Shown here piece after piece: positions 1 through 63,603 of a stretch of 63,603 nt of DNA. A program made the position numbers and the translations under genes. A model generated the notes under the pieces. The model was not told the origin of the DNA. It did not search any database and saw only the letters and a program-made list of their open reading frames with translations. The stretch comes from Catajapyx aquilonaris (lineage: Eukaryota). The stretch covers positions 1 through 63,603 of the forward strand of contig JYFJ02002067.1 in NCBI GenBank assembly GCA_000934665.2, read 5' to 3'. Position 1 is the first letter of the stretch, and the number at the start of each line of letters is the position of its first letter.

Positions 1-169
1 CTTTCAGTCATCTGGTAAATGGAGATCAGGAAATTGAACCTTCCTGTACATGTGGCCTACTATCTCTACCCTTCGGCTGGGAAATGAGAAAATTTTCCGT
101 ACTTGCCAACATGAACTTTGACTTAGGGAGACTGAAAATGCATTGATATCCCATCATAAGGCCCTGCCT

Positions 170-326
170 GCACTTCGAGTTATGGAGAACTTCGAGTTGT
201 AAAAATTCGAGTTAGGGAAGTTTATTTTCTATTATTTTACAATGTGACCAACCAAGCTCAGCATTTTCTTCGACTTATAGAGAACTTCAACTTAGGGAAG
301 TTCGATTTATAGAAGTTTTACTGTAC
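170..326. mobile_element. Remnant end of a TA-targeting MITE with internal repeats (pogo/Tigger-like)
   Basis: Repeated TTCGAGTT/TTCGACTT(A) units ending in ...TTTTACTGTA at 326. Similar ACTGTA-type ends occur near 2025, 8390 and 54843. The left end was not found. Confidence 0.45.
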
Positions 327-721
327 AAACTTAATTGGCCACATTCAGATACCGGTACACAGAAAAGCAAGGCTTAACTTTCAGTTTGTCAGTTTTTAGT
401 GATGTGACTGTGTATGTTGAATGTGCTTCTGTAGCCAAACTGTGTCATGAAGAGAGTAATGTTGTTTCACAGAATTATGGAAACCACATTCATTATTATT
501 GGCTAGTACAGGTTGAGAACACTTTATTCGAAATGGGGGGGGAGAGTGTTTTGTGAAGGCAAAAAGGCAGGCTTCACGACGAAAAGGTTGGGAACCACTG
601 CTCTACCAGTATCAATATCTTATATCTTTAAGCTGTGTTTACCTGTGAGGGATTCGCTCAGCGAAGAAACCAATTGTATGGGGTGATTATTGATTGTTCC
701 TTTCACCCCAAACCTATCATG

Positions 722-1380
722 TATGAGGTGCGTCCAGAAAGTAAGTTCCGTTTTTCAAAATAGTTTCCAGCCAAATTGGGGAATTTTTCATTGAGTTACA
801 CAATATTTTGCATGCCTATGTCATAGAGGTTTGCCGCCAGCCATTTCCGTGATCCCTGAATGCTGGATTGCAACTCATTGTCATCGTCAACCTTCTGCTT
901 TGCAAGCCATTTCTCCTTGTCCATGGACAGGTTGTAATAGCTAGGCTCTAAATCCCAGGTGATCAAAATATTCTGACTTAAATTGTTGCGGCAGGGTTCC
1001 AGTAAGCAAGGCAATACGCAGGGGAGCATTGTCGTACAAGAAAACACCCCAAAACTCAATATACTGACATATTTCTTGGGAATTGCCAGCCATAACTTCT
1101 GTAATGCCTCACAATAAACCTTTGGGTTGAAGAAACGTAGCAGCATACTGAGTTTTGAGGTGTTTTCTTGCACGACAATGCCCCCCTGCGTACTGCCTTG
1201 CTTACTGCATACAAAGGCATACAAAATATTGTGTAAATGAAAAATGCCCCAATTTGGCTGGAAACTATTTTGAAGAAAAGTAGACAGTTGTTGATTTCAG
1301 ATGTGCAAATAGAAATTCTGGAGGTGCATTGTGGTTTTTCTAATAAAAAAACGGAACTTCCTTTCTGGATGCGCCTCGTA
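722..1380 (-). mobile_element. Degenerate internally deleted mariner element in a KAP3 intron
   Basis: Imperfect TIRs TA-TGAGGTGCGTCCAGAAAGTAAGTTCCGTTTTT (722) and AAAAAACGGAACTTCCTTTCTGGATGCGCCTCG-TA (1380), flanked by TA. Minus-strand peptide KWLAKQKVDDDNELQSSIQ...LAANLYDIGMQNIV resembles a mariner transposase C-terminus. Confidence 0.8.
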
Positions 1381-1425
1381 CCATGTACCAGATTTGTTCA
1401 TGCAACAAAGTTTCATGATTCCTGA

Positions 1426-4188
<2,763 letters not shown>

Positions 4189-5410
4189 ACCAAGATAATC
4201 CCCAGTCAAACCTTGCACTAGTCTCCCATTATTGCCTCACAATAGAACCAACAATGTAGTAGAGCTGGTGCCTTCAAAGGTTTTCTAATTATTATGGCCT
4301 TAGAAAAGCTGAGCTGAGGCTTCTGAAAAGAGATTGGATGGATTGGCGCACAGGAATTTTATACATTGTTTCATTTTCATCACCAGTAACTGGAACAGTA
4401 AAAGTTCAGACAAGAACAGCATCTTATGGGGTGTTTACAATACTTAAGCTGTGCTGGGAAGGATTTTAGGAATTCATTGTTGATCACAACAGTTATCAAT
4501 CTTTCATTTACTACCAAGTATTATTTCGCTGCAACAGTATTATGTGGCTGAATTTGGCTTCTAGTCAGCACTTTTGTTTAAAATGGTACTTCTAATATTT
4601 TGCATATTATTTTCTGGTATACTGAAATTGTGGGTATGCAAAAGGAAGCATTTATAAAAGTCAATGGGCTTGTGTAATTTTGTGGATGGGATTTGCCAGC
4701 ATATACAATTAACCAAAGCATGAAATGTAGCATAGTGAATTCAAATATTTTTTCCACATCAATGTGTCACTGCATCATACAAGCCTCTCTCATACCTAAT
4801 GTATTTGTCTGTGTAATTTTCAAAATGAGTACATTTCCAGAGGCAACAATCATGTAATTATTTCTTACCTTTGACCTTCATCTTACATGAAAGAAAACAG
4901 GTGAAACGGTTTTAAAAAGTGTTTTTAAACCTTTCTTTATTGGGCAACAATGCCAAGATGACCTCGTGCATCGCCATGATTGGACTATGCTAAATACTTA
5001 CAAATATTAACCTATGTACAGTAAACAACTCAGTCCCACACTTCTCTCAGTCACACAATTCAAGACACTTTTGCATAAATGCTATACATAAATATCAAAA
5101 CTCTGGCAACAAGACAAAACATCGTCTAATTATTTTAAATTTGTAAAAATCACAAGTAAAAAGCTGCTATGTTCTAAAGGTTAAATGTTAAATATTGAGC
5201 ATTAAGCAAGTCTAGAAAACAATTAGACTCTGCAACTAACAAGTCCTTCATGGATTCCAATCGCAGGCAGTGATTAGCAATCCCAAAATAAAAGTACCTC
5301 ATATGGCACAAGGGCAGCTTTGTTCTCATATGCAGGTAAAAGAAAATAATGAGATCTTAGCCCTCTATAAAAATTTCAAAACTCTTATGTTCATTCCAAG
5401 AACCTGCTTC

Positions 5411-8400
5411 TCACCGATCAATGTCAGAGGCAATGATGGGGTCGCTCTTGGCCAACTTGAGGATGGTCTTCTTCACACGTAGAATGGGTAGGCGTGCGTT
5501 TGGCTTCTGGTTCCAGCACTCTCGCATCAATTTTGTCATCCCTTCTAGCAGCTGAAATTAAATTATTTTATAAACATAAAAAGCACTCACTTATGGGCTT
5601 GTCATAAAATTTTGCAGCAAATGATATTTCATCACCATGGAGGTCCCATTTAAAATGCGAAAATTACTAAAATTTATTGCAAATTCTACTCACAGGATTT
5701 GACGCCCATCTGTTGGACAGGGTGGGTCTCTGTTGGTCCACACAGACCACCTTCCGCATGTCCTCAAAGCTTGGGTCAGAGGGGACAAACTCAAAGAATG
5801 GTGGCTTATAGTCCTCCACGATCCCACCAGAAGCAGTGCGCCGGCACAGCTCCCAAAGTACAAGTCCAAATGCATAGATGTCAGCACGACGGAATGATTC
5901 AAACACTTCCATGTTGATGCTGGGGAGTAAAGGTCAGATGTATTGTGTTTATAAAAGAAATACATGACACCTTCTTGCAATTTAGAATTGTATCATTAAT
6001 GCTTTATATTGATTTTAAAACCAGGTGCGGTGAAAGTCATTGTTTCAAAACTCGTGGGGATCACAAGTTCAACTTCAAGATAAGAAGTGTTCCCTTGAGT
6101 TCCTTCATTGCATTCAGAAAACAGTAAGTTAAAGGACAGAATATATTGCAAGGGGACCCAATAATTATTTTGAATCAAGAATTTTAAAAGCGTGTCAAAG
6201 AAAATAATAATGGCTGGTGAATGGCAATCACTTCAAATTATCTGATAATGAATTAACGAGGTTTTATGGCGTCCCTCTGCATTTGTCAGTGGGGGAAAGG
6301 GGTAGTACGTACCTTTCGTCAAGAACCTCTGGGGCCATGTACCGCTTAGTTCCAACACGTGGATTCTGCCCAATATTAAGTTCTCCAGTTGTTTGTGTGT
6401 GGGTTACTGCAAGTCCAAAATCAGCTATGACACATGTCCCATTCAGCTTCACCAATATGTTCTTGGACTTGATGTCACGGTGGGCTATAGCCGGTCTGCT
6501 CTGGGTCCCAAATATCTCAGTGTGCAAGAAGACAAGTCCATTGGCAGCAGAGAGAGCCAAGTTGACCATCCTGAGGTGGTCCACACTAGTGTGGTTGAGG
6601 TAGTCATACAACGAGCCCAGGGGGTGGTAGTGAGTAACCAGCCACAGTTGAGTGCATGAGTTACGAGAGGTCATGTCTGAACCAATGTAGCCCAGAACGT
6701 TGTCGTGTCGCATCAAAGTAGTGCTGTAGATCTCAGTTTCACGGGTCCAAGATGCTTCATCACGTGAAAAGAATATTTTCACAGCAACTGCTTCACCTTG
6801 CCATAACCCTCGCCATACCTCACCATACCGCCCTTTGCCAATGCAATCTTTCAGTGATATCTGCTTGGCCAACGTGCGCTGTATCAATAACGGCAATCCA
6901 GCTCCACTTCCAGATGTCAGTGAATGCTCAAATATCTCCCGCAATGTTGAGTCACCTGCAGCAGTGGCGTGTAAATCGTCTCGATACAATTTCTCATTCT
7001 CACATGCAGATATCTCGTTCATTCGCTTCTGGTGGGCACGGCGCATCCATATCAAAGCTCCCACAAGTAAAGAGCCCAAAAGCAGAATGGGACACACTAC
7101 AGAGAGAGTGACTTTTAGGACATGAAAGTCATCGTGTAGGGGTGTCTGGCTGCCTCGGTATGGCAGGGCAGGTAATGCAGGGAATGAGCCATTGTTGCAG
7201 AAGTCACCCTGGCAGCAGTGGATGGCATACTGGGCTACAGTGTCAGTGGAAGGGTGCCCATCTGATGAAGCTGATGGGAGAGGCTCGGAGGAGTGAGAAT
7301 GGGTGCTGCACATCATGGGCACCTGGTCATGCTTGTAGGTGCACCCTCGCGACAGAGTTTCCACTCCTTGGGTGTCCTTTACACGGGCTTTCCAACACTG
7401 TGGGATGAAGAAATGGAAAATGCATTACTCCACGTTGCCTAAACTAACATTACACGTTCCAGATGGAGGATTGCACCATATTTCTACCCACAAGTACCAT
7501 CTCACCTTAGGGAAGGTAGTATCAATTCCAGTTAAGAAGAAAATATCCAATTACACTGGATTATGACTGTACAGTCCACACCTTTGCATCCTCAGACATT
7601 TTCCCTAATTTGTTTTCTTACAACCAACCTGTAGTTTGTATCTGTTGCTTTATGGTGTCATGTAAAAGCAATCTCAACGTCCTTGCACAATACCTTTGAG
7701 GCACCATTGCAGACTTTGTGCTCCTGGCAGGCAGCATCAAGACACATGTGGCACTTGAAGCGAGGTGTGGTGTCGAGAGAATTGATTCCACTTGAGATGG
7801 GAACCTTTGATAAAAGGTCCTCACCCAAGTTACCCTCAGCCATTATCTCTTCTCCATCATCAACTGTCTCCTCCTCTTCATCATCATCTTCTTCCTCTCC
7901 TTCTCCCGCCTCCTCCTCTGCAGTCAGCAAGGTAGCCAGGCGCATACTTATGCCATCCAGGTCATTTCCCTTCAGGCCCAGTAGCTGCTTCTCATCATCT
8001 GCAGACAAAGCCATTTCCTGAATATTGAGTCTAGCTCTTGGTAACAAATTCATGCATACAGGACTAGGCCATTTGGAGCGATGCCAACAACGCAAGATGA
8101 TGCAAACAGTAAATGCTTCACACATGATGAATGAGAAAAGAATATGATTGGATCTCCTCGAGTCTGAGAAAGAATATGCTCCAGGATAGGTTTTTGATAT
8201 GAAATGCTATGATTTTCCATGCACATTGATCCTAATAATGTAACAGTAATACCCACGGTAATACCTCAATATAAAGCTCTTCAAGGGCCCGCCCAAAAGT
8301 AGCGTTATATGCGGGAAAATGTTATGGAAATGATTGAGGGACCCTGAAACGGGGGCATGGAAAGCATTATATGTGGGAGCATTTACTGTACATGGAAAAG

Positions 8401-9780
8401 GGAAATTGATGATTATGGTGTTTTGAAAATCTGTGTCTGAAATTCATAACTGTCAACTGATATGCAACTTTGAAATGAGAAACCCAAATCTCCCCAGTAA
8501 TGCTGTAATTTGTCAAACTTTTACATCACCATCATGTGCAACAGACATGGAGGACATTATTTTAATCCAGACCAACTATGTGTGTGCTATTCACTGCAAC
8601 AGCACATTTTGTGTACTTCCATGAGTGCAACACTTTTGATCATACGACAGTATCTCATTGCATGTTATTAGTGCAGTCAATAAAGAATGTGCCATATTTA
8701 TTGTGGAAAAACTATGGCCCATGTAATAATGCCGATTGGCTGGGATAACCTTCAAACCTTAAGAAAATTATGCACATGTTCGGCCTGAGGGAGCATGTCC
8801 TGCAGGAAGCAACCCACTGAAAACACCGTTCAGTCAATAAAATACGGGCTGAAGGCTACACATAAATGTAGCATTTAACTTTTTTGTGATGAATTAGACC
8901 TTTATCCCACTGAGACATAAGGCATACAATGGCCTGCTCATAGAAGTCTTTGGGTTGTTCCTTGGAACCACATCCCAACCCCCCTCCTCCCCTTCATCGT
9001 CTGTCTGGAATATGCCTCTGCGCAAAGCTTTCTTCAGTTCACCAAGAACGTGAAAGTTGCAGGGGAACAGGTCGGTTCTGTAGGCTAGTGGGTGGATGGC
9101 AGAGGACTTCCCCTTCAATTAACGCACAAGATTTTTGATGTTTGCTGTATAGGGGTGGGAATTATCATGGCATTCTGGCACGCAGGGATTGCACTTGGAT
9201 GGCACTTTTGGCAGGTCGCTTGGCTTTTGATCACAATTATGATGCGACACCTACTCCCTCTAGACGCAGATGCGCATAACATTCTTTGAGGTTTGAAGGT
9301 CATCCCTGCCGATCGGCGTTATTGCACGTCCCATAGTTTTTCCACCATATATACGGCTTGTTACGGCACCTAATACATGACCACTAGTGTGCCAAATCCA
9401 TCCTGAACCTGTGACACATACGCAAAGACAGTCATCAGCATGGCAAATGAGCAGTGAGCGCAAGAACTGCGCAATTATTGGTCCCACTGGACCCAGGAGC
9501 ACACTGTCCTCCCGTTTGGGTACCACAGTTGTTGAGCGGGAGTGTCCCTGCCAGTTGGCCCAATGAGTGCAGTTAAAAGACCCATGCAGATTGTGTGCCC
9601 TTTCAAGTGCCGTGTGTGTCAGGCTGGGGAGGAAGGGCAGGGCCCCCCTTCTGCCCTCTCCTGTCAGTGGACGACTGCCTCGTGTATACCTGTGGTGGGC
9701 CTGGCTCCGATCGGGTGCACCAGACAGCACCAGCAGCAGAAGACCAGAAGGAAAACAAACGGAGCCAGATGCTCCGCCAT
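5411..9780 (-). CDS. sax: BMP/activin type I receptor of the Saxophone/ACVR1 (ALK1/2) class, ~615 aa
   Basis: Exons 9690-9780 (signal peptide [26 protein letters not shown]), 7694-7998, 6313-7397, 5694-5919, 5411-5551 total 1848 nt, in frame. Features: Cys box [10 protein letters not shown] helix, GS box [12 protein letters not shown], kinase motifs [20 protein letters not shown], and ALK1/2-type L45 loop [13 protein letters not shown]. Confidence 0.94.
8843..9120 (-). mobile_element. Degenerate mariner transposase 3' fragment in sax intron 1
   Basis: Peptide [34 protein letters not shown] is a decayed form of the mariner HPPYSPDL.P.DF..F..LK..L.G.RF..D.E motif. Boundaries are approximate. 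Confidence 0.7.
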
Positions 9781-9958
9781 CTTCGCTACTTGGGAGACTG
9801 GGGGAGGAGGGAAGGCGGAAGGGGAGGGAGGAGGAGCCAAAAGGCAGACAGGGGCGCAGCCAGAGTGTTGATCCAGGATCAGTGCTTCCCTCTGTCACGT
9901 CTGGCTGCTTTTCAGACATGCGCAGTGCTCTCTAGTTCGCAGGTTGGTCTTGGTTTTG

Positions 9959-10730
9959 ATGGCGGTTCGATTCGGTGTCCGGCCTACTTGGATCCGTCTT
10001 TTCTCCATCACACACTACCAATGTTTTATGTAACCAGGAAAAGGGTGACCATATGTTGAAAAGTAATCTCTGGGAGCTTCCTCCAGTTCAGTTGGACTTG
10101 AACAAGATTGGCAAGATTTTTATTGAGGCTGGCTTCAGTGATCTTCACAATGATGTAGCTTGGTAGGCCTACTTCCTTTGAAATTTTCTTAAAACCTTTC
10201 CTGCACGCAGGTCCAGAGTACACATTGAAAGTATTCTTTGTGTATCAGAAAGCATACACAGCCTATCATTAGTTTTGTAAGTTACATGCAATATTAGCTC
10301 CGACCACTTTCAGTTGATGGGTTATTAGCTCTTGGTTGTACCAGTGTCACAATAATTCTGTGAGTTTGTTTTGCATTTGCCTGGAAATATAATATGTTTG
10401 TCATGTAAGCTGTAAGCTTAAATGGCTGAAAAAACATTCAATGCTAATTTGTTGCATGGTATGTACTGCTGCCATGCTAAAAGTATGGTGTTCGACGAAT
10501 TCTTTCATAAGTAAAATCTGCATTCTTCAGTTACCTTTTCCATGTGATCTCAATTCCCACTTATGCATTTTTGCTAAGTGGGCATGATATTGAAAATTCT
10601 CCTGCAGCTGAGTTCCGTTACAGATGTTAATAAACAGTGGTATGTAACTTTCTGGTTACATTTTTGGTCTTGGAGTGATAACTTGGGACAAGAAAACTAG
10701 TTTCACCATTTTGATCTTGCAAACAAAATA
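9959..10730 (+). CDS. Putative small multi-exon gene (or lncRNA) of unknown function, head-to-head with sax
   Basis: Phase-compatible candidate exons 9959-9964 (ATG GCG), 10038-10162, 10211-10276, 10329-10359 and 10608 onward give MAEKGDHMLKSNLWELPPVQLDLNKIGKIFIEAGFSDLHNDVAWSRVHIESILCVSESIHSLSLVFSWLYQCHNNSLSSV... No family recognised; some introns are short (48-52 nt) and the 3' end is unresolved. Confidence 0.35.
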
Positions 10731-11867
10731 AAGGCAAAATAATCAACAGGTAAGATCTCGAAAGATGAACAAGCCCAATACAGGACAGGGGCCTCCTGAG
10801 TATTGATGTTGACATTCACTGGAATGGAGTTCTACAAGCTCCTGACAAGTGGTGAAATCACTTCAGTTGGAATATAAATAATATTGTGGAAATGTCAAGA
10901 AAGGATTGCAGATTTGACATTTGAGTGATACATTGCCATGCAACCAACTTTACTGGCATGCTGCAGAGTGTATGCATTGTGGCAGTTATTGTCCCTTTCC
11001 CTTTCCCAGCCTCCTCGGCAGTCCAGGAGGGCTCAGCATGAAATTGTTTGCAATTAAAAACTGCTCCCCACATCAGGCCATACAGTACATATTTTTTTAC
11101 TCTGCAGGTGGAACTACTGCTATGAAGTACCGGTAGCTGACTTTTAGTACACTTGAGGGCAATAAAAAGCCAACCTTTCTTCAGATCATGGGACTCAGAG
11201 GTGAAGGGCTGGACGAAGTGGTCCAATGGAAACAAAGCGATGTGAGGTATTATTTTTTAATTGCATGTTTTTGTTATATGGACGGATTTTTCATTGCTGC
11301 AACAACATTCCTTGATTAAAAAACAGTAGGTTTAATCATAGCACTCAAGTGGTTTCATACTGATGCTGCATTGAGAACAAGTGATGTGTGCTTTGGCCTC
11401 TCCAGCTTACATAAATTAGCGTATACTAAGTGAAAAAGACATGACTGACAATAAGTAAGCTATTAAAATGGGTACTCTGTGGTGTAGAGAGGCTATTTTA
11501 AAAATATGTCCTCATTACAAATAAAATCCAGTCACTGCAAACTTCCATTTTGGCAAGTTGTACTTCATAAAAAATTTCTTACTACTGCACTGTACACCAA
11601 ATTGCATTCACAACTATTTACAGATGCCGGCAAGGTCTTCTTTTTCATTGCAAATGTTCTGCAAATGAAAATCGTTGCACATTGAACTTTGAGGCACAAA
11701 TCTCCAACGCTGGGACACTAGTCTGTTTATGGGATCCCCTATCCACGAAACATTTTTTTTGCACTTGCACCATATAAAATTCCTGGCAGTGTCTTCCTGA
11801 GTCACGTCCTGTCCAGCAGGATTTTTTTCCCATTGTCCATGTTGAAAAAAATTAAGTAGACAGCACA

Positions 11868-14800
11868 TTAGATGAGCCTCTCTTCTGGTGGGGGCTTCAA
11901 CACATTGTCAAGTTCTAGCCTTGGGTTGCAATATTCTTGCCTACTGGGACTGTAGGTTCCTCGAGTAGCCCTCTTCTTGCGGGCCATAGTGATAAATATT
12001 GCGAAGCCAATAGTAGCAATGAGGAGGAGTGTCACAAGTATGGGCACTACGATGATGGCCACACTGATTCCTTCTGCATTACCGGCTCCCTGTGAGATAT
12101 TGAGACACGTTGAGTTGTAACAAAAGCTTCATGCAGCTTTATGAACTTACCTTTCTGCATGAGGGTCCATAGTATGGGGGAGTGCACATGCACATGTAGT
12201 TTACAGGCAGGGAGGAGTTAAAGCAGTAGCTGATGCAAACGCCACCATTCATGCATGGGTGTTTCTAAAAAAAAGTGCAATCCCAAGGGCATGCAGTATT
12301 GTGGTAGTGCAAAGGTTATACTTTAATTATTTTATTAATTTCATCCTCAGATTATTATTGGTGTAGTACATGCTTTTCATTTCAGAGACTTCTGCCACAT
12401 ATTTAACCCCTTCGGTACCAGATCTAGGGGGTGTGATTTTCTTCTGTTCAACTTTCACGTACTCTGAGGATATGGACAAGATATTTTACAAATAACAGCT
12501 ATACTTACACGTTCATGTTGTACACTATGAATATGTTTGGAGCAATTTTCCACTTCTGGAATTCGTAAAATTAATTTCCAAAAAAATCGATGTCAAAACT
12601 AGAAATTAAATTACTGCTGGCCAACTGTTAGGCTGATTTAATTATGAAATACGTTAAAATGTACGGAATAACAACCTTGAGAATCATGCTATGGCGAAAC
12701 TGCTGAAGCTGTCGCACTTGCGAGAATTAAATCAATTTTGGAGTTTTCCAAAGTGAGAGGCAAGCTGCAGTAAGTATAAATTTAATTCTCACGAAGTATT
12801 ACGATTTCAGCAGATTCGTCATAGCAAAATTTTCAAGGTTGTTGTTCAGTATATTTTAAAGTATTTCGGGGAGACGGAGTGGCGCCGCGGTAACGTGCGC
12901 GCCCACGGATGTTAAGGTCCCGGGTTCGATCCCAGCCCGGGGACACCCCCTTCATCTCGTGCAGAGTTCTGGGGTCGTCTCTGGCTTCGTCTCGGGTGGT
13001 ATATCCACAGACTAAACCACCCGGGGGAGTTCACAAAACGACCAAGCACCGTTACTGCACTGCACTTGCACATCTCTTCCTGTCATCCTGCCCATGGGCC
13101 CGGGCGCTTCGAATATGGCACCATGTATACTTCGATTGAAATAATAAAGGTCCGTGCAAATACCCTCTGGGTGAGCACTAACCCAACAATTATTATTATT
13201 ATTTATTATTATTATTATTTTAAAGTATTTCATAATTAAATCAGCCTAGCAGTTGGCCGGCAGTAATTTAATTTCGAGTTTTTACGAAGATTTTTTTGGA
13301 AATGAATTTTGCGAATTCCAGAAGTGGAAAATTGTTCCAGACATATTCATAGTATACAACATGAATGTGTAAGTATAGCGGTTATTATATTTGTAAAATA
13401 ACTTGACCATATCTTCAGGGTACATGCAAGTTGAACAGAAGCGAATCTCGTCACTTAGATCCAGTACCGAAGGGGTTAAGTACAGGATATTTGCAAAATG
13501 CAAGGAAATTATAGATATCCCGAAAGGATTAGTTATTAAGAATTTCAAACAGGAAGAGTTTATGCCACATGCAGTAGAGTTGTGCTAATTTGAAATTCAC
13601 AGATGCAGATTTCTCAATCTGTTTTTTTGTTGTTGTTGTTGTTGTTGTTTTTTTTTGTTTAAAAAAAAAACAAAAAAAATACAGAATACCAGCAATGAGA
13701 CTTGCTGTTCGCTCAAAATTCTCTAGGCACATGGAAATTATGCAATTGCTTTTGACATGCATGAGTAGAATTCTGCAAATTTAAATTTACTTTCAGGTTA
13801 CGGTATGTGTATCTTGCACGTTTCTTACCTGTGACTGTAATATTAAATCTTTACACAAGCACTTTCAACTCTCTGCATGTGTAATATTTAACTTGCATAC
13901 GGAATTGGTATATATTTGTTAAAAGATGTAGCATGCTGGTTGACATTAGAGTGTGGTTAGTGAAGGTAACAAAATTCCTGAAATAATATAATCAGAGTAT
14001 TACACACCTCACAAGGATCTAAGCTGTCGCATCGTGGTCCACAGAAGCCTTCATCACAGGTGCAGATATATGATCCATTTGTATTGTGACAGGTACCATT
14101 TATGCAAAATGAGCCATTTTTACATTCATCAAAGTCCTCTTCACAATGTCGGCCAATGTAATCTGTAGAAAATGCATATTGTAATTATTTTCATGTCATG
14201 AGGAACAATAACTTTCTGGATATTCTTACTTGTTCCAGTGCAGTCACAGGTGTAATTATTCAAGAGATCATTGCACTTTCCTCCATGGTAACATGACTCG
14301 AGAAAGCAATCATCAGTGTTGGTTTCACACTGCTTGCCTTCATATCCCTCCATGCAAGTGCAGCTGTATCCCTAAGGAAGAATTAATTTATGAGCATTGT
14401 GTGACATTCTGCAGCTCCAAAATCATTGGCAGACTTACGTCATCAAGAAGGCCAGTGCTTGTGCAGGAGCCTTCATTTTGACATGGATTGCTGTAGCAGA
14501 AGTCTTTCTTGGACTCACAATCATCTCCTTCATACCCAAATGGACATGTGCATATGTATTGATGCACAGTAGATGACACAGTACCTTTGATATAGAGACA
14601 TGTAATGAACTGCCCAAGCAGAACCTAATTTGAAATACTAACTTGGTTCATTTTTGCAAATTCCTTTATTCTGACATGGAGAGTCGCTGCAGTTCTTCAC
14701 TCTCTCTAACTCACAAGTCTTCCCCACATAGTCTGGTGGACATATGCACTCGAACATGTTGAGTTTGTCTTCACAAGTGCCACCATTCTGGCATGGGCTT

Positions 14801-17800
14801 GATTCACATTCGTCCTTGTTGATCTCACAACTGGAAACAGAAATGTGTCAGTTGTGTTGCTCAGACCCCTTTCTTCAGCCACCCCCCTCCCCCTCCCCTG
14901 TGATTGTAACACTTATCACCTGATGCTATGGAAGAGTGTCAAAATTTACAACAATTAAATTTGTTTTAACAGGCAGTGAGTTAAGTAGCACTTTTATTCC
15001 TGCCTGCTCATCACTTAGAGTCTTATAGTATCTAATCTTGTGGAAGATCCACTGCAGCAATTTTTCCCTAGAGTTTTCCTCGCACATCCTGCCATAGGTA
15101 CCGGTACCCCTGCACTTACAATGGACCGGTGTATCCATCAATGCACTGACAGGTGTAGTTTGCTATGAGGTCCTCACACCGGATGGTTGAGTTTTGGATA
15201 CATTCCGCATTTTTGCATTCATCTATGTTGACATCACAGACCTGTCCCTCATAGCCAGGATCACAGCCACAGTGGAAGTGTACAGAGGGATCTAAGCAAC
15301 TTGACCCATGTTGGCACTCGTGGTCATAGCAGAGGGTGCAGCTGACAAATAAAGGGAAAAATATGGGGTTAAATTGTGCAATCACCACCTGAAAAAAATA
15401 TGAGTCAATAGCAGTAGATATTAATACAGTATTTACAAACCCATCTCTACACTGGCACACCTCACTATACCAGCTTCCCGATATATCCATCACATACAAA
15501 TTTTCAAACATCTGATCATCCCAGATTTTACAGACATGCTGCTCTAAGCTCGAAAAAATATGGTATTATTTCTCCTGAGCTTTGTGTCTCAGAAAATAAA
15601 GTACAGTACTCATTTTATGGTGCACACAGGTATTTACGCGGAGGGACATATGCTAACAAAGATTGAGCACATACTTGTAAGAAACGTATTCCTTCTGCCC
15701 ATCAATGTGGAATGCATTGGGAGCCATCTGGTGAATGAACTGGTGGTTCATATCATTCAGCTCCTCAAGGGACACAAATGGAAGTAGGAGTCCTCCTATC
15801 CTGACCTGGTCCAGGCAGCCTCGGAAATGATTTGCATGTGTGCCACTGGCAGTGTGGACTCCAACACGTGGAGTCAGGGATGTTGACGATGAGAACGAAT
15901 CAGATGTGGCAGTGTAATAGGTATATTTTGGCGGAGTCCAGTCTTCTCCAGGGCCACTACCCATTGTTACCTACATGAAAATGATTTTAGCTCATTGCAT
16001 GTTGCATTTCTTATGTTCTGTAACATCATCCTCCATATTCCCAAAAAAGTAAAAAAAATTGTGCCTATTTTAGGTTTTTTTGTGCCTATTTAGGTGCCTA
16101 TTTGAGGGTTTTTTCATGCCTAAAAATCCGGACTCTGCTGATGAGTTACAGTACTCTGTACATGTAGTATTAACATTTATAACTCCATAGTACTTTGAGA
16201 GAGAGAAAAAATGGAAGCTGACATTGCAAAAGAGGGAGTAGTTCATAGGGGATGGCAAATCCCGCATATTCCAAATGCTTCCTGTGGCCATATGATTAAC
16301 AAAGTTACAAAATCTTGGTCTCAGACAGAACTTGCGTAGTTCTTGCAAACAAAATTCAATCCAAATCCTTGTTTAAGAAGACCACCATGATTTTCCCCCT
16401 TCCCATATGTCTTCAGAAAGGTATCAATATTATATGCTAGGTATTAGAAATGATCCTCACCTCTCCATGGAGGACTAAATTCCTGAAAGCCTCTCGAGAG
16501 GTCTCTTCTTTGAGCAACACAACATCTTGGCTGTCCATCTGCCCTGTGATCTTGGTGTCAAACACAAGTGTGACATCATGCCAGTTTCCATCAAGTGCAC
16601 CTTCCCCAAATGACCCATTCACCACATCTTCCCCATGGTCCAAATTCCATTCCATGTACACTCCATTATGATCCACTCCAATCACAAGAAAGTTGACCTT
16701 AGCAGCCGCAGGTACATCATCTGCTGGGATGTCTGTGGTGTGTGCAACATCTGCTGACTCTGAGACATGGTTACTCTCGTAGATGAAGAGAACAGCACCC
16801 CCAACCTGGCTGCGAAACCGGAAGGTGATGTTTTCAATAGTGACAGCATCACCATCTGTCATATTGACCACCAAGTGCAAGGAGCTGTTGGCACCATTGA
16901 AGGTGGCAGAGGACTGGCACTCAAACCCTTCGTCTATGCTTTTGCATGTTGTGGTCTCAGGGCACTGTATCCTGGAGCAGAACTCTGTTTCCTGGCAAGT
17001 CTTCCCTTTAAAGCCTGCTGGGCAATGGCACCTGAGAATGGAGCAAAAGAAAGCATGTGATACCTGTGACTTGGGGAAAAGGGCAGTAGTATATTGAATT
17101 CCTAGTAAAAATGAATGATTGATTTGTTTTTCTTAATGGTTTCATTAATAACTCAAGCTTTCACTGAGTCGCATGAGCATGACTTCTGGCAGGTACAAAA
17201 GTAACTGCTGTTAGCCTACTCTCAAGAAAAATAATCAGAGTGGTCTGCAAACTCACACAAAGTCATTCCATGTGACCTGGCACGTTCCATTGTTAAAGCA
17301 GGGATCTGCAATGCAGGTGTTGTCAGATAATTCTCCTCGAAGCAGGCTCGCCCTTTCCACCTTCCCTAGGGTAGGTGGCATCCTAATGGAGCTGTCATTC
17401 AGTGGGAAGAATTCCACTATCCGCTTCTCCTTTCCAAAAGTAACCTGCAAAACACCCAAAATGATCAACTCAAGCAGCATTTGCTTTCCATACGAAATGT
17501 CATAGGTGGAATTATTATAGGGTCCATTTGGCTCAAATTATGTGTGTAAAAAATTTAACTTGATTGCTGGAATTATGGGACTTAAAATGATAGCTTTTTG
17601 TGTTCAGAACCACTTGTCAAAGTCTCAACTAGCCTACATGTAAATCCAGAATTACATCACAACAGCTTAGTTACTTGGTCTTCTGTTAGCTAAATATAAA
17701 CAGTATTTGAATTTAATGGCTGACTTGTTATCTTTATGATAACATGAATGAAAGCATCTGCCAGAATTATAGCACAGTATAGCCATTTTGCGCCATTAAA

Positions 17801-20800
17801 AGCCTAACTGAACTAGAATTATAAACTGCTTGTAACAAGTATCATAGTTCTGAGCAATAAAAATTTTATTAGGCGTAATATTAGCCTCTTCATCCTTCCC
17901 CTTCAGCAACCAATAAAATAAGTAACATAAGAGTCATGGTCTCATTACATGAAATGGCGCTCTTTCAATATTCTGATCTTGCAGTGACACATGATCGCAT
18001 TGGTCTTCAACCACTTTATTGTTGTTGATTGTTATTATATTCAGGGATGGAAAAAGAACTGCTTCCTTCCAAGAAGCGGTTCTTTTTCCATCCCTGATTA
18101 TATTGATATTTAAACTTGGTTGTTAAATTTTTAAGCATTTCTCACCTGCACATCTTGCATGACTCCCTTGAATGGCGTATGCCTCTCTTTCTCCAAGGAT
18201 GCTGCTCCCATTCCTGAGGGTGGGATAGCACTAGCTTGTCGCCTAGATCTGGGATCACTTCCTTCCACTCCTACAACTCCAGAGCTTCCGCTACCTCCTC
18301 CAGTTGCACCAGTTGGAGTTGCAACTGGAATTGCTCCCAGGTACATAACACGTGGCTCTAATGGTGCCAAGATACTACTGGTCTTCCTGAAATGCTCTGT
18401 CCCATTGATCTGCACCTGCAGCAATGTGGCGCTGCGATTGACCATCACCAGATGGTGGTTGCCATCATTCAGTCGCAATCCACTGACAGTTATGTTTTCC
18501 CCTTGCTCCTTGAACCTCATCTCCACCTTCAGCTGGCCAGCCTCCAGCCAAGCAGCAACGTAGGAATTGCCTCCTTCCCTCCACGGGCTCTGACCCGAAT
18601 CAAACATGTCACCCAAGTAGAAGAGGAACCCAGACAGATGCCTAGTGCGAATGAACATGGAAACTGTAAAGGATGTGTTGAAATGGACCCTGGTGGTGGA
18701 GTTGATGGTAACCACTACCATGCTGTCATTGATGTTTTCATGACTGAATGTGGCGGCTGTGTAATCTGAAAGGTAGCAGGATGTTATGTAGTAACTACAT
18801 AGTAACTTTTTCTTTACGTTAATGTTGTCCAATATAATGGAAACGTGTCCATTATGGAAAACTTTCATGGAAAGGAGTGATTACACCGCATAGCCTATAG
18901 GTGTCACTGATATTATTATTGTTGGTTTTTACATTGTTATTGAACATACTACCATAAAAACTAATCAAGCCAATTAACTTACTGTATTTGCAGGTGTCTC
19001 CTAAGTATGGCCTGCGGCAACTGCAAGTAAAGTTCCTCCAAAGGTCAGTACAGTTTCCATTGTTCTCACACGGATTGGGTACACATTGAGGAGTACGTGG
19101 GCACTTCTCCTCTACGTTGACCAGTTTTAGATAATTTGAAGGTTCTGGAATTATCAGTCCTCCATTGATGTTGATATCTTCCATGCAACCAGCAAAGAAA
19201 GGTGTGTTGGGCACCAGAGGTCTGAGGTTTGAAGTAGCCCCACCCAATAGTGTGAGATTGAAGCTGGTGTGAGTTGCATTGATGGTTTCAGCAGGGTTCA
19301 CTGAAGAGATGCTCAGTTCATCATTGGCCGAGAGAACCAAATGGGTGATATTGAGGGAAACCCCAACGGACTGCCAGCTGTCATTGTTGAGCCCATTTCC
19401 AATGTAGATACCTTCCCAGCGGTTTAGCAGGCTGGTGTGAATGTTAAGCCTTCCATCTTGAAGTTCAAGGCGATAGTATGTAATACCTTGCCCTAATGCT
19501 AACAGTACACTGGGGAGTGTTGTTCGGAATCTGAATCTGAGTTCATACCCTTCATCACGTTCTGACTGCATTATTATGTAAGATGATCCGTTCATGGACA
19601 CTGTGGTAACTTTCTCACAGAGATCACCATTAAAACCATTCAGGCATGAGCAGTTGTGCCCATGCTGTGTTTCGTTGTGCACAAATGGTATACATGTACC
19701 ACCATTGATGCACTGTATACCATCACATCCAATCAGAAGTACACTGCAGTTCTTCCCTCCATAGTCTGGAGGGCAGCTACATTCATAGTCATTGACTCGG
19801 TCTTCACAAGGTGCATTCAGGCAGGGATTGTATCGTGCACATTCATCTATCTCTATCTCACATCGGCTGCCTTCATAACCTGGCATGCAGCTGCAAGTGT
19901 ACATGTTAATCCCATCGATGCAAGCTCCATGGTGACACTCGTTGTTCACGCAGTCATCGATGTTAATTTCACAGTTTTTCCCCTGAAGGCCATCAACACA
20001 CACACACACATATCCAGCTGAGGTGGAAACATCGAAATGCTCAAACTCAGCCCGACCCAGTGTGCTGTTCTCGTAAAGTGTCCTATTTGAGAGCTCCAAA
20101 CATGTACCACCTCCGGAGCATGGATTTGATTCGCATTCATGTATGTCCTCTTCACAATTCTTCCCGGTATACCCATCGTGGCATTCACAGCGATAATCCT
20201 TCACTAGATCAACACATGTACCCTCATTCATGCATGGACTGGACTCACAGTCATCTATACCACTCTCACAATGGTCACCGTAGAATCCAGTATTGGTGCA
20301 GTTGCAGGTGTAGTTGTTCACCTGATCAATGCACTGGCCCTCATTCATGCATGGAGCAGACTGGAAACAAGTAGTTTTGTTACTGCCATGTGTAAGCCTT
20401 TAAAATTGTTATACATACCTCGCACTCATTGATGTTGATGTGACACAACTTTCCAGTGTAACCAGGAGGGCAAACACATTTAAATGAACCAATTCCATCG
20501 ACACATGTTCCACCATTTTCACACAGGTTTGGATTGCACTCGTCAATGTTGATATCACAGTCACTCCCTGTACAATGGATATAAATTCAAACTGCTGTCA
20601 ACATGATAAATATTACACTCTTTTTAGCAAATTTGGAATTGTCATTTGTTGAATACCATGCATGTATCCTTGCATATCCAGAATCAGAGACAAAGAGTAT
20701 AAAATAAAATCTTGTGTTCACAACTAATAGGAAAGAAGTAAATGTAATAATCTACAAATAGAAAATTGGCGCACCTGAAAACCCCGTTTGGCATTCACAC

Positions 20801-23800
20801 TGGTATCCATTCACTAGATTCTTGCATGTTCCATTGTTGAGGCACGGGTGGGACAGGCACTCATCAAACTCAAGCTCACAGTGGTCACCCGAAAATCCTG
20901 GGCGGCAGAAGCACTCGTAGGATCCTATTGCAGTAGCAAAAATTATCAAAAGAGTTTTATAGGTAGCCATTTCATCTGCTGCACTCCACAATGACTCAGA
21001 GGAGACTGTTCACCTCCCCACAAGAGTCACTGGTAAATATACACACACATGTAATGCAAGCAGGTGCATGACAGAACAATGGGACTGGTCTCATTAATAT
21101 GAATGCGTGACTACACTAGTCACGCTTAAGGACCCATTTGTAAATGACCTGAAATCACAAGAGACGCTATGCCATAAATTAGAAGACAATTTAATCCAAG
21201 GATCCAAGTCCAAGGCTTTTCCCTGCAGTACTACACCGTAAACAATCATTGATGCAATCTTTCTCCATAAAGTTATATTGTGGAGCATCATTTACCCAGT
21301 CGTAAATAATAATATACATGTCGTGTGATTATTCAGTCTGAAACTTGTGCTGTACCAGGCAAGATATGTGTAATAGTTGTAATTCTGTTTGTCTGTATTA
21401 TAACTAATGGATGTTACTGCTTTACTGCTTTGCATCTCCATTACAATAAAAAGTTACAGATTGACTGTAAGTGCCAGGAAGATAGATTAACCACTTCCCA
21501 GAAGCTGGCCATAACAAAATGCTCAAATTGTCAAGGTAATGGCGCAAGCCTTAGTTTACTTGAGGCATTTATCTATTACTATTAGACATAATAGTTGGAC
21601 AGAATTTCCAATAACTCGTGAAAACAAATCCATCACAACAAAAATGGTAGATATTAAATTTAGTGAAACCTATCTATACAAGGCGTTTCAGAGTCACGGG
21701 TCAAGCGCGCACAAGAGGATGGGGAAAAATCGTAGGTGGCGACAACCTGGTCGGTTTAATGACACAATTAGACATATGGCAGTAATCAATTTATTTATTA
21801 CGGCCATATGGTGTGACATCACATCCTTTCTGTTCGAGTTGACTGGTGCGGACTGGCAGGTGCAGTAGTGGGTTGAATCTGGTTGAATGGCTTTTTAGCC
21901 TTGCAGGTTGCACTGAAAAAGACGCTCTCCTGCTATACTGTACGCACTACTGTACAGTTAGTACACTACTTTGTACAGTACCCTACCGGTATAGCAGGAG
22001 AGCACCTTTTTCAGTGCAACCCGCAAGGCTAAAAAGCCGTTCAACCAGGTTCAACCCACTACTGCACCTGCCAGTCCACACCAGTCAACTCGAACAGAAA
22101 GGATGTGATGTCACACCGTACGGCCATAATAAATAAATTGATTACTGCCATATTTCTAATTGTTTTATAAAACCGACCGGGGTTGTCGCCACCTGCGATT
22201 TTTCCCCACCCCCTCGCGCGCGCTTGACCCGTAACTCTGAAACACCCTGTATGGTGTGTTCAAATGAAACAAAAAATTAGGCAATATCTCAAGAGCTATT
22301 TGTCTCAGCTGAGTGCTAGTGGTATATCTGAGTAGGCACTTGCATGGCTAATTTTCGTGCAGAGTAGTTAGTAGTCAGTATGTATGTAGTAGGAACGAGA
22401 GCATTTTATGCAAGTCTCCCAGGGCTATGGATTTGTCCAAGCAGGCACAATTCACCATCATCCCTTTTCCTCATCAAGGAAGGAATTTCACCAGTGGACA
22501 TTGTCCATTGGATGTCAAGGGCAGGTGAAAAAGCCTGTTTCAACCACAACACCTTGGTGTAGAAAACCACTAAGGAAATGTTCTCTAGAAAGGTCCTCCA
22601 TGCACACCTGTCTTGACAAAAATTCCCTACACCTTTTGAAGAGAGTCTTGTGGTTGAAACAGACACTCCCATGGACCTTCTGCATCCAATGGACAATGTC
22701 CACTGGTGCAATTCCTTCCCTGATGAGGAAAAAGGATGATGGCGAATTGTGCATGTTTGGAAGAATCCATAGCCCTGGGAGACTTGCATGAAATGCTCTC
22801 CTGCCCATTAAATGCATTCAGACTACTCTGCATGAAAATAAGCCATGCAAGTGCCTACTCAGAGATACCACTAGCACTCAGCTGAGACAAATAGCTCCTG
22901 AGATGTTGCCTCACTTTTTGTTTCATTTGAACACACCTATTATATATCAAAATTACCCTGTTCTGAAAAATTCTCAATGTAGTGAACAGGTGTCCATTAT
23001 ACAGCATTTCATAATTTAGCTCACATCCATAGCAGCAGAAATTTCACACCCACAAGCTCAGGGCCCTGAGGGAAAGGGTGCATATTCAGTTTTCCTGGCA
23101 AGCTCAGGGATAATGCTAACTTGATGCAGGAGAGTCCATGACATTTCAGCTGATATGGGTGTGAACTAAATTATGACACAGTTCATGTCAAAAGTGCACT
23201 AAAATTCTAGAACCAGAATGAAACAAAGTTCTGTTATTGATGAAGTGTCTCTGATAGGCAAGTTAAATTGCATCAGCTAACCCCACTCCATTGAGAAACA
23301 TAATGAATTTTTTGTCTATTTGCATTTTTGTGAGGGATATTATTCTGCGGTGTATTTTATTGCCCTTTGCACACTCTTGATCATGGGAGTATTTTATGAA
23401 ATATTGTAGGATGCAGATGAATCACACATTACAAGATGCAGAATGCAGTTATAAAATGAAGTGGTGAAGGTGCAATATTATGCCATACATGAACAATATC
23501 AGGGAAGTCACAATAAGCACCATCACCTGAATATAGCTCCCACCCTTGTAGAACAGAATTAGGAAGTCACATAGGTTGTCATTAATTTGTAGCAAGGTGA
23601 ATCCTTTTCTTTTTACAGACAAGTCTGAACCAATAAACTACAGTGCCCTATCTCTTGTGTAATGTCGTATGCAACGACAGCATCAAGAAAGTGATTACAC
23701 CTGCTGAGTAAGGTAACAGCCTTGGCAGATAAGCTACAAATACCCCAACGATAGAAATACAGAAGTAGAAGCTATTCACTTTGTCAAGTCGCTAGAAATA

Positions 23801-26800
23801 TCTGGCGTTTCCAAAATAAATCACGAAAGCTGTGGCTTTTCTGTACTAACATGCAATAGAGTGTATTTAAAATTAAACTTCAGTTTCCCTGATGAACAGA
23901 CTCACCCTGTGTGTTTTGGCAGATCCCATAGATACAAGGAGACCTTCCCTCACACTCGTCAATGTCTGTCTCACAATTGTGTCCGGTATAACCTGCCTTG
24001 CAATAGCAGGTATAGTTATTGATCCCATCCACACAAGTACTGCTGTGCTGACAAGGCCTCGAAGCACAATCATCAATGTTAGAAGTGCAGTTTGCACCAT
24101 TAAATCCAGCTGGACATCTGCACTCATAACCATCCACAAGGTCCACACACACTTGGCCATCTGTGCAGGTCACTCCAAGGCAGTCATCCTTGTTATGCTC
24201 ACACTGAAGTCCTTCGAATCCCACAGGGCACTCACAATAGTACTTGTGGTCAGGTGGACTCGTGATGCATGAAGCCCCATTCATGCAGGGGTTGGAGGCA
24301 CATTCATTGTAGAGCAGCTCACAGTTGCGACCCATGTAGTCAGAGGGACACAGGCATGAATAGTTGCCCACCAGGTCACGGCACTCCGCACCATTCTTGC
24401 AAGGGGCCGAGTTGCACTCATTCACATTAATCTCACAATAGGTACCTGGTAAAGAAAGATGATAGTTGTACCAATTGGCTGACATTTTAGTTTGAATCCA
24501 GTGGGTTCATTAATCCTCACCTTGGAATCCATACAAGCATTGGCAAGTAAAGTTGTCCATTCCATTGATGCAAGAAGCACCATTCTGGCATGGGCTGGAT
24601 GCACACTCATCAATGTCCTCACTGCAGTTCTCATTGGTCCATCCAGGCTCACAGGTACAGCGGTATGATCCAACCTGCAAAATAACAGATAAATAATTTC
24701 AATGTGAAATGAATAACGCTGGAACCAAGAGAGAAATACTCACAGTATTTTCACAGCTAGTAGCATGTACACAGTGCCGTTCCTCAGTGCACTCATCGAT
24801 GTCTTTTTCACACCAGTGACCTTTGAAGCCAGGTGGGCAAATGCAGGTGAAGTTGTTGATTCCATCTTTGCATGTTCCACCAGATAAGCAAGGCTGGCTC
24901 TGGCATTCGTCTATGTCCACCTCACAAGTAATTCCTGATAGAAAGTGAATGGGGAATGCAAGCTGAGATAAGTGCTGGATATCTTACAGTTTATGAAAAA
25001 CACTTTCCCTACCATGCCTAGTATGCAATTTATCATTGGCCTGCTATGTCAGTCAGTACAAGTGGAATTTTGTTGGTCATATCCTAAAGTACACTTTTAA
25101 AAATTTGTTACATTTTTGGACAGACAAGTGAGCTGGAAGAGACTGAAGGGAAATGCGGATTGGATTCTATTTCTAGTCAGTCTGTACTATCTGTCAAAAA
25201 AATAAAAATTCGGGGCTATGCAACCATCAGCACTCGCCCAAGGTGAAGTCTGCATAAAAAGATAGTTGCACAGCTTCAGGATACGTTTAGCTTAACATTT
25301 TTTTGACAGAAGGAACTATATGAGATTTTTAAAGTGATGCCACCTTTTTCAATGCTTTATTTATTTATATTTATGCACTTTTCTCCCTAAACTTGCCTAC
25401 AGCAACAAAAATAAAAACTCCCAATGCAAATGCTGCTTATCAGAAGCTAAAATGAATGCTTGTATTTTCCATTGTTTCTATTCTTAGCCTGCCATGAACT
25501 GCTACACAAAGAATTCAACTTCCCTCCGCCTACAACTGCGTTTTACGACCGAGAATAACATCAGATAAAACTCAATAAAAATCCGACTGTACCTGAGAAG
25601 CCAGCGATGCAAGCACAGTGAAATCCATCCCTCCTGTCGGTGCAAATCCCACCGCTCTGACACGGATTATCCTCGCACCGCAAATTCTCCGTGCAGTTTG
25701 GAGGTGTACCTAAAGCAGCAACAAAACCACTGTTAAAAGCAGGTGACGCAACATGGTGAATGCAGCCGAGAAAATACCAGAACACGGCTTCCACCCATAT
25801 CTACGAATCTGCTGGCCTCTTCCTTCAATCACCACTGCCAAGTAAGACACAACTAGGAGCACTATCACTAAGCACTTGTAGTTCATGCCCATTGCTTCGG
25901 ACTGAGCGAACAGAACTGTAGCAGGGCTCCTAGGCGACTGGCGCCAGCAACACCTTTGTTTTCTGGCTGTTGTGCAGCATCCCGTCTGCAGCGGAATAAT
26001 TGTGCCAGGAAGTACCTTGTTTGGAGTTAGTCATCCAAAGGCACGGTTCGCTCGGTTACAAAAGAACGCGGACATTTGCACACACATACACACCCAGGTC
26101 AGGCCGGCTCGGAGGAAGCGAGTCCACTAAACATTCGTTTGTGACACACACTTGGCATGCTCGGAGGCGGGGGAAATAATAATAAAAAAATAGCACAATG
26201 CAGTGCAAAGTTCATATCTGGCCGGCCTTGTACACTGTACGGGCATTTCGATTTAGGAGCACATGCTAATCGCAAGGCTGCTTGAGTGGGGATTGGTCAT
26301 GTTCCGATTTGATGGCGGCACGCGCGTGCCCGAGAGAACTTTACACCTTGCAGACATACGGCCTACATGCCTAGACAGTCAATGTATGACTTCACCAGAA
26401 AACAATTGTTCATATATCTCCGGTAGACACGACTCATTTCCAATAAGAGTTGTAATGCCGCGAATTACAAATCCCCCTTTGTGTAACAAGAGCTGACTGA
26501 CCTGCTCCACGGCAGATGCATTGACCCTCGTGACACAGCATGTAGTCCGGACATCCACTCCTATTGCTGCATCTCATACTGTCCACCTCACAGTGGACCC
26601 CCTCGTGTCCAGGTTGGCAGAGGCACTTGAACCCTCCCACCAGGTTGAGGCAGGTGCCTCCGTTCGTGCATGGAGATGAGCTGCACTCGTCCACATGCTG
26701 AGAGATGACATTTGAAATGACAGCATTCTCTGTCAACAAGTCACCGCAACTTACCTCTCTGCAGTTAGGTCCGCCATATCCGGGTTGGCACTGGCACTCG

Positions 26801-29800
26801 TAGGTTCCGTATCTCCTGAAACACCTGCCCCGGTTCAGGCATGGGTTTTCTTGGCACTCGTCCACGTCTTCTTCGCAGCTCTGTCCTTGGTAGCTAATGA
26901 CAGGGCGTACAGGTTGGAAAATCATTTGTCATCTCAGCCGCCACCTAAGGGTGTGTCAACTTACCCAGTGTCGTTACAGTCACACTCGTACGAGTTGATA
27001 CCATCAGTACATACGCCACCGTTTTGACACGGTCTGGAGGCGCAATCGTCAATATTTTCCTGGCAGTCCACTCCAGAGAATCCTACAATACAACAACAAT
27101 AGCGGCCATTTGATAGTCGATGCTCGGAATAAGGTCGTGTTTACCTGGTGGGCATCGGCATACATAGGTGTGAGTGATATTGGAGATAACGCACGATCCG
27201 TTATTTCGACACGGATTGGCTTGACATGCGACACTTTCCAACACCGTCTCGCAGTAACGACCTGAAGGTTGAAAACTATAATTAGAACCTCCGTGTTTGG
27301 TCCGGCATATCAACAGGTTTTGGGTGTGTCACCAACCTGTGAAATGAGTTGGGCAAAGACAGTACGTCTGGTTCCCGGATGAAGCTTCCTGGCATGTTCC
27401 TCCATTTCTACATTGGGAAAATTCAGGGCGACTACACAGAGGACCTGTAGCAAACAAGTGTATCAGAAAACCCGTACCATATAAAAGCTGGATAGATGAA
27501 GCAAATTGTGTTAACCATTGAGAGAAAAGAGCACACACATCATGCGAACCAGTGTTACAGTACGATTCTCATGGGTTAGATTTTTTAATGTTACAACACA
27601 ACAAGAGATACATCATCTGCGGATGTGAATGCAGGTGCATAAGAGAGAATTCACCTGTGTCGATCTCACAGTCGGAGCCAGAATAGCGTGTGGTGCAGCG
27701 GCACTCATAATCCTCATACCCGCCCATGCAGTTGCCATGCCCGTGACAAAGTTGTCCAGAGCAGTTCTCTAGCTGGAAGTCACCTGCGGGGGGATCAGCA
27801 GTGCCGAGGGTGTTTTTGTCTCTTTTTTTGTTTTGCCGACATGCATCAGCACGTAGATATGTGCATTCACAACACGTAGGTTAGTAGGGCCCGCGCTCTT
27901 ACAACTGTGGCAAGTTCAACGCCCAGCAGCTCGTGTGAGGGTGGGAGCATCCACTCGGCTCAATTACACAACTTTAGTTCAGAAAAATTTCGACATAGTG
28001 AAAAGGAGAGAACACAGAAAACTACTTGTTATCTACGACGACTCTCAGAGTAGGAACAGCAGTGCAGAGGAAATTACCATGCTGGTGTGTGAAAACACAT
28101 ATTTGTCACAAATTATCTCCAAACATGTATACACATAGAGGGGTGGATGGTACTAACTGCAATCGAATCTGGCCGGAATAGGGCATGGCCCCCATTTGAC
28201 CCTGGCACTTGTGGCGTGACCACTGCTCAGCTCCACGCCAGGACCCTCCAGAATGCAACCCACATATCTCTGGCCCACGGTCAATGGGAAGCTGCTCTCC
28301 AGCAGGTTGGGATTGATGATCTCCGGCTGAATAAGACCACAAAATGTATCCATCTCGTATGTGTCATACATTATGTGTACCTACGTTGTACGTCGCATTG
28401 GCGACCAATACGCTGAACCTGTCCACGCTGAGTATGAGTTGACCCAACTGGTATTGCAAGTCGATGTCGTGCCATTTGTTGTCACGAAACGACTCGCCTA
28501 TATCAGTCACGTACATACTCTCTTCTTCTTGCACCGTGAGTCGCAAAGTCGAGTTTTCCAGCAGGGACAACCGGAAGGAATTGCCCTCGCCAAAGCCAGG
28601 TCCCTTTTGGGACAAACGCAGTTATAGCACATGTCATTGTCATAGTAATTGGGTATTCACCTGGTTGAGTAAAGTTCCATTTGCACAGGTACGAAAGCTG
28701 AGGCCGATGTGACCCCTGAGTGAGCTGATTCCTGGTAGACGGACATATGAGGAGCCGCCGAAGAAGCCCTCCGAGTGAGTGAAGGGCGCCGTCGATGGCT
28801 GCGACAATGATGGCACTGCTGCTACCGCCAACAAAAATGCTGAAAAGGTATACAAAAATTGGGTATTGGGTCGTTGCGTGACACCACTCGACCACAGGCA
28901 AGGCCATTCAGAGTGTGGTACACTTCCCACCTGCACTGGTCCATGAGAAATGGGCTTTCCTACATGGGACTAATTAAATTTTCTTAGACCAGGGAGGACC
29001 ACGTCTATCACGCGATAATAAGAAATAGACGACCCTATTTTACAAAACTGTTCACGTCACATGATACGCATGTTACAAATATTTGCGTGTGGCAAGCCTG
29101 CTGTAAATACAGTACCATCCTTTTTACCATTTCCCACATTAGCTCTACCTTGCGTGACACCGTACCGCACGGGTGCATAACCTACGGACAACATATGGTT
29201 TTCCTGAAAAAACTGTGGGTTGCCTTTGTGAAGTCCCCATCAAAGTCAACGTGCAACTGTAACCCCGCTAACTGCTCCTTGTGAGAAATTGGACCCAAAC
29301 CACCCGGCGTTACTTCACACCCCAATCCAGCCGTAAAAGAAAAACCCGGTTTTTGGTTTCCGACCGCCCTCGTTAGGCGCCCGAAATTTTTGTTTCGATT
29401 TACAACCCGCCTCTAGCCCAGGAACCGTGCTCCAATGCTTCGACTGGCCAATGCCCATACAATGGAAGGCCATGTGTGCAACGTGGACACTAGTTTGTAA
29501 GGCTGTCAAGTGGGTGACCATTTCCTTGATTGAAAGCAGGTGGCCCCCTTTTTTTTGGACCCTCCCTCAGGTTCCTGGCTGGACCACTGTTTCTTCTCAA
29601 ACTGGAGTCAGGGTCGGGACCTAATGGGCCGTGGACATAAAAGCAGGCATCGTGTTACTTTGGGGAGAAAAAGGGACGGTTTTCAAGGCTTTGGAGTGGT
29701 GTCACCAACCTGTGCACCAGTTCGAATTCAGGACGTCACCATGGCGCAATAGGTACAAAAACGCAGGTAAATCGATGGGGCCAGTCACCCGGTTGCACCT

Positions 29801-32800
29801 GGCCCACCTGCTTCGGATCTATATCGTGTAATGTTGGTCACGCTACTTTCTGGCCTAAATTATCCGCGTTTTCATTTCACAGTTGTCTGCATTTACTGCA
29901 GTTTATACTGCAGGGGATGTCCTTCAGAGGTTTCCTCATTCGAATGTAGTCACCTGAAATACACCTGCGTGAAGGTGTACCTGGCTGTACAGAATATTCA
30001 TGGCTGTGTGTTTTTTTGTGATGATAATTTTTTTTATTCGTTTTCTTAGTGTTGCTGCATAAGGAATCTCTCGGAGCTCGCGTGCATTTATTTTCTATTC
30101 AAGGGCACGAGAGCAGGCTTTATCTCAACCCACATGATCATCAGAGCCTTGCTGTGTAAAACTGAAAGAAACCACACGCTGTCTTTATGGTGTCTGTCGG
30201 ACTACAGGCTGTTACGTAATTTGGGCTATAGCAGTAACGGTCGGGGGGGAAAAGTCAATTCGAACGTGACTAATAATGTAGCGCTATTTTGGACCGTTCT
30301 GTAACACAGTGTTTGGTGCAGAGAAAATGCGTTGTTTTAACAGGAAAAATACGGTGATTTTTAGTAACCTGTATTGCTTCAGTATAATCATAGTGGGTAG
30401 AAGTTTAGCGTGTTGACCTCACTGCATATGATTGGCAAGGTGTGGGCTACTTTCTGTTGTTCACATGCCCTGACCTATAATATAACGATGCGATAGGACA
30501 ACCCTTGACAGTACGCGGCATATACGCAACGGTCGTGTACAATACCTTCGTGACTCGCTTTCATTCTCCACGACTTGAGGAAATCGAAAGACACGAGAGC
30601 TGCGGGTTGAGTCATCGACTCCTTCGAAGTCGTGACGCTGTCTAAAACCAGTATCTTTTTCTGTTCAAGAACAATGCCCGGGGGGACTTCGCTCGTAGGA
30701 TGCTACTTGCTGTGATTCATCCTTTTTCTTTTTTTATGCCTTTCCTTATACCTAGCGTATGTCACCTAAAGCGGAACAAAGTAATATTTCGAATCGGAAT
30801 GTCTATTGTTATGGTTGAGTACAGCTATGCAGCCTTACATCAGACCGACCCGAGTGTGTCAATGATCTATCGGAATGCAATCAGTGAAAACCCTTACGAT
30901 GCAGGTCGGCGACATGTGTTTTAAAAGAATAACTTCCTGGCGATCTTAACGGAATATGTGTCGTCACGTTTATCTCGAAGGAGTTGGTCATACATATTTC
31001 ATGAGCCGAGGTCATGCTACTTATTCTGACGGCCCAAAACAAGGCCCGTTTAATTTGTGTATTTTTATACATATTGTGTATATTTAATCTCCTTCCTCTT
31101 CCCTGCTTGTGCATTCTAAAAGGACGCTGAACTTTGCAATTTACATGTTTTCAAAAGTGAAGCACTTCCCATAAATCCATCGTGGCCAGTTCTCATGACA
31201 AACCTCTTAAACGCATCCATTTTCAAGCTTCGTTTACTACGTACCCTGACAGATGGGAAGATTTGGCCCTCCCCGCCCGAATTATGTTATGAGAAAGTCA
31301 CGTGAAAAATTTAGTCCTCCACTCCCACTTTTTAAATCCCCCCCCCCCCCCNCCAATTTGAACCTATTAGGGCGTAACATATAGGACCGTTCCACTTTTT
31401 TATGCAGATCGACATGATGCGTGAGTATGCGCAAGAAAAACGAAGGATTTTCGATCATAGTTCGTCCTTCTCGTGTCCCCTTGGCTTGGAAGAGGGTGGT
31501 AGGTGGGGTGAAGCACGCTATCCTGCTTGCTCCAAAGAGTCTAGTTTTGGAAAGCTTTTAAGTCCTGTACTCCTCCCACCCAGCCACGAACGCACCAGGC
31601 AAGAATAACTTGCCAGAAGGGGTCTTTTGTCCTTCGTATGCAGACGAGAACTAAAGAATGTTGAAAACTGTGAGGCAGGACAAAGGTTCAATATTGACAT
31701 TTTGGGGGGGNGGGGGGGGGGGGTACATGAAAATTTTGGCATCACAGGTACCGGGTGTCGAAATGCAATTGGCGGGAAGTAATGCATTTGCAAACTGGCA
31801 ACACATGGTCACGCTTCCTTCCTCTCTTTGTTCTTTCAATGGGAAGAGAGTTCTTGAGAGGAAGTAAGGCGCACTGAGTAATAAAAACAACAGAAGAAAA
31901 AAAAACGCGATTGCCTCCATTGCATTGGTGGGCAAGTAAATTGGCCTACATATTGCAGCCCCAACTTGAATGCACCATAGGAGGTAATTAGAGCAACAAA
32001 TAATTGCTTCCGAACGTTCAGAACATTAGCTTAAATAGGCAAAGTTTGGCGCATGTGGAGGAAACTTGTGGGCAATTTTCTCGGCAAAATCGCGTGACCC
32101 GAATCAAAAAGGAAAAAAAAGCTGCACACTTAAGAGTTTTCTTCCACAAAAGGTCGTCCTTAAAATGAAATTTGTTGGAAGTTGCAGCAATGACGTCTTT
32201 GCTAAGTTTAGACATGAAATGATATTGGTCCATCGATGTTAATTTTTTTTCAGGTAAGAACACCTATAATAGGCGTGGTCCTATCAAATAGCACCTGGTG
32301 ATGACCGTATAGTAACACCTGAGACGCACTGCACAATTAGGAATGATTTACCGTTTATTGACCAAGTGGAGGGGCCCTTAGTTGGAGGATTCGCTTGAGA
32401 GGCCAACTAAGGCTCCCGAACCGTTCGTTGGTCCAAACCCCTGGCATTCCGGCCACCGACCTTACCTAAGAAATAACTTGTATGTACCCTCGCTTGCTCC
32501 ACAACAAGAGGAACCGGTTCCTCCCCAATTTTCGCCAAATATTCTCTCCTTGCTGGCCTGGGTCCTCACGTGTGTTAACACTCCTTTTTTTATAGCTTTG
32601 TCAACATTATAGCCACCGATTCGGGTTACTACCGTTTTAAGATAAGGGCTGTAACAATATTGAGCCAACGATAGGAATGTGGGTCTCTTCCAGTCCTACA
32701 TTTTGGAGGTGTTGGTTATATTCTCAAGGGATTCAGGTGTTGAGAAGGAAGGCGCGTGATGAGGTCGGAGGGAAAAATGGTTTTCCTTCGGGCCCAACGG

Positions 32801-34852
32801 CCAAAGAGCAGTCTTCCGTGGTTCCGGCTGGTTAGTTGGTGGGGGAGGAGGTTGGAGGTCACGGAGGTTCCTCTCGGTTGCATACAGTCAAAGACATTTG
32901 TCTTGTATTGTCTGGCATTGTTTGTTGTCAGTAAAAGGTCCCAGCAGTGGTTGTGGATGAATGAGTTTAAAATATTTGATTTGTACACATTATTTTTGCA
33001 CCTGAATATTCAGGAAAGAGAAAACCGGTCGTTTCCACCATAAAATGAGCCAAATTAGGTTAATCCCCACATTTATTAAGGCTCGTCCATTCTTAGTCGG
33101 TTTCCATTAATAGGCTTTCAGAGCGAAAGTGTCTTCCATGTCCTGGAAAAAATACGGCTTGTACATTTCAGTTGTTACAACCAGAAGTGCCGTTCCTGGC
33201 GAATATCTCAAGTGATAATCCCTTCTCGTTTGAAGTGAAAACGAATCTTGATCCGACAGCGAACATGGTCCGTTGAGGTCGTGACTAGGTTACCGAAGTG
33301 GGGAAAAAAACGACATACGTATAGCAAAAGTGTGTAAGGGCAGTTAATCATTTTCCTTTCGTTTAGTCTGAGGCCAAAGTCCTGGCATAACTTCTTGCTC
33401 TTCATCACGCCTTTCGTACCGTTTTCTTTCTGGAAAACTAACCTCCAGTTCTCAAGCAAAGGCCACTTCCTAGACACGTTTTTTTTTTCTCTCTCTCTAA
33501 CCGCCTTGGGATGACACTAGAGGTACCGTATATACGTCATGAGTCGCTTACTGTCCTTTTTCTTCACTAAAAGTAAATTCCTGGCCACGCTTCGGAGCTA
33601 GATACGCCCCGGCAACTTCCACCTTTTGTGTGACTCACCGCATATCCGGTAGTATTAAAATTAAGGGTAGAATAAGAAAGGGTTGGGCTTCTGTCGTACC
33701 CTGGAGGAAGAAAGGTGACCTTCGCAGGTGCGAGCTGACATGTCGCATTGGGCAAGACTAAATTACGCTGGTTTCGTAAACGGTAGGCGGCGCAATTGTT
33801 GTTTAGATAGAAAGGTTAGTGCTCATGCAAATTGCTGAAGACTAAAGAGTTGTGTCATGATCGTGCTGACTCTGCGGTCATTACAATGCCGGTATGGTCG
33901 TGGGAATAATTCTATGTCGTTGTACGGTCTATTTTCAAGCATCTGATTTGCTGTTTCGGCCATCTGTAACGATGCGTGTAAATCGAACCATCCGATTAGA
34001 TAGGCTCTTAGATAAGCCCCTCATATGTATTTCATGACAGGGAATCCCAACGTGTAAATTCCTGCGAAATGACAGTTTCACAGTACCCGAGTTGTTAATA
34101 TTTTTTTTTTTGTACACAATTGTGTGGCAACAAAATAGTTCCGTCTGAGTGAGCATGATGAAGCGAGAGAAAATTTACATGCAGCTAATCCCGCATATAT
34201 TTTGTAACAATGTTTACCTCACCCTATCGAAAATATTATAGCCCTTGTACCTTGTAATTTCGCGAATACATAAAAGCAAATGAGTCATCACTTTTCTCAT
34301 TTTGGAACCGTTTTCACGACGTGTGTAACGTACAGTGTCAGTGTGTCAGCTCGACAAGGAAAATAACCCGTCCTATCTGGCAGTAAAAGTTTTTGTAGTG
34401 CAACAACATCCGGAATGGCATGCGAATCCTCAGAATTTGCAATCGCAGCCTGGCTGGGTCAATGGAGCCGTCAAGACAAAAGACTACGTCAACCACTACG
34501 AAGGCACCGAACCCGAGTACGGTGACACATTACTCGCGTCAAGTGTTTACAAAATATCGGCATTCAATTGATGAAAGACGAGATGGTTGGGGGCGTGAAG
34601 GCGCGTGCCTTCAAAAGTTTCATATTACACTTGATTACAATCAGGGAAAGCCGGCCGATTCTTGCAACAATTGCGTGCGGGTGTATATCCGGCGCAACAC
34701 TAGAATATCCGCCATATTCACCTGAGCTCAGGTGCGACAGACACCCCCCCNCCCCCCCCCCCACAACACACCCACGCGGTCATACCCTCTCCTGGCTATA
34801 GAATGTAACACTCACTGGTCAGCAGCGGTCTTCTCCACTTGTTGTGATCCAT
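11868..34852 (-). CDS. crb: Crumbs, full length (~2317 aa): signal peptide, N-terminal LamG-like domain, EGF repeats, three further LamG domains, TM, cytoplasmic FERM- and PDZ-binding tail
   Basis: 28 in-frame exons totalling 6954 nt: 34816-34852, 28661-28839, 28385-28603, 28158-28326, 27655-27783, 27337-27444, 27145-27261, 26965-27082, 26755-26893, 26502-26697, 25593-25709, 24744-24934, 24521-24674, 23906-24445, 20775-20924, 20419-20567, 18983-20360, 18146-18765, 17257-17444, 16461-17031, 15675-15970, 15120-15341, 14643-14830, 14439-14584, 14230-14371, 14008-14162, 12151-12264, 11868-12089. N-terminus [25 protein letters not shown] (exon 1 assignment inferred from phase and signal-peptide fit). 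Diagnostic tail [37 protein letters not shown]. Confidence 0.95.
12403..13479. mobile_element. piggyBac-type non-autonomous fold-back element (long imperfect inverted arms) in a crumbs intron
   Basis: TTAA-CCCCTTCGGTAC at 12403 and GTACCGAAGGGG-TTAA at 13479. Left arm ~12407-12735 mirrors ~12780-12867 plus 13232-13475; the right arm is interrupted by a SINE. Confidence 0.85.
12868..13215 (+). mobile_element. tRNA-derived SINE nested in the piggyBac-type element
   Basis: Pol III A box TGGCGCCGCGG, B box GGTTCGATCCC, (TTA)n tail, and a 16-bp target-site duplication TATTTTAAAGTATTTC at 12852-12867 and 13216-13231. Confidence 0.88.
18042..18096. mobile_element. 55-bp hAT-type mini-element (hairpin) in a crumbs intron
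   Basis: 24-bp TIRs CAGGGATGGAAAAAGAAC(T/C)GCTTC with one mismatch, 7-nt spacer, and a perfect 8-bp TSD ATTATATT at 18034-18041 and 18097-18104. Confidence 0.85.
21677..22251. mobile_element. Tc1/mariner-type fold-back MITE, ~575-bp near-perfect palindrome
   Basis: TA-CAAGGCGTTTCAGAGTCACGGGTCAAGCGCGC ... GCGCGCTTGACCCGTAACTCTGAAACACCCTG-TA; the arms mirror each other to a centre near 21960. Confidence 0.88.
22250..22939. mobile_element. mariner-derived fold-back element made of two inverted copies of the element 5' end
   Basis: Ends GGTGTGTTCAAATGAAACAAAAA / TTTTTGTTTCATTTGAACACACC. Mirror ORFs 22406-22789(-) and 22408-22791(+). Frameshifted peptide [62 protein letters not shown] resembles the mariner N-terminal HTH. 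Confidence 0.85.
25778..25892 (-). CDS. crb: Candidate alternative first coding exon of crumbs (own signal peptide) inside intron 10
   Basis: Encodes [38 protein letters not shown]. Phase-1 donor TCTG|GTATTT and a 68-nt intron join it in frame to the shared exon 25593-25709. Initiator-like TCAGTC at 25900-25905. Confidence 0.7.
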
Positions 34853-35169
34853 GTCCACGGAACAACAGTCAGGAGGAACCGAAATGTGAGGCAGTGTCCA
34901 TCCCGGCCACGAAAACGCGACTAAATTCAGATTCCCAGAGCCCACTGCCACTTGTTTCCATTCACCTGAGTGACGTCAGGTTTCCCTCCTCCACCCTCCC
35001 CCTCTGGCACGAACTAACCTCCTCCAGGCCCGATGCATTCCTGGCGTTAGATGGCAGACCAGTGTGGGAAAGTACCGGCGTGACCAGGGTTCTGTGGTGC
35101 TCAGGAGGTGCTGGGAGCCATCTAGTGGAAGGGGCCGAAGAGTAAGGAGAATTTACTGAAATCAGAGAG

Positions 35170-35175
35170 TTTATT
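35170..35175 (-). terminator. AATAAA polyadenylation signal of the crumbs-like secreted gene
   Basis: TTTATT on + strand, ~120 nt downstream of the TAA at 35293-35295. Confidence 0.55.
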
Positions 35176-35292
35176 GCTGCATACAGTACAGATACAGTAG
35201 CTGACACGTTTAGTAGGTTGGTCAAACAGTAGTACCCGGATTCACATCCGAAGAACCTGTGGTACCTTCCGGAGCTAAAAAGACCACCGTTT

Positions 35293-38200
35293 TTATGATA
35301 GGCTGCTGCGAAAGTCGCATAGCTTTCCGATGAATCCGTCTTGACAAACGCAATGGAAGCTGCCGTAGTCGTCCACGCAGGTACCGCCGTTTTCGCAGGA
35401 CAGGAACAGACACTCGTTGACATTTTCGCTGCACGTTGTACCTTCATGGAAATTATGATTAGCCAAATGTGACAAAACTGGTATACGTCCTTACCGATGA
35501 ATCCAGGAGCACACGAGCACTTGTAGCTGTTGACCATATTGACGCACGTGCTGCCGTTCATGCAAGGTTGGGACAAGCACTCGTCGAACTCGAATTCGCA
35601 AAAATGTCCCGCATATCCAGGCCGACAATAGCACTGGAAGGAGCCATCAGTGTTTTGGCAAATACCATTCTTGCAGGGACTTCCCTCCGCGCATTCGTCA
35701 ATGTCTTGTTCGCAATTCACGCCTGGACAGCATAATAGGACGTAACTAAAGGGTGGAGAAAGGTCATCATGGGGTGACTCACCTGTCCTCCCAGGAGGAC
35801 AAACGCAGGTGTAATTGGACACGCCTTCGACGCATGTAGCCGAAGAGTGGCAGGGAGATTCGGCGCATAACCTTGGTTCTCCGCATGTTGGACAATCGGT
35901 CGGCTTGTGGCAGAGAGCACCCTGGAATCCTATCGCATGATTATTCACACAAGTTGTGGGGGACTATTGGCCTGTTGGACACACCTGGTGGACAAATGCA
36001 GGTGAAATCAGTCCCGCTCGATTCGCAAGTACCGCCGTTTAAGCAAGGGTTGGGGGTACAGTTATTCACTTCCACGTTGCATTTTGCACCGGTCCAACCC
36101 GGTGCACACTTGCATCTGTGGGTGTCTCCCTGGAATGATGATTGTTAGCAATATATTGAAGGTTGGAGATAGGCGGCACTTACATCGTCGATGCATTCTA
36201 GGGAGTGCGGACCGCAGGGGTTGGCAGCACATGTGGAGTAGAGTAATCCGCACCATGGACCGGTGTACCCTTCCGTACATCTACATACGTACCCTTGGGT
36301 GAGATCAACGCATGTGCCGCCGTTCAAACATGGTGTTGAGCTGCAGTCGTTCGTAGGAAGTTCTGTTTGGTTACCTAAATGACAGACATAAAAATGCTAT
36401 TAATACATGCTCGGTCCACAGTGATGTCATGCTGCTACACCTTTATTGCACTTGAGTTCCTGGCACGTAGATTTGAACCTGAGGCTGGCGTTGTTCTCTT
36501 CGCCACCGTGTAATCTGAGTCCAGAGCTTTCCAAAAGACAGCCCATGAAATCATTTCCGACAACTAGGGATGAGGTAGATGAAAACAGACCAGCAGCGCT
36601 CTGCAAATCAAAATGATAAGTTACATGCCAAAATAACGATAATTTACCTTAGTATTGGAAAGTTACATTCTATTAAACTTATTGGAAGTGTAAAAGTAGC
36701 TTTTGTTGTAATATGATACAGGCGGATACTTTTCGTGTGGAACTTATAATGACATCTTTGTATCATTCCTGCACTCAGCATATAATTGACGTGGGTCGCT
36801 CTGCAAAGGGTATAAGCTGGTCAATTGTTGGGGAGAAGATAAAACCGGGCCCAATAGGAAATTAGGTTGCCCCATACTGATATGCGTGCATTTTTGGCAA
36901 TGGATTAATTCAGTAGACCCTATGCATGATATACGAAATGTAATCCCACACGTTCCGATAAATAGCTACATCATTACAGCATGTTTAAGATAAAGACGTC
37001 ATCACCAAAAATTTTACATATCACTCCATTTTGGAACATTTTTCTTCACTTAAACTTACTGTAGGACATGGGCCCTAGCTTTTCATTCTCATAGAGTAAT
37101 AGACTCACAATAATACTGTCAAAATATTTAGGAGTGAAAGGTTTCCCAAAAATGTCGGTAAGAACATTAATTTGCTAAAATTTCGTCATAACACAAGCTA
37201 AAATTATTATTAATTTATGACTTGAAAAAACAAGCCCTTTGTGAGTATATCGCATGTGTTAGAGGCAACGCAAAACCAAGGGCGATCGCACTGAATCACG
37301 TATGGGAAAACAATGCCCTTTCTCGCACGTATGTTATACAAGTTCGCCGTATAAAAAATTTGTGTGGAAAAAGGGCAACATTTTCGATACAATCTATACT
37401 ATAGTAACACTGAACAAGTTGTCTAGGGAATTACCCTGAAAGCAATGTAAACCGCTGTGGTTTGCACTTGGTCCACTTTGAGATTAAAGGCTCCGTTTTG
37501 ATACCAAAGCTCGACGAAATGCCACTGACTGTCATTCAGGTTATTTCCCACGTGGGTAGCGATGTGTCGGCCGTGCCTTTGGTCGTACACTCTGAGAAGT
37601 AATGATCCGTTGCTAACCAGTTCAACCTCCAGTGAATCGCCATTTGTCGCCCGCTACCAAACAAGGGAGAAAAAAAAGTGAGATAGGTGAGTTGGTTACG
37701 CCAAGTTGTTTTTTTACACTCTCGCAATTGCGCAGCGCAATTTATGAGAGGACCTAAAAAGTTTTTTGTGTGCGTATTGTTCATTCATCGAGTGTCACTG
37801 CAAAAATATCTGGCTGAATGCCAATTAAGTATGCATGCATTCGGTACATGATCAATGTACAAATGAACGTGACACCTGCAACTTATCGCTGATAAAAAAA
37901 AACAGGCTTTAAATATTTTTAATGGCATTTGTTACTTTTAATGCTCGATTGGTTCAGTAAGTGCCACTCTGCATTTTGAGTATGACCTTCCACGTGTGTC
38001 TTCTATAAACTATTGTTACGCAACGATGACCTGCGGGACACGCGTGCATATCTCTTTGTGCTGTGTATACAGAGGACCAGGCTTTTATTATTGGCTTTAT
38101 CCTTGAGTTACGATGTGGTAACAGAGTGACCAATCTTGAACTATACCCAACCTGTTGCAAGAGAGATCCGGGATGACAGGTGCGAAAGCTGAACTCGGTG

Positions 38201-38858
38201 CGATCGACAGCAGATGAGATCGGAGGTAGAATGAGTCTGCTGGATCCATCCAGATACAACTCTCCCAGCGAAGGTGGCCTCGGATGTACCGGTACGGCAT
38301 ACAAGAGTGCTACTAGAATTATGCCGACTTAGCGAATGGGGTGGAGGAAAAAAAACAGTAATGAATACCTGGTGCTAACTAGGTTAGTGATTATCTGAAG
38401 ATGAGTCTGATTTAGTGCAAAAAGTTGGCGGCCTTGATACAAGAGTTAGGATCTTTTTGTAAAAAAAAAAATGAAGAAATTTTTCCTTGACAAATATTCA
38501 GTAATGTTTTTTACTACCCATTTTGCGTTTGGGTTACGAGGTCAGTGTTTTTTTGCCGACTAATGATTTGCAAATCATTTCTAAAACGTTTGAAAAATAT
38601 TGAGTCAGGCATTTCCCTTTCTTCTTCAATAATATACTCAAGGTAAAGAAAAAGGGATGCAACCTTGACAAATGTCGCCAGGGGTAGCTGATTCTTCCAC
38701 ATTCGATCAGAACCATAAACAAGCAAATTGCGATCGTAACTATTTTTATTTCGAGCCACCCTGCGAAATAACTCCCAAACTTCTTTCACCCAGCACTTCC
38801 ATCAATCTTGATCAAAGTAACACTTTCTGACTACCAAAAGGGTCATCTTACCTGTCAT
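35293..38858 (-). CDS. Crumbs-derived secreted protein (~473 aa): signal peptide + Crumbs-type N-terminal LamG + 7 EGF repeats, no TM or cytoplasmic tail
   Basis: Nine in-frame exons totalling 1422 nt: 38852-38858, 38152-38327, 37435-37653, 36441-36600, 36184-36374, 35985-36129, 35783-35929, 35495-35722, 35293-35441. N-terminus MTVGIILVALLYAVPVHP. LamG motifs FSFRTC, LNDSQWHFVELWYQNG and GNDFMGCLLESSGL parallel crumbs [22 protein letters not shown] and [14 protein letters not shown]. Ends GFIGKLCDFRSSLS*. Confidence 0.85.
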
Positions 38859-40121
38859 CCTGAGTTGGATCGCCTCTTTTTCAACTTCCCGCCTGCTCTC
38901 CTAGCAAGACCAGCAACCTTTTTCTTAGAAGCACTGTAGGTCCAGGGGGAACGTAACCACTTATTACGATTCGCCCAAGGACATTGTGTACGATAAAAGG
39001 GTGCTGTTAACCGCCCCCACGAGGAGAAAGGAGAAAACTACTAAAGAGACGGATGGATGTCATCCTGGCTGGGTAGGCAACCAGGCAGGTTGACATGATC
39101 CAATAGATTTTGTAGTATGGATTTTATTCAGCACACAATTTTTCTTTCCCAAACTATTTCATTGTAAAACAGTGACAGGGACATCACAGACAAAATTTAA
39201 TGAAGATGCCAACTGATGCTTCAATTTGGCGTCTGATTCGAATGTACTGGACATCAATGGGCATCAACGTCGACACGTTTTTATTATTCAAATAAGTTAA
39301 TAATATTCTGTTGAACTACTGACCGTTGAGCCAAGCACTACTTTCCACTCTCATTCCTATGCCATAACATATTGCGATAATTGTACGGTACAGCAATCAA
39401 CCATTTAAAAAATTACTTCACAATCTGGAAATAGGGTGTTGCAATCGGACCTGGTATGGTTATCAACAGTGTGGCCCCTCCCATCATTTGCAAATCATCA
39501 TCATCATCTCGTGCGACTCTAAATTAATCTAAGTGTCATCAGCCTTCCAACAATCACGGCGAGTTGAAGATGGATGGATTTCGCCCCCTAAAAATTGGCA
39601 AAACCCCCATGAAGTAGCCAGCACAGGGCGGGTTATATCCCTGACTCCTGGATGGTCCATTGGCTGAGCCAATGAGACGTAACAAATGTATACAGTAATA
39701 TTAATTATTAGTTATTAATATTATAGGGGAACAAAAATCAGGCCTGAGCCTGACTTCAAACTTGATGGCGTGTCCACGCCCAAGAGGTCACACTACGTAC
39801 TAGAGGAGGCCATGAAAAGGTTCGCTAAAATCACATCCGATGGACGTGCTTGGCTGCAATCCGTTTTTATCATTTCTATTCTTTTTTTTCGTTTGTGCAA
39901 GATTGCAGAACATGCCCCGAAGGAAAGGATCAGTCAAGATATCACTACTTTATGATTGTATTCTGTTACATTGTCTATAACTCTAAAAACTCAGACAAAG
40001 TGTTATTGAATATAGCTTCAGTCAAGTGCAGTGAAAATGGAGTGTTCAAGATCAGGCAGTGTGTCACCGCCACGGGTAGTTCTACCAACTGATGCGTAGC
40101 CTATACGTTTTGGCCTTGTTA

Positions 40122-40316
40122 TAGGACCGGTTGTTTGATCGATGGTAAATCCACACTTGATAGGTGCTGTAAATAGTACTGACCAGTGTTACTCTGATAT
40201 TGTTGACAGTCATTGTTGCCCACTGTAATGTCAGTTCAGTTCCACGGTTGAATACATACGTATCATGAGATTAACAACTTGTTCTGGATTTACCATCGAT
40301 CATGCAACCAGTCCTA
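40122..40316. mobile_element. ~195-bp MITE
   Basis: TIRs TAGGACCGGTTGTTTGATCGATGGTAAATCCA and TGGATTTACCATCGATCATGCAACCAGTCCTA; superfamily uncertain. Confidence 0.7.
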
Positions 40317-40572
40317 ATATTGATCGAATTGAATCTTCGCATGGATTCATGCAAAATGTCGCCAGAAGGAGTGTAAGGAGTTCTAAAACTTGTCCTAGGT
40401 CATGATACTAGGAGGGAGTGTTCCTTTCCCTGGGGCCCAAAAATTTGAGCTCAGTTAATACAGCAGTAAAATAGACTACTGTACCACCCTTGGTATGGAG
40501 GATAAGACTGTGGAAGTCTAAACAACAACGCGACGGGTTGTTGTGTGTGATCCTGCAATGTGTAAATAATAA

Positions 40573-41587
40573 TTAGCCAGTGACCACCTGGCTGATGGTC
40601 CCCTGCTGTTGCTGAGCCCTCTTGTTGTTTGCGTTGTTGGTCTGAGTGGAAGGCGAGTTTGGCTGCTGGAACCGGCTGCTGCTCAGCAGCGGCGAGGAAG
40701 GATTGGAGTTGTAGTCTCTGGCGTTGTCGACCTGGTCCCTGACATGGTTTATGTTCTCCGGGGTCGGGCTTCCGGTCAGATAATCATTGTGGTTGGACTG
40801 CTGCTGAGTTTGTTGCTGCGACAGTCTGCGAGGCGTCGTGTTGGCCGAAGACCTGCTGTCGGTCGAGGCTGCTGCGGCCACGTCGCAAGGACCGTCTGCG
40901 TCTGAGTCGGACAGAGTCTTCTCGCTGGCCAATGGAGGCACATTGTTCTGGTACTCGTTGCGGAAGTTGTTGTTGCCTGATGGCCGGTAGAAGGCCACCA
41001 CAAATGCGATTGGAGAAGAAGCGGATTTGGCCAGACCGCAACCGAACTCCACGCTGCTCTTCCACAGCACTTGGGAGAAGTGGAAGGTCGCTGAAAGTAA
41101 GGACAAATCACGTGATGGCTTTTTAGTCAAAACATCCATTGCCATCTCTGGATGCAACATACCTTTGGACCAGCGCGGTGACCCAAAATCGTAGTTCCTG
41201 ACCTCAGCGTACCAACTGGCCACGATGCTCTCTCCGTTTGGTTTCTCGTCGTTGTTCTTCAGCTTCACCATGCTGATGTTCTCTCCCCAGCCTGCAACCG
41301 TAAATCCGAGTTAGCAATCCGATCAGCATGCCCAACCCATCATCCTCACATTGATTTTCGGAGTACTGGACGAAGCCCTTCTCGGCCAGCTTCTCGGCCC
41401 AAGACTGTGCTCCGTGAGCCAGCTCATCGCTCCAAGACATAGGAGGGACATCGTGGAGTGCCCGGAACTGATTGTGAGCTTGCAAGCACTCGGCCCGGAA
41501 CGACTCGAGGGCCTCGTTGTCTAAAGGTACAATCAGGAACAGTGAAGATATGGACGGACCTGTGTGCTCGCAGTACTCACCAATCAT
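40573..41587 (-). CDS. CAP/SCP-domain protein, GAPR-1/GLIPR2-like, with Q/N/S-rich C-terminal tail
   Basis: Exons 41581-41587, 41350-41520, 41163-41291, 40573-41090 in frame. Motifs CLQAHNQFRALHDVPPMSWSDELAHGAQSWAEKL, GENI, SWYAEV, HFSQVLWKSSVEFGCG, FVVAFYRPSGN. No signal peptide. Confidence 0.88.
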
Positions 41588-43779
41588 GGCTGCTGGAGCA
41601 GAGTTCTATGCGATGATGATGATGATGGTCCAACTCCGGCCGAGGCTAGACCTGCAAATGTGCCAGGATTAGCATGAACGCCGACTTCCTTCTCAACCGA
41701 CCGCAACAGGAAGGATATGACCCATGTAAACCTCGTTTATCGGCAGCCGTGTTTACGTCTGCGAGATACTCAAGCCACCGTTTCTGTGTCAGCAAATTCT
41801 GCAAAGTTCCCTCTGAATGGGCGGCAGCCTCTAAAGTCCCGCTGGGTCGCCAATTATTTGGGAGGGCTCATCAACACTCGGCTTCTATATACTGTACCGG
41901 CATACACCGGCACCTGTCCGGAAGCAATTTGCGGTCCTAACCTATAACGACGTCCCGTTTGCCTTCTCTAATTACACGCTAATTACGCTGAATTCAAGAC
42001 CCTCACATATATAGGAAGGACTCTTAATTATCCGGCGATTCAACGGCTCTTGATGTTTTACTTAGGGGTAGACTGCGGGTGTCAGGAATTGCCCGTTAAC
42101 TATAATTAATTGCAATTTCATACAACCGGTCATTGACCGCAATTAATGTTTGAATATTAACCTGCTCGTATTTTAAAGATTAACTGGCTGCCTTTGCACC
42201 GCTTTGCACCATAGTATAACTGCATTTCCGCTCGGGCTCATTTGAATTCACAGACTGAATACATTTAAAGGCTGCCATTTTAAAAAAGACCTTTAATAGC
42301 AAGCGACGACTATTGTAATGCTAAAATCTGGCCCCGTTACTTGATGTTTAAGTGCCGTGAAGGAAGCCTGATTTTCTCAGGACGATTGCGCTTTAGGAAG
42401 CGATAAGTCGCGGCGTGGCCTCGCCATTTACACGCGAAAATGCACTGCATGATTTGCATGCAGCCTCGACCACTCTTAAAGCCGATGGAATTAGGCCTGG
42501 AGATATTTAATAATACCGGATATTTAGTTATATCCGGTGTTAGTCAGGACACAACCAAGCCCCCCTCATCATATGCGGTAACTTAATAGAAAGGCAACCC
42601 CTGGGCTTAGGACCAAATTCGGCAGAAATGGACCCCCCCATCCCCCAGCATCCCTCCCACTTACCCAAGGGCTGATCCGGAGTTCGTGAGATGAAAGAGG
42701 ATGCCGGCGATTCAATATTAGCAATTTGATGGCCGGCCCCCGGAACAATTTTCCTTTCCGATGGCGGCGGCCCCCCTGGTCCTCGGAACAGTGTGTTGTG
42801 GCCTCTGACCTGAGATGGAAAGGGGGGTTGCTCCAGATGATAAGGCCGGCGGAATGCGCAGGGATGCAGTTTGTATAGGCGCTGTTGGCCCCTCTACCCG
42901 CGCTCAATTCGGGGGTCTCTCTTGTGGACCGATGTGGCAACACCAGCTCTGGAAGGACTATCGATTCAGAGTCTAATGCAGGACGGTCCCCCCTACCCCA
43001 CCCCATAGTCCCCCCCTGCTTTCCAGAACAAGCCCCCCCAATGTGTGATGAGGGAGTGTCCCTGGTCCGTCAACCTCAAATCGCCCCACCCACAATAGAT
43101 TCAGTTGTTTATTACCCACATCCTCAGTAACCATTAGGGGGTATGCCGTGTCTGGAAACACCTATCATGCATGTAGTAGGCGGAGTAATTGGGGGCAGGT
43201 CGTTACTCATGGGTCGAGTGGCATTCATATGTTTTTATTGGTTTTAAATGCCCTTACAATTATGAGGGAGAGTTAACAGCATGCGTAATTCATTTTTCAT
43301 AGACGAGCTTTCAGGGCCGGGCACTGTTCAAAAATGGGGAGCTCCGCATTAAAAATTGGTGTCAGGGGGTAGAGTGGCCCCTGGGGTATATTATGCGATA
43401 GATGTTTTATTGGTGGGTGGCAGGTGAGGGATGACATGCATCAGCTTGGTACCAGTAATGAAAGTTTGAGCAATGTGTCGCTTCCTTTTTTTCACAACAA
43501 GAATAGTCCTTTTTCCCTGCACCAAACACCCTAAATGCCATTGCTGTTAATAGAAGGTTGGTCAGTCAATCACACACTTTGAACATGCCCGTCACTGAAG
43601 CCCAAAGTACAAAAGTCTTAGTTATCTTACAACAACCAAAAAAGTCACTCTTTCAAGTAACTGCACTTTTAATGTCGAGATAAATTTATTTCTATTACCA
43701 ATTTGTGATCTGAAATTGCTTCTGACAAGTAGCTACAAAAATTGTACTGTTGAAAAAGCATTATAATTGCCTACTGCCA

Positions 43780-44841
43780 TCACATGGAGCTTATGGCATT
43801 AAGTGCTTGAGATATGGCAGTGACTTTCTGGAGTATTTCCTCTCTTTGGTCCTCAATAAGTCTTGACCCACACTGCTGCACAAACTTGTCTGGATGCCAC
43901 TTGAGTTGCTGCTCCCTGAGGCACTTCTTTCTTGCTACTGGATCACCCTGCGGCATCCCCATCAGGATCGCATTGACCATGTCTTCGTTGCTGTTGGCAG
44001 ACAAGAATGGCAGATCCTTGATGCCAACCTTGCTGCTTGAACCCTTGGCAAAAAGAAGGTGGCACTTGTGCCTGTAGTCAGCAGACCACCGCCCCAACCG
44101 ATTTTGGTGGCGAAGCTTCTCCCGCGCTTCCTGTTCCCGCCGAGACCGCTCTTCGAATGCAGCTTGCTCTTTAGCACTCCATTTAGGGCCAGTACCATTG
44201 GTTTTAGCACTGGAACTGCTGGGCTTGGTATTGCTGGTGCTCTGAGAGCGTCTCTTCGCCTGATGCTCCTGGAACAAGCGGTTGGCCCACTCGTCATAAG
44301 TCTCATGACGGTGCTCATCATAATCAGCTCCGAAAGCCCCCCACTCTGCATTGTACTCGTCCTCAAGCTCATTTGCCAGCCTGTCTGCCCACTCTTCGTC
44401 AGAGTCGTCATCTTCGGGTACTTGAGCTGCTATGTATTTTTCTAATTTGTAGAGCAACTGTGCTGTAGTTTTCCCTTTGCGATTAGGAAGGTGCGTGGAA
44501 CCCTCCATCATTCGTAGCATTGGCTCCAGCACATCTTTGTAGGTATTTGTGAGATATTGCGACCCACGGTAGCTGCGACGTAATGCTGACCTGAGGGCGT
44601 AGTATGTGGCAGTGTTGCCCTTTCGGTCCATCACATTGGGTTTGGCCCCCATGGCGATAAGGATTTTCACCAAATTCCAGTTGCCACTTCGGCAGGCAGT
44701 ATGGAGAGCCCGGTGCCCCTTGTGGTTGAGCTTGAGAGTGTTTAAGTCCACTTCGTAAGCGCCCAGGAATTCTTTCAGCAGGCCTTCATCATTCAAGCTA
44801 AGAAGTGCTGTCAGTTGCTTGATCATCCAATGCTTCCTCAT
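43780..44841 (-). CDS. NFKBIL1: NF-kappa-B inhibitor-like protein 1 (IKBL) homolog
   Basis: Single long ORF with ankyrin repeats (GHRALHTACRSGNWNLVKILIAMGAKPNVMDRKGNT), acidic EEWADRLANELEDE/ETYDEWANRL segment and C-terminal LREQQLKWHPDKFVQQCGSRL. First ATG at 44841; an upstream exon via the acceptor near 44855 is possible. Confidence 0.82.
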   Translation of the reverse strand: MRKHWMIKQLTALLSLNDEGLLKEFLGAYEVDLNTLKLNHKGHRALHTACRSGNWNLVKILIAMGAKPNVMDRKGNTATYYALRSALRRSYRGSQYLTNTYKDVLEPMLRMMEGSTHLPNRKGKTTAQLLYKLEKYIAAQVPEDDDSDEEWADRLANELEDEYNAEWGAFGADYDEHRHETYDEWANRLFQEHQAKRRSQSTSNTKPSSSSAKTNGTGPKWSAKEQAAFEERSRREQEAREKLRHQNRLGRWSADYRHKCHLLFAKGSSSKVGIKDLPFLSANSNEDMVNAILMGMPQGDPVARKKCLREQQLKWHPDKFVQQCGSRLIEDQREEILQKVTAISQALNAISSM

Positions 44842-45443
44842 CCTGGAGTCGGACCTGCACAAAATTCAGAAGATTATTAGACAGATGTATATGGAGGTCG
44901 CATTGGCTACATACTCCAGAGCAGCACAAAATTTTGCGTGCCAGAACCCTTTGAAGGTGGAAGTGTGTCTAGTCTAAGTTAGTGAGGGGTCGGATACTCC
45001 TGCAAAATGCACCAAATTCACCCTAGATTCACCTGATTGTCCCACCCACCCCTTGTGAACTGCCCTGTTCTCTTCCATATAAAGATGGCAAGCTTTTGCA
45101 CTAAAACCAGTGCTTTTTTATGTAATAAAACTGAAAGTATACGTGACTTGAATGCATAGCATGCTGTGGTTGCACAACGTGCAAACTAGGGCTAGAAATA
45201 GTAACAGTGCGGCATCAATGCCACATAAGAATTCCTCCTAGGTCACACCTGTAGAACATCCAGATTCTCTTATTTACTCGTGATAACCCTGCCACCTGCA
45301 CGCAAGCCGACAGTGCACAAATTTCAGCTGGAATTAACCTGAAGCCTTTCGTTGGCAGGTAGCCCCCGTCTGTAACCTAAAGGCCGTTCTACCACAGAGT
45401 GCAAGCAGGCAGGCAGGCAGGCAGACTACGACTGGTCAGAGCA

Positions 45444-45637
45444 ATGGCGACAGCCCAGTGGCCGCTTGACAGTGTGTGTGACACTTGCGTTACTAACCAG
45501 TCTGCGGCCTGCTCTCTGGAGGAGGAGGCTGAGCCGTGCGCACCCAGCTTCGCAGGCAGTCGGTTAGCAGCGGCCCACAGCCACAAGAGGGAGAACCGTG
45601 GTGGGGGCGGAGGAGGTGGCAGTGTGGGTGGGCGGCG
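45444..45637 (+). other. Orphan candidate first coding exon in a GC-rich promoter region
   Basis: GCAATGGCG start context; open frame MATAQWPLDSVCDTCVTNQSAACSLEEEAEPCAPSFAGSRLAAAHSHKRENRGGGGGGGSVGGR ends at a phase-2 donor CG|GTAGGT. No partner exon identified. Confidence 0.35.
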
Positions 45638-46408
45638 GTAGGTAGCCAGGGCAGTCGTGTATTGTCACGAGTGACTCTGCACTCGTCTTCTCTTTATCAC
45701 TTACATTATATTAAATATCGACCAAACTTGGCAGGCTGGCTGGTTGGTTGGTCCTCCTGCTTCTGTTGCTGGCTTGCCAAATGGGTCCAACGGGGCTGGC
45801 TGCAGCTGGTCGAAACCTTCAGGGTCGGCGGGCAGGGCGCAAGGGCTCTCTGGATCACGCACAAAAAAATAAGGATGGCAGGAAGGGCGGGGGGGAAATG
45901 CGGATTGCAGCAGGGACCAGGGAGGGAGGGTTTTTTTGGTGGTGGGACACTGCAGCTGATCTGCCCGCCCCTGTCCACACCACGAATAAAAAAAACGTCG
46001 AGGGGACGAGAGCTGACGAGAGAGGGAATGGGGAAAAAAAAGAATGTGCGAATCGTAGTGAGGGCGATTGCAGGGGGATGGCGCCACGTACCATGCACGG
46101 TGCTGCCGTCTAGCCAGAGGACTCACAGGTGATTTTTATTGCGGGGATTTTGAACATGTGGGCCGGAATCTGCACGTTCAATTTTGTTTCTGCTCTCTGA
46201 GATATAATCAACACTATGGATTCGTTGCTTGGGGATTTCAAACTGTTCCATTTGTTGTGCGTTCCCTCCTCGCAGCATCCGGAGAACGTCGGCCATCTTT
46301 GCCTGTAATTATTGAAGTCGATTACAGTCGAGCATTTATATCACTGATGTCAGCGTGACAATAATCACTTAATCATCTACTCCGACAACCCGTTCTGTAC
46401 CTGAAATC

Positions 46409-49400
46409 ATGGATGAACATGGTGAGAACTGTGCCTCACATAACTGTGTGCCGTGCTAACAGTATATTTGGAAATTCCAGGTGACCCCGAATATCAAGGA
46501 CCAATAAAAAACAGGGGATGCACAGACATCATTTGTATGCTCCTATTTGTCGCGTGCATTTTAGGCTGGGTTGTAGTGGCTGGCTTTGGTATGAACCACG
46601 CATTTTCCTTGTATTGTAAGCAAAGAGAGTTCTAACCGGTTAGAACTTTATCTCCTGACACTATTTTCCAGCATTTGTAAATGGCGATACAAAGCGGTTT
46701 GCCTATCCAATTGAATCCACTGGCCGAAGATGTGGGTACGACGATGGGGTGAAAGATAAGAAATATCTGTTCTTCTTCGACCCTCTCAAATGCATACATT
46801 CCACACGGAACTCAGGGTGTCCAACAACTCAGGTGAGACATTGTCAATCTTCATACTCTGAATAATGTGACTTATATTGTGAACACTGATTCACGTTTCA
46901 ATTTGGGGTAGATTTGCGTCAAAAAATGTCCAACAGAAGATATAGCTTTATTGCCGCCCGAGTATTCGGAAAATGATACCTCCTGGCACGACTACTGCAA
47001 AGAAAAGACCGATTTCAATATAAATGTTACGGAGCTAGTGACGAGAGGAGATTGTCCTGAATTCATTATCCCAAGCAAGACGTGTGAGTTGTAACATTTA
47101 AAAAGTGTTATTAATTATTATCTAGATATACTTATGAAATGTTGTTAAATCTTTAGTGTTGTTTCGCTGTGTCCCTACTGATGTAGCGATACCCGATAGG
47201 GTTAGAGTGCATATTAATAAAATGACATACAATGGCACACTCGCTAGGAGTGCAGAAGGGCGGATCATGACCCCTGAGGAGATTGTCAGACAAGCAGCTA
47301 GCGTGATAAAAATTATAAGCGAATTGCAGGAGGTACGTATATAACTGTATCACCTATCGACTGTACAGTCATGTATAACGATCCTTTCATTATTACTTTT
47401 TGCAATAGGCAGTGAAGGATTTTGTTGAAGACTTGGAACATTCGTGGCGTTTTATTCTGGCTGGATTGGTTGTCGGCATGGTGTTGTGTCTGATCTGGAT
47501 CGTGCTGATGCAGTTCCTGGTTGGGATCATAACATGGTGTGCCCTGTTAGGTGCTGTTGTAATTCTGTCCTTGGGTGAGTGTGAAGTGAACTCGATTCTT
47601 TGAGGGTTGATGGCAAAGGCAAAGCATATAAGTATACATTCAACTTGATTGGAATTTTACAGGAATATGGTATAGCTCAAACGAGTACTCTGCAGCGAAG
47701 GAGGCTGCAAAACAAAAATCAGAATACATAAAAATTCAGCTTGATGAGTCTTTGGAAAGTCTTTTTCCTACGGCAGAAACCGTCTGGCTAATAATCCTGA
47801 TTATCCTGTCAATCACGTTGGCCGTCCTGGTTCTCTTCATCATAGTCCTGTGGAAAAGGATTGTCATCGCCATAGCTTTGATTAAGGAAACCAGCAAGTG
47901 AGCGTGTGGAGCTTGAAACACATGCACAATTTTTTTTACTTGTTATTGATATTGGCTGAATTAGTCATATGAATTAATAATTAATGCTTTAAATCATGTT
48001 TGTGATGCGGTATATTGGGGGAGAATTTTGCTTCCTATTCTTCTTGAATTTTTATTCACTTTATGCTTCCACGCAATAATTATTTTCTGACAATCTTCAG
48101 GGCTGTTGGCAACTCTCCTTTCTCCATGGTCTTCCCCGTGTACCCATGGGTCGTGCAGGTGGCTTTGATCGGGTTCACTACAGCCGTGTCTGTCTTTCTG
48201 TCTACCGCAGGAGAGGCTCGCTTCGAAACTTCCTGGGAACCGAGCTGCAGTGCATGCCACGACTATAAGGTGAGGTCACTGACATATTTCGGATGTCATA
48301 TGAAGTGGAGCAGGATAAGGTGATGGAAGTACTCATTGCTGTTATCCATTGGCAGTTGAATGACTCCTGCACTCCAGTTGAATTTAATCGGATGTGCGAG
48401 GCTGAGAAAGAGGATCCCTCCTGCAAATACGAATGCCGATTTAGTGCAGTCGAGGTGCCACCGAGGTACAATGTAATGCAGTACTACAATGGGTTCATGG
48501 GTCTCTGGGCAATGTTATTCACCTCCAACTTTGAGGAGATGGTGTTGTCTGGGACTTTTGCCACTTGGTATTGGACATTTCACAAGAAGGATCTTCCCAT
48601 CTTTCCTTTGTTTGACAGCTTATACAGGACCGGCAGGTCAGATATATATGTGCGCCCTTATACATTATAATAATGGTTGTACAGACGCGTTTTGGAATGT
48701 ATACTAACAAGATAAATGTGTTCTTTCCAGATATCATATTGGTACCCTGGCTTTTGGCTCCCTGATCTTGGCTGCAGTTCGGTCGTTCCGCATAATACTG
48801 GAATACTTGGGCAAAAAGCTGAAGAGTGTTGACAATTCAACAGTTACCCAAGCCCTCATGCGCTGCCTGAAGTGTTATACCTCGTTTCTGCAGGTGATAC
48901 TGCAGTACATGAACACCAACGCCATTATCATGTGCGCCGTACATGGGAAAAATTTCTGCACATCGTCCAAGGATGCTTTTTCGCTGCTTCTGAGAAATGC
49001 TTTACGAGGCTTTGCGCTACGGAGTGTAAATATCTTCATTTTCAACATTATACCAAGAGCTGATTAGTGAAAAATATTTATTGAATTTCCCTGTGACGCA
49101 GGTGACCAGTCTTGTGCTGGCAGTCTCCAAAATGGTGGTAGTGGTGTTCATGGTTCTCCTTTCCTTGCTCGTGTTTCAAGGGAAGTTAAATGATTACTTA
49201 ACTGATGCTCTTGCACTGCACTACTACTACATTCCAACAGCAGTAGTTGCCATTGGTACCTATTTCATCTCAAGTATATTCTTCGGAGTGTATGCCACAG
49301 GAATCGACACCCTTTTCGTGTGCTTTTGTGAGTTATACCGTATGCATAGGGTATTGGTAATGACAAATACACTGAATCGATGACTTATCTTTTCAGTGGA

Positions 49401-49488
49401 AGACCTAGAGAGAAATGACGGGTCAGAGCAAAAGCCTTACTTCATGTCCAAGGATCTTCTGGCAGTAATGGACAAGAAAAATAAGTAA
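46409..49488 (+). CDS. Choline transporter-like protein (SLC44/CTL), tandem copy A, 12 coding exons
   Basis: MDEHG|DPEYQGPIKNRGCTDIICMLLF...YHIGTLAFGSLI...MCAVHGKNFCTSSKDAF...IDTLFVCF|EDLERNDGSEQKPYFMSK; short GT-AG introns; TAA at 49486-49488. Confidence 0.9.
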
Positions 49489-50153
49489 CAAAACTCATCA
49501 AGCAGAACCAAGGAATTATACAGTTAACAGTTAAGGTTTACACTTATAAGGTATCGCGTCGTCACTTTGCAAGATTTGTGACTGGCACATTTTATTACGT
49601 AATATGACGATTTTAACCAACGCACCAAATCAAATGAATTATTTTATTTCAGATTACGTGTTATCGTCAGAGGAAAATAATGTTAAAAACGCCACTCGGA
49701 AATACTTCCAATATCTCGTGAAGTATACTGAGCATAGAGGACAGCTGTATTTGTTTTCCTTTAAGATCTCTACAGGCTTCTTTCGTGATTTATGGCATTC
49801 AAATCTGAACAATCAGTACACACAGATCCGCATTGTGGCTTATTTATTTCAGTGTAACATTTCAAGCAAATACGCGTATGCTGCACTTATGAGGCGCAGG
49901 TACAGACAATGTGTGATTATACGTTGCCAGGAAAGACAACAATCCGCCGCATTTCCTACCAACAGCTGCCAGAACAAACACTCCAACAGTTAGATTATTT
50001 TCGGTGAGGACCACTGTCAGCAGAAGAGTTCACTCGCCTGTAAATTGCCTGATGGGAAGTAGGCATTTTACATCATATATAACTATCTGAAAATGCCCGA
50101 CTTGAAGCCACTTTAGGCACTCTGACAACATATAATGGCACGGAGCTGAAGCC

Positions 50154-53100
50154 ATGAGCAAACACGGTGAGTACTGAGCCTGCTGCCTCGCACTGACACA
50201 ACAGACTCTCATGGAAATACGTAATTTGTAAATTATGCTAGGTAAGCTCCAGAGGCACGACTCCGAATTCCGAGGTCCAATACAGAACAGAGGCTGTACA
50301 GACGTCCTTTGCCTCGTCCTCTTTGCAGCGTGCATCGGAGGGTGGTGCGTGGTGGCTGGCTTCGGTTAGGAACTATGCACCTTGCTTGAGTTGTAAACAG
50401 ATTTCTTACATCTCCGGATATTATTTTCTAGCATTTGCAAATGGCGATCCACGGAAGTTTTACTATCCCACTGAATGTACTGGCCGAAGATGTGGGTACG
50501 ACGAAGGGGTCAAAGAAAAGCCGTACCTTTTCTTCTTTGATCCTCGCAAATGCATACATTCCAGCACACTCAAGACAGGGTGTCCAACAACTCAGGTGAG
50601 GCATTGTCAATCTTCATACTCCGCATAATGTCATTTCTGCTGTGAACGCTCTAAGTCGGCTATGAATTTGGGGTGTAGATTTGCGTCTCAAAATGCCCAA
50701 ATGAAAGTGTTGCCTTATTGAAATCCACGTCCGAGTATCTGGGAAACGAGACCTATTGGCACGATTACTGCAAAGAAAGCACTGATTTCCGTATAGATGT
50801 TAATAAGTTAGTAGAAAAAGGAGATTGCCCAGAATACATCATCGAATGCCGCCATCAGTGTGAGTTGCAGCCTCTCATAATAATTTTTATCACCCAACTT
50901 ATTCATGAAATGTAATGGAAGCACCTTTAGTTTTCCATCGATGTATCCCTACTGGTGTGCGCAACATGGCCGTCAAGTCCATAAATGTCGTGAAGCCACC
51001 TGAAATGGAAAATGTCACATTGGGACCGATTAATCGCAACGTTATGCCCCGTGAGGATATCGTCAAACAAGCGGCTGCTGCGATGAAAAAGCTAACCAAA
51101 ATGCAAGAGGTAGGCTACGTAGGGAAAAGGAAATTGTCATCTAATATAATATGGAATGCACCGGTAAGCGGTTTAAATCTTTGTGTTAATGTATAGGTAG
51201 TGAGAGAATTTGTTGAAGATTTGAAACAATCGTGGCATTTGATTCTGTGTGGATTGGGTGCCGGAATGGTGGTTTGTCTGATCTGGATCGTGCTGATGCG
51301 GTACCTGGCTGGGATCATGACATGGTTTGCCCTTTTCGGTGCTATTGCAATCCTGGCCGCGGGTGAGTGTGAAGTTAACTCTAAACTTTTGGAGGCTGAT
51401 GGCGAAGGCAAGTGTACATGACACATGCAATTTGATTTAAATTTTACAGGATGTTGGTTTAGCGGAAATGAATACGTGAATGCGAAAAGGGCTGAGAAAA
51501 AGGGGGAAGAGGTGAAAAGTCTCATTCCAATTGGGAAAACTGCCTGGCTGGTAATCCTGATTATCCTGTCGAGCACATTGGGCATTCTGCTGCTGCTCAT
51601 AATCTTAATGTGGGGGAGAATTCGCCTCGCCATAACTTTGATGAAGGAAGGAAGCAAGTGAGTGGTGTTACCAGGAGCTGGTTCTGGCAACGAGAATCAT
51701 GTTTGTGGGATGTTGGGCACATATTCTTTATTCTGGACTGTAATCCTGTAATTTTTTCAGGGCAGTTGTGGGCACTCTTTTCACGCCGTTACTTTTCCCC
51801 GTTATACCGTTTATCATGCAGTTGGCTATGATCGCCTTTACCTTGACCGTGGCTGTATTTCTGGCTACCTCAGGAGAGTTTCGCTACCAAACTTCCTGGG
51901 ATCGGACCTGCAAGTCTTGCCCCAAATATATGGTGAGTTCACTGCCATCAGCATGAGAGGCTCAGGAGGTTCTGTCTGGTGGCTCATGTAATTAAATTGC
52001 TATTATTCATTGCTTGCCAGCTGAACGATACCTGCATTCCGGAAGATTTTTATACTGATTGCCATGATGTCGCGGACCAGGAGGATCCCTCCTGCAAATA
52101 CGAATGCCGATTTAGTTCAGTCGAGGTGCCAGAGAGGTACAATGTAATGCAGTACTACAGTGGGTTCATGGGTCTCTGGGCACTGTTCTTCATCTCTAGC
52201 TTGGAGGAAATGGTGTTGGCTGGGACTTTCGCCTCTTGGTATTGGATATTGAGGAAGAGAGATCTTCCCTGTTGTCCATTGCTGGGTAGCATGTTCAGGG
52301 CATTCAGGTCAGATGTGTGCTTTTTTGTCCAAAGACATTGAAATATAGAGCCACTATGGACTGACAGAATATTAACAGAATTAATACATCTTGACAGGTA
52401 TCATACAGGAACCTTGGCTTTTGGCTCCCTGATTTTGGCCGTGATACGATCGTTCCGCATAATCTTAGAGTATATAAACCAAAAGCTGAGAGGTTTCGAA
52501 AATTCAGCAACAAACATCGTCGTAAGCGGCGTGAAGTGCTGCACGTCGTGTTTGGAGGGCATACTGCAGTTCTTGAACACCAACGCCATCATCATGTGCG
52601 CCATACACGGAAAAAACTTCTGCAGATCATCCAAGGATGCTTTTTCACTGCTCATGAAAAATTCTTTGCGAGCTTTTTCACTACGTATTGTACGTATATA
52701 TAGACTAACTTTAATAATGCCTCCAGCAGGTTCATTTTTATCAAATACGGCGTAAATGCAAAGCCTTTTGTCTCATTCCTTTGTAGGTGACAACCCTTGG
52801 ATTGACACTCTCCAAACTGGTGGTAGTGACGGTCACTGTTATCCTTTCCTGGGCCGTGCTTAAAGGGAAGTTCGGTGATTACTTGCAACCTCCTTCGCTG
52901 ACCAACGAATGGATTCCAATTGCAGTAATTGCTTTCGGGACATATTGCATCGCATGCTTATTTTTCAGCGTCTATGCCACAGCAGTGGACACCCTTTTTC
53001 TTTGCGTCTGTGAGTAATACGATAATGTTTAACAAGGCTGCTATTATAACTGATCGATGACTTCCTTTCTCAGTGGAAGACCTGGAGAGAAATGACGGGT

Positions 53101-53156
53101 CCAAAGAAAAGCCTTACTTTATGTCCAAGCAGGTGTGGAAAGTAGTAACAAATTAA
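50154..53156 (+). CDS. Choline transporter-like protein (SLC44/CTL), tandem copy B, 12 coding exons
   Basis: MSKHG|KLQRHDSEFRGPIQNRGCTDVLC...YHTGTLAFGSLI...VDTLFLCV|EDLERNDGSKEKPYFMSK; same exon layout as copy A; TAA at 53154-53156. Confidence 0.9.
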
Positions 53157-54374
53157 AAGCAATGAAATAATAATTACGTGCATATCTGTAAAAGTGGCAG
53201 ATTTCCTCCTGTATAGGAGTTGATTGACAAAAATGATAATAATTGATGCTTAACATCAAGTTAACATACGTTATCCTTCAGGAGTTGTAATAATAACAAT
53301 GTTAATATATTAGGCCTATACCGGCCTATACTAACTACACAGCCCGTTTCTTCGCTCCCAGAATTGTCCGCTAGACGCCCCTGAACAGCTTCAATGTTGC
53401 AACAAAGTCCCGAGTTTATTTCCACTTGGCCATTTGGCGAGTATAATAAGGCCGAGTAATAATAAGCTCGAATTGCGTATGCATGAATGCAAGTGGTCTT
53501 CAAGGCCAGTGCACCACGCCATTCTCAGGCCAGCTTTTGTCATGAAAACAACGCCCGTAGAAGGAGAGGTGGAAGTCGATTCACTTCCAATGCTAATCAC
53601 TTGCACTGTAATCCAAAGGCCTTATGAATATTTTATTGATGCGATTCAAACACACCGCTTCTGCATCAGGGCGAAATGATTATATTAGTTATAGCTAAAT
53701 GTTTGTTTCAACAATCATTCACAGAGCCACCGGCTATGATTTTATAGTCAGTGCTATCGTTAATAGTTATGTAAGTTTGGAAGCAACTGACTATTAATAT
53801 TTCAGATCAAATTGTAGCGTCAACTTGCTTCCTAATGCGGGATAATATAGCTGATATATTATGTAGCCATTCGCCCCGCGCTTCCTAGCACAGTTTAAAG
53901 TCCCTGCTCTAATAAGACCTGCCTCCTGGCGGCCACGAGGCCAAATCACTGCATTGGCACGTCGAAAAAAAAATTCCCCGCACGGCCTGCCACTTGCTCA
54001 GACGAGACTAGAAAGTGCCAAAACCACAGGGCGTGACAGAACAGCTGTGTCTGGAATCCCCAGCTCAAGGGTAATGAGTTCAGTGGTCTGGCAACTTGGA
54101 AGAGGGTAATACGTGGTAATACACATGTAACACCACAAAATTGTGGGTTTTTTTGGTGGGGGGGAGTGGTGGTGCATGACAGACTGGTACACTGCATGGT
54201 TTAGCAGAGGAGAGACAACACAAAAAAAAGTTGACAGATAAAAATACATACAGGAAGTTTGACGCACTGTTTATCAGCTGACTGGGGAATGAAGGACCTG
54301 ATAACGGCATTCAGATAAGGTGAGACCAGTGAGCGTCATCGCCTCACCAGCAGGTACCCTGCAGACATAACAGG

Positions 54375-57300
54375 ATGGCAAGGGCCGTCAACGACGACGA
54401 GGATAAGTATGGTGAGGGTTCAGCCGCAGGGAAAATGGTGACATTTGTGCTAATATTAATTACCATTTTTCGTTGCAGGGGAGCCCATCAAATATGACCC
54501 GGAATTCAAGGGACCAATCAAGAACAGAAGTTGCACCGATATCCTCTGTCTGCTCCTGTTCATAGCGTTTCTCATTGGATGGGTTGTTGTCGCTGGATTT
54601 GGTATGGCTTTACAAATGCCTTTCAAACGCCTTCAAACTCTCACAGACACTGTCAGCAAATCAGAGCCTGACAGTGCAAAGAAATTACAGTTGAATACGG
54701 ATATAACAGATTTCAAGGGACCGTGGAAATCAGTCTGTTATAGCCGAATACATAGGCCATATATGAAAGCGTCCTGGGACCTGGGACAAGCCTTTCGAGT
54801 CTGTTATAGCCAAGGCTGTTATATCTGGATTCAACATACTGTACCTATAATACAGCGAAACCTTGATTTATCATTTTTGTCTGGAGCCTCTTAGGCCCGT
54901 ATCTTCTACGTCTCGCGCAAACCTGCGGGAGGCACTAGCAGAGGGGAGTTAACAGGGTCCTGCCAGTGAGAGTAAAAATCATCGGATTTTAGAGTAACAA
55001 AATTAACTACTCCCGTGGTTCTTTCCCCGTCAGGGTTTAACACCATTGGAAAGTTTCTCTAGAAGATTATGGCCCCTCCCACAGGTTTTTGCGAGACTTT
55101 GAAGATAAGGGCCTTAAAAGCAACGGATCTGGTAAAATGATACTTATGGGAAGGATAGAACTAGGTTTCACTGTAGTGTAAGAATCTATGCTCAAGTCTG
55201 CAAGTAATGTGTAACATTTTAGAAACTAAATGCTTCATTTGGCACCATTTAGCCCTTTTTGAGCTGCGGCCTGACTGAACACTTACAGTGCGGACATTAT
55301 ACATGCTGATCTGGAAGACAAAAGTAGCTGCCCTAAATATTTCTCAAGTAACATGGTTGCTGTACATGGCATTTTAGGATGCTGTAACATTAGCATAATG
55401 TTGTAATTTTCTAAGGGCAAAAAGGGCTAAAAAGAAGTCTATCAAAGCAAGGCCACTGTTAGCATTTTTACCCAGCTAGTAAAATATGCAAAAAAAAAAA
55501 AAAATGAATTATGACCTTGCCTTCCCAGTTGCAGGCTACCTGGGAGAACAGCTTCCACCTTCCCCCCAAACCTCTATAGCAAAGTGTAGGAGTTAATCCC
55601 CAGCCACACACTTGGAGCCCAATTTGCCCAATTTCAATAGTTTCAAGTTCATAAATAATAAGCTGGCATCTAATTTTACTGACCCCCACCCACCCATCCA
55701 CCCAATGAGAAAAAAAAGCAGTGACCATTAAGTGTCACTTTTTTTTTGGGGGTAATGCAACATTCATTTCAGCATTTGTGCATGGCGACCCCCAGCGCCT
55801 TCTCCACCCAACTGATTCTAGAGGCCAGCGGTGTGGATATGATGATGCAGTTAAAAACAAGCCATTCCTCTTCTTCTTTGACATTACTAGATGTTTGACT
55901 GCTGTGATTGACAAGGGATGCCGGACTCCACAGGCAAGACAATGTCATGTTTTGAATCCCACATGCAAACTTAATTCTTCACACATTTTCCCCCCCATGG
56001 AGACAGGTGTGTGTAGACATGTGTCCTCAAGAAAATGCAAAATTTGACCTAACGGCCAAATCAGGTGACTTCATTAAATATTGCAAAGAGGGGACAAAAT
56101 GGGATCATGTTGAAAGTGGAGACTGCCCACCATATCTTCTAGCAAGTTCTGCCAGTAAGCTATTTTATTTTGTGCCTAATTATATTGCTCTTAATTTATG
56201 ACATGGGAATTATGCCTAGTGGTAATTAATAGTGGTAAATGTTTCATCAGGTAGGAAACCTTCCAATTTAGTAAGAAAATTATGTCAATGGTGACATTAT
56301 TTCAGGACTATTTAAAAGCATTTGAATTTTAGTGGACACAGGCTACCGAGAAATTGTTGCTTTGAATTCTTTCATCATTAGCTGATTGTGGTTTTGTTGC
56401 TTCCGTGCAAGTTGTAGATGGACATAGGTAGAGGAATCTATATCCCAACTGTAACAGTGACTGAAACACTAAGCATCAGTCTAGAAATACAGTTTCTGAC
56501 ATTTTCCCCTAGCATGGGGTAGTTGCTTTCAGACCTCAACCTTTTCTGAATTAAAGTAATGATTTATTATATAGGGTTATCAAAAATGAATGCTCGGATT
56601 TTGAAACCCTATAAGTCACAAACTGGTAGACATATCTAAATGGTTTAAGATTTAAGTTTCGAAATGCTAAGAAATGTCTGAAGTGTTGTTCTTACCTTAA
56701 CAGTAAGTTTCAATATGAGCTCCATTTGTCGCTTGGCAGATATAAAGACAGTATTTGGTCTCGTGCCAAACCTGCTGAATCAGTCTGGCATTACCATTGC
56801 AATGGGTGTGGCCATCCTATCCTGTAGGTGCTGGAGAGCCCGGATCTTAGCATCATACAGTGTTCTTGACATATCCCCTAAAAAAATAGTCCGGCAAGGT
56901 GAGGCCCAGGCATTGGGTAACTCGAGACATTATTGATCTGGCTTGGCACAAAACCAAAAACCATCGTAGTATCTGCGAAAGTAATGGTCAATAACAAGTT
57001 GCCAACCACTACAGACAATTTAATTGAAAGACTATTTGTTCATACTTATTGAAAACTTCGATTACCAATGGTATAAGGGCTTCATTTAAAAAAAAAATTA
57101 CTGTTAGACCTATGTTTAGTGAAATCATTCCATTCGTCTAGCAATTTTTGTAATTGACAAGATTATGCTCTATTGGACAGTACTGAACCAGGCAAAAAAT
57201 TAGCTGTATTTACGCGTCTACAAATTGTTGCTCCAAGCTTTGAACTTTTCACACACTAACTTTGTGAGAGCCGTCAATAACTTTCCATCCTCGAAGGCAA

Positions 57301-60300
57301 TTTTTCTTGCCCAAGCATCACTCACACCCATTGTTTTCCTTGTTCTCAGTTTGGTGAATTTGTGAAACAGCCTCAATTCAGTATTAATTTCGCTATACAT
57401 AGAGTTTTTTTTATTGATTGATTGATTGGAAGGAAACGAACGGCATTTTCATATCGGAAGTATTGTCTGTTTTCACACCAGACTGGTTTCACCTTAACCA
57501 ACAATGTTCTATTTAACTGCTACTATCACACAATTTTTCTGCAGTAGAAAAGTTTTTGCTAGATTGTGTAGATCTATTCGTACGTGTTTCACTGTATATA
57601 GGCCCAAGGACAGTTTTTCCAATGAAAGCATTTTTAAGCTCTTATCTACAGTAGAGTTTCTCATTGTGGGAAATGTGAGCATTTATACAGTCACATAAAA
57701 TTTTTTCTTTCCTTGCCAAAGCTGAGAGTAAGTTCACCATACGTGCATTTGGTGGCTTACCACCTGTTAAGAACCCATGTAAGTAAAGAATAGTGTGATG
57801 AACGCTAAAGATGGTGTGTCTTTGTTTTGCATGAGGTTGGTCAAATGTTGTGATGTATCCATTTATTTAATTAATTTTTTAAACTTAATTTCTCTCCATT
57901 CATTAGCACATTACTGTGGAAGGTTAAATTTCAACAGGAACTGAAATCAAAACTGACACAAAACATTTTCAGTCCAGGTACTCGGAGAATCAAGTTTTGC
58001 ATTTCCAAGAAATAAGTACAGTACTGTCAAAACTTATGTAACATAATTATATGTGGTTAGCTTTACAGTATTTTTCAACCTACATTGATTCTGCACTAAC
58101 AAGAGATATTATTGGCACTGTGGATCAGGCAGGGGATTTAACACGAGTTTTATGCATGAAACAATTGGAATTCGAAAAAAAGGGAGTTAAGTAGACTACA
58201 ATGAAGTTTCTGGCAATAGAGAATGTGATATACTGATATTGGCTACTTACATTGCAATTTTGAAGTTATAATTTTTGGTTTTAGTCTGTATTTAGTGCTC
58301 TGCCCAAAGAAATTTTCACAAGATTAGGGAAAACAAACCATGTAATCTTATTAATTTGTTATCAAGCTTGATATGTTTGTTAATTATTTGAAGTACCGTA
58401 AGGTAGTGTAGGACCAACATTCACTGAAAGTTGCATGCTGTTTATTGGCCAATGCATTATGCATGCTTACCATTGCTTCTGGGTGTTGTTATACACGGTG
58501 ATCCAAAGTATTTGTCTGATAGCTATGGAAAGTTTCATCACAAAACTGCTGTGATGCCAATTGTTCCATTGGAATATTCCTAATTGGAAATACTTTGCAG
58601 TTCAGGTCTTTAAAGAATGATTCAGTTTGCCATGATATTATCAGCTAATGATTTTGATAACCACTATTAAAAGTAATTATGCAAAAGTAACTGCTAAAAT
58701 AAGCTGCTTATGCCAAACTAGCCGTAGTAATTGGACAAGTATTTAGTACCACCATGTATGTGGTATATTTGGGGGACACCTACAGAGTTCCCTCCATTTA
58801 TTAACAGTATAGTCATTTAATCCCTATGCATAACCCATTTTTAAGCATGTCATTTTTCTCAAGATTGCACCTAGCACAAGTGGTATATGTCCCTTACATC
58901 TGACACTTTTGAAAATGAGAGTACTGTCTTATGATTAAGCTCCAGCAGAATTTGATGCATTCAAGGGCTCAGTGTGGTCCGTATGGATTGATGCACTTCA
59001 CCTCTGAGGGTTGTGTTAGTCTCACGAGATCTTTCCTCTGAAATCAAGTGCAGGAAATTTAATTTGAGTATTGCATCTGCAAACAGAACTTCCCCCATTG
59101 AAAACAGAGTTCAGTGGGATTTGAGGGTACGGCAAGCCTCACAGACATTAGAGAAGTCATAGGCACCATTGAGCCTTCTGATTGGCTGCCCTGCGGTAAG
59201 CAATGTATGATAATTATAGCTTGATAAGCATCATTGAAGCTCTCAAACCTAGCCCTTGAATCATCATCAAAGCGCTGCCATAATGTATCGATGTTGATTA
59301 TCCTCCAACATGTCAATCCCTTGCCAGTGCTGGACCAAAATAACTGCTATATACTGAACCTTGTAACTTTGAAATTCCTACAAAAATTATTACACATGCA
59401 GATTAATCAGATGCAGATAATTTCCAGATACAGGGTGGTGCACTGCCCAAGTTCAAGAGGGGGGAAAGTGACGAAGTCATGTGGATTATTTACCTCAGAA
59501 ACCTGTTGGAAGAGACGCAACTGTAATGACAAACAAAATAATGTGGTCCTGACTGTTGCTTTGTGTGCATTTCTTTTCATTAAACTGCTTGTTGCTGAGG
59601 TAAACAACCCATAACTTCCCGGCTATCTTCCTCTGGGATTGAGGACTTTGGCCATGACCCGCCCTTTATTTGGAGTAGTGTTATTACTGATTGTGAGCTC
59701 TTGTGTTTTGTATTGTCAACTTGATCATTGGTTGCAGAGGTTTGTAAAACTACTAGTAATTCAATTACTCCAAGGTTGTGATAGTATGATGGGACTATCA
59801 TAGATTTGAAGTATAGGCGTAATTTTGTGTACTGAACTACTAAGATAAAGTTTCTTGCACTGACATCACGTTGAAACGTTACAGTTGCTGGCCGCTGCAT
59901 ACCTTTGGGTACAAATGTCAATAGTGATGGTGAAATCCTAATTGACGGTAACCCAATAAAATTTGACAGCACTACAAATTTGACAGCAAATTCCTTAAGG
60001 AAGGCAAAGAAAATTCTGGCAACAATAATAAATGCACAAGAGGTAAGAGACTGCTCTACTGGTATGAACAATGCATTTATTGAGGATTGGATACCCATTG
60101 CAAAACCTTAACTTACAGACTCTGAATTACCTGTTCCAAGACTTTCAAGCTTCATGGCATATAATCCTTATTGGACTTGTCATAGCCATGTTGCTGTGCC
60201 TAATATGGATCTACCTCATGCGCTTTGTGGCTGGCTTTATAACATGGACCTCTCTGTGTGGTTGCATTGTTCTCCTTGTTGTAGGTGAGTGCATGCTACT

Positions 60301-60577
60301 TTCATGAATGTTTTTATTGAATGCATTAATGTATGGTATTTTATCCATCAGGGTGCTGGTACAGCTACACCCAGTACAAAAACATGAATGATATGGACCC
60401 TGACACTACAGAGGACAGGGATTTCTCCTCAGTTCTGGACAGCTTTCTTGCATTAAAAGGCACCTGGTTGGCATTTCTGATCATACAAGCTATTCTTCTG
60501 GTCATCCTGCTTCTTCTGGTCATTATCCTCAGGAAGAAGATAATGATAGCTGTTTCTCTGATTCAGGAAGGTAGCAA
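54375..60577 (+). CDS. Choline transporter-like protein (SLC44/CTL2-like), tandem copy C, first 7 coding exons; continues beyond the window
   Basis: Exons 54375-54411, 54479-54601, 55773-55933, 56007-56154, 59885-60042, 60118-60284, 60352-60577. Canonical motifs YGEPIKYDPEFKGPIKNRSCTDILC and GDPQRLLHPTDSRGQRCG. Confidence 0.9.
54686..54843. mobile_element. Short TA-flanked MITE (pogo/Tigger-like)
   Basis: TACAGTTGAATACGGATATAACAG ... CTGTTATATCTGGATTCAACATACTGTA, with internal TCTGTTATAGCC repeats. Confidence 0.65.
54891..55116. mobile_element. PIF/Harbinger (Tourist-like) MITE
   Basis: 3-bp TTA duplication at 54891-54893 and 55114-55116; ~39-bp imperfect TIRs GGCCCGTATCTTCTACGTCTCGCGCAAACCTGCGGGAGG / CCTCCCACAGGTTTTTGCGAGACTTTGAAGATAAGGGCC. 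Confidence 0.78.
56569..56835 (-). mobile_element. 3' fragment of a Tc1/mariner-superfamily (Tc3-like) element
   Basis: Terminus TATAGGGTTATCAAAAATGAATG. Minus-strand frameshifted peptides QHLQDRMATPIAMV and IQQVWHETKYCLYICQATNGAHIE resemble the transposase C-terminus. Confidence 0.6.
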
Positions 60578-60608
60578 GTGAGTATCACTGGTGCTTGTAG
60601 GTATGTGC

Positions 60609-62180
60609 AGTAGTGGCCATAATTATATCAACTTTTTGTTTTTTGGGGCATAACCTTTTCCAGAGTGATCCTATTCAGCTGAAAGTTGAACATGTTGTGC
60701 CTAATGGCATTTAAAGAGAATATGCAAGTTTTGAAGAATTTCCGAGTTTCAGGGAAAATATAAATAATGTTTTTGTTTGTTTTTCCATACATGTCAAAAT
60801 TCAACAAGAAGCAGCCATAACAATCGGACATCTCAACTGAATGCTACAAAACTTGACAGTCTAATCACTCACATCTGGTACTTGGTCTGATGTAATGCTT
60901 TGCGTGTATGTCAGCTTGGCATCTGTGAGGCATTGAGGCAACCAACTAGTCCAACACTGACTGAGGGATCTTCTTCCATTCTATCTCCAGTTGCTTGAAC
61001 TTACAAGTGGTACTGGATGCTTTCTTGTTCTTCAGATGACGAAACAGATCTTTCCGGAGGTTCTTGATTGGTTCCGTATTGATTGGTCCAGAGATTGGCT
61101 TGGCCAGTCCATTATGGCCACACTCTTCTGGTGCAGCCAAGTGCGGACGAGCCGGGAGGAGTGCTTTGGGTAGTTGTCATGCTGGTACAGAATAGAATGG
61201 CCAAATACACACCTTGCTTATGGCCACATGACATCTTGGAGGATATCCCTGCACACCTTAGTCATGATACTGACAATCTGGTGCAAGAGACTGACTCCAA
61301 AGGAGCTGAAGCAGCCGCAGACCATCATGGATGGTGCCATGCTGGTCGGTTGGCACCTGGCACTTGGTATCGAAACGAGCACCTCGGGGATGACAAATGT
61401 AGGCTATTCCATCAGTTTCAAACATCAGATCCTTCGATTCTTCTGACCAGAGGACATTGCTCCACTGTCTCTGTTGAGATGGAGCTGCTTCAGCTCTCTT
61501 GCTTCAGGTCCCTTGCACTTGATTTTCGGTATCGTGACCCAGGAGGTGTGCAGGGATATCCTCCAAGATGTCATGTGGCCATATGCAAGGTGTGTTTGGC
61601 CATTCTCTCCTGTAAGAGCATGACAACGACCAAAATCACTTCTGTGCTTGTCCGTACATAGCCGGACCAGAAGAGGGTGGCCATAATGGACTGGCAAAGC
61701 CAATATCCAGACCTAAATCCAATCAAGAACCTCCGGGAGGATCTGTTTTGTCATCTGATGAACAAGAGAGCATCCAGTATCAGCGATAAGTTCAAGCAAC
61801 TGGAGGTAGAGTGGAAGAAAATCCCGCAATCATTGTTGGACTAGTTGGTTGCCTCGATGCCTCACAGATGTCAAGCTGACATACACGCAAAGCATTACAT
61901 CAGACCAAGTACCAGATGTGAGTGATTAGACTGTCAAGTTTTGTAGCATTCAGTTGAGATGTCCGATTGTTATGGCTGCTTCTTGTTGAATTTTGACATG
62001 TATGGAAAAACAAACAAAAACATTGTTTATTTTTTCCCTGTAACTCAGAAATTCTTCAAAACTTGCATATTCCCTTTAAATGACATTAGGCATAACATGT
62101 TCCAATTTCAGCTCAATTGGATCACTCTGGAATAAGTTACACCCACAAAACAAAAAGGTAATATAATTGTGGCCACTGTA
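60609..62180. mobile_element. ~1.57-kb Tc1-derived fold-back element made of two inverted copies of the element 3' end
   Basis: Ends AGTGGCCATAATTATAT / ATATAATTGTGGCCACTG-TA with long near-identical mirrored arms. Both arms carry the decayed Tc1 C-terminus (...PDLNPIKNLREDLF...KFKQLEVEWKKIPQSLLD*LVASMPHRCQADIHAK). Confidence 0.88.
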
Positions 62181-62220
62181 TGTACAAGTACGTGCAGTAT
62201 GTGCAAGATTATGTTTGATA

Positions 62221-62971
62221 TACAGGGTGTTCCAGAGTTGACGACTCACTCTTTGAAACGCAATTACTTTCGAACGGAACAACATATTTATTTAAAGTTC
62301 GTACCAAAACATCAAGGGAGGTTGCGAAAATCTTCCATGTAGGTGGCAGTACTAAGCAATGCTCAGGTCTTGCAACAAAAATGGCCGAAGCAAGACTGTC
62401 GTTAGAGAAACGTGTCCAGTGTGTTCGACTGTATTCAGTGAAAAAAAATGTTACAGAAGTGTGCCGTCAAATGGCAAACCTTTTCGGTGGACCGGCTCCT
62501 ACCCGAAAAACTGTTGCGAGGATAAACCAACGGTTTGATGAAACTGGAAGTGTCTTGCATCAAAAGAAACCCGGCAAAGGGAGAACAGTTGTGAATGCAG
62601 AAAACAAACAGCGCATCCGAGATGCACTGGAAAGTTCTCCAGCAAAAGCAAAATCAGTCTGACGCTGTGGGGTTATCTGAAGGAAAAGGTTTACCACCAT
62701 CGAATCGGCTCCCTGGAGCACCTGCGTGACATAATCACACAGGAGTTCAACGCGATCACTGTTGACTTCTGTCGGAAGGTGTGCGACAACGTTGCCTTGC
62801 GATTGCAGGCCTGCATCGACGTGGAAGGGGGGTGGTTGACCATACCATGGAGAACAGGTCTTAAGTTAGTATTTCCTTGATGTTTTGGTACGTACATTGA
62901 ATAAATATGTTATTCCGTTCGAAAGTAATTGCGTTTCAAAGAGTGAGTCGTCAACACTGGAACACCCTGTA
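62221..62971 (+). mobile_element. Internally deleted Tc3-like (DUF4817-type HTH) transposon
   Basis: ~70-bp near-perfect TIRs TA-CAGGGTGTTCCAG(A/T)GTTGACGACTCACTCTTTGAAACGCAATTACTTTCGAACGGAA. ORF 62381-62662 (MAEARLSLEKRVQCVRLY...INQRFDETGSVLHQKKPGKGRTV) jumps to C-terminal LWGYLKEKVYHHRIGSLEHLRDIITQEF; the catalytic core is missing. Confidence 0.88.
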
Positions 62972-63005
62972 CAGGGTGAAGGAATTCTCACGCATAATCA
63001 TGTAA

Positions 63006-63282
63006 TAATAATAATGATAATGGATACCCCGTGATAGGCCCCTTGGGCCTCTTAGGGGATCATCTTTTGAATACCCGACTTTAATCATTTGCCTGAAATG
63101 TGATGGATTTTGATAGTGGGAGGAAACGGGAGAACCCCGAGAAAACCCACGCGAACACGGAGAGAACCCATCAAAACTCTGTCCACATAAGTATCCTCCG
63201 TCCGACCCGGGGATCGAACTCGGGACCTTAGAGGTGGAAGGCTGCGGTGATAACCACTCGGCCACTGTGTCGCCCTCACGGT
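63006..63282 (-). mobile_element. tRNA-derived SINE with a V-domain-like central segment
   Basis: Minus strand: A box TGGCCGAGTGG, B box AGTTCGATCCC, central GTTCTCTCCGTGTTCGCGTGGGTTTTCTCGGGGTTCTCCCGTTTCCTCCCAC, (TTA)n tail. 11-bp TSD TAATCATGTAA at 62995-63005 and 63283-63293. Confidence 0.85.
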
Positions 63283-63301
63283 TAATCATGTAAACTGATA
63301 G

Positions 63302-63412
63302 TACTGTATTTACGCGCAGATAAGACGCACCTTTTTTCCGATTTTTGTAGCTCAAAAAGTAGGGTGCGTCTTATACACGTGTGCGTCTTATACACGTGTG
63401 CGTCTTATACGG
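63302..63412. repeat. Probable DNA-transposon terminus with three tandem 17-bp units (GTGCGTCTTATACACGT, third partial)
   Basis: TACTGTATTTACGCGCAGATAAGACGCAC followed by the tandem units, which are inverted relative to ATAAGACGCAC. The other end is not seen in the window. Confidence 0.55.
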
Positions 63413-63603
63413 CAGGGCACAACGGGTGAAACCCATGAGAAATCGTGAAAATAGTTTATTGAGAAATTTAAAAACATCGCACATTCGAATCAGTCATCGT
63501 CGCTCTCCTCGGCCGTCCACACACGTGCACAAGTCCGGTGTGACCTTGCCACCTATACGTTTCAGATACGTAGCATTGTCCCATTTTCCACTTGCCCCCC
63601 CCC

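Follow-up and report, generated by a model that had tools for sequence, protein, structure and literature searches.

Crumbs is a type I membrane protein in which arrays of EGF repeats are interspersed with Laminin-G domains. Short Crumbs forms which start inside an intron are established in vertebrates (PMC7044448; PMC7335077). In zebrafish, transcription of crb2b-sf starts in intron 7 of crb2b (PMC7044448, citing Zou et al., 2012). Mouse and human CRB1-B is described as having a promoter of its own just upstream of a unique 5' exon, for which a signal peptide is predicted (Ray et al., 2020; PMC7335077). According to the same report, annotations long lacked this form although it predominates in the retina of both mouse and man, and junction integrity depends on it (PMC7335077). 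The roles of the ERLI and GTY motifs of the Crumbs tail are likewise established (PMC7335077). In Drosophila, variation of a different kind has been described: exons 4/5 of crb (Crb_B/D, Crb_C) are mutually exclusive internal cassettes which alter EGF7 (Spannl et al., 2017; PMC5312091). Crb_C shields photoreceptors from light and, according to the authors, the region of the alternative exons is not conserved in Apis or Tribolium (PMC5312091). A limited keyword search of the open-access literature yielded no report of an arthropod Crumbs form made from an internal promoter.

Here we examined the crumbs gene of Catajapyx aquilonaris. The window, i.e. the whole stretch of DNA that was analysed, comprises 63,603 nt of contig JYFJ02002067.1 (assembly GCA_000934665.2); all coordinates are positions in this stretch. 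The gene has many exons and is located on the minus strand. A tblastn chain to five named Crumbs proteins was co-linear from about 28843 to 11871, and the Pfam families EGF, hEGF, EGF_CA, Laminin_G_1 and Laminin_G_2 were recognized on exons of the window, i.e. a Crumbs-type architecture is present. The last exon encodes RGTYSPS...PPPEERLI followed by a stop. This is a Crumbs tail with the juxtamembrane GTY motif and the C-terminal PDZ-binding ERLI, 56-73% identical to the tails of relatives. Among the 120 matches listed, those with names were mostly 'protein crumbs', with top identities of 53-55% (Artemia, Cephus, Procambarus, Daphnia). Because the best relatives, pancrustacean and insect Crumbs proteins, are that distant, the collections contain no close relative of the animal. 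Neighbours in the window are choline-transporter-like genes and a receptor gene with its own leader at 9780.

The exon model was assembled from open frames together with chains to 12 relatives and phase-matched GT/AG sites. The parts of the long form which matter here are:

26502 to 28839, minus strand: head of the long isoform, eight exons encoding a Laminin-G domain, the first six EGF repeats and the greater part of EGF7 (476 aa counted from exon 2)
28385 to 28603, minus strand: Laminin-G exon of the head (Laminin_G_2, 27.8 bits)
25710 to 26501, minus strand: 792-nt host intron, which interrupts EGF7 of the long form between Cys5 and Cys6
25593 to 25709, minus strand: shared exon, 117 nt, phase 1 at both ends, coding for Cys6 of EGF7 and the greater part of EGF8 (EGF, 29.2 bits)
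11868 to 25709, minus strand: 18 shared exons with EGF and Laminin-G repeats, the transmembrane helix, the RGTY...ERLI tail and the stop

In the long form the exon that ends at 26502 (CAG/GTCAGT) is joined to 25709. The ATG exon of the long form should lie upstream of the head; there, no candidate with a phase-1 donor scoring at least 3 was found between 28.9 and 34.9 kb, save for one spurious frame. The first-pass annotation numbered the host intron as intron 10, whereas eight exons could be placed upstream of it in our model.

The first-pass annotation had noticed an ATG-led hydrophobic leader inside a crumbs intron, ending at a phase-1 donor 68 nt away from the shared exon, and had proposed it as an alternative first exon. 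Both elements were borne out:

25778 to 25892, minus strand: putative alternative first coding exon of 115 nt, which begins with the ATG and holds 38 codons and one further base
25710 to 25777, minus strand: putative intron between the leader exon and the shared exon, 68 nt, with the donor GTATTT, a branch-like TTAAC about 24 nt before the AG and a pyrimidine-rich tract

The ATG at 25892 is the first in frame after a stop, and the 86 nt from 25978 to 25893 contain no upstream ATG. Its context is GCA ATG G, with a purine (G) at -3 and G at +4. The leader is laid out like a signal peptide. An n-region, MGMNYK, is followed by an h-region of 16 residues (C7-I22) with a mean Kyte-Doolittle value of 3.2, and the sequence predicts a likely cleavage point after G24. 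The exon ends at base 25778 with the donor CTG/GTATTT in phase 1. This donor scores 2.3 with a generic matrix, i.e. in the lower quartile, and five of the 25 real donors are as low or lower. The acceptor at 25709, TTGCTGCTTTAG/GT, is the one shared with the long form. With 68 nt the intron belongs to the short class of this gene, in which 12 of the 25 introns measure 55-75 nt. The junctions given previously, CICRGA-G-TPPNC for the long form and WKPCS-G-TPPNC for the short one, were both reproduced. The short-form model has 19 exons, all bounded by GT/AG, and remains uninterrupted over 5658 nt including the stop; it codes for 1885 aa ending in ERLI. These figures, obtained independently, are identical to those of the first-pass annotation. 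The predicted loss of the N-terminal Laminin-G domain and the first EGF repeats, about seven by the earlier count, also agrees with our model: one Laminin-G domain, six whole EGF repeats (EGF1-6) and most of EGF7 are omitted. In silico, the locus thus offers a candidate 5' exon peculiar to the short form, in which a start codon and a signal-peptide-like leader are in frame with the shared exons.

How does the candidate compare with the described systems? As in crb2b-sf, an intronic start would give an N-terminally shortened Crumbs without the first EGF repeats but with the remaining ectodomain, the transmembrane helix and the canonical tail (PMC7044448). Because the canonical tail is retained, the candidate most resembles this form. 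However, crb2b-sf belongs to a vertebrate paralogue and was shown by RNA, whereas the Catajapyx form is predicted from the sequence. With CRB1-B, as described, the candidate has in common a unique 5' exon of the signal-peptide type and a large part of the ectodomain shared with the long form (PMC7335077). A unique 3' exon gives CRB1-B other transmembrane and intracellular portions; the frame of the candidate, by contrast, reaches the canonical ERLI tail. CRB1-B is also backed by long reads, ATAC-seq, an antibody and a knockout. The beta-neurexins constitute a gene family different from Crumbs. Their beta-specific exon carries its own signal peptide. There, too, a short form is produced from an internal promoter in a long EGF/Laminin-G receptor gene (PMC11909895). 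Exons 4/5 of Drosophila crb are situated in the same intron, which interrupts EGF7 after an exon ending in ...C-x-C-xxGxx; yet they are used together with the usual first exon, and PMC5312091 mentions no internal promoter.

Next we consider the signs of a start site. The host intron has a GC content of 0.49, the highest of the 25 introns of the gene; the other introns of at least 200 nt range from 0.30 to 0.46. The window is a mosaic of CpG-depleted and CpG-normal DNA, a pattern suggestive of methylation of some gene bodies in the germ line. The eight head exons contain 76 CpG where 103.3 are expected, an observed/expected ratio of 0.74; the 18 shared exons contain 101 where 315 are expected, a ratio of 0.32. 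In introns this ratio amounts to 0.65 in the head, 0.86 within the host intron's 5' part and 0.32 downstream (one intron with a CpG-rich kilobase was omitted). Two features emerged:

24900 to 25600, no strand: change-point of the CpG ratio, 0.73 on its 5' side and 0.31 on its 3' side
25900 to 25905, minus strand: initiator-like TCAGTC, of which the A (25903) is 11 nt upstream of the ATG

When a single change-point was fitted over 14-29 kb, the best position was at about 25500, and positions from 24900 to 25600 were nearly equal. This places the boundary 300-1000 nt downstream of the leader ATG, as expected if a gene body is depleted of CpG behind a start site that is active in the germ line. 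The fit is circumstantial; just as well, a 13-kb domain of normal CpG content (25.6-38.6 kb), unrelated to any start site, may simply end here. We take TCAGTC to fit the arthropod initiator (Inr) consensus. It occurs 71 times in 127 kb compared to 77.6 times expected by shuffling; at this frequency about 3% of ATGs would have a copy in the 60 nt before them. A start at this motif would leave a leader sequence of 11 nt, which is short for efficient initiation and counts against it. Taken together, the CpG boundary and the initiator-like motif are two independent, circumstantial signs which fit a start site near 25.9 kb.

Could such a leader have arisen by accident? The intron, perhaps a regulatory one, may simply contain an unused open frame in which an ATG, hydrophobic codons and a GT came together by chance. 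All ATGs of the window were scored with a simple n/h/c rule made for this analysis, which is not SignalP: an uncharged hydrophobic stretch of 10-20 residues has to begin within the first 13 residues, and small residues have to occupy positions -1 and -3 after it. On both strands, 36 of 2751 ATGs passed. The leader ranked at the top with a score of 51.6. It outscored both the genuine transmembrane helices encoded by the choline-transporter-like genes and the leader of the receptor gene; frames in DNA that seems to be non-coding scored 43-44 at best. As a null, 6 Mb of sequence were simulated with an order-3 Markov chain trained on the 25 introns of the gene. Here, 1079 of 133,867 ATGs passed the rule and 57 combined any signal-like leader with a phase-1 donor at least as good as that at 25778. 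Only seven ATGs reached the score of the leader, and none of these seven had such a donor. For the 223 sense-strand ATGs in the introns of the gene about 0.012 equally strong leaders are then expected, and about 0.0006 with a phase-compatible donor; for the whole window, both strands included, the figures are about 0.14 and, roughly 20-fold less, about 0.008. These expectations are rough because the rule is self-made and the threshold was set at the observed value of the leader. No tandem repeats were found in 25500-26600, and neither the host intron nor the leader has a second copy within the window; the composition of the leader is therefore not accounted for by repeats. A likeness over 13 residues between the tail of the leader and the EGF repeat of the preceding exon was dismissed as chance (E 0.53).

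Several points favor an accident. The donor is weak to middling, and the candidate was chosen from an entire 63-kb window. As is usual for random frames, the reading frame does not end at the donor but continues for 22 codons until it meets a stop at 25713. The codon usage of the leader is intron-like. Its mean log-odds, the exons of the gene against its other introns, is -0.10 over 38 codons; 41% of stop-free intronic windows score at least as high and just 1.1% of exonic windows score as low. The codon test counts as weak because the EGF-rich training exons are unfair to a signal peptide. The leader was also not found in the protein sets searched. Against a set of 5.8 billion proteins it had no match among those of 71-2000 aa or 34-109 aa, and with phmmer against 1.84 billion representatives the sole match was a tandem-repeat artefact. 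None of the 120 Crumbs relatives listed has a leader of its own at the equivalent of EGF7/8. Six of them are N-terminally short (P0040, P0042, P0051, P0056, P0075 and P0091), and these look like truncated contigs or mispredictions. The absence of the leader in relatives is weak evidence because all those listed are at most 55% identical. When metagenome contigs were searched with the last head exon, 42 loci were retrieved, all at most 52% identical and all generic EGF proteins. Against an accident stand the low expectations, the top rank of the leader among all ATGs of the window and the coincidence of both the CpG change-point and the initiator-like motif with it. Chance is a poor explanation of the leader, and we consider the unused frame unlikely.

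Alternatively, the donor at 25778 could be used together with an intronic acceptor, e.g. at 25834 with an insert of 57 nt, so that a cassette exon puts a short peptide into EGF7. By position, the host intron corresponds to the Drosophila crb intron that harbors the alternative exons 4/5 between exons 3 and 6 (PMC5312091), and the end of the Drosophila exon-3 product (aa 195-525), ...ECVGGKCVCKPGSS, is homologous to the end of the head in Catajapyx. Annotated hymenopteran isoforms also vary by EGF cassettes which end just before the next exon. The position shared with the Drosophila exons and these hymenopteran cassettes mean that a cassette deserves weight. Sixty-eight stop-free candidates with phase 1 at both ends exist in the host intron, nine of them with the 25778 donor; however, their acceptors are weak. 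The best four of these nine score 1.2-1.95 and the others lower, whereas real acceptors score from 0.9 to 5.8, mostly about 2.5 or higher. The longer versions would put a hydrophobic stretch of 16 residues into the ectodomain and the short ones would bring in a single unpaired cysteine. The host intron encodes nothing EGF-like, and the ATG with its exceptional hydrophobic leader would be left unexplained. We regard a cassette exon as very unlikely. Barely credible in our view is a separate small transcript or relic, either an unspliced hydrophobic frame of 60 codons (25892-25713), which has hydrophobic ends, or a decayed copy of a U6atac-like snRNA (25835-25721). The latter is based on a match to Rfam RF00619 over the whole model on the same strand, with 22 bits (E 0.0027 for 601 nt, 0.0091 for 2 kb) and runs of T after the match. 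It overlaps the end of the candidate exon and the 68-nt intron, downstream of the hydrophobic stretch. Yet 22 bits are below the gathering score of 33, and no sequence in the window reaches any Rfam gathering score. In the alignment, half of the 3' stem-loop is missing (eight model positions are deleted) and a 3-nt gap lies in the conserved 5' box; no TATA-like element was seen about 25-30 nt upstream. An snRNA relic would also not explain an ATG-led leader located upstream of the match, which we regard as chance or a relic. No tRNAs were found in the window.

One part of the original proposal found no support. In the short form Cys6 of EGF7 is orphaned, and it had been suggested that the cysteine supplied by the leader exon could pair with it. 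Such pairing is possible; however, the leader cysteine is positioned six residues before Cys6 (C-x6-C), out of the EGF register, whereas the spacing is C-x8-C in 30 of the 34 repeats of the protein. The chance of meeting a cysteine among 14 random intron-coded residues is about 50%. Counting cysteines does not help either: the shared ectodomain has 173, to which the leader adds one, and the long-form model from exon 2 has 219. Parity was rejected as evidence because the long-form model likewise has an odd count. The proposed alternative first exon is partly supported: its anatomy is present in full and chance accounts for it poorly. The cysteine pairing is without support.

On balance, and with some reserve, we think that 25892-25778 is probably a real alternative first coding exon of crumbs, served by a promoter within the 792-nt EGF7 intron. 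Precedent within the Crumbs family, in crb2b-sf and CRB1-B, also speaks for it. Transcription would begin shortly upstream of the ATG, between about 25978 and 25900. The candidate exon would provide the start codon and a cleavable signal peptide, and the 68-nt intron would be spliced out via the acceptor common to the long form. This would yield a Crumbs of the type I membrane class with 1885 aa, of which about 1861 would be left once the signal peptide is cleaved off. The N-terminal Laminin-G domain and EGF1-7 would be missing from it, whereas the other EGF and Laminin-G repeats, the membrane-spanning helix and the canonical tail would be retained. In this scheme the anatomy, the open frame and their improbability by chance are shown by the sequence, while promoter, splicing, leader cleavage and any function are inferred.

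A bolder version of the alternative first exon is conceivable. The internal start might not be a minor one but the main germ-line-active promoter of crumbs: the CpG-depleted and presumably methylated gene body starts just behind the leader exon, and the nine exons of the head, in DNA of normal CpG content, resemble a separately regulated module. We consider this version doubtful. If it were true, an arthropod would independently use the design of crb2b-sf and CRB1-B, a headless Crumbs with its own signal peptide, from the very intron which Drosophila uses for its alternative EGF7 exons.

Little is understood of what the large Crumbs ectodomain does, and differences between isoforms have proved important. 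If the alternative first exon is real, a natural arthropod isoform without the Laminin-G head and EGF1-7 would be a clean handle on the role of the head. It would be an isoform of an already known kind, now in a new phylum. Its existence would also suggest that short forms from internal promoters are a recurrent, perhaps old, feature of crumbs rather than a peculiarity of vertebrates.

The crumbs gene, which runs on the minus strand, is flanked by further genes on both sides, and its introns hold several other features. These are, in window coordinates:

6267-9780, minus strand, TGF-beta/activin type I receptor gene (Activin_recp, GS motif, kinase)
12400-13400, CpG-rich patch of ~1 kb (CpG observed/expected 1.0-1.1)
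20970, minus strand, intronic ATG whose frame is open across the acceptor into exon 20924
25721-25835, minus strand, sub-threshold match to U6atac snRNA (RF00619), 22 bits vs a gathering score of 33
34965-38328, minus strand, second Laminin-G/EGF unit, an N-terminal Laminin-G domain (40.1 bits) with several EGF repeats
40576-41310, minus strand, CAP/cysteine-rich secretory family exon
43783-44865, minus strand, ankyrin-repeat gene
46500-61000, plus strand, choline-transporter-like region with near-repeated transmembrane segments and Pfam Choline_transpo matches

The receptor gene, with a signal-peptide-like start at 9780, adjoins crumbs on the downstream side. Immediately 5' of crumbs and on the same strand lies the second Laminin-G/EGF unit, within CpG-normal DNA. 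Crumbs relatives matched it piecemeal only, in a chain of ~300 bits. This unit appears to be either a paralogue resembling the crumbs head or an EGF/Laminin-G gene in its own right. Between this unit and the transporter region the CAP exon and the ankyrin-repeat gene were placed. The transporter region contains at least three near-repeated transmembrane segments (starts at 47478, 51266 and 60188), and two Choline_transpo matches were obtained (48269-48667 and 52147-52338). It has the appearance of a tandem array of choline-transporter-like genes.

Within crumbs, the U6atac-like match overlaps the end of the leader exon, i.e. the candidate alternative first coding exon, and the following 68-nt intron; its 3' stem-loop is partly absent. 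The frame opened by the ATG at 20970 encodes a stretch of weak hydrophobicity (score 26 in our signal-peptide heuristic). Probably this peptide is a pyrimidine tract read as protein.

The CpG-rich patch is situated toward the 3' end of crumbs, in a 1743-nt intron whose remainder is CpG-depleted. A Pfam search with the longest frame of the patch gave no match. The patch could be an insertion of recent origin or a further regulatory island. Across the entire window the CpG observed/expected ratio is a mosaic: some gene bodies have values of 0.04-0.5 and elsewhere 0.9-1.2 is reached. One boundary is near the 5' end of the CAP-domain gene (~41.6 kb), another near that of the third choline-transporter-like gene (~54-55 kb). 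This mosaic suggests germ-line DNA methylation in Catajapyx aquilonaris.

Follow-up and report, generated by a model that had tools for sequence, protein, structure and literature searches.

Sequence and splicing evidence for a mosaic partial duplicate of crumbs, encoding a predicted secreted protein, directly upstream of crumbs in Catajapyx aquilonaris

The window considered in this study is a stretch of 63,603 nucleotides from Catajapyx aquilonaris (assembly GCA_000934665.2, contig JYFJ02002067.1, positions 1 to 63,603). On its minus strand, it carries two adjoining genes with Crumbs-type domains. The first, referred to as mini-Crumbs in the following, consists of nine coding exons (38858..35293) with a coding sequence of 1422 nt for a protein of 473 residues. 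Its reading frame is unbroken from the ATG at 38858 to the TAA at 35295-35293, all eight introns are of the GT-AG type, the phases into exons 2-5 are 1-0-0-1, and an AATAAA signal (35176-35171) is found 117 nt 3' of the stop codon. The second gene, which adjoins mini-Crumbs downstream on the same strand, is a complete crumbs gene (28839..11868). The original prediction, an intact nine-exon ORF with AATAAA located directly upstream of crumbs, is therefore confirmed in both respects.

The exons of mini-Crumbs, all on the minus strand, follow the domains of the encoded protein. Exon 1 (38852..39094) comprises a 5'UTR of at least 236 nt with short upstream ORFs and, from the ATG at 38858, seven coding nucleotides before a phase 1 donor; a contig piece covering 38852-39094 is joined to exon 2. 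The LamG domain is distributed over the next three exons: exon 2 (38152..38327; 176 nt; joints 38327/38852 and 37653/38152) encodes the hydrophobic signal and the start of the domain including an SFRTC motif, exon 3 (37435..37653; 219 nt; joint 36600/37435) its core, and the contig-supported exon 4 (36441..36600; 160 nt) its end. Exon 5 (36184..36374; 191 nt) encodes EGF1 and the first half of EGF2, ending in phase 0 three residues past the third cysteine, and exon 6 (35985..36129; 145 nt), supported by Pfam matches and contigs, continues with the second half of EGF2 and most of EGF3. Exon 7 (35783..35929; 147 nt; joint 35928/35984, cut +1) completes EGF3 and continues, through a linker of 14 residues with two additional cysteines, into EGF4. 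For this exon, an acceptor at 35921 was rejected because the reading frame is then broken; it stays open with the acceptor at 35929, the site that RNA-derived contigs confirm. Exon 8 (35495..35722; 228 nt) encodes EGF5 and EGF6, both of the calcium-binding type (EGF_CA, 1.4e-16), and exon 9 (35176..35441; contig piece 35176-35438) EGF7, the stop codon and a 3'UTR of at least 117 nt.

Mini-Crumbs is an expressed and spliced gene. All eight predicted introns are seen as joints in the spliced contigs of one public run (X1), in which nine of the 12 listed joints belong to mini-Crumbs, namely these eight and one minor alternative, and the main splice form corresponds exactly to the open frame. A contig of 1137 nt extends from exon 5 through the stop codon to 35176, while a second joins exon 1 to exon 2 and reaches 39094; with regard to the RNA junctions that had been proposed as a check, every intron is represented, and contigs run past the stop into the 3'UTR. 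X1 is a single run from a single study and is not labelled as RNA, its RNA nature being indicated by the spliced contigs; it is the only public run found to contain this stretch, and no run labelled as RNA is among those listed for it. Joints in crumbs are represented as well (20360/20419 and 20566/20774), and the contigs leave positions 27704-35040, including the 5' end of crumbs and the path that a read-through from mini-Crumbs would take, uncovered. The minor splice form of mini-Crumbs uses a donor at 37530, which shifts the frame and leads to an early end.

The mini-Crumbs protein is composed of one LamG domain and seven six-cysteine EGF modules, and contains 48 cysteines in all. Searched alone, exon 3 matches the Pfam family Laminin_G_2 (PF02210) with 40.1 bits and an E-value of 6e-10 (cut-off 22.9), exons 2 and 4, likewise searched alone against Pfam, yield no match, and exons 5-9 match EGF or EGF_CA (PF00008, PF07645) exon by exon. 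The calcium-binding-type motifs DIDEC, EFDEC and NVNEC precede EGF5, EGF6 and EGF7, respectively. At the N-terminus, the mean hydropathy over 11 residues reaches 2.85 (residues 1-11). Outside of it, no second hydrophobic stretch is present, the highest 19-residue Kyte-Doolittle mean being 1.15; the protein stops seven residues after its last cysteine, and neither hydropathy nor inspection reveals a transmembrane or GPI-type stretch. Because it appears to have a signal sequence but no transmembrane segment, cytoplasmic tail or GPI-type C-terminus, mini-Crumbs is predicted to enter the secretory pathway and be released. It also contains seven N-glycosylation sequons and matches to O-fucose and O-glucose consensus patterns. 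These properties agree with what had been read from the DNA before, namely a signal-type N-terminus without a membrane anchor, as supported by hydropathy and inspection, and a LamG domain with seven EGF modules followed by a stop, as supported by the Pfam matches and the count of six-cysteine modules.

The neighbouring crumbs gene encodes a transmembrane helix and a conserved cytoplasmic tail ending in ...EERLI, with the final ERLI and the stop codon at 11868..11882 (minus strand). A database search with its product returned 892 proteins at E<=1e-20, and the best 120 of these 892 are nearly all named Crumbs, with 39-56% identity. Its head exons (28158..28839, minus strand) comprise 28839-28661, 28603-28385 (219 nt) and 28326-28158, and are followed by the next exon at 27783. 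Further downstream, exons 'a' (24934-24744; 191 nt) and 'b' (24674-24521; 154 nt), together 24521..24934, encode EGF9-11, while exons 'c' (24445-23906), 'd' (20924-20775) and 'e' (20567-20419), within 20419..24445, encode EGF12-18, all on the minus strand. A candidate first coding exon, so far only predicted, is found at 34816..34852 on the same strand and contains an ATG, 12 codons plus 1 nt, and a GTGAGT donor in phase 1.

According to sequence comparisons, the LamG domain of mini-Crumbs is an arthropod-type Crumbs N-terminal head, and the three crumbs head exons are the paralogous source of its exons 2-4. The two domains within the window are 34% identical over 164 aligned codons, share the SFRTC motif and the four LamG cysteines found in Crumbs heads, and are encoded by exons of the same phases, including a middle exon of 219 nt in both genes; the original prediction had pointed to precisely this agreement in phases (1-0-0-1) and length. 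Profiles built from foreign Crumbs heads (37 or 12 sequences) score mini-Crumbs with 101.7 and 113.2 bits. Among the best 120 of the 892 matches, 109 possess an N-terminal head domain and 108 are matched by the mini-Crumbs LamG; the two bivalve Crumbs have no head. The best matches of the mini-Crumbs LamG fall on the N-terminal heads with 72-83 bits, compared to 35 bits or less for internal Crumbs LamG domains and a maximum of 47 bits for the best generic LamG proteins; a clustering with another LamG family, which had been named as a possible refutation, is hence not observed. Neurexin/Caspr LamG domains, to which the best matches of exon 3 alone belong in a library of 1.84 billion proteins, share with mini-Crumbs exon 3 a generic core around the '...LND..WH...' strand, but they reach no more than 47 bits over the whole domain, against 72-83 bits for Crumbs heads, and belong to multi-LamG membrane proteins with a different architecture.

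The EGF modules have a less straightforward origin. The simplest assignment, in which EGF1-7 of mini-Crumbs equal EGF1-7 of Crumbs, was rejected, as in 103 of 104 Crumbs proteins the EGF modules find their best match 280-720 residues downstream of the head, rather than adjacent to it. For EGF4-7, the correspondence to Crumbs EGF15-18 is secure by alignment: a profile of EGF15-18 scores them at 175 bits, EGF5-7 are 62% identical to their crumbs counterparts, and mini-Crumbs shares 136 of 277 residues with exons c-e in the window. Moreover, the intron between exons 8 and 9 equals the d/e intron of crumbs, and the last exons of both sets are 149 nt long. Exons 7-9 derive from the EGF15-18 part of crumbs. 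For EGF1-3, the most likely counterparts are EGF9-11, and EGF12-14 come second. In 53 of 65 Crumbs proteins, EGF1-3 obtain a better score with EGF9-11 than with EGF12-14, in a comparison whose positive control for EGF9-11 discriminates weakly (43 of 65), and they reach 110 bits on the EGF9-11 profile, equal to the window's own EGF9-11; aligning the modules colinearly, in one piece, to EGF12-18 gives a score close to that of the favoured reading (244 versus 255). Exons 'a' and 'b' are the favoured source of exons 5 and 6 of mini-Crumbs, and exons 'a' and 5 are both 191 nt long, with the same phases and the same unusual phase-0 intron inside an EGF module.

Since the EGF modules are not Crumbs EGF1-7, but EGF4-7 match EGF15-18 and EGF1-3 most likely EGF9-11, mini-Crumbs is, on these alignments, a mosaic partial duplicate of crumbs with internal deletions. 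The earlier view of a duplicated Crumbs head-type segment thus requires a correction: the LamG head is indeed crumbs-derived, but the EGF modules are not those that follow the head in Crumbs. Both the segment-wise best matches and the common intron positions identify mini-Crumbs as a crumbs-derived paralogue.

Synonymous sites between the two genes are saturated. Third codon positions differ at 0.67-0.70, and dN amounts to 0.77 in the LamG domain and 0.51 in the EGF modules, where the pairwise dN/dS also takes in the crumbs branch. None of the 42 cysteines in the EGF modules or the 4 in the LamG domain has been lost. As the frame and all these cysteines persist despite saturated synonymous sites, mini-Crumbs appears to be old and constrained, which points to purifying selection. 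This is in line with the earlier proposal of an old duplicate under selection, a proposal that finds its support in the saturated synonymous sites and intact frame, with no orthologue found in the low-powered searches described below.

For phylogenetic trees, 42 of the 120 best-matching Crumbs proteins were chosen for taxonomic spread. Of these, 5 without a head match were left out, and ambiguous block orthology led to the exclusion of a further 5, namely Gryllus and four holometabolan insects, from the concatenated sets. In the best tree, based on the LamG domain and EGF15-18 (34 rows, 334 columns), mini-Crumbs pairs with the window's crumbs with a support of 88/84, which is below the starred level, and evolves about three times faster (branch lengths of 1.86 versus 0.57). 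Because of this pairing with the crumbs of its own genome, the tree suggests a lineage-specific duplication. With earlier alignments, an AU test did not reject a placement outside all pancrustacean Crumbs (p 0.259). A tree of the LamG domain alone (39 rows, 173 columns) leaves the position of mini-Crumbs unresolved, with the AU test not rejecting sisterhood with the window's crumbs (p 0.279), and when the ambiguous EGF1-3 columns are included, the pairing is supported by just 52/26.

Searches for orthologues were conducted in several ways. Exon 3 yielded 29 candidates among longer proteins, none of them significant, and 21 matches among 1.84 billion representative proteins, of which the 10 inspected were Neurexin/Caspr-like or unrelated repeats. 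A profile of a decapod-like Crumbs head and the three head exons gave 8000 candidates, none of which passed, in a search that known Crumbs failed too and that had no positive control. In metagenome contigs, none of 454 pattern matches for exon 3 was confirmed, and a search of the ESM Atlas retrieved generic LamG clusters only. These searches have little power, as the query is just 73 residues long and the host crumbs itself is at most 56% identical to database Crumbs, so that orthologues of 30-40% identity would be missed. Likewise, a literature search among openly accessible papers did not find a secreted Crumbs paralogue in arthropods.

We are confident that mini-Crumbs is a crumbs-derived gene that arose by partial tandem duplication. 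In the scenario that we propose, crumbs would have been partially duplicated in tandem, with the 5' exons for the signal and the arthropod-type LamG head being retained. Phase-1 introns would have allowed an in-frame connection of these head exons with some of the EGF exons from the middle of the ectodomain, the frame closing with a stop codon at the end of the exon homologous to crumbs exon 'e'. As its most likely action, the resulting protein may attach, in the apical extracellular space, to the ectodomain of membrane Crumbs or to Crumbs partners, for example Notch, and thereby compete with or tune Crumbs-Crumbs interactions, as the secreted Crumbs isoforms of vertebrates do. Taken as a whole, this explanation, a partial tandem crumbs duplicate giving rise to an expressed and predicted secreted protein with a putative action on Crumbs or its partners, is in our view probable. 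Its last component, the role as a binder or competitor of the Crumbs ectodomain or its partners, is drawn by analogy and is put forward only tentatively. We regard it as rather unlikely that mini-Crumbs has been kept for very long as a dedicated gene for a diffusible regulator of apical polarity and adhesion. In that case, Crumbs-Crumbs or Crumbs-Notch contacts of adjacent cells would be weakened or re-patterned by the cells that secrete it, and its retained parts, the head LamG with EGF9-11 and EGF15-18, would mark the long-sought surface through which the Crumbs ectodomain interacts.

Mini-Crumbs might also be secreted with a job unrelated to Crumbs competition, for example as a structural or adhesive part of the apical matrix, comparable to Eys/Spacemaker, or as a ligand of another receptor. 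Both the branch length, about three times that of crumbs (1.86 versus 0.57), and the mere 34% identity of the head would fit a change of partner, and the seven N-glycosylation sequons and the O-fucose/O-glucose pattern matches belong to the usual features of EGF proteins with matrix or signalling roles. Yet, the nearest sequence relatives of mini-Crumbs are segments of Crumbs and not other EGF-LamG families, and the known soluble Crumbs ectodomains cited below act on Crumbs itself; we consider this alternative doubtful. Still less probable is a single complex crumbs locus, in which mini-Crumbs is a 5' cassette that is used alternatively and has a terminal exon of its own, and one promoter near 39.1 kb serves both products, with exon 1 being spliced either to exon 2 (secreted) or to crumbs exon 2 (membrane). 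The short form would in this case be an isoform, like those of vertebrates. Such a join to crumbs exon 2 would be feasible, given that the coding part of exon 1, with its phase 1 end, is no more than the ATG and 4 further nt, that crumbs exon 2 begins in phase 1, and that a hydrophobic, signal-like N-terminus would be kept; the two genes also share a strand, only ~320 nt separate the AATAAA (35171) from the predicted crumbs ATG (34852), and this first crumbs exon is known by prediction only. However, crumbs has a plausible first exon of its own (34852-34816), with a charged start, a GTGAGT donor and the right phase, and the sole joint from exon 1 leads to exon 2, although this argument is weak with the crumbs 5' exons uncovered by contigs. 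The protein product, and thus its biology, would be identical in either case. Finally, it is highly improbable that mini-Crumbs is a transcribed but functionless relic: it is truncated and fast-evolving, has no orthologue in the weak searches above and a minor, frameshifted splice form (donor 37530) with an early end, but despite saturated synonymous sites no damage is seen in its 473 codons, 16 splice sites, three calcium-binding-type motifs or 42 EGF and 4 LamG cysteines, and its main splice form fits the open frame exactly.

The large ectodomain is among the less understood parts of the polarity machinery to which Crumbs belongs, and it is unclear which of its modules serve homophilic binding or Notch regulation. 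To our knowledge, the soluble forms of Crumbs that occur in vertebrates all arise as splice isoforms. Against this background, the partial duplicate described here is of interest as a separate gene, made from a defined subset of ectodomain modules, that has stayed intact while synonymous sites became saturated. If mini-Crumbs acts on Crumbs, it would point to the modules that matter and provide a natural reagent for testing non-cell-autonomous polarity control. If, as the tree suggests, only a single, little-studied lineage of non-insect arthropods carries the duplication, its general reach would be limited, and it would chiefly be a clear example of the birth of a mosaic gene through compatible exon phases.

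Crumbs is a type I apical polarity protein, defined in the strict sense by a membrane helix and an ERLI tail, both of which mini-Crumbs lacks. Full-length Crumbs has 29-33 EGF modules, by the same pattern count, and three internal LamG domains, compared to seven EGF modules and no internal LamG in mini-Crumbs. Absent from the latter are EGF1-8 and, on the favoured reading, EGF12-14, as well as everything that follows EGF18: the three internal LamG domains, the remaining EGF modules, the membrane helix and a tail of 37 residues that contains the motifs for FERM and PDZ (ERLI) binding. Conversely, the 14-residue linker with two extra cysteines has no counterpart in Crumbs, while the intron that precedes exon 5 and the one that separates exons 8 and 9 occupy the same positions in both genes. 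Eys/Spacemaker and SP2353-type proteins, which are secreted and act in the apical extracellular space, likewise combine EGF and LamG domains. These were absent from the 10 inspected of the 21 library matches to exon 3, and would be set apart from mini-Crumbs by its stronger match to Crumbs.

The vertebrate proteins CRB1 and CRB2 start with EGF modules and are not known to have an N-terminal LamG head. By its predicted features, mini-Crumbs resembles the secreted Crumbs forms of vertebrates (mouse and chick CRB2S, mouse Crb1s, Xenopus Xer1 and the engineered zebrafish Crb2b-sfEX), which are anchorless pieces of the Crumbs ectodomain released from cells. CRB2S is reported to compete for homophilic CRB2 binding (PMC7108746), and a secreted zebrafish Crb2b ectodomain to disturb Crb-based adhesion (PMC5786287); for both CRB2S and Crb2b-sfEX, competition with the homophilic binding of Crumbs is described, together with a loosening of adhesion or polarity (PMC7108746, PMC5786287). 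The vertebrate forms, however, are splice isoforms (or a transgene) of crumbs itself, whereas mini-Crumbs would represent a separate, duplicated gene.

The short gene upstream of crumbs, hereafter the mini-Crumbs gene, lies on the minus strand of the window (38858..35293) and was modelled from stop-to-stop frames with splice sites set by hand. Its nine coding exons (38858-38852, 38327-38152, 37653-37435, 36600-36441, 36374-36184, 36129-35985, 35929-35783, 35722-35495 and 35441-35293) comprise 1422 nt, i.e. 473 codons and a TAA stop, with GT-AG borders at all eight introns, and thus bear out the intact frame of the original prediction. For exon 7, an acceptor at 35921 was rejected because it breaks the frame, which stays open with a site at 35929 that looks weaker. 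The model could be compared with X1, a set of assembled contigs from one run of one study, hence a single source, which carries no RNA label but behaves as RNA-derived, since GT-AG introns of two genes are missing from its contigs. Aligned to 19700-39699, X1 yields 12 joints, nine in mini-Crumbs and three at crumbs introns. Eight correspond exactly to the predicted mini-Crumbs introns, including the 35929 acceptor, while the ninth (36600/37530) starts from an alternative donor within exon 3; this minor form shifts the frame into an early stop and is probably non-productive. At the 5' end, exons 1 and 2 are joined in a 419-nt contig that reaches 39094; the 5'UTR (38859-39094, minus strand) contains short upstream reading frames, one of about 29 codons starting near 39094, which may bear on translational control. 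At the other end, a contig of 1137 nt begins in exon 5, covers four splice junctions and the stop codon, and ends at 35176, the first base of the predicted AATAAA signal.

About 320 nt separate this signal from a candidate first coding exon of crumbs (34852-34816, minus strand), a prediction based on 12 codons and one further base with a charged beginning and on a phase-1 GTGAGT donor. No X1 joint leads from mini-Crumbs to anything below 35176, in a data set that has no cover over 27704-35040. Less probably, mini-Crumbs exon 1 may also be spliced to crumbs exon 2, since it ends in phase 1, like the predicted crumbs first exon; the short protein product would be the same under either promoter arrangement.

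In exon-by-exon Pfam scans, exon 3 matches Laminin_G_2 above the cut-off (6e-10), exons 5-9 match EGF/hEGF, and exon 8 matches EGF_CA (1.4e-16). In the spliced translation, 42 of the 48 cysteines fall into seven six-cysteine modules, four into LamG and two into a short linker, in agreement with the predicted N-terminal LamG domain and seven EGF modules. Three modules begin with calcium-binding-type motifs, and we counted seven N-glycosylation sequons and several matches to the O-fucose and O-glucose consensus patterns. The only hydrophobic stretch comprises residues 1-17; beyond the N-terminus, the highest 19-residue hydropathy mean is 1.15, and the last cysteine lies seven residues from the C-terminal end. 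This is the make-up of a secretory-pathway protein without a membrane anchor. Hydropathy is consistent with the proposed signal peptide and with the absence of a transmembrane segment, from which we infer secretion.

In the window itself, the LamG part finds its counterpart in the crumbs exons at 28839-28158, with 34% identity over 164 codons, homologous exon boundaries and, as originally proposed, the same entry phases (1-0-0-1) and 219-nt middle exon. It also matches 108 of 120 foreign Crumbs proteins, the best matches being their N-terminal heads (72-83 bits), compared to at most 35 bits for internal Crumbs LamGs and at most 47 bits for the generic LamG proteins that best match exon 3 in the library. 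With profiles built exclusively on the heads of foreign Crumbs, it reaches 101.7 bits (37 heads) and 113.2 bits (12 heads) at a database size of 5.8 billion. The head is a general feature of arthropod Crumbs: it was found in 109 of the 120 proteins, with insect, crustacean, spider and tick proteins among the sampled carriers. The remaining 11 are two bivalve proteins (P0111, P0130), seven that measure 1608-1971 residues and two models that are longer (P0049, P0061). As the head is missing in the two bivalve proteins, it may have been added in arthropods (or ecdysozoans).

The designation as a 'head-only' paralog holds for the head and the Crumbs origin, but not for the EGF modules, which stem from further inside Crumbs. 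Over its full length, the protein does align colinearly with the first ~470 Crumbs residues, as if its EGFs were those next to the head; however, the best match of the EGF part alone begins 280-720 residues past the head in 103 of 104 Crumbs proteins, with a median of 189.5 bits versus 142 for the head-adjacent block. In four full-length Crumbs, eleven modules precede this best block and seven lie within it (EGF12-18). In the window, it corresponds to crumbs exons c (24445-23906), d (20924-20775) and e (20567-20419), with 136 of 277 residues identical and three small gaps. The origin of the last four modules from EGF15-18 is secure: the respective profile scores 175 bits, compared to 203 for the window's own crumbs, EGF5-7 of mini-Crumbs are 62% identical to crumbs, the exon 8/9 intron corresponds to the d/e intron, exons 9 and e both measure 149 nt, and the mini-Crumbs stop replaces the last codon before the exon e donor.

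For EGF1-3, the window sequence alone gives nearly a tie between EGF12-14 (score 244, two gaps) and EGF9-11, encoded by crumbs exons a and b (24674-24521; score 255, gapless). The EGF12-14 profile is distinctive and scores 72 bits for the best mini-Crumbs domain versus 147 for true EGF12-14, whereas the EGF9-11 profile scores 110 bits on EGF1-3, equal to the window's true EGF9-11; this control is uneven, with true EGF12-14 recognized in 65 of 65 cases but true EGF9-11 in no more than 43. EGF1-3 are also closer to EGF9-11 in 53 of 65 foreign Crumbs. Gene structure favors the same source: exon 5 (36184-36374) and crumbs exon a (24744-24934) each measure 191 nt, run from phase 1 to 0 and share an unusual intron three residues past a module's third cysteine, and the next intron is displaced by at most nine bases from its crumbs counterpart. 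We thus favor a mosaic of head, EGF9-11 and, securely, EGF15-18, in which every join falls at a phase-compatible boundary. If EGF9-11 are the source, the 14-residue linker with its two extra cysteines would be the scar of an EGF12-14 deletion.

The complete crumbs gene downstream, on the same strand, ends in a transmembrane helix and an ...EERLI tail. Its 459-residue exon retrieves 892 proteins at E<=1e-20; the best 120 are nearly all named Crumbs (39-56% identity), the closest among the matches listed being 56% identical. In trees of the conserved region and of the head, the window's genome falls outside the sampled insects, which marks the host as a non-insect mandibulate arthropod that lacks close relatives in the protein library. 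Between mini-Crumbs and crumbs, third codon positions differ by 0.67-0.70, and only 50 of the 136 identical residues share the same codon. LamG has an NG86 dS of 2.6 and a dN of 0.77, and the EGFs, for which dS could not be computed, have a dN of 0.51, all as pairwise values that cannot be assigned to either branch. Since the copy is old, yet its frame, splice sites and all structural cysteines are intact, it appears to have been under purifying selection, as had been proposed.

A LamG-only tree left its position unsettled. With all seven EGFs added, it stands beside the window's crumbs at only 52/26, and a placement outside all pancrustacean Crumbs is not rejected (AU test, p 0.259). In an alignment of 34 rows and 334 columns that leaves out the ambiguous EGF1-3, this pairing reaches 88/84, with branch lengths of 1.86 for mini-Crumbs and 0.57 for crumbs. 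Because of this pairing, the duplication was most likely specific to the Catajapyx lineage, once this had separated from all arthropods sampled.

The window contains other tandem duplicates, namely at least two choline-transporter-like genes at 46400-52800 (plus strand), possibly also 55700-60000, with Pfam Choline_transpo matches at 48269-49380 and 51937-52752 and N-terminal cysteine-rich exons that resemble each other at about 46900 and 50700. Directly upstream of mini-Crumbs lies a gene of the CAP/cysteine-rich secretory protein family (40576-41605, minus; Pfam CAP in two frames); an ankyrin-repeat frame is found at 43783-44865 (minus). Downstream of crumbs are a TGF-beta type I receptor gene (6267-7424, minus), whose activin receptor domain, GS motif and kinase share one frame, and a kinesin-associated protein KAP exon (1426-1764, plus). 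Within a crumbs intron (21900-22950), X1 contigs are deeper, differ in several letters and have many loose ends, as one would expect if the element were repeated or mobile; another such element may be represented by a DUF4817 helix-turn-helix frame (62219-62659, plus).

The literature searched describes no such arthropod gene, and the protein searches, which were weak ones, retrieved none. The closest precedents are secreted vertebrate Crumbs forms. CRB2S is reported to be a secreted competitor in homophilic CRB2 binding that destabilizes junctions, with Crb1s and Xenopus Xer1 cited alongside (PMC7108746), and in zebrafish, a secreted form of the Crb2b ectodomain disturbs the Crb-based adhesion of cones (PMC5786287). 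By analogy, our preferred, if tentative, mechanism is that mini-Crumbs might, as a soluble protein, compete for or modulate Crumbs contacts; a role in the matrix or with a new partner is about as likely. Soluble Crumbs ectodomain forms are thus known; here, one is encoded by a separate mosaic duplicate.
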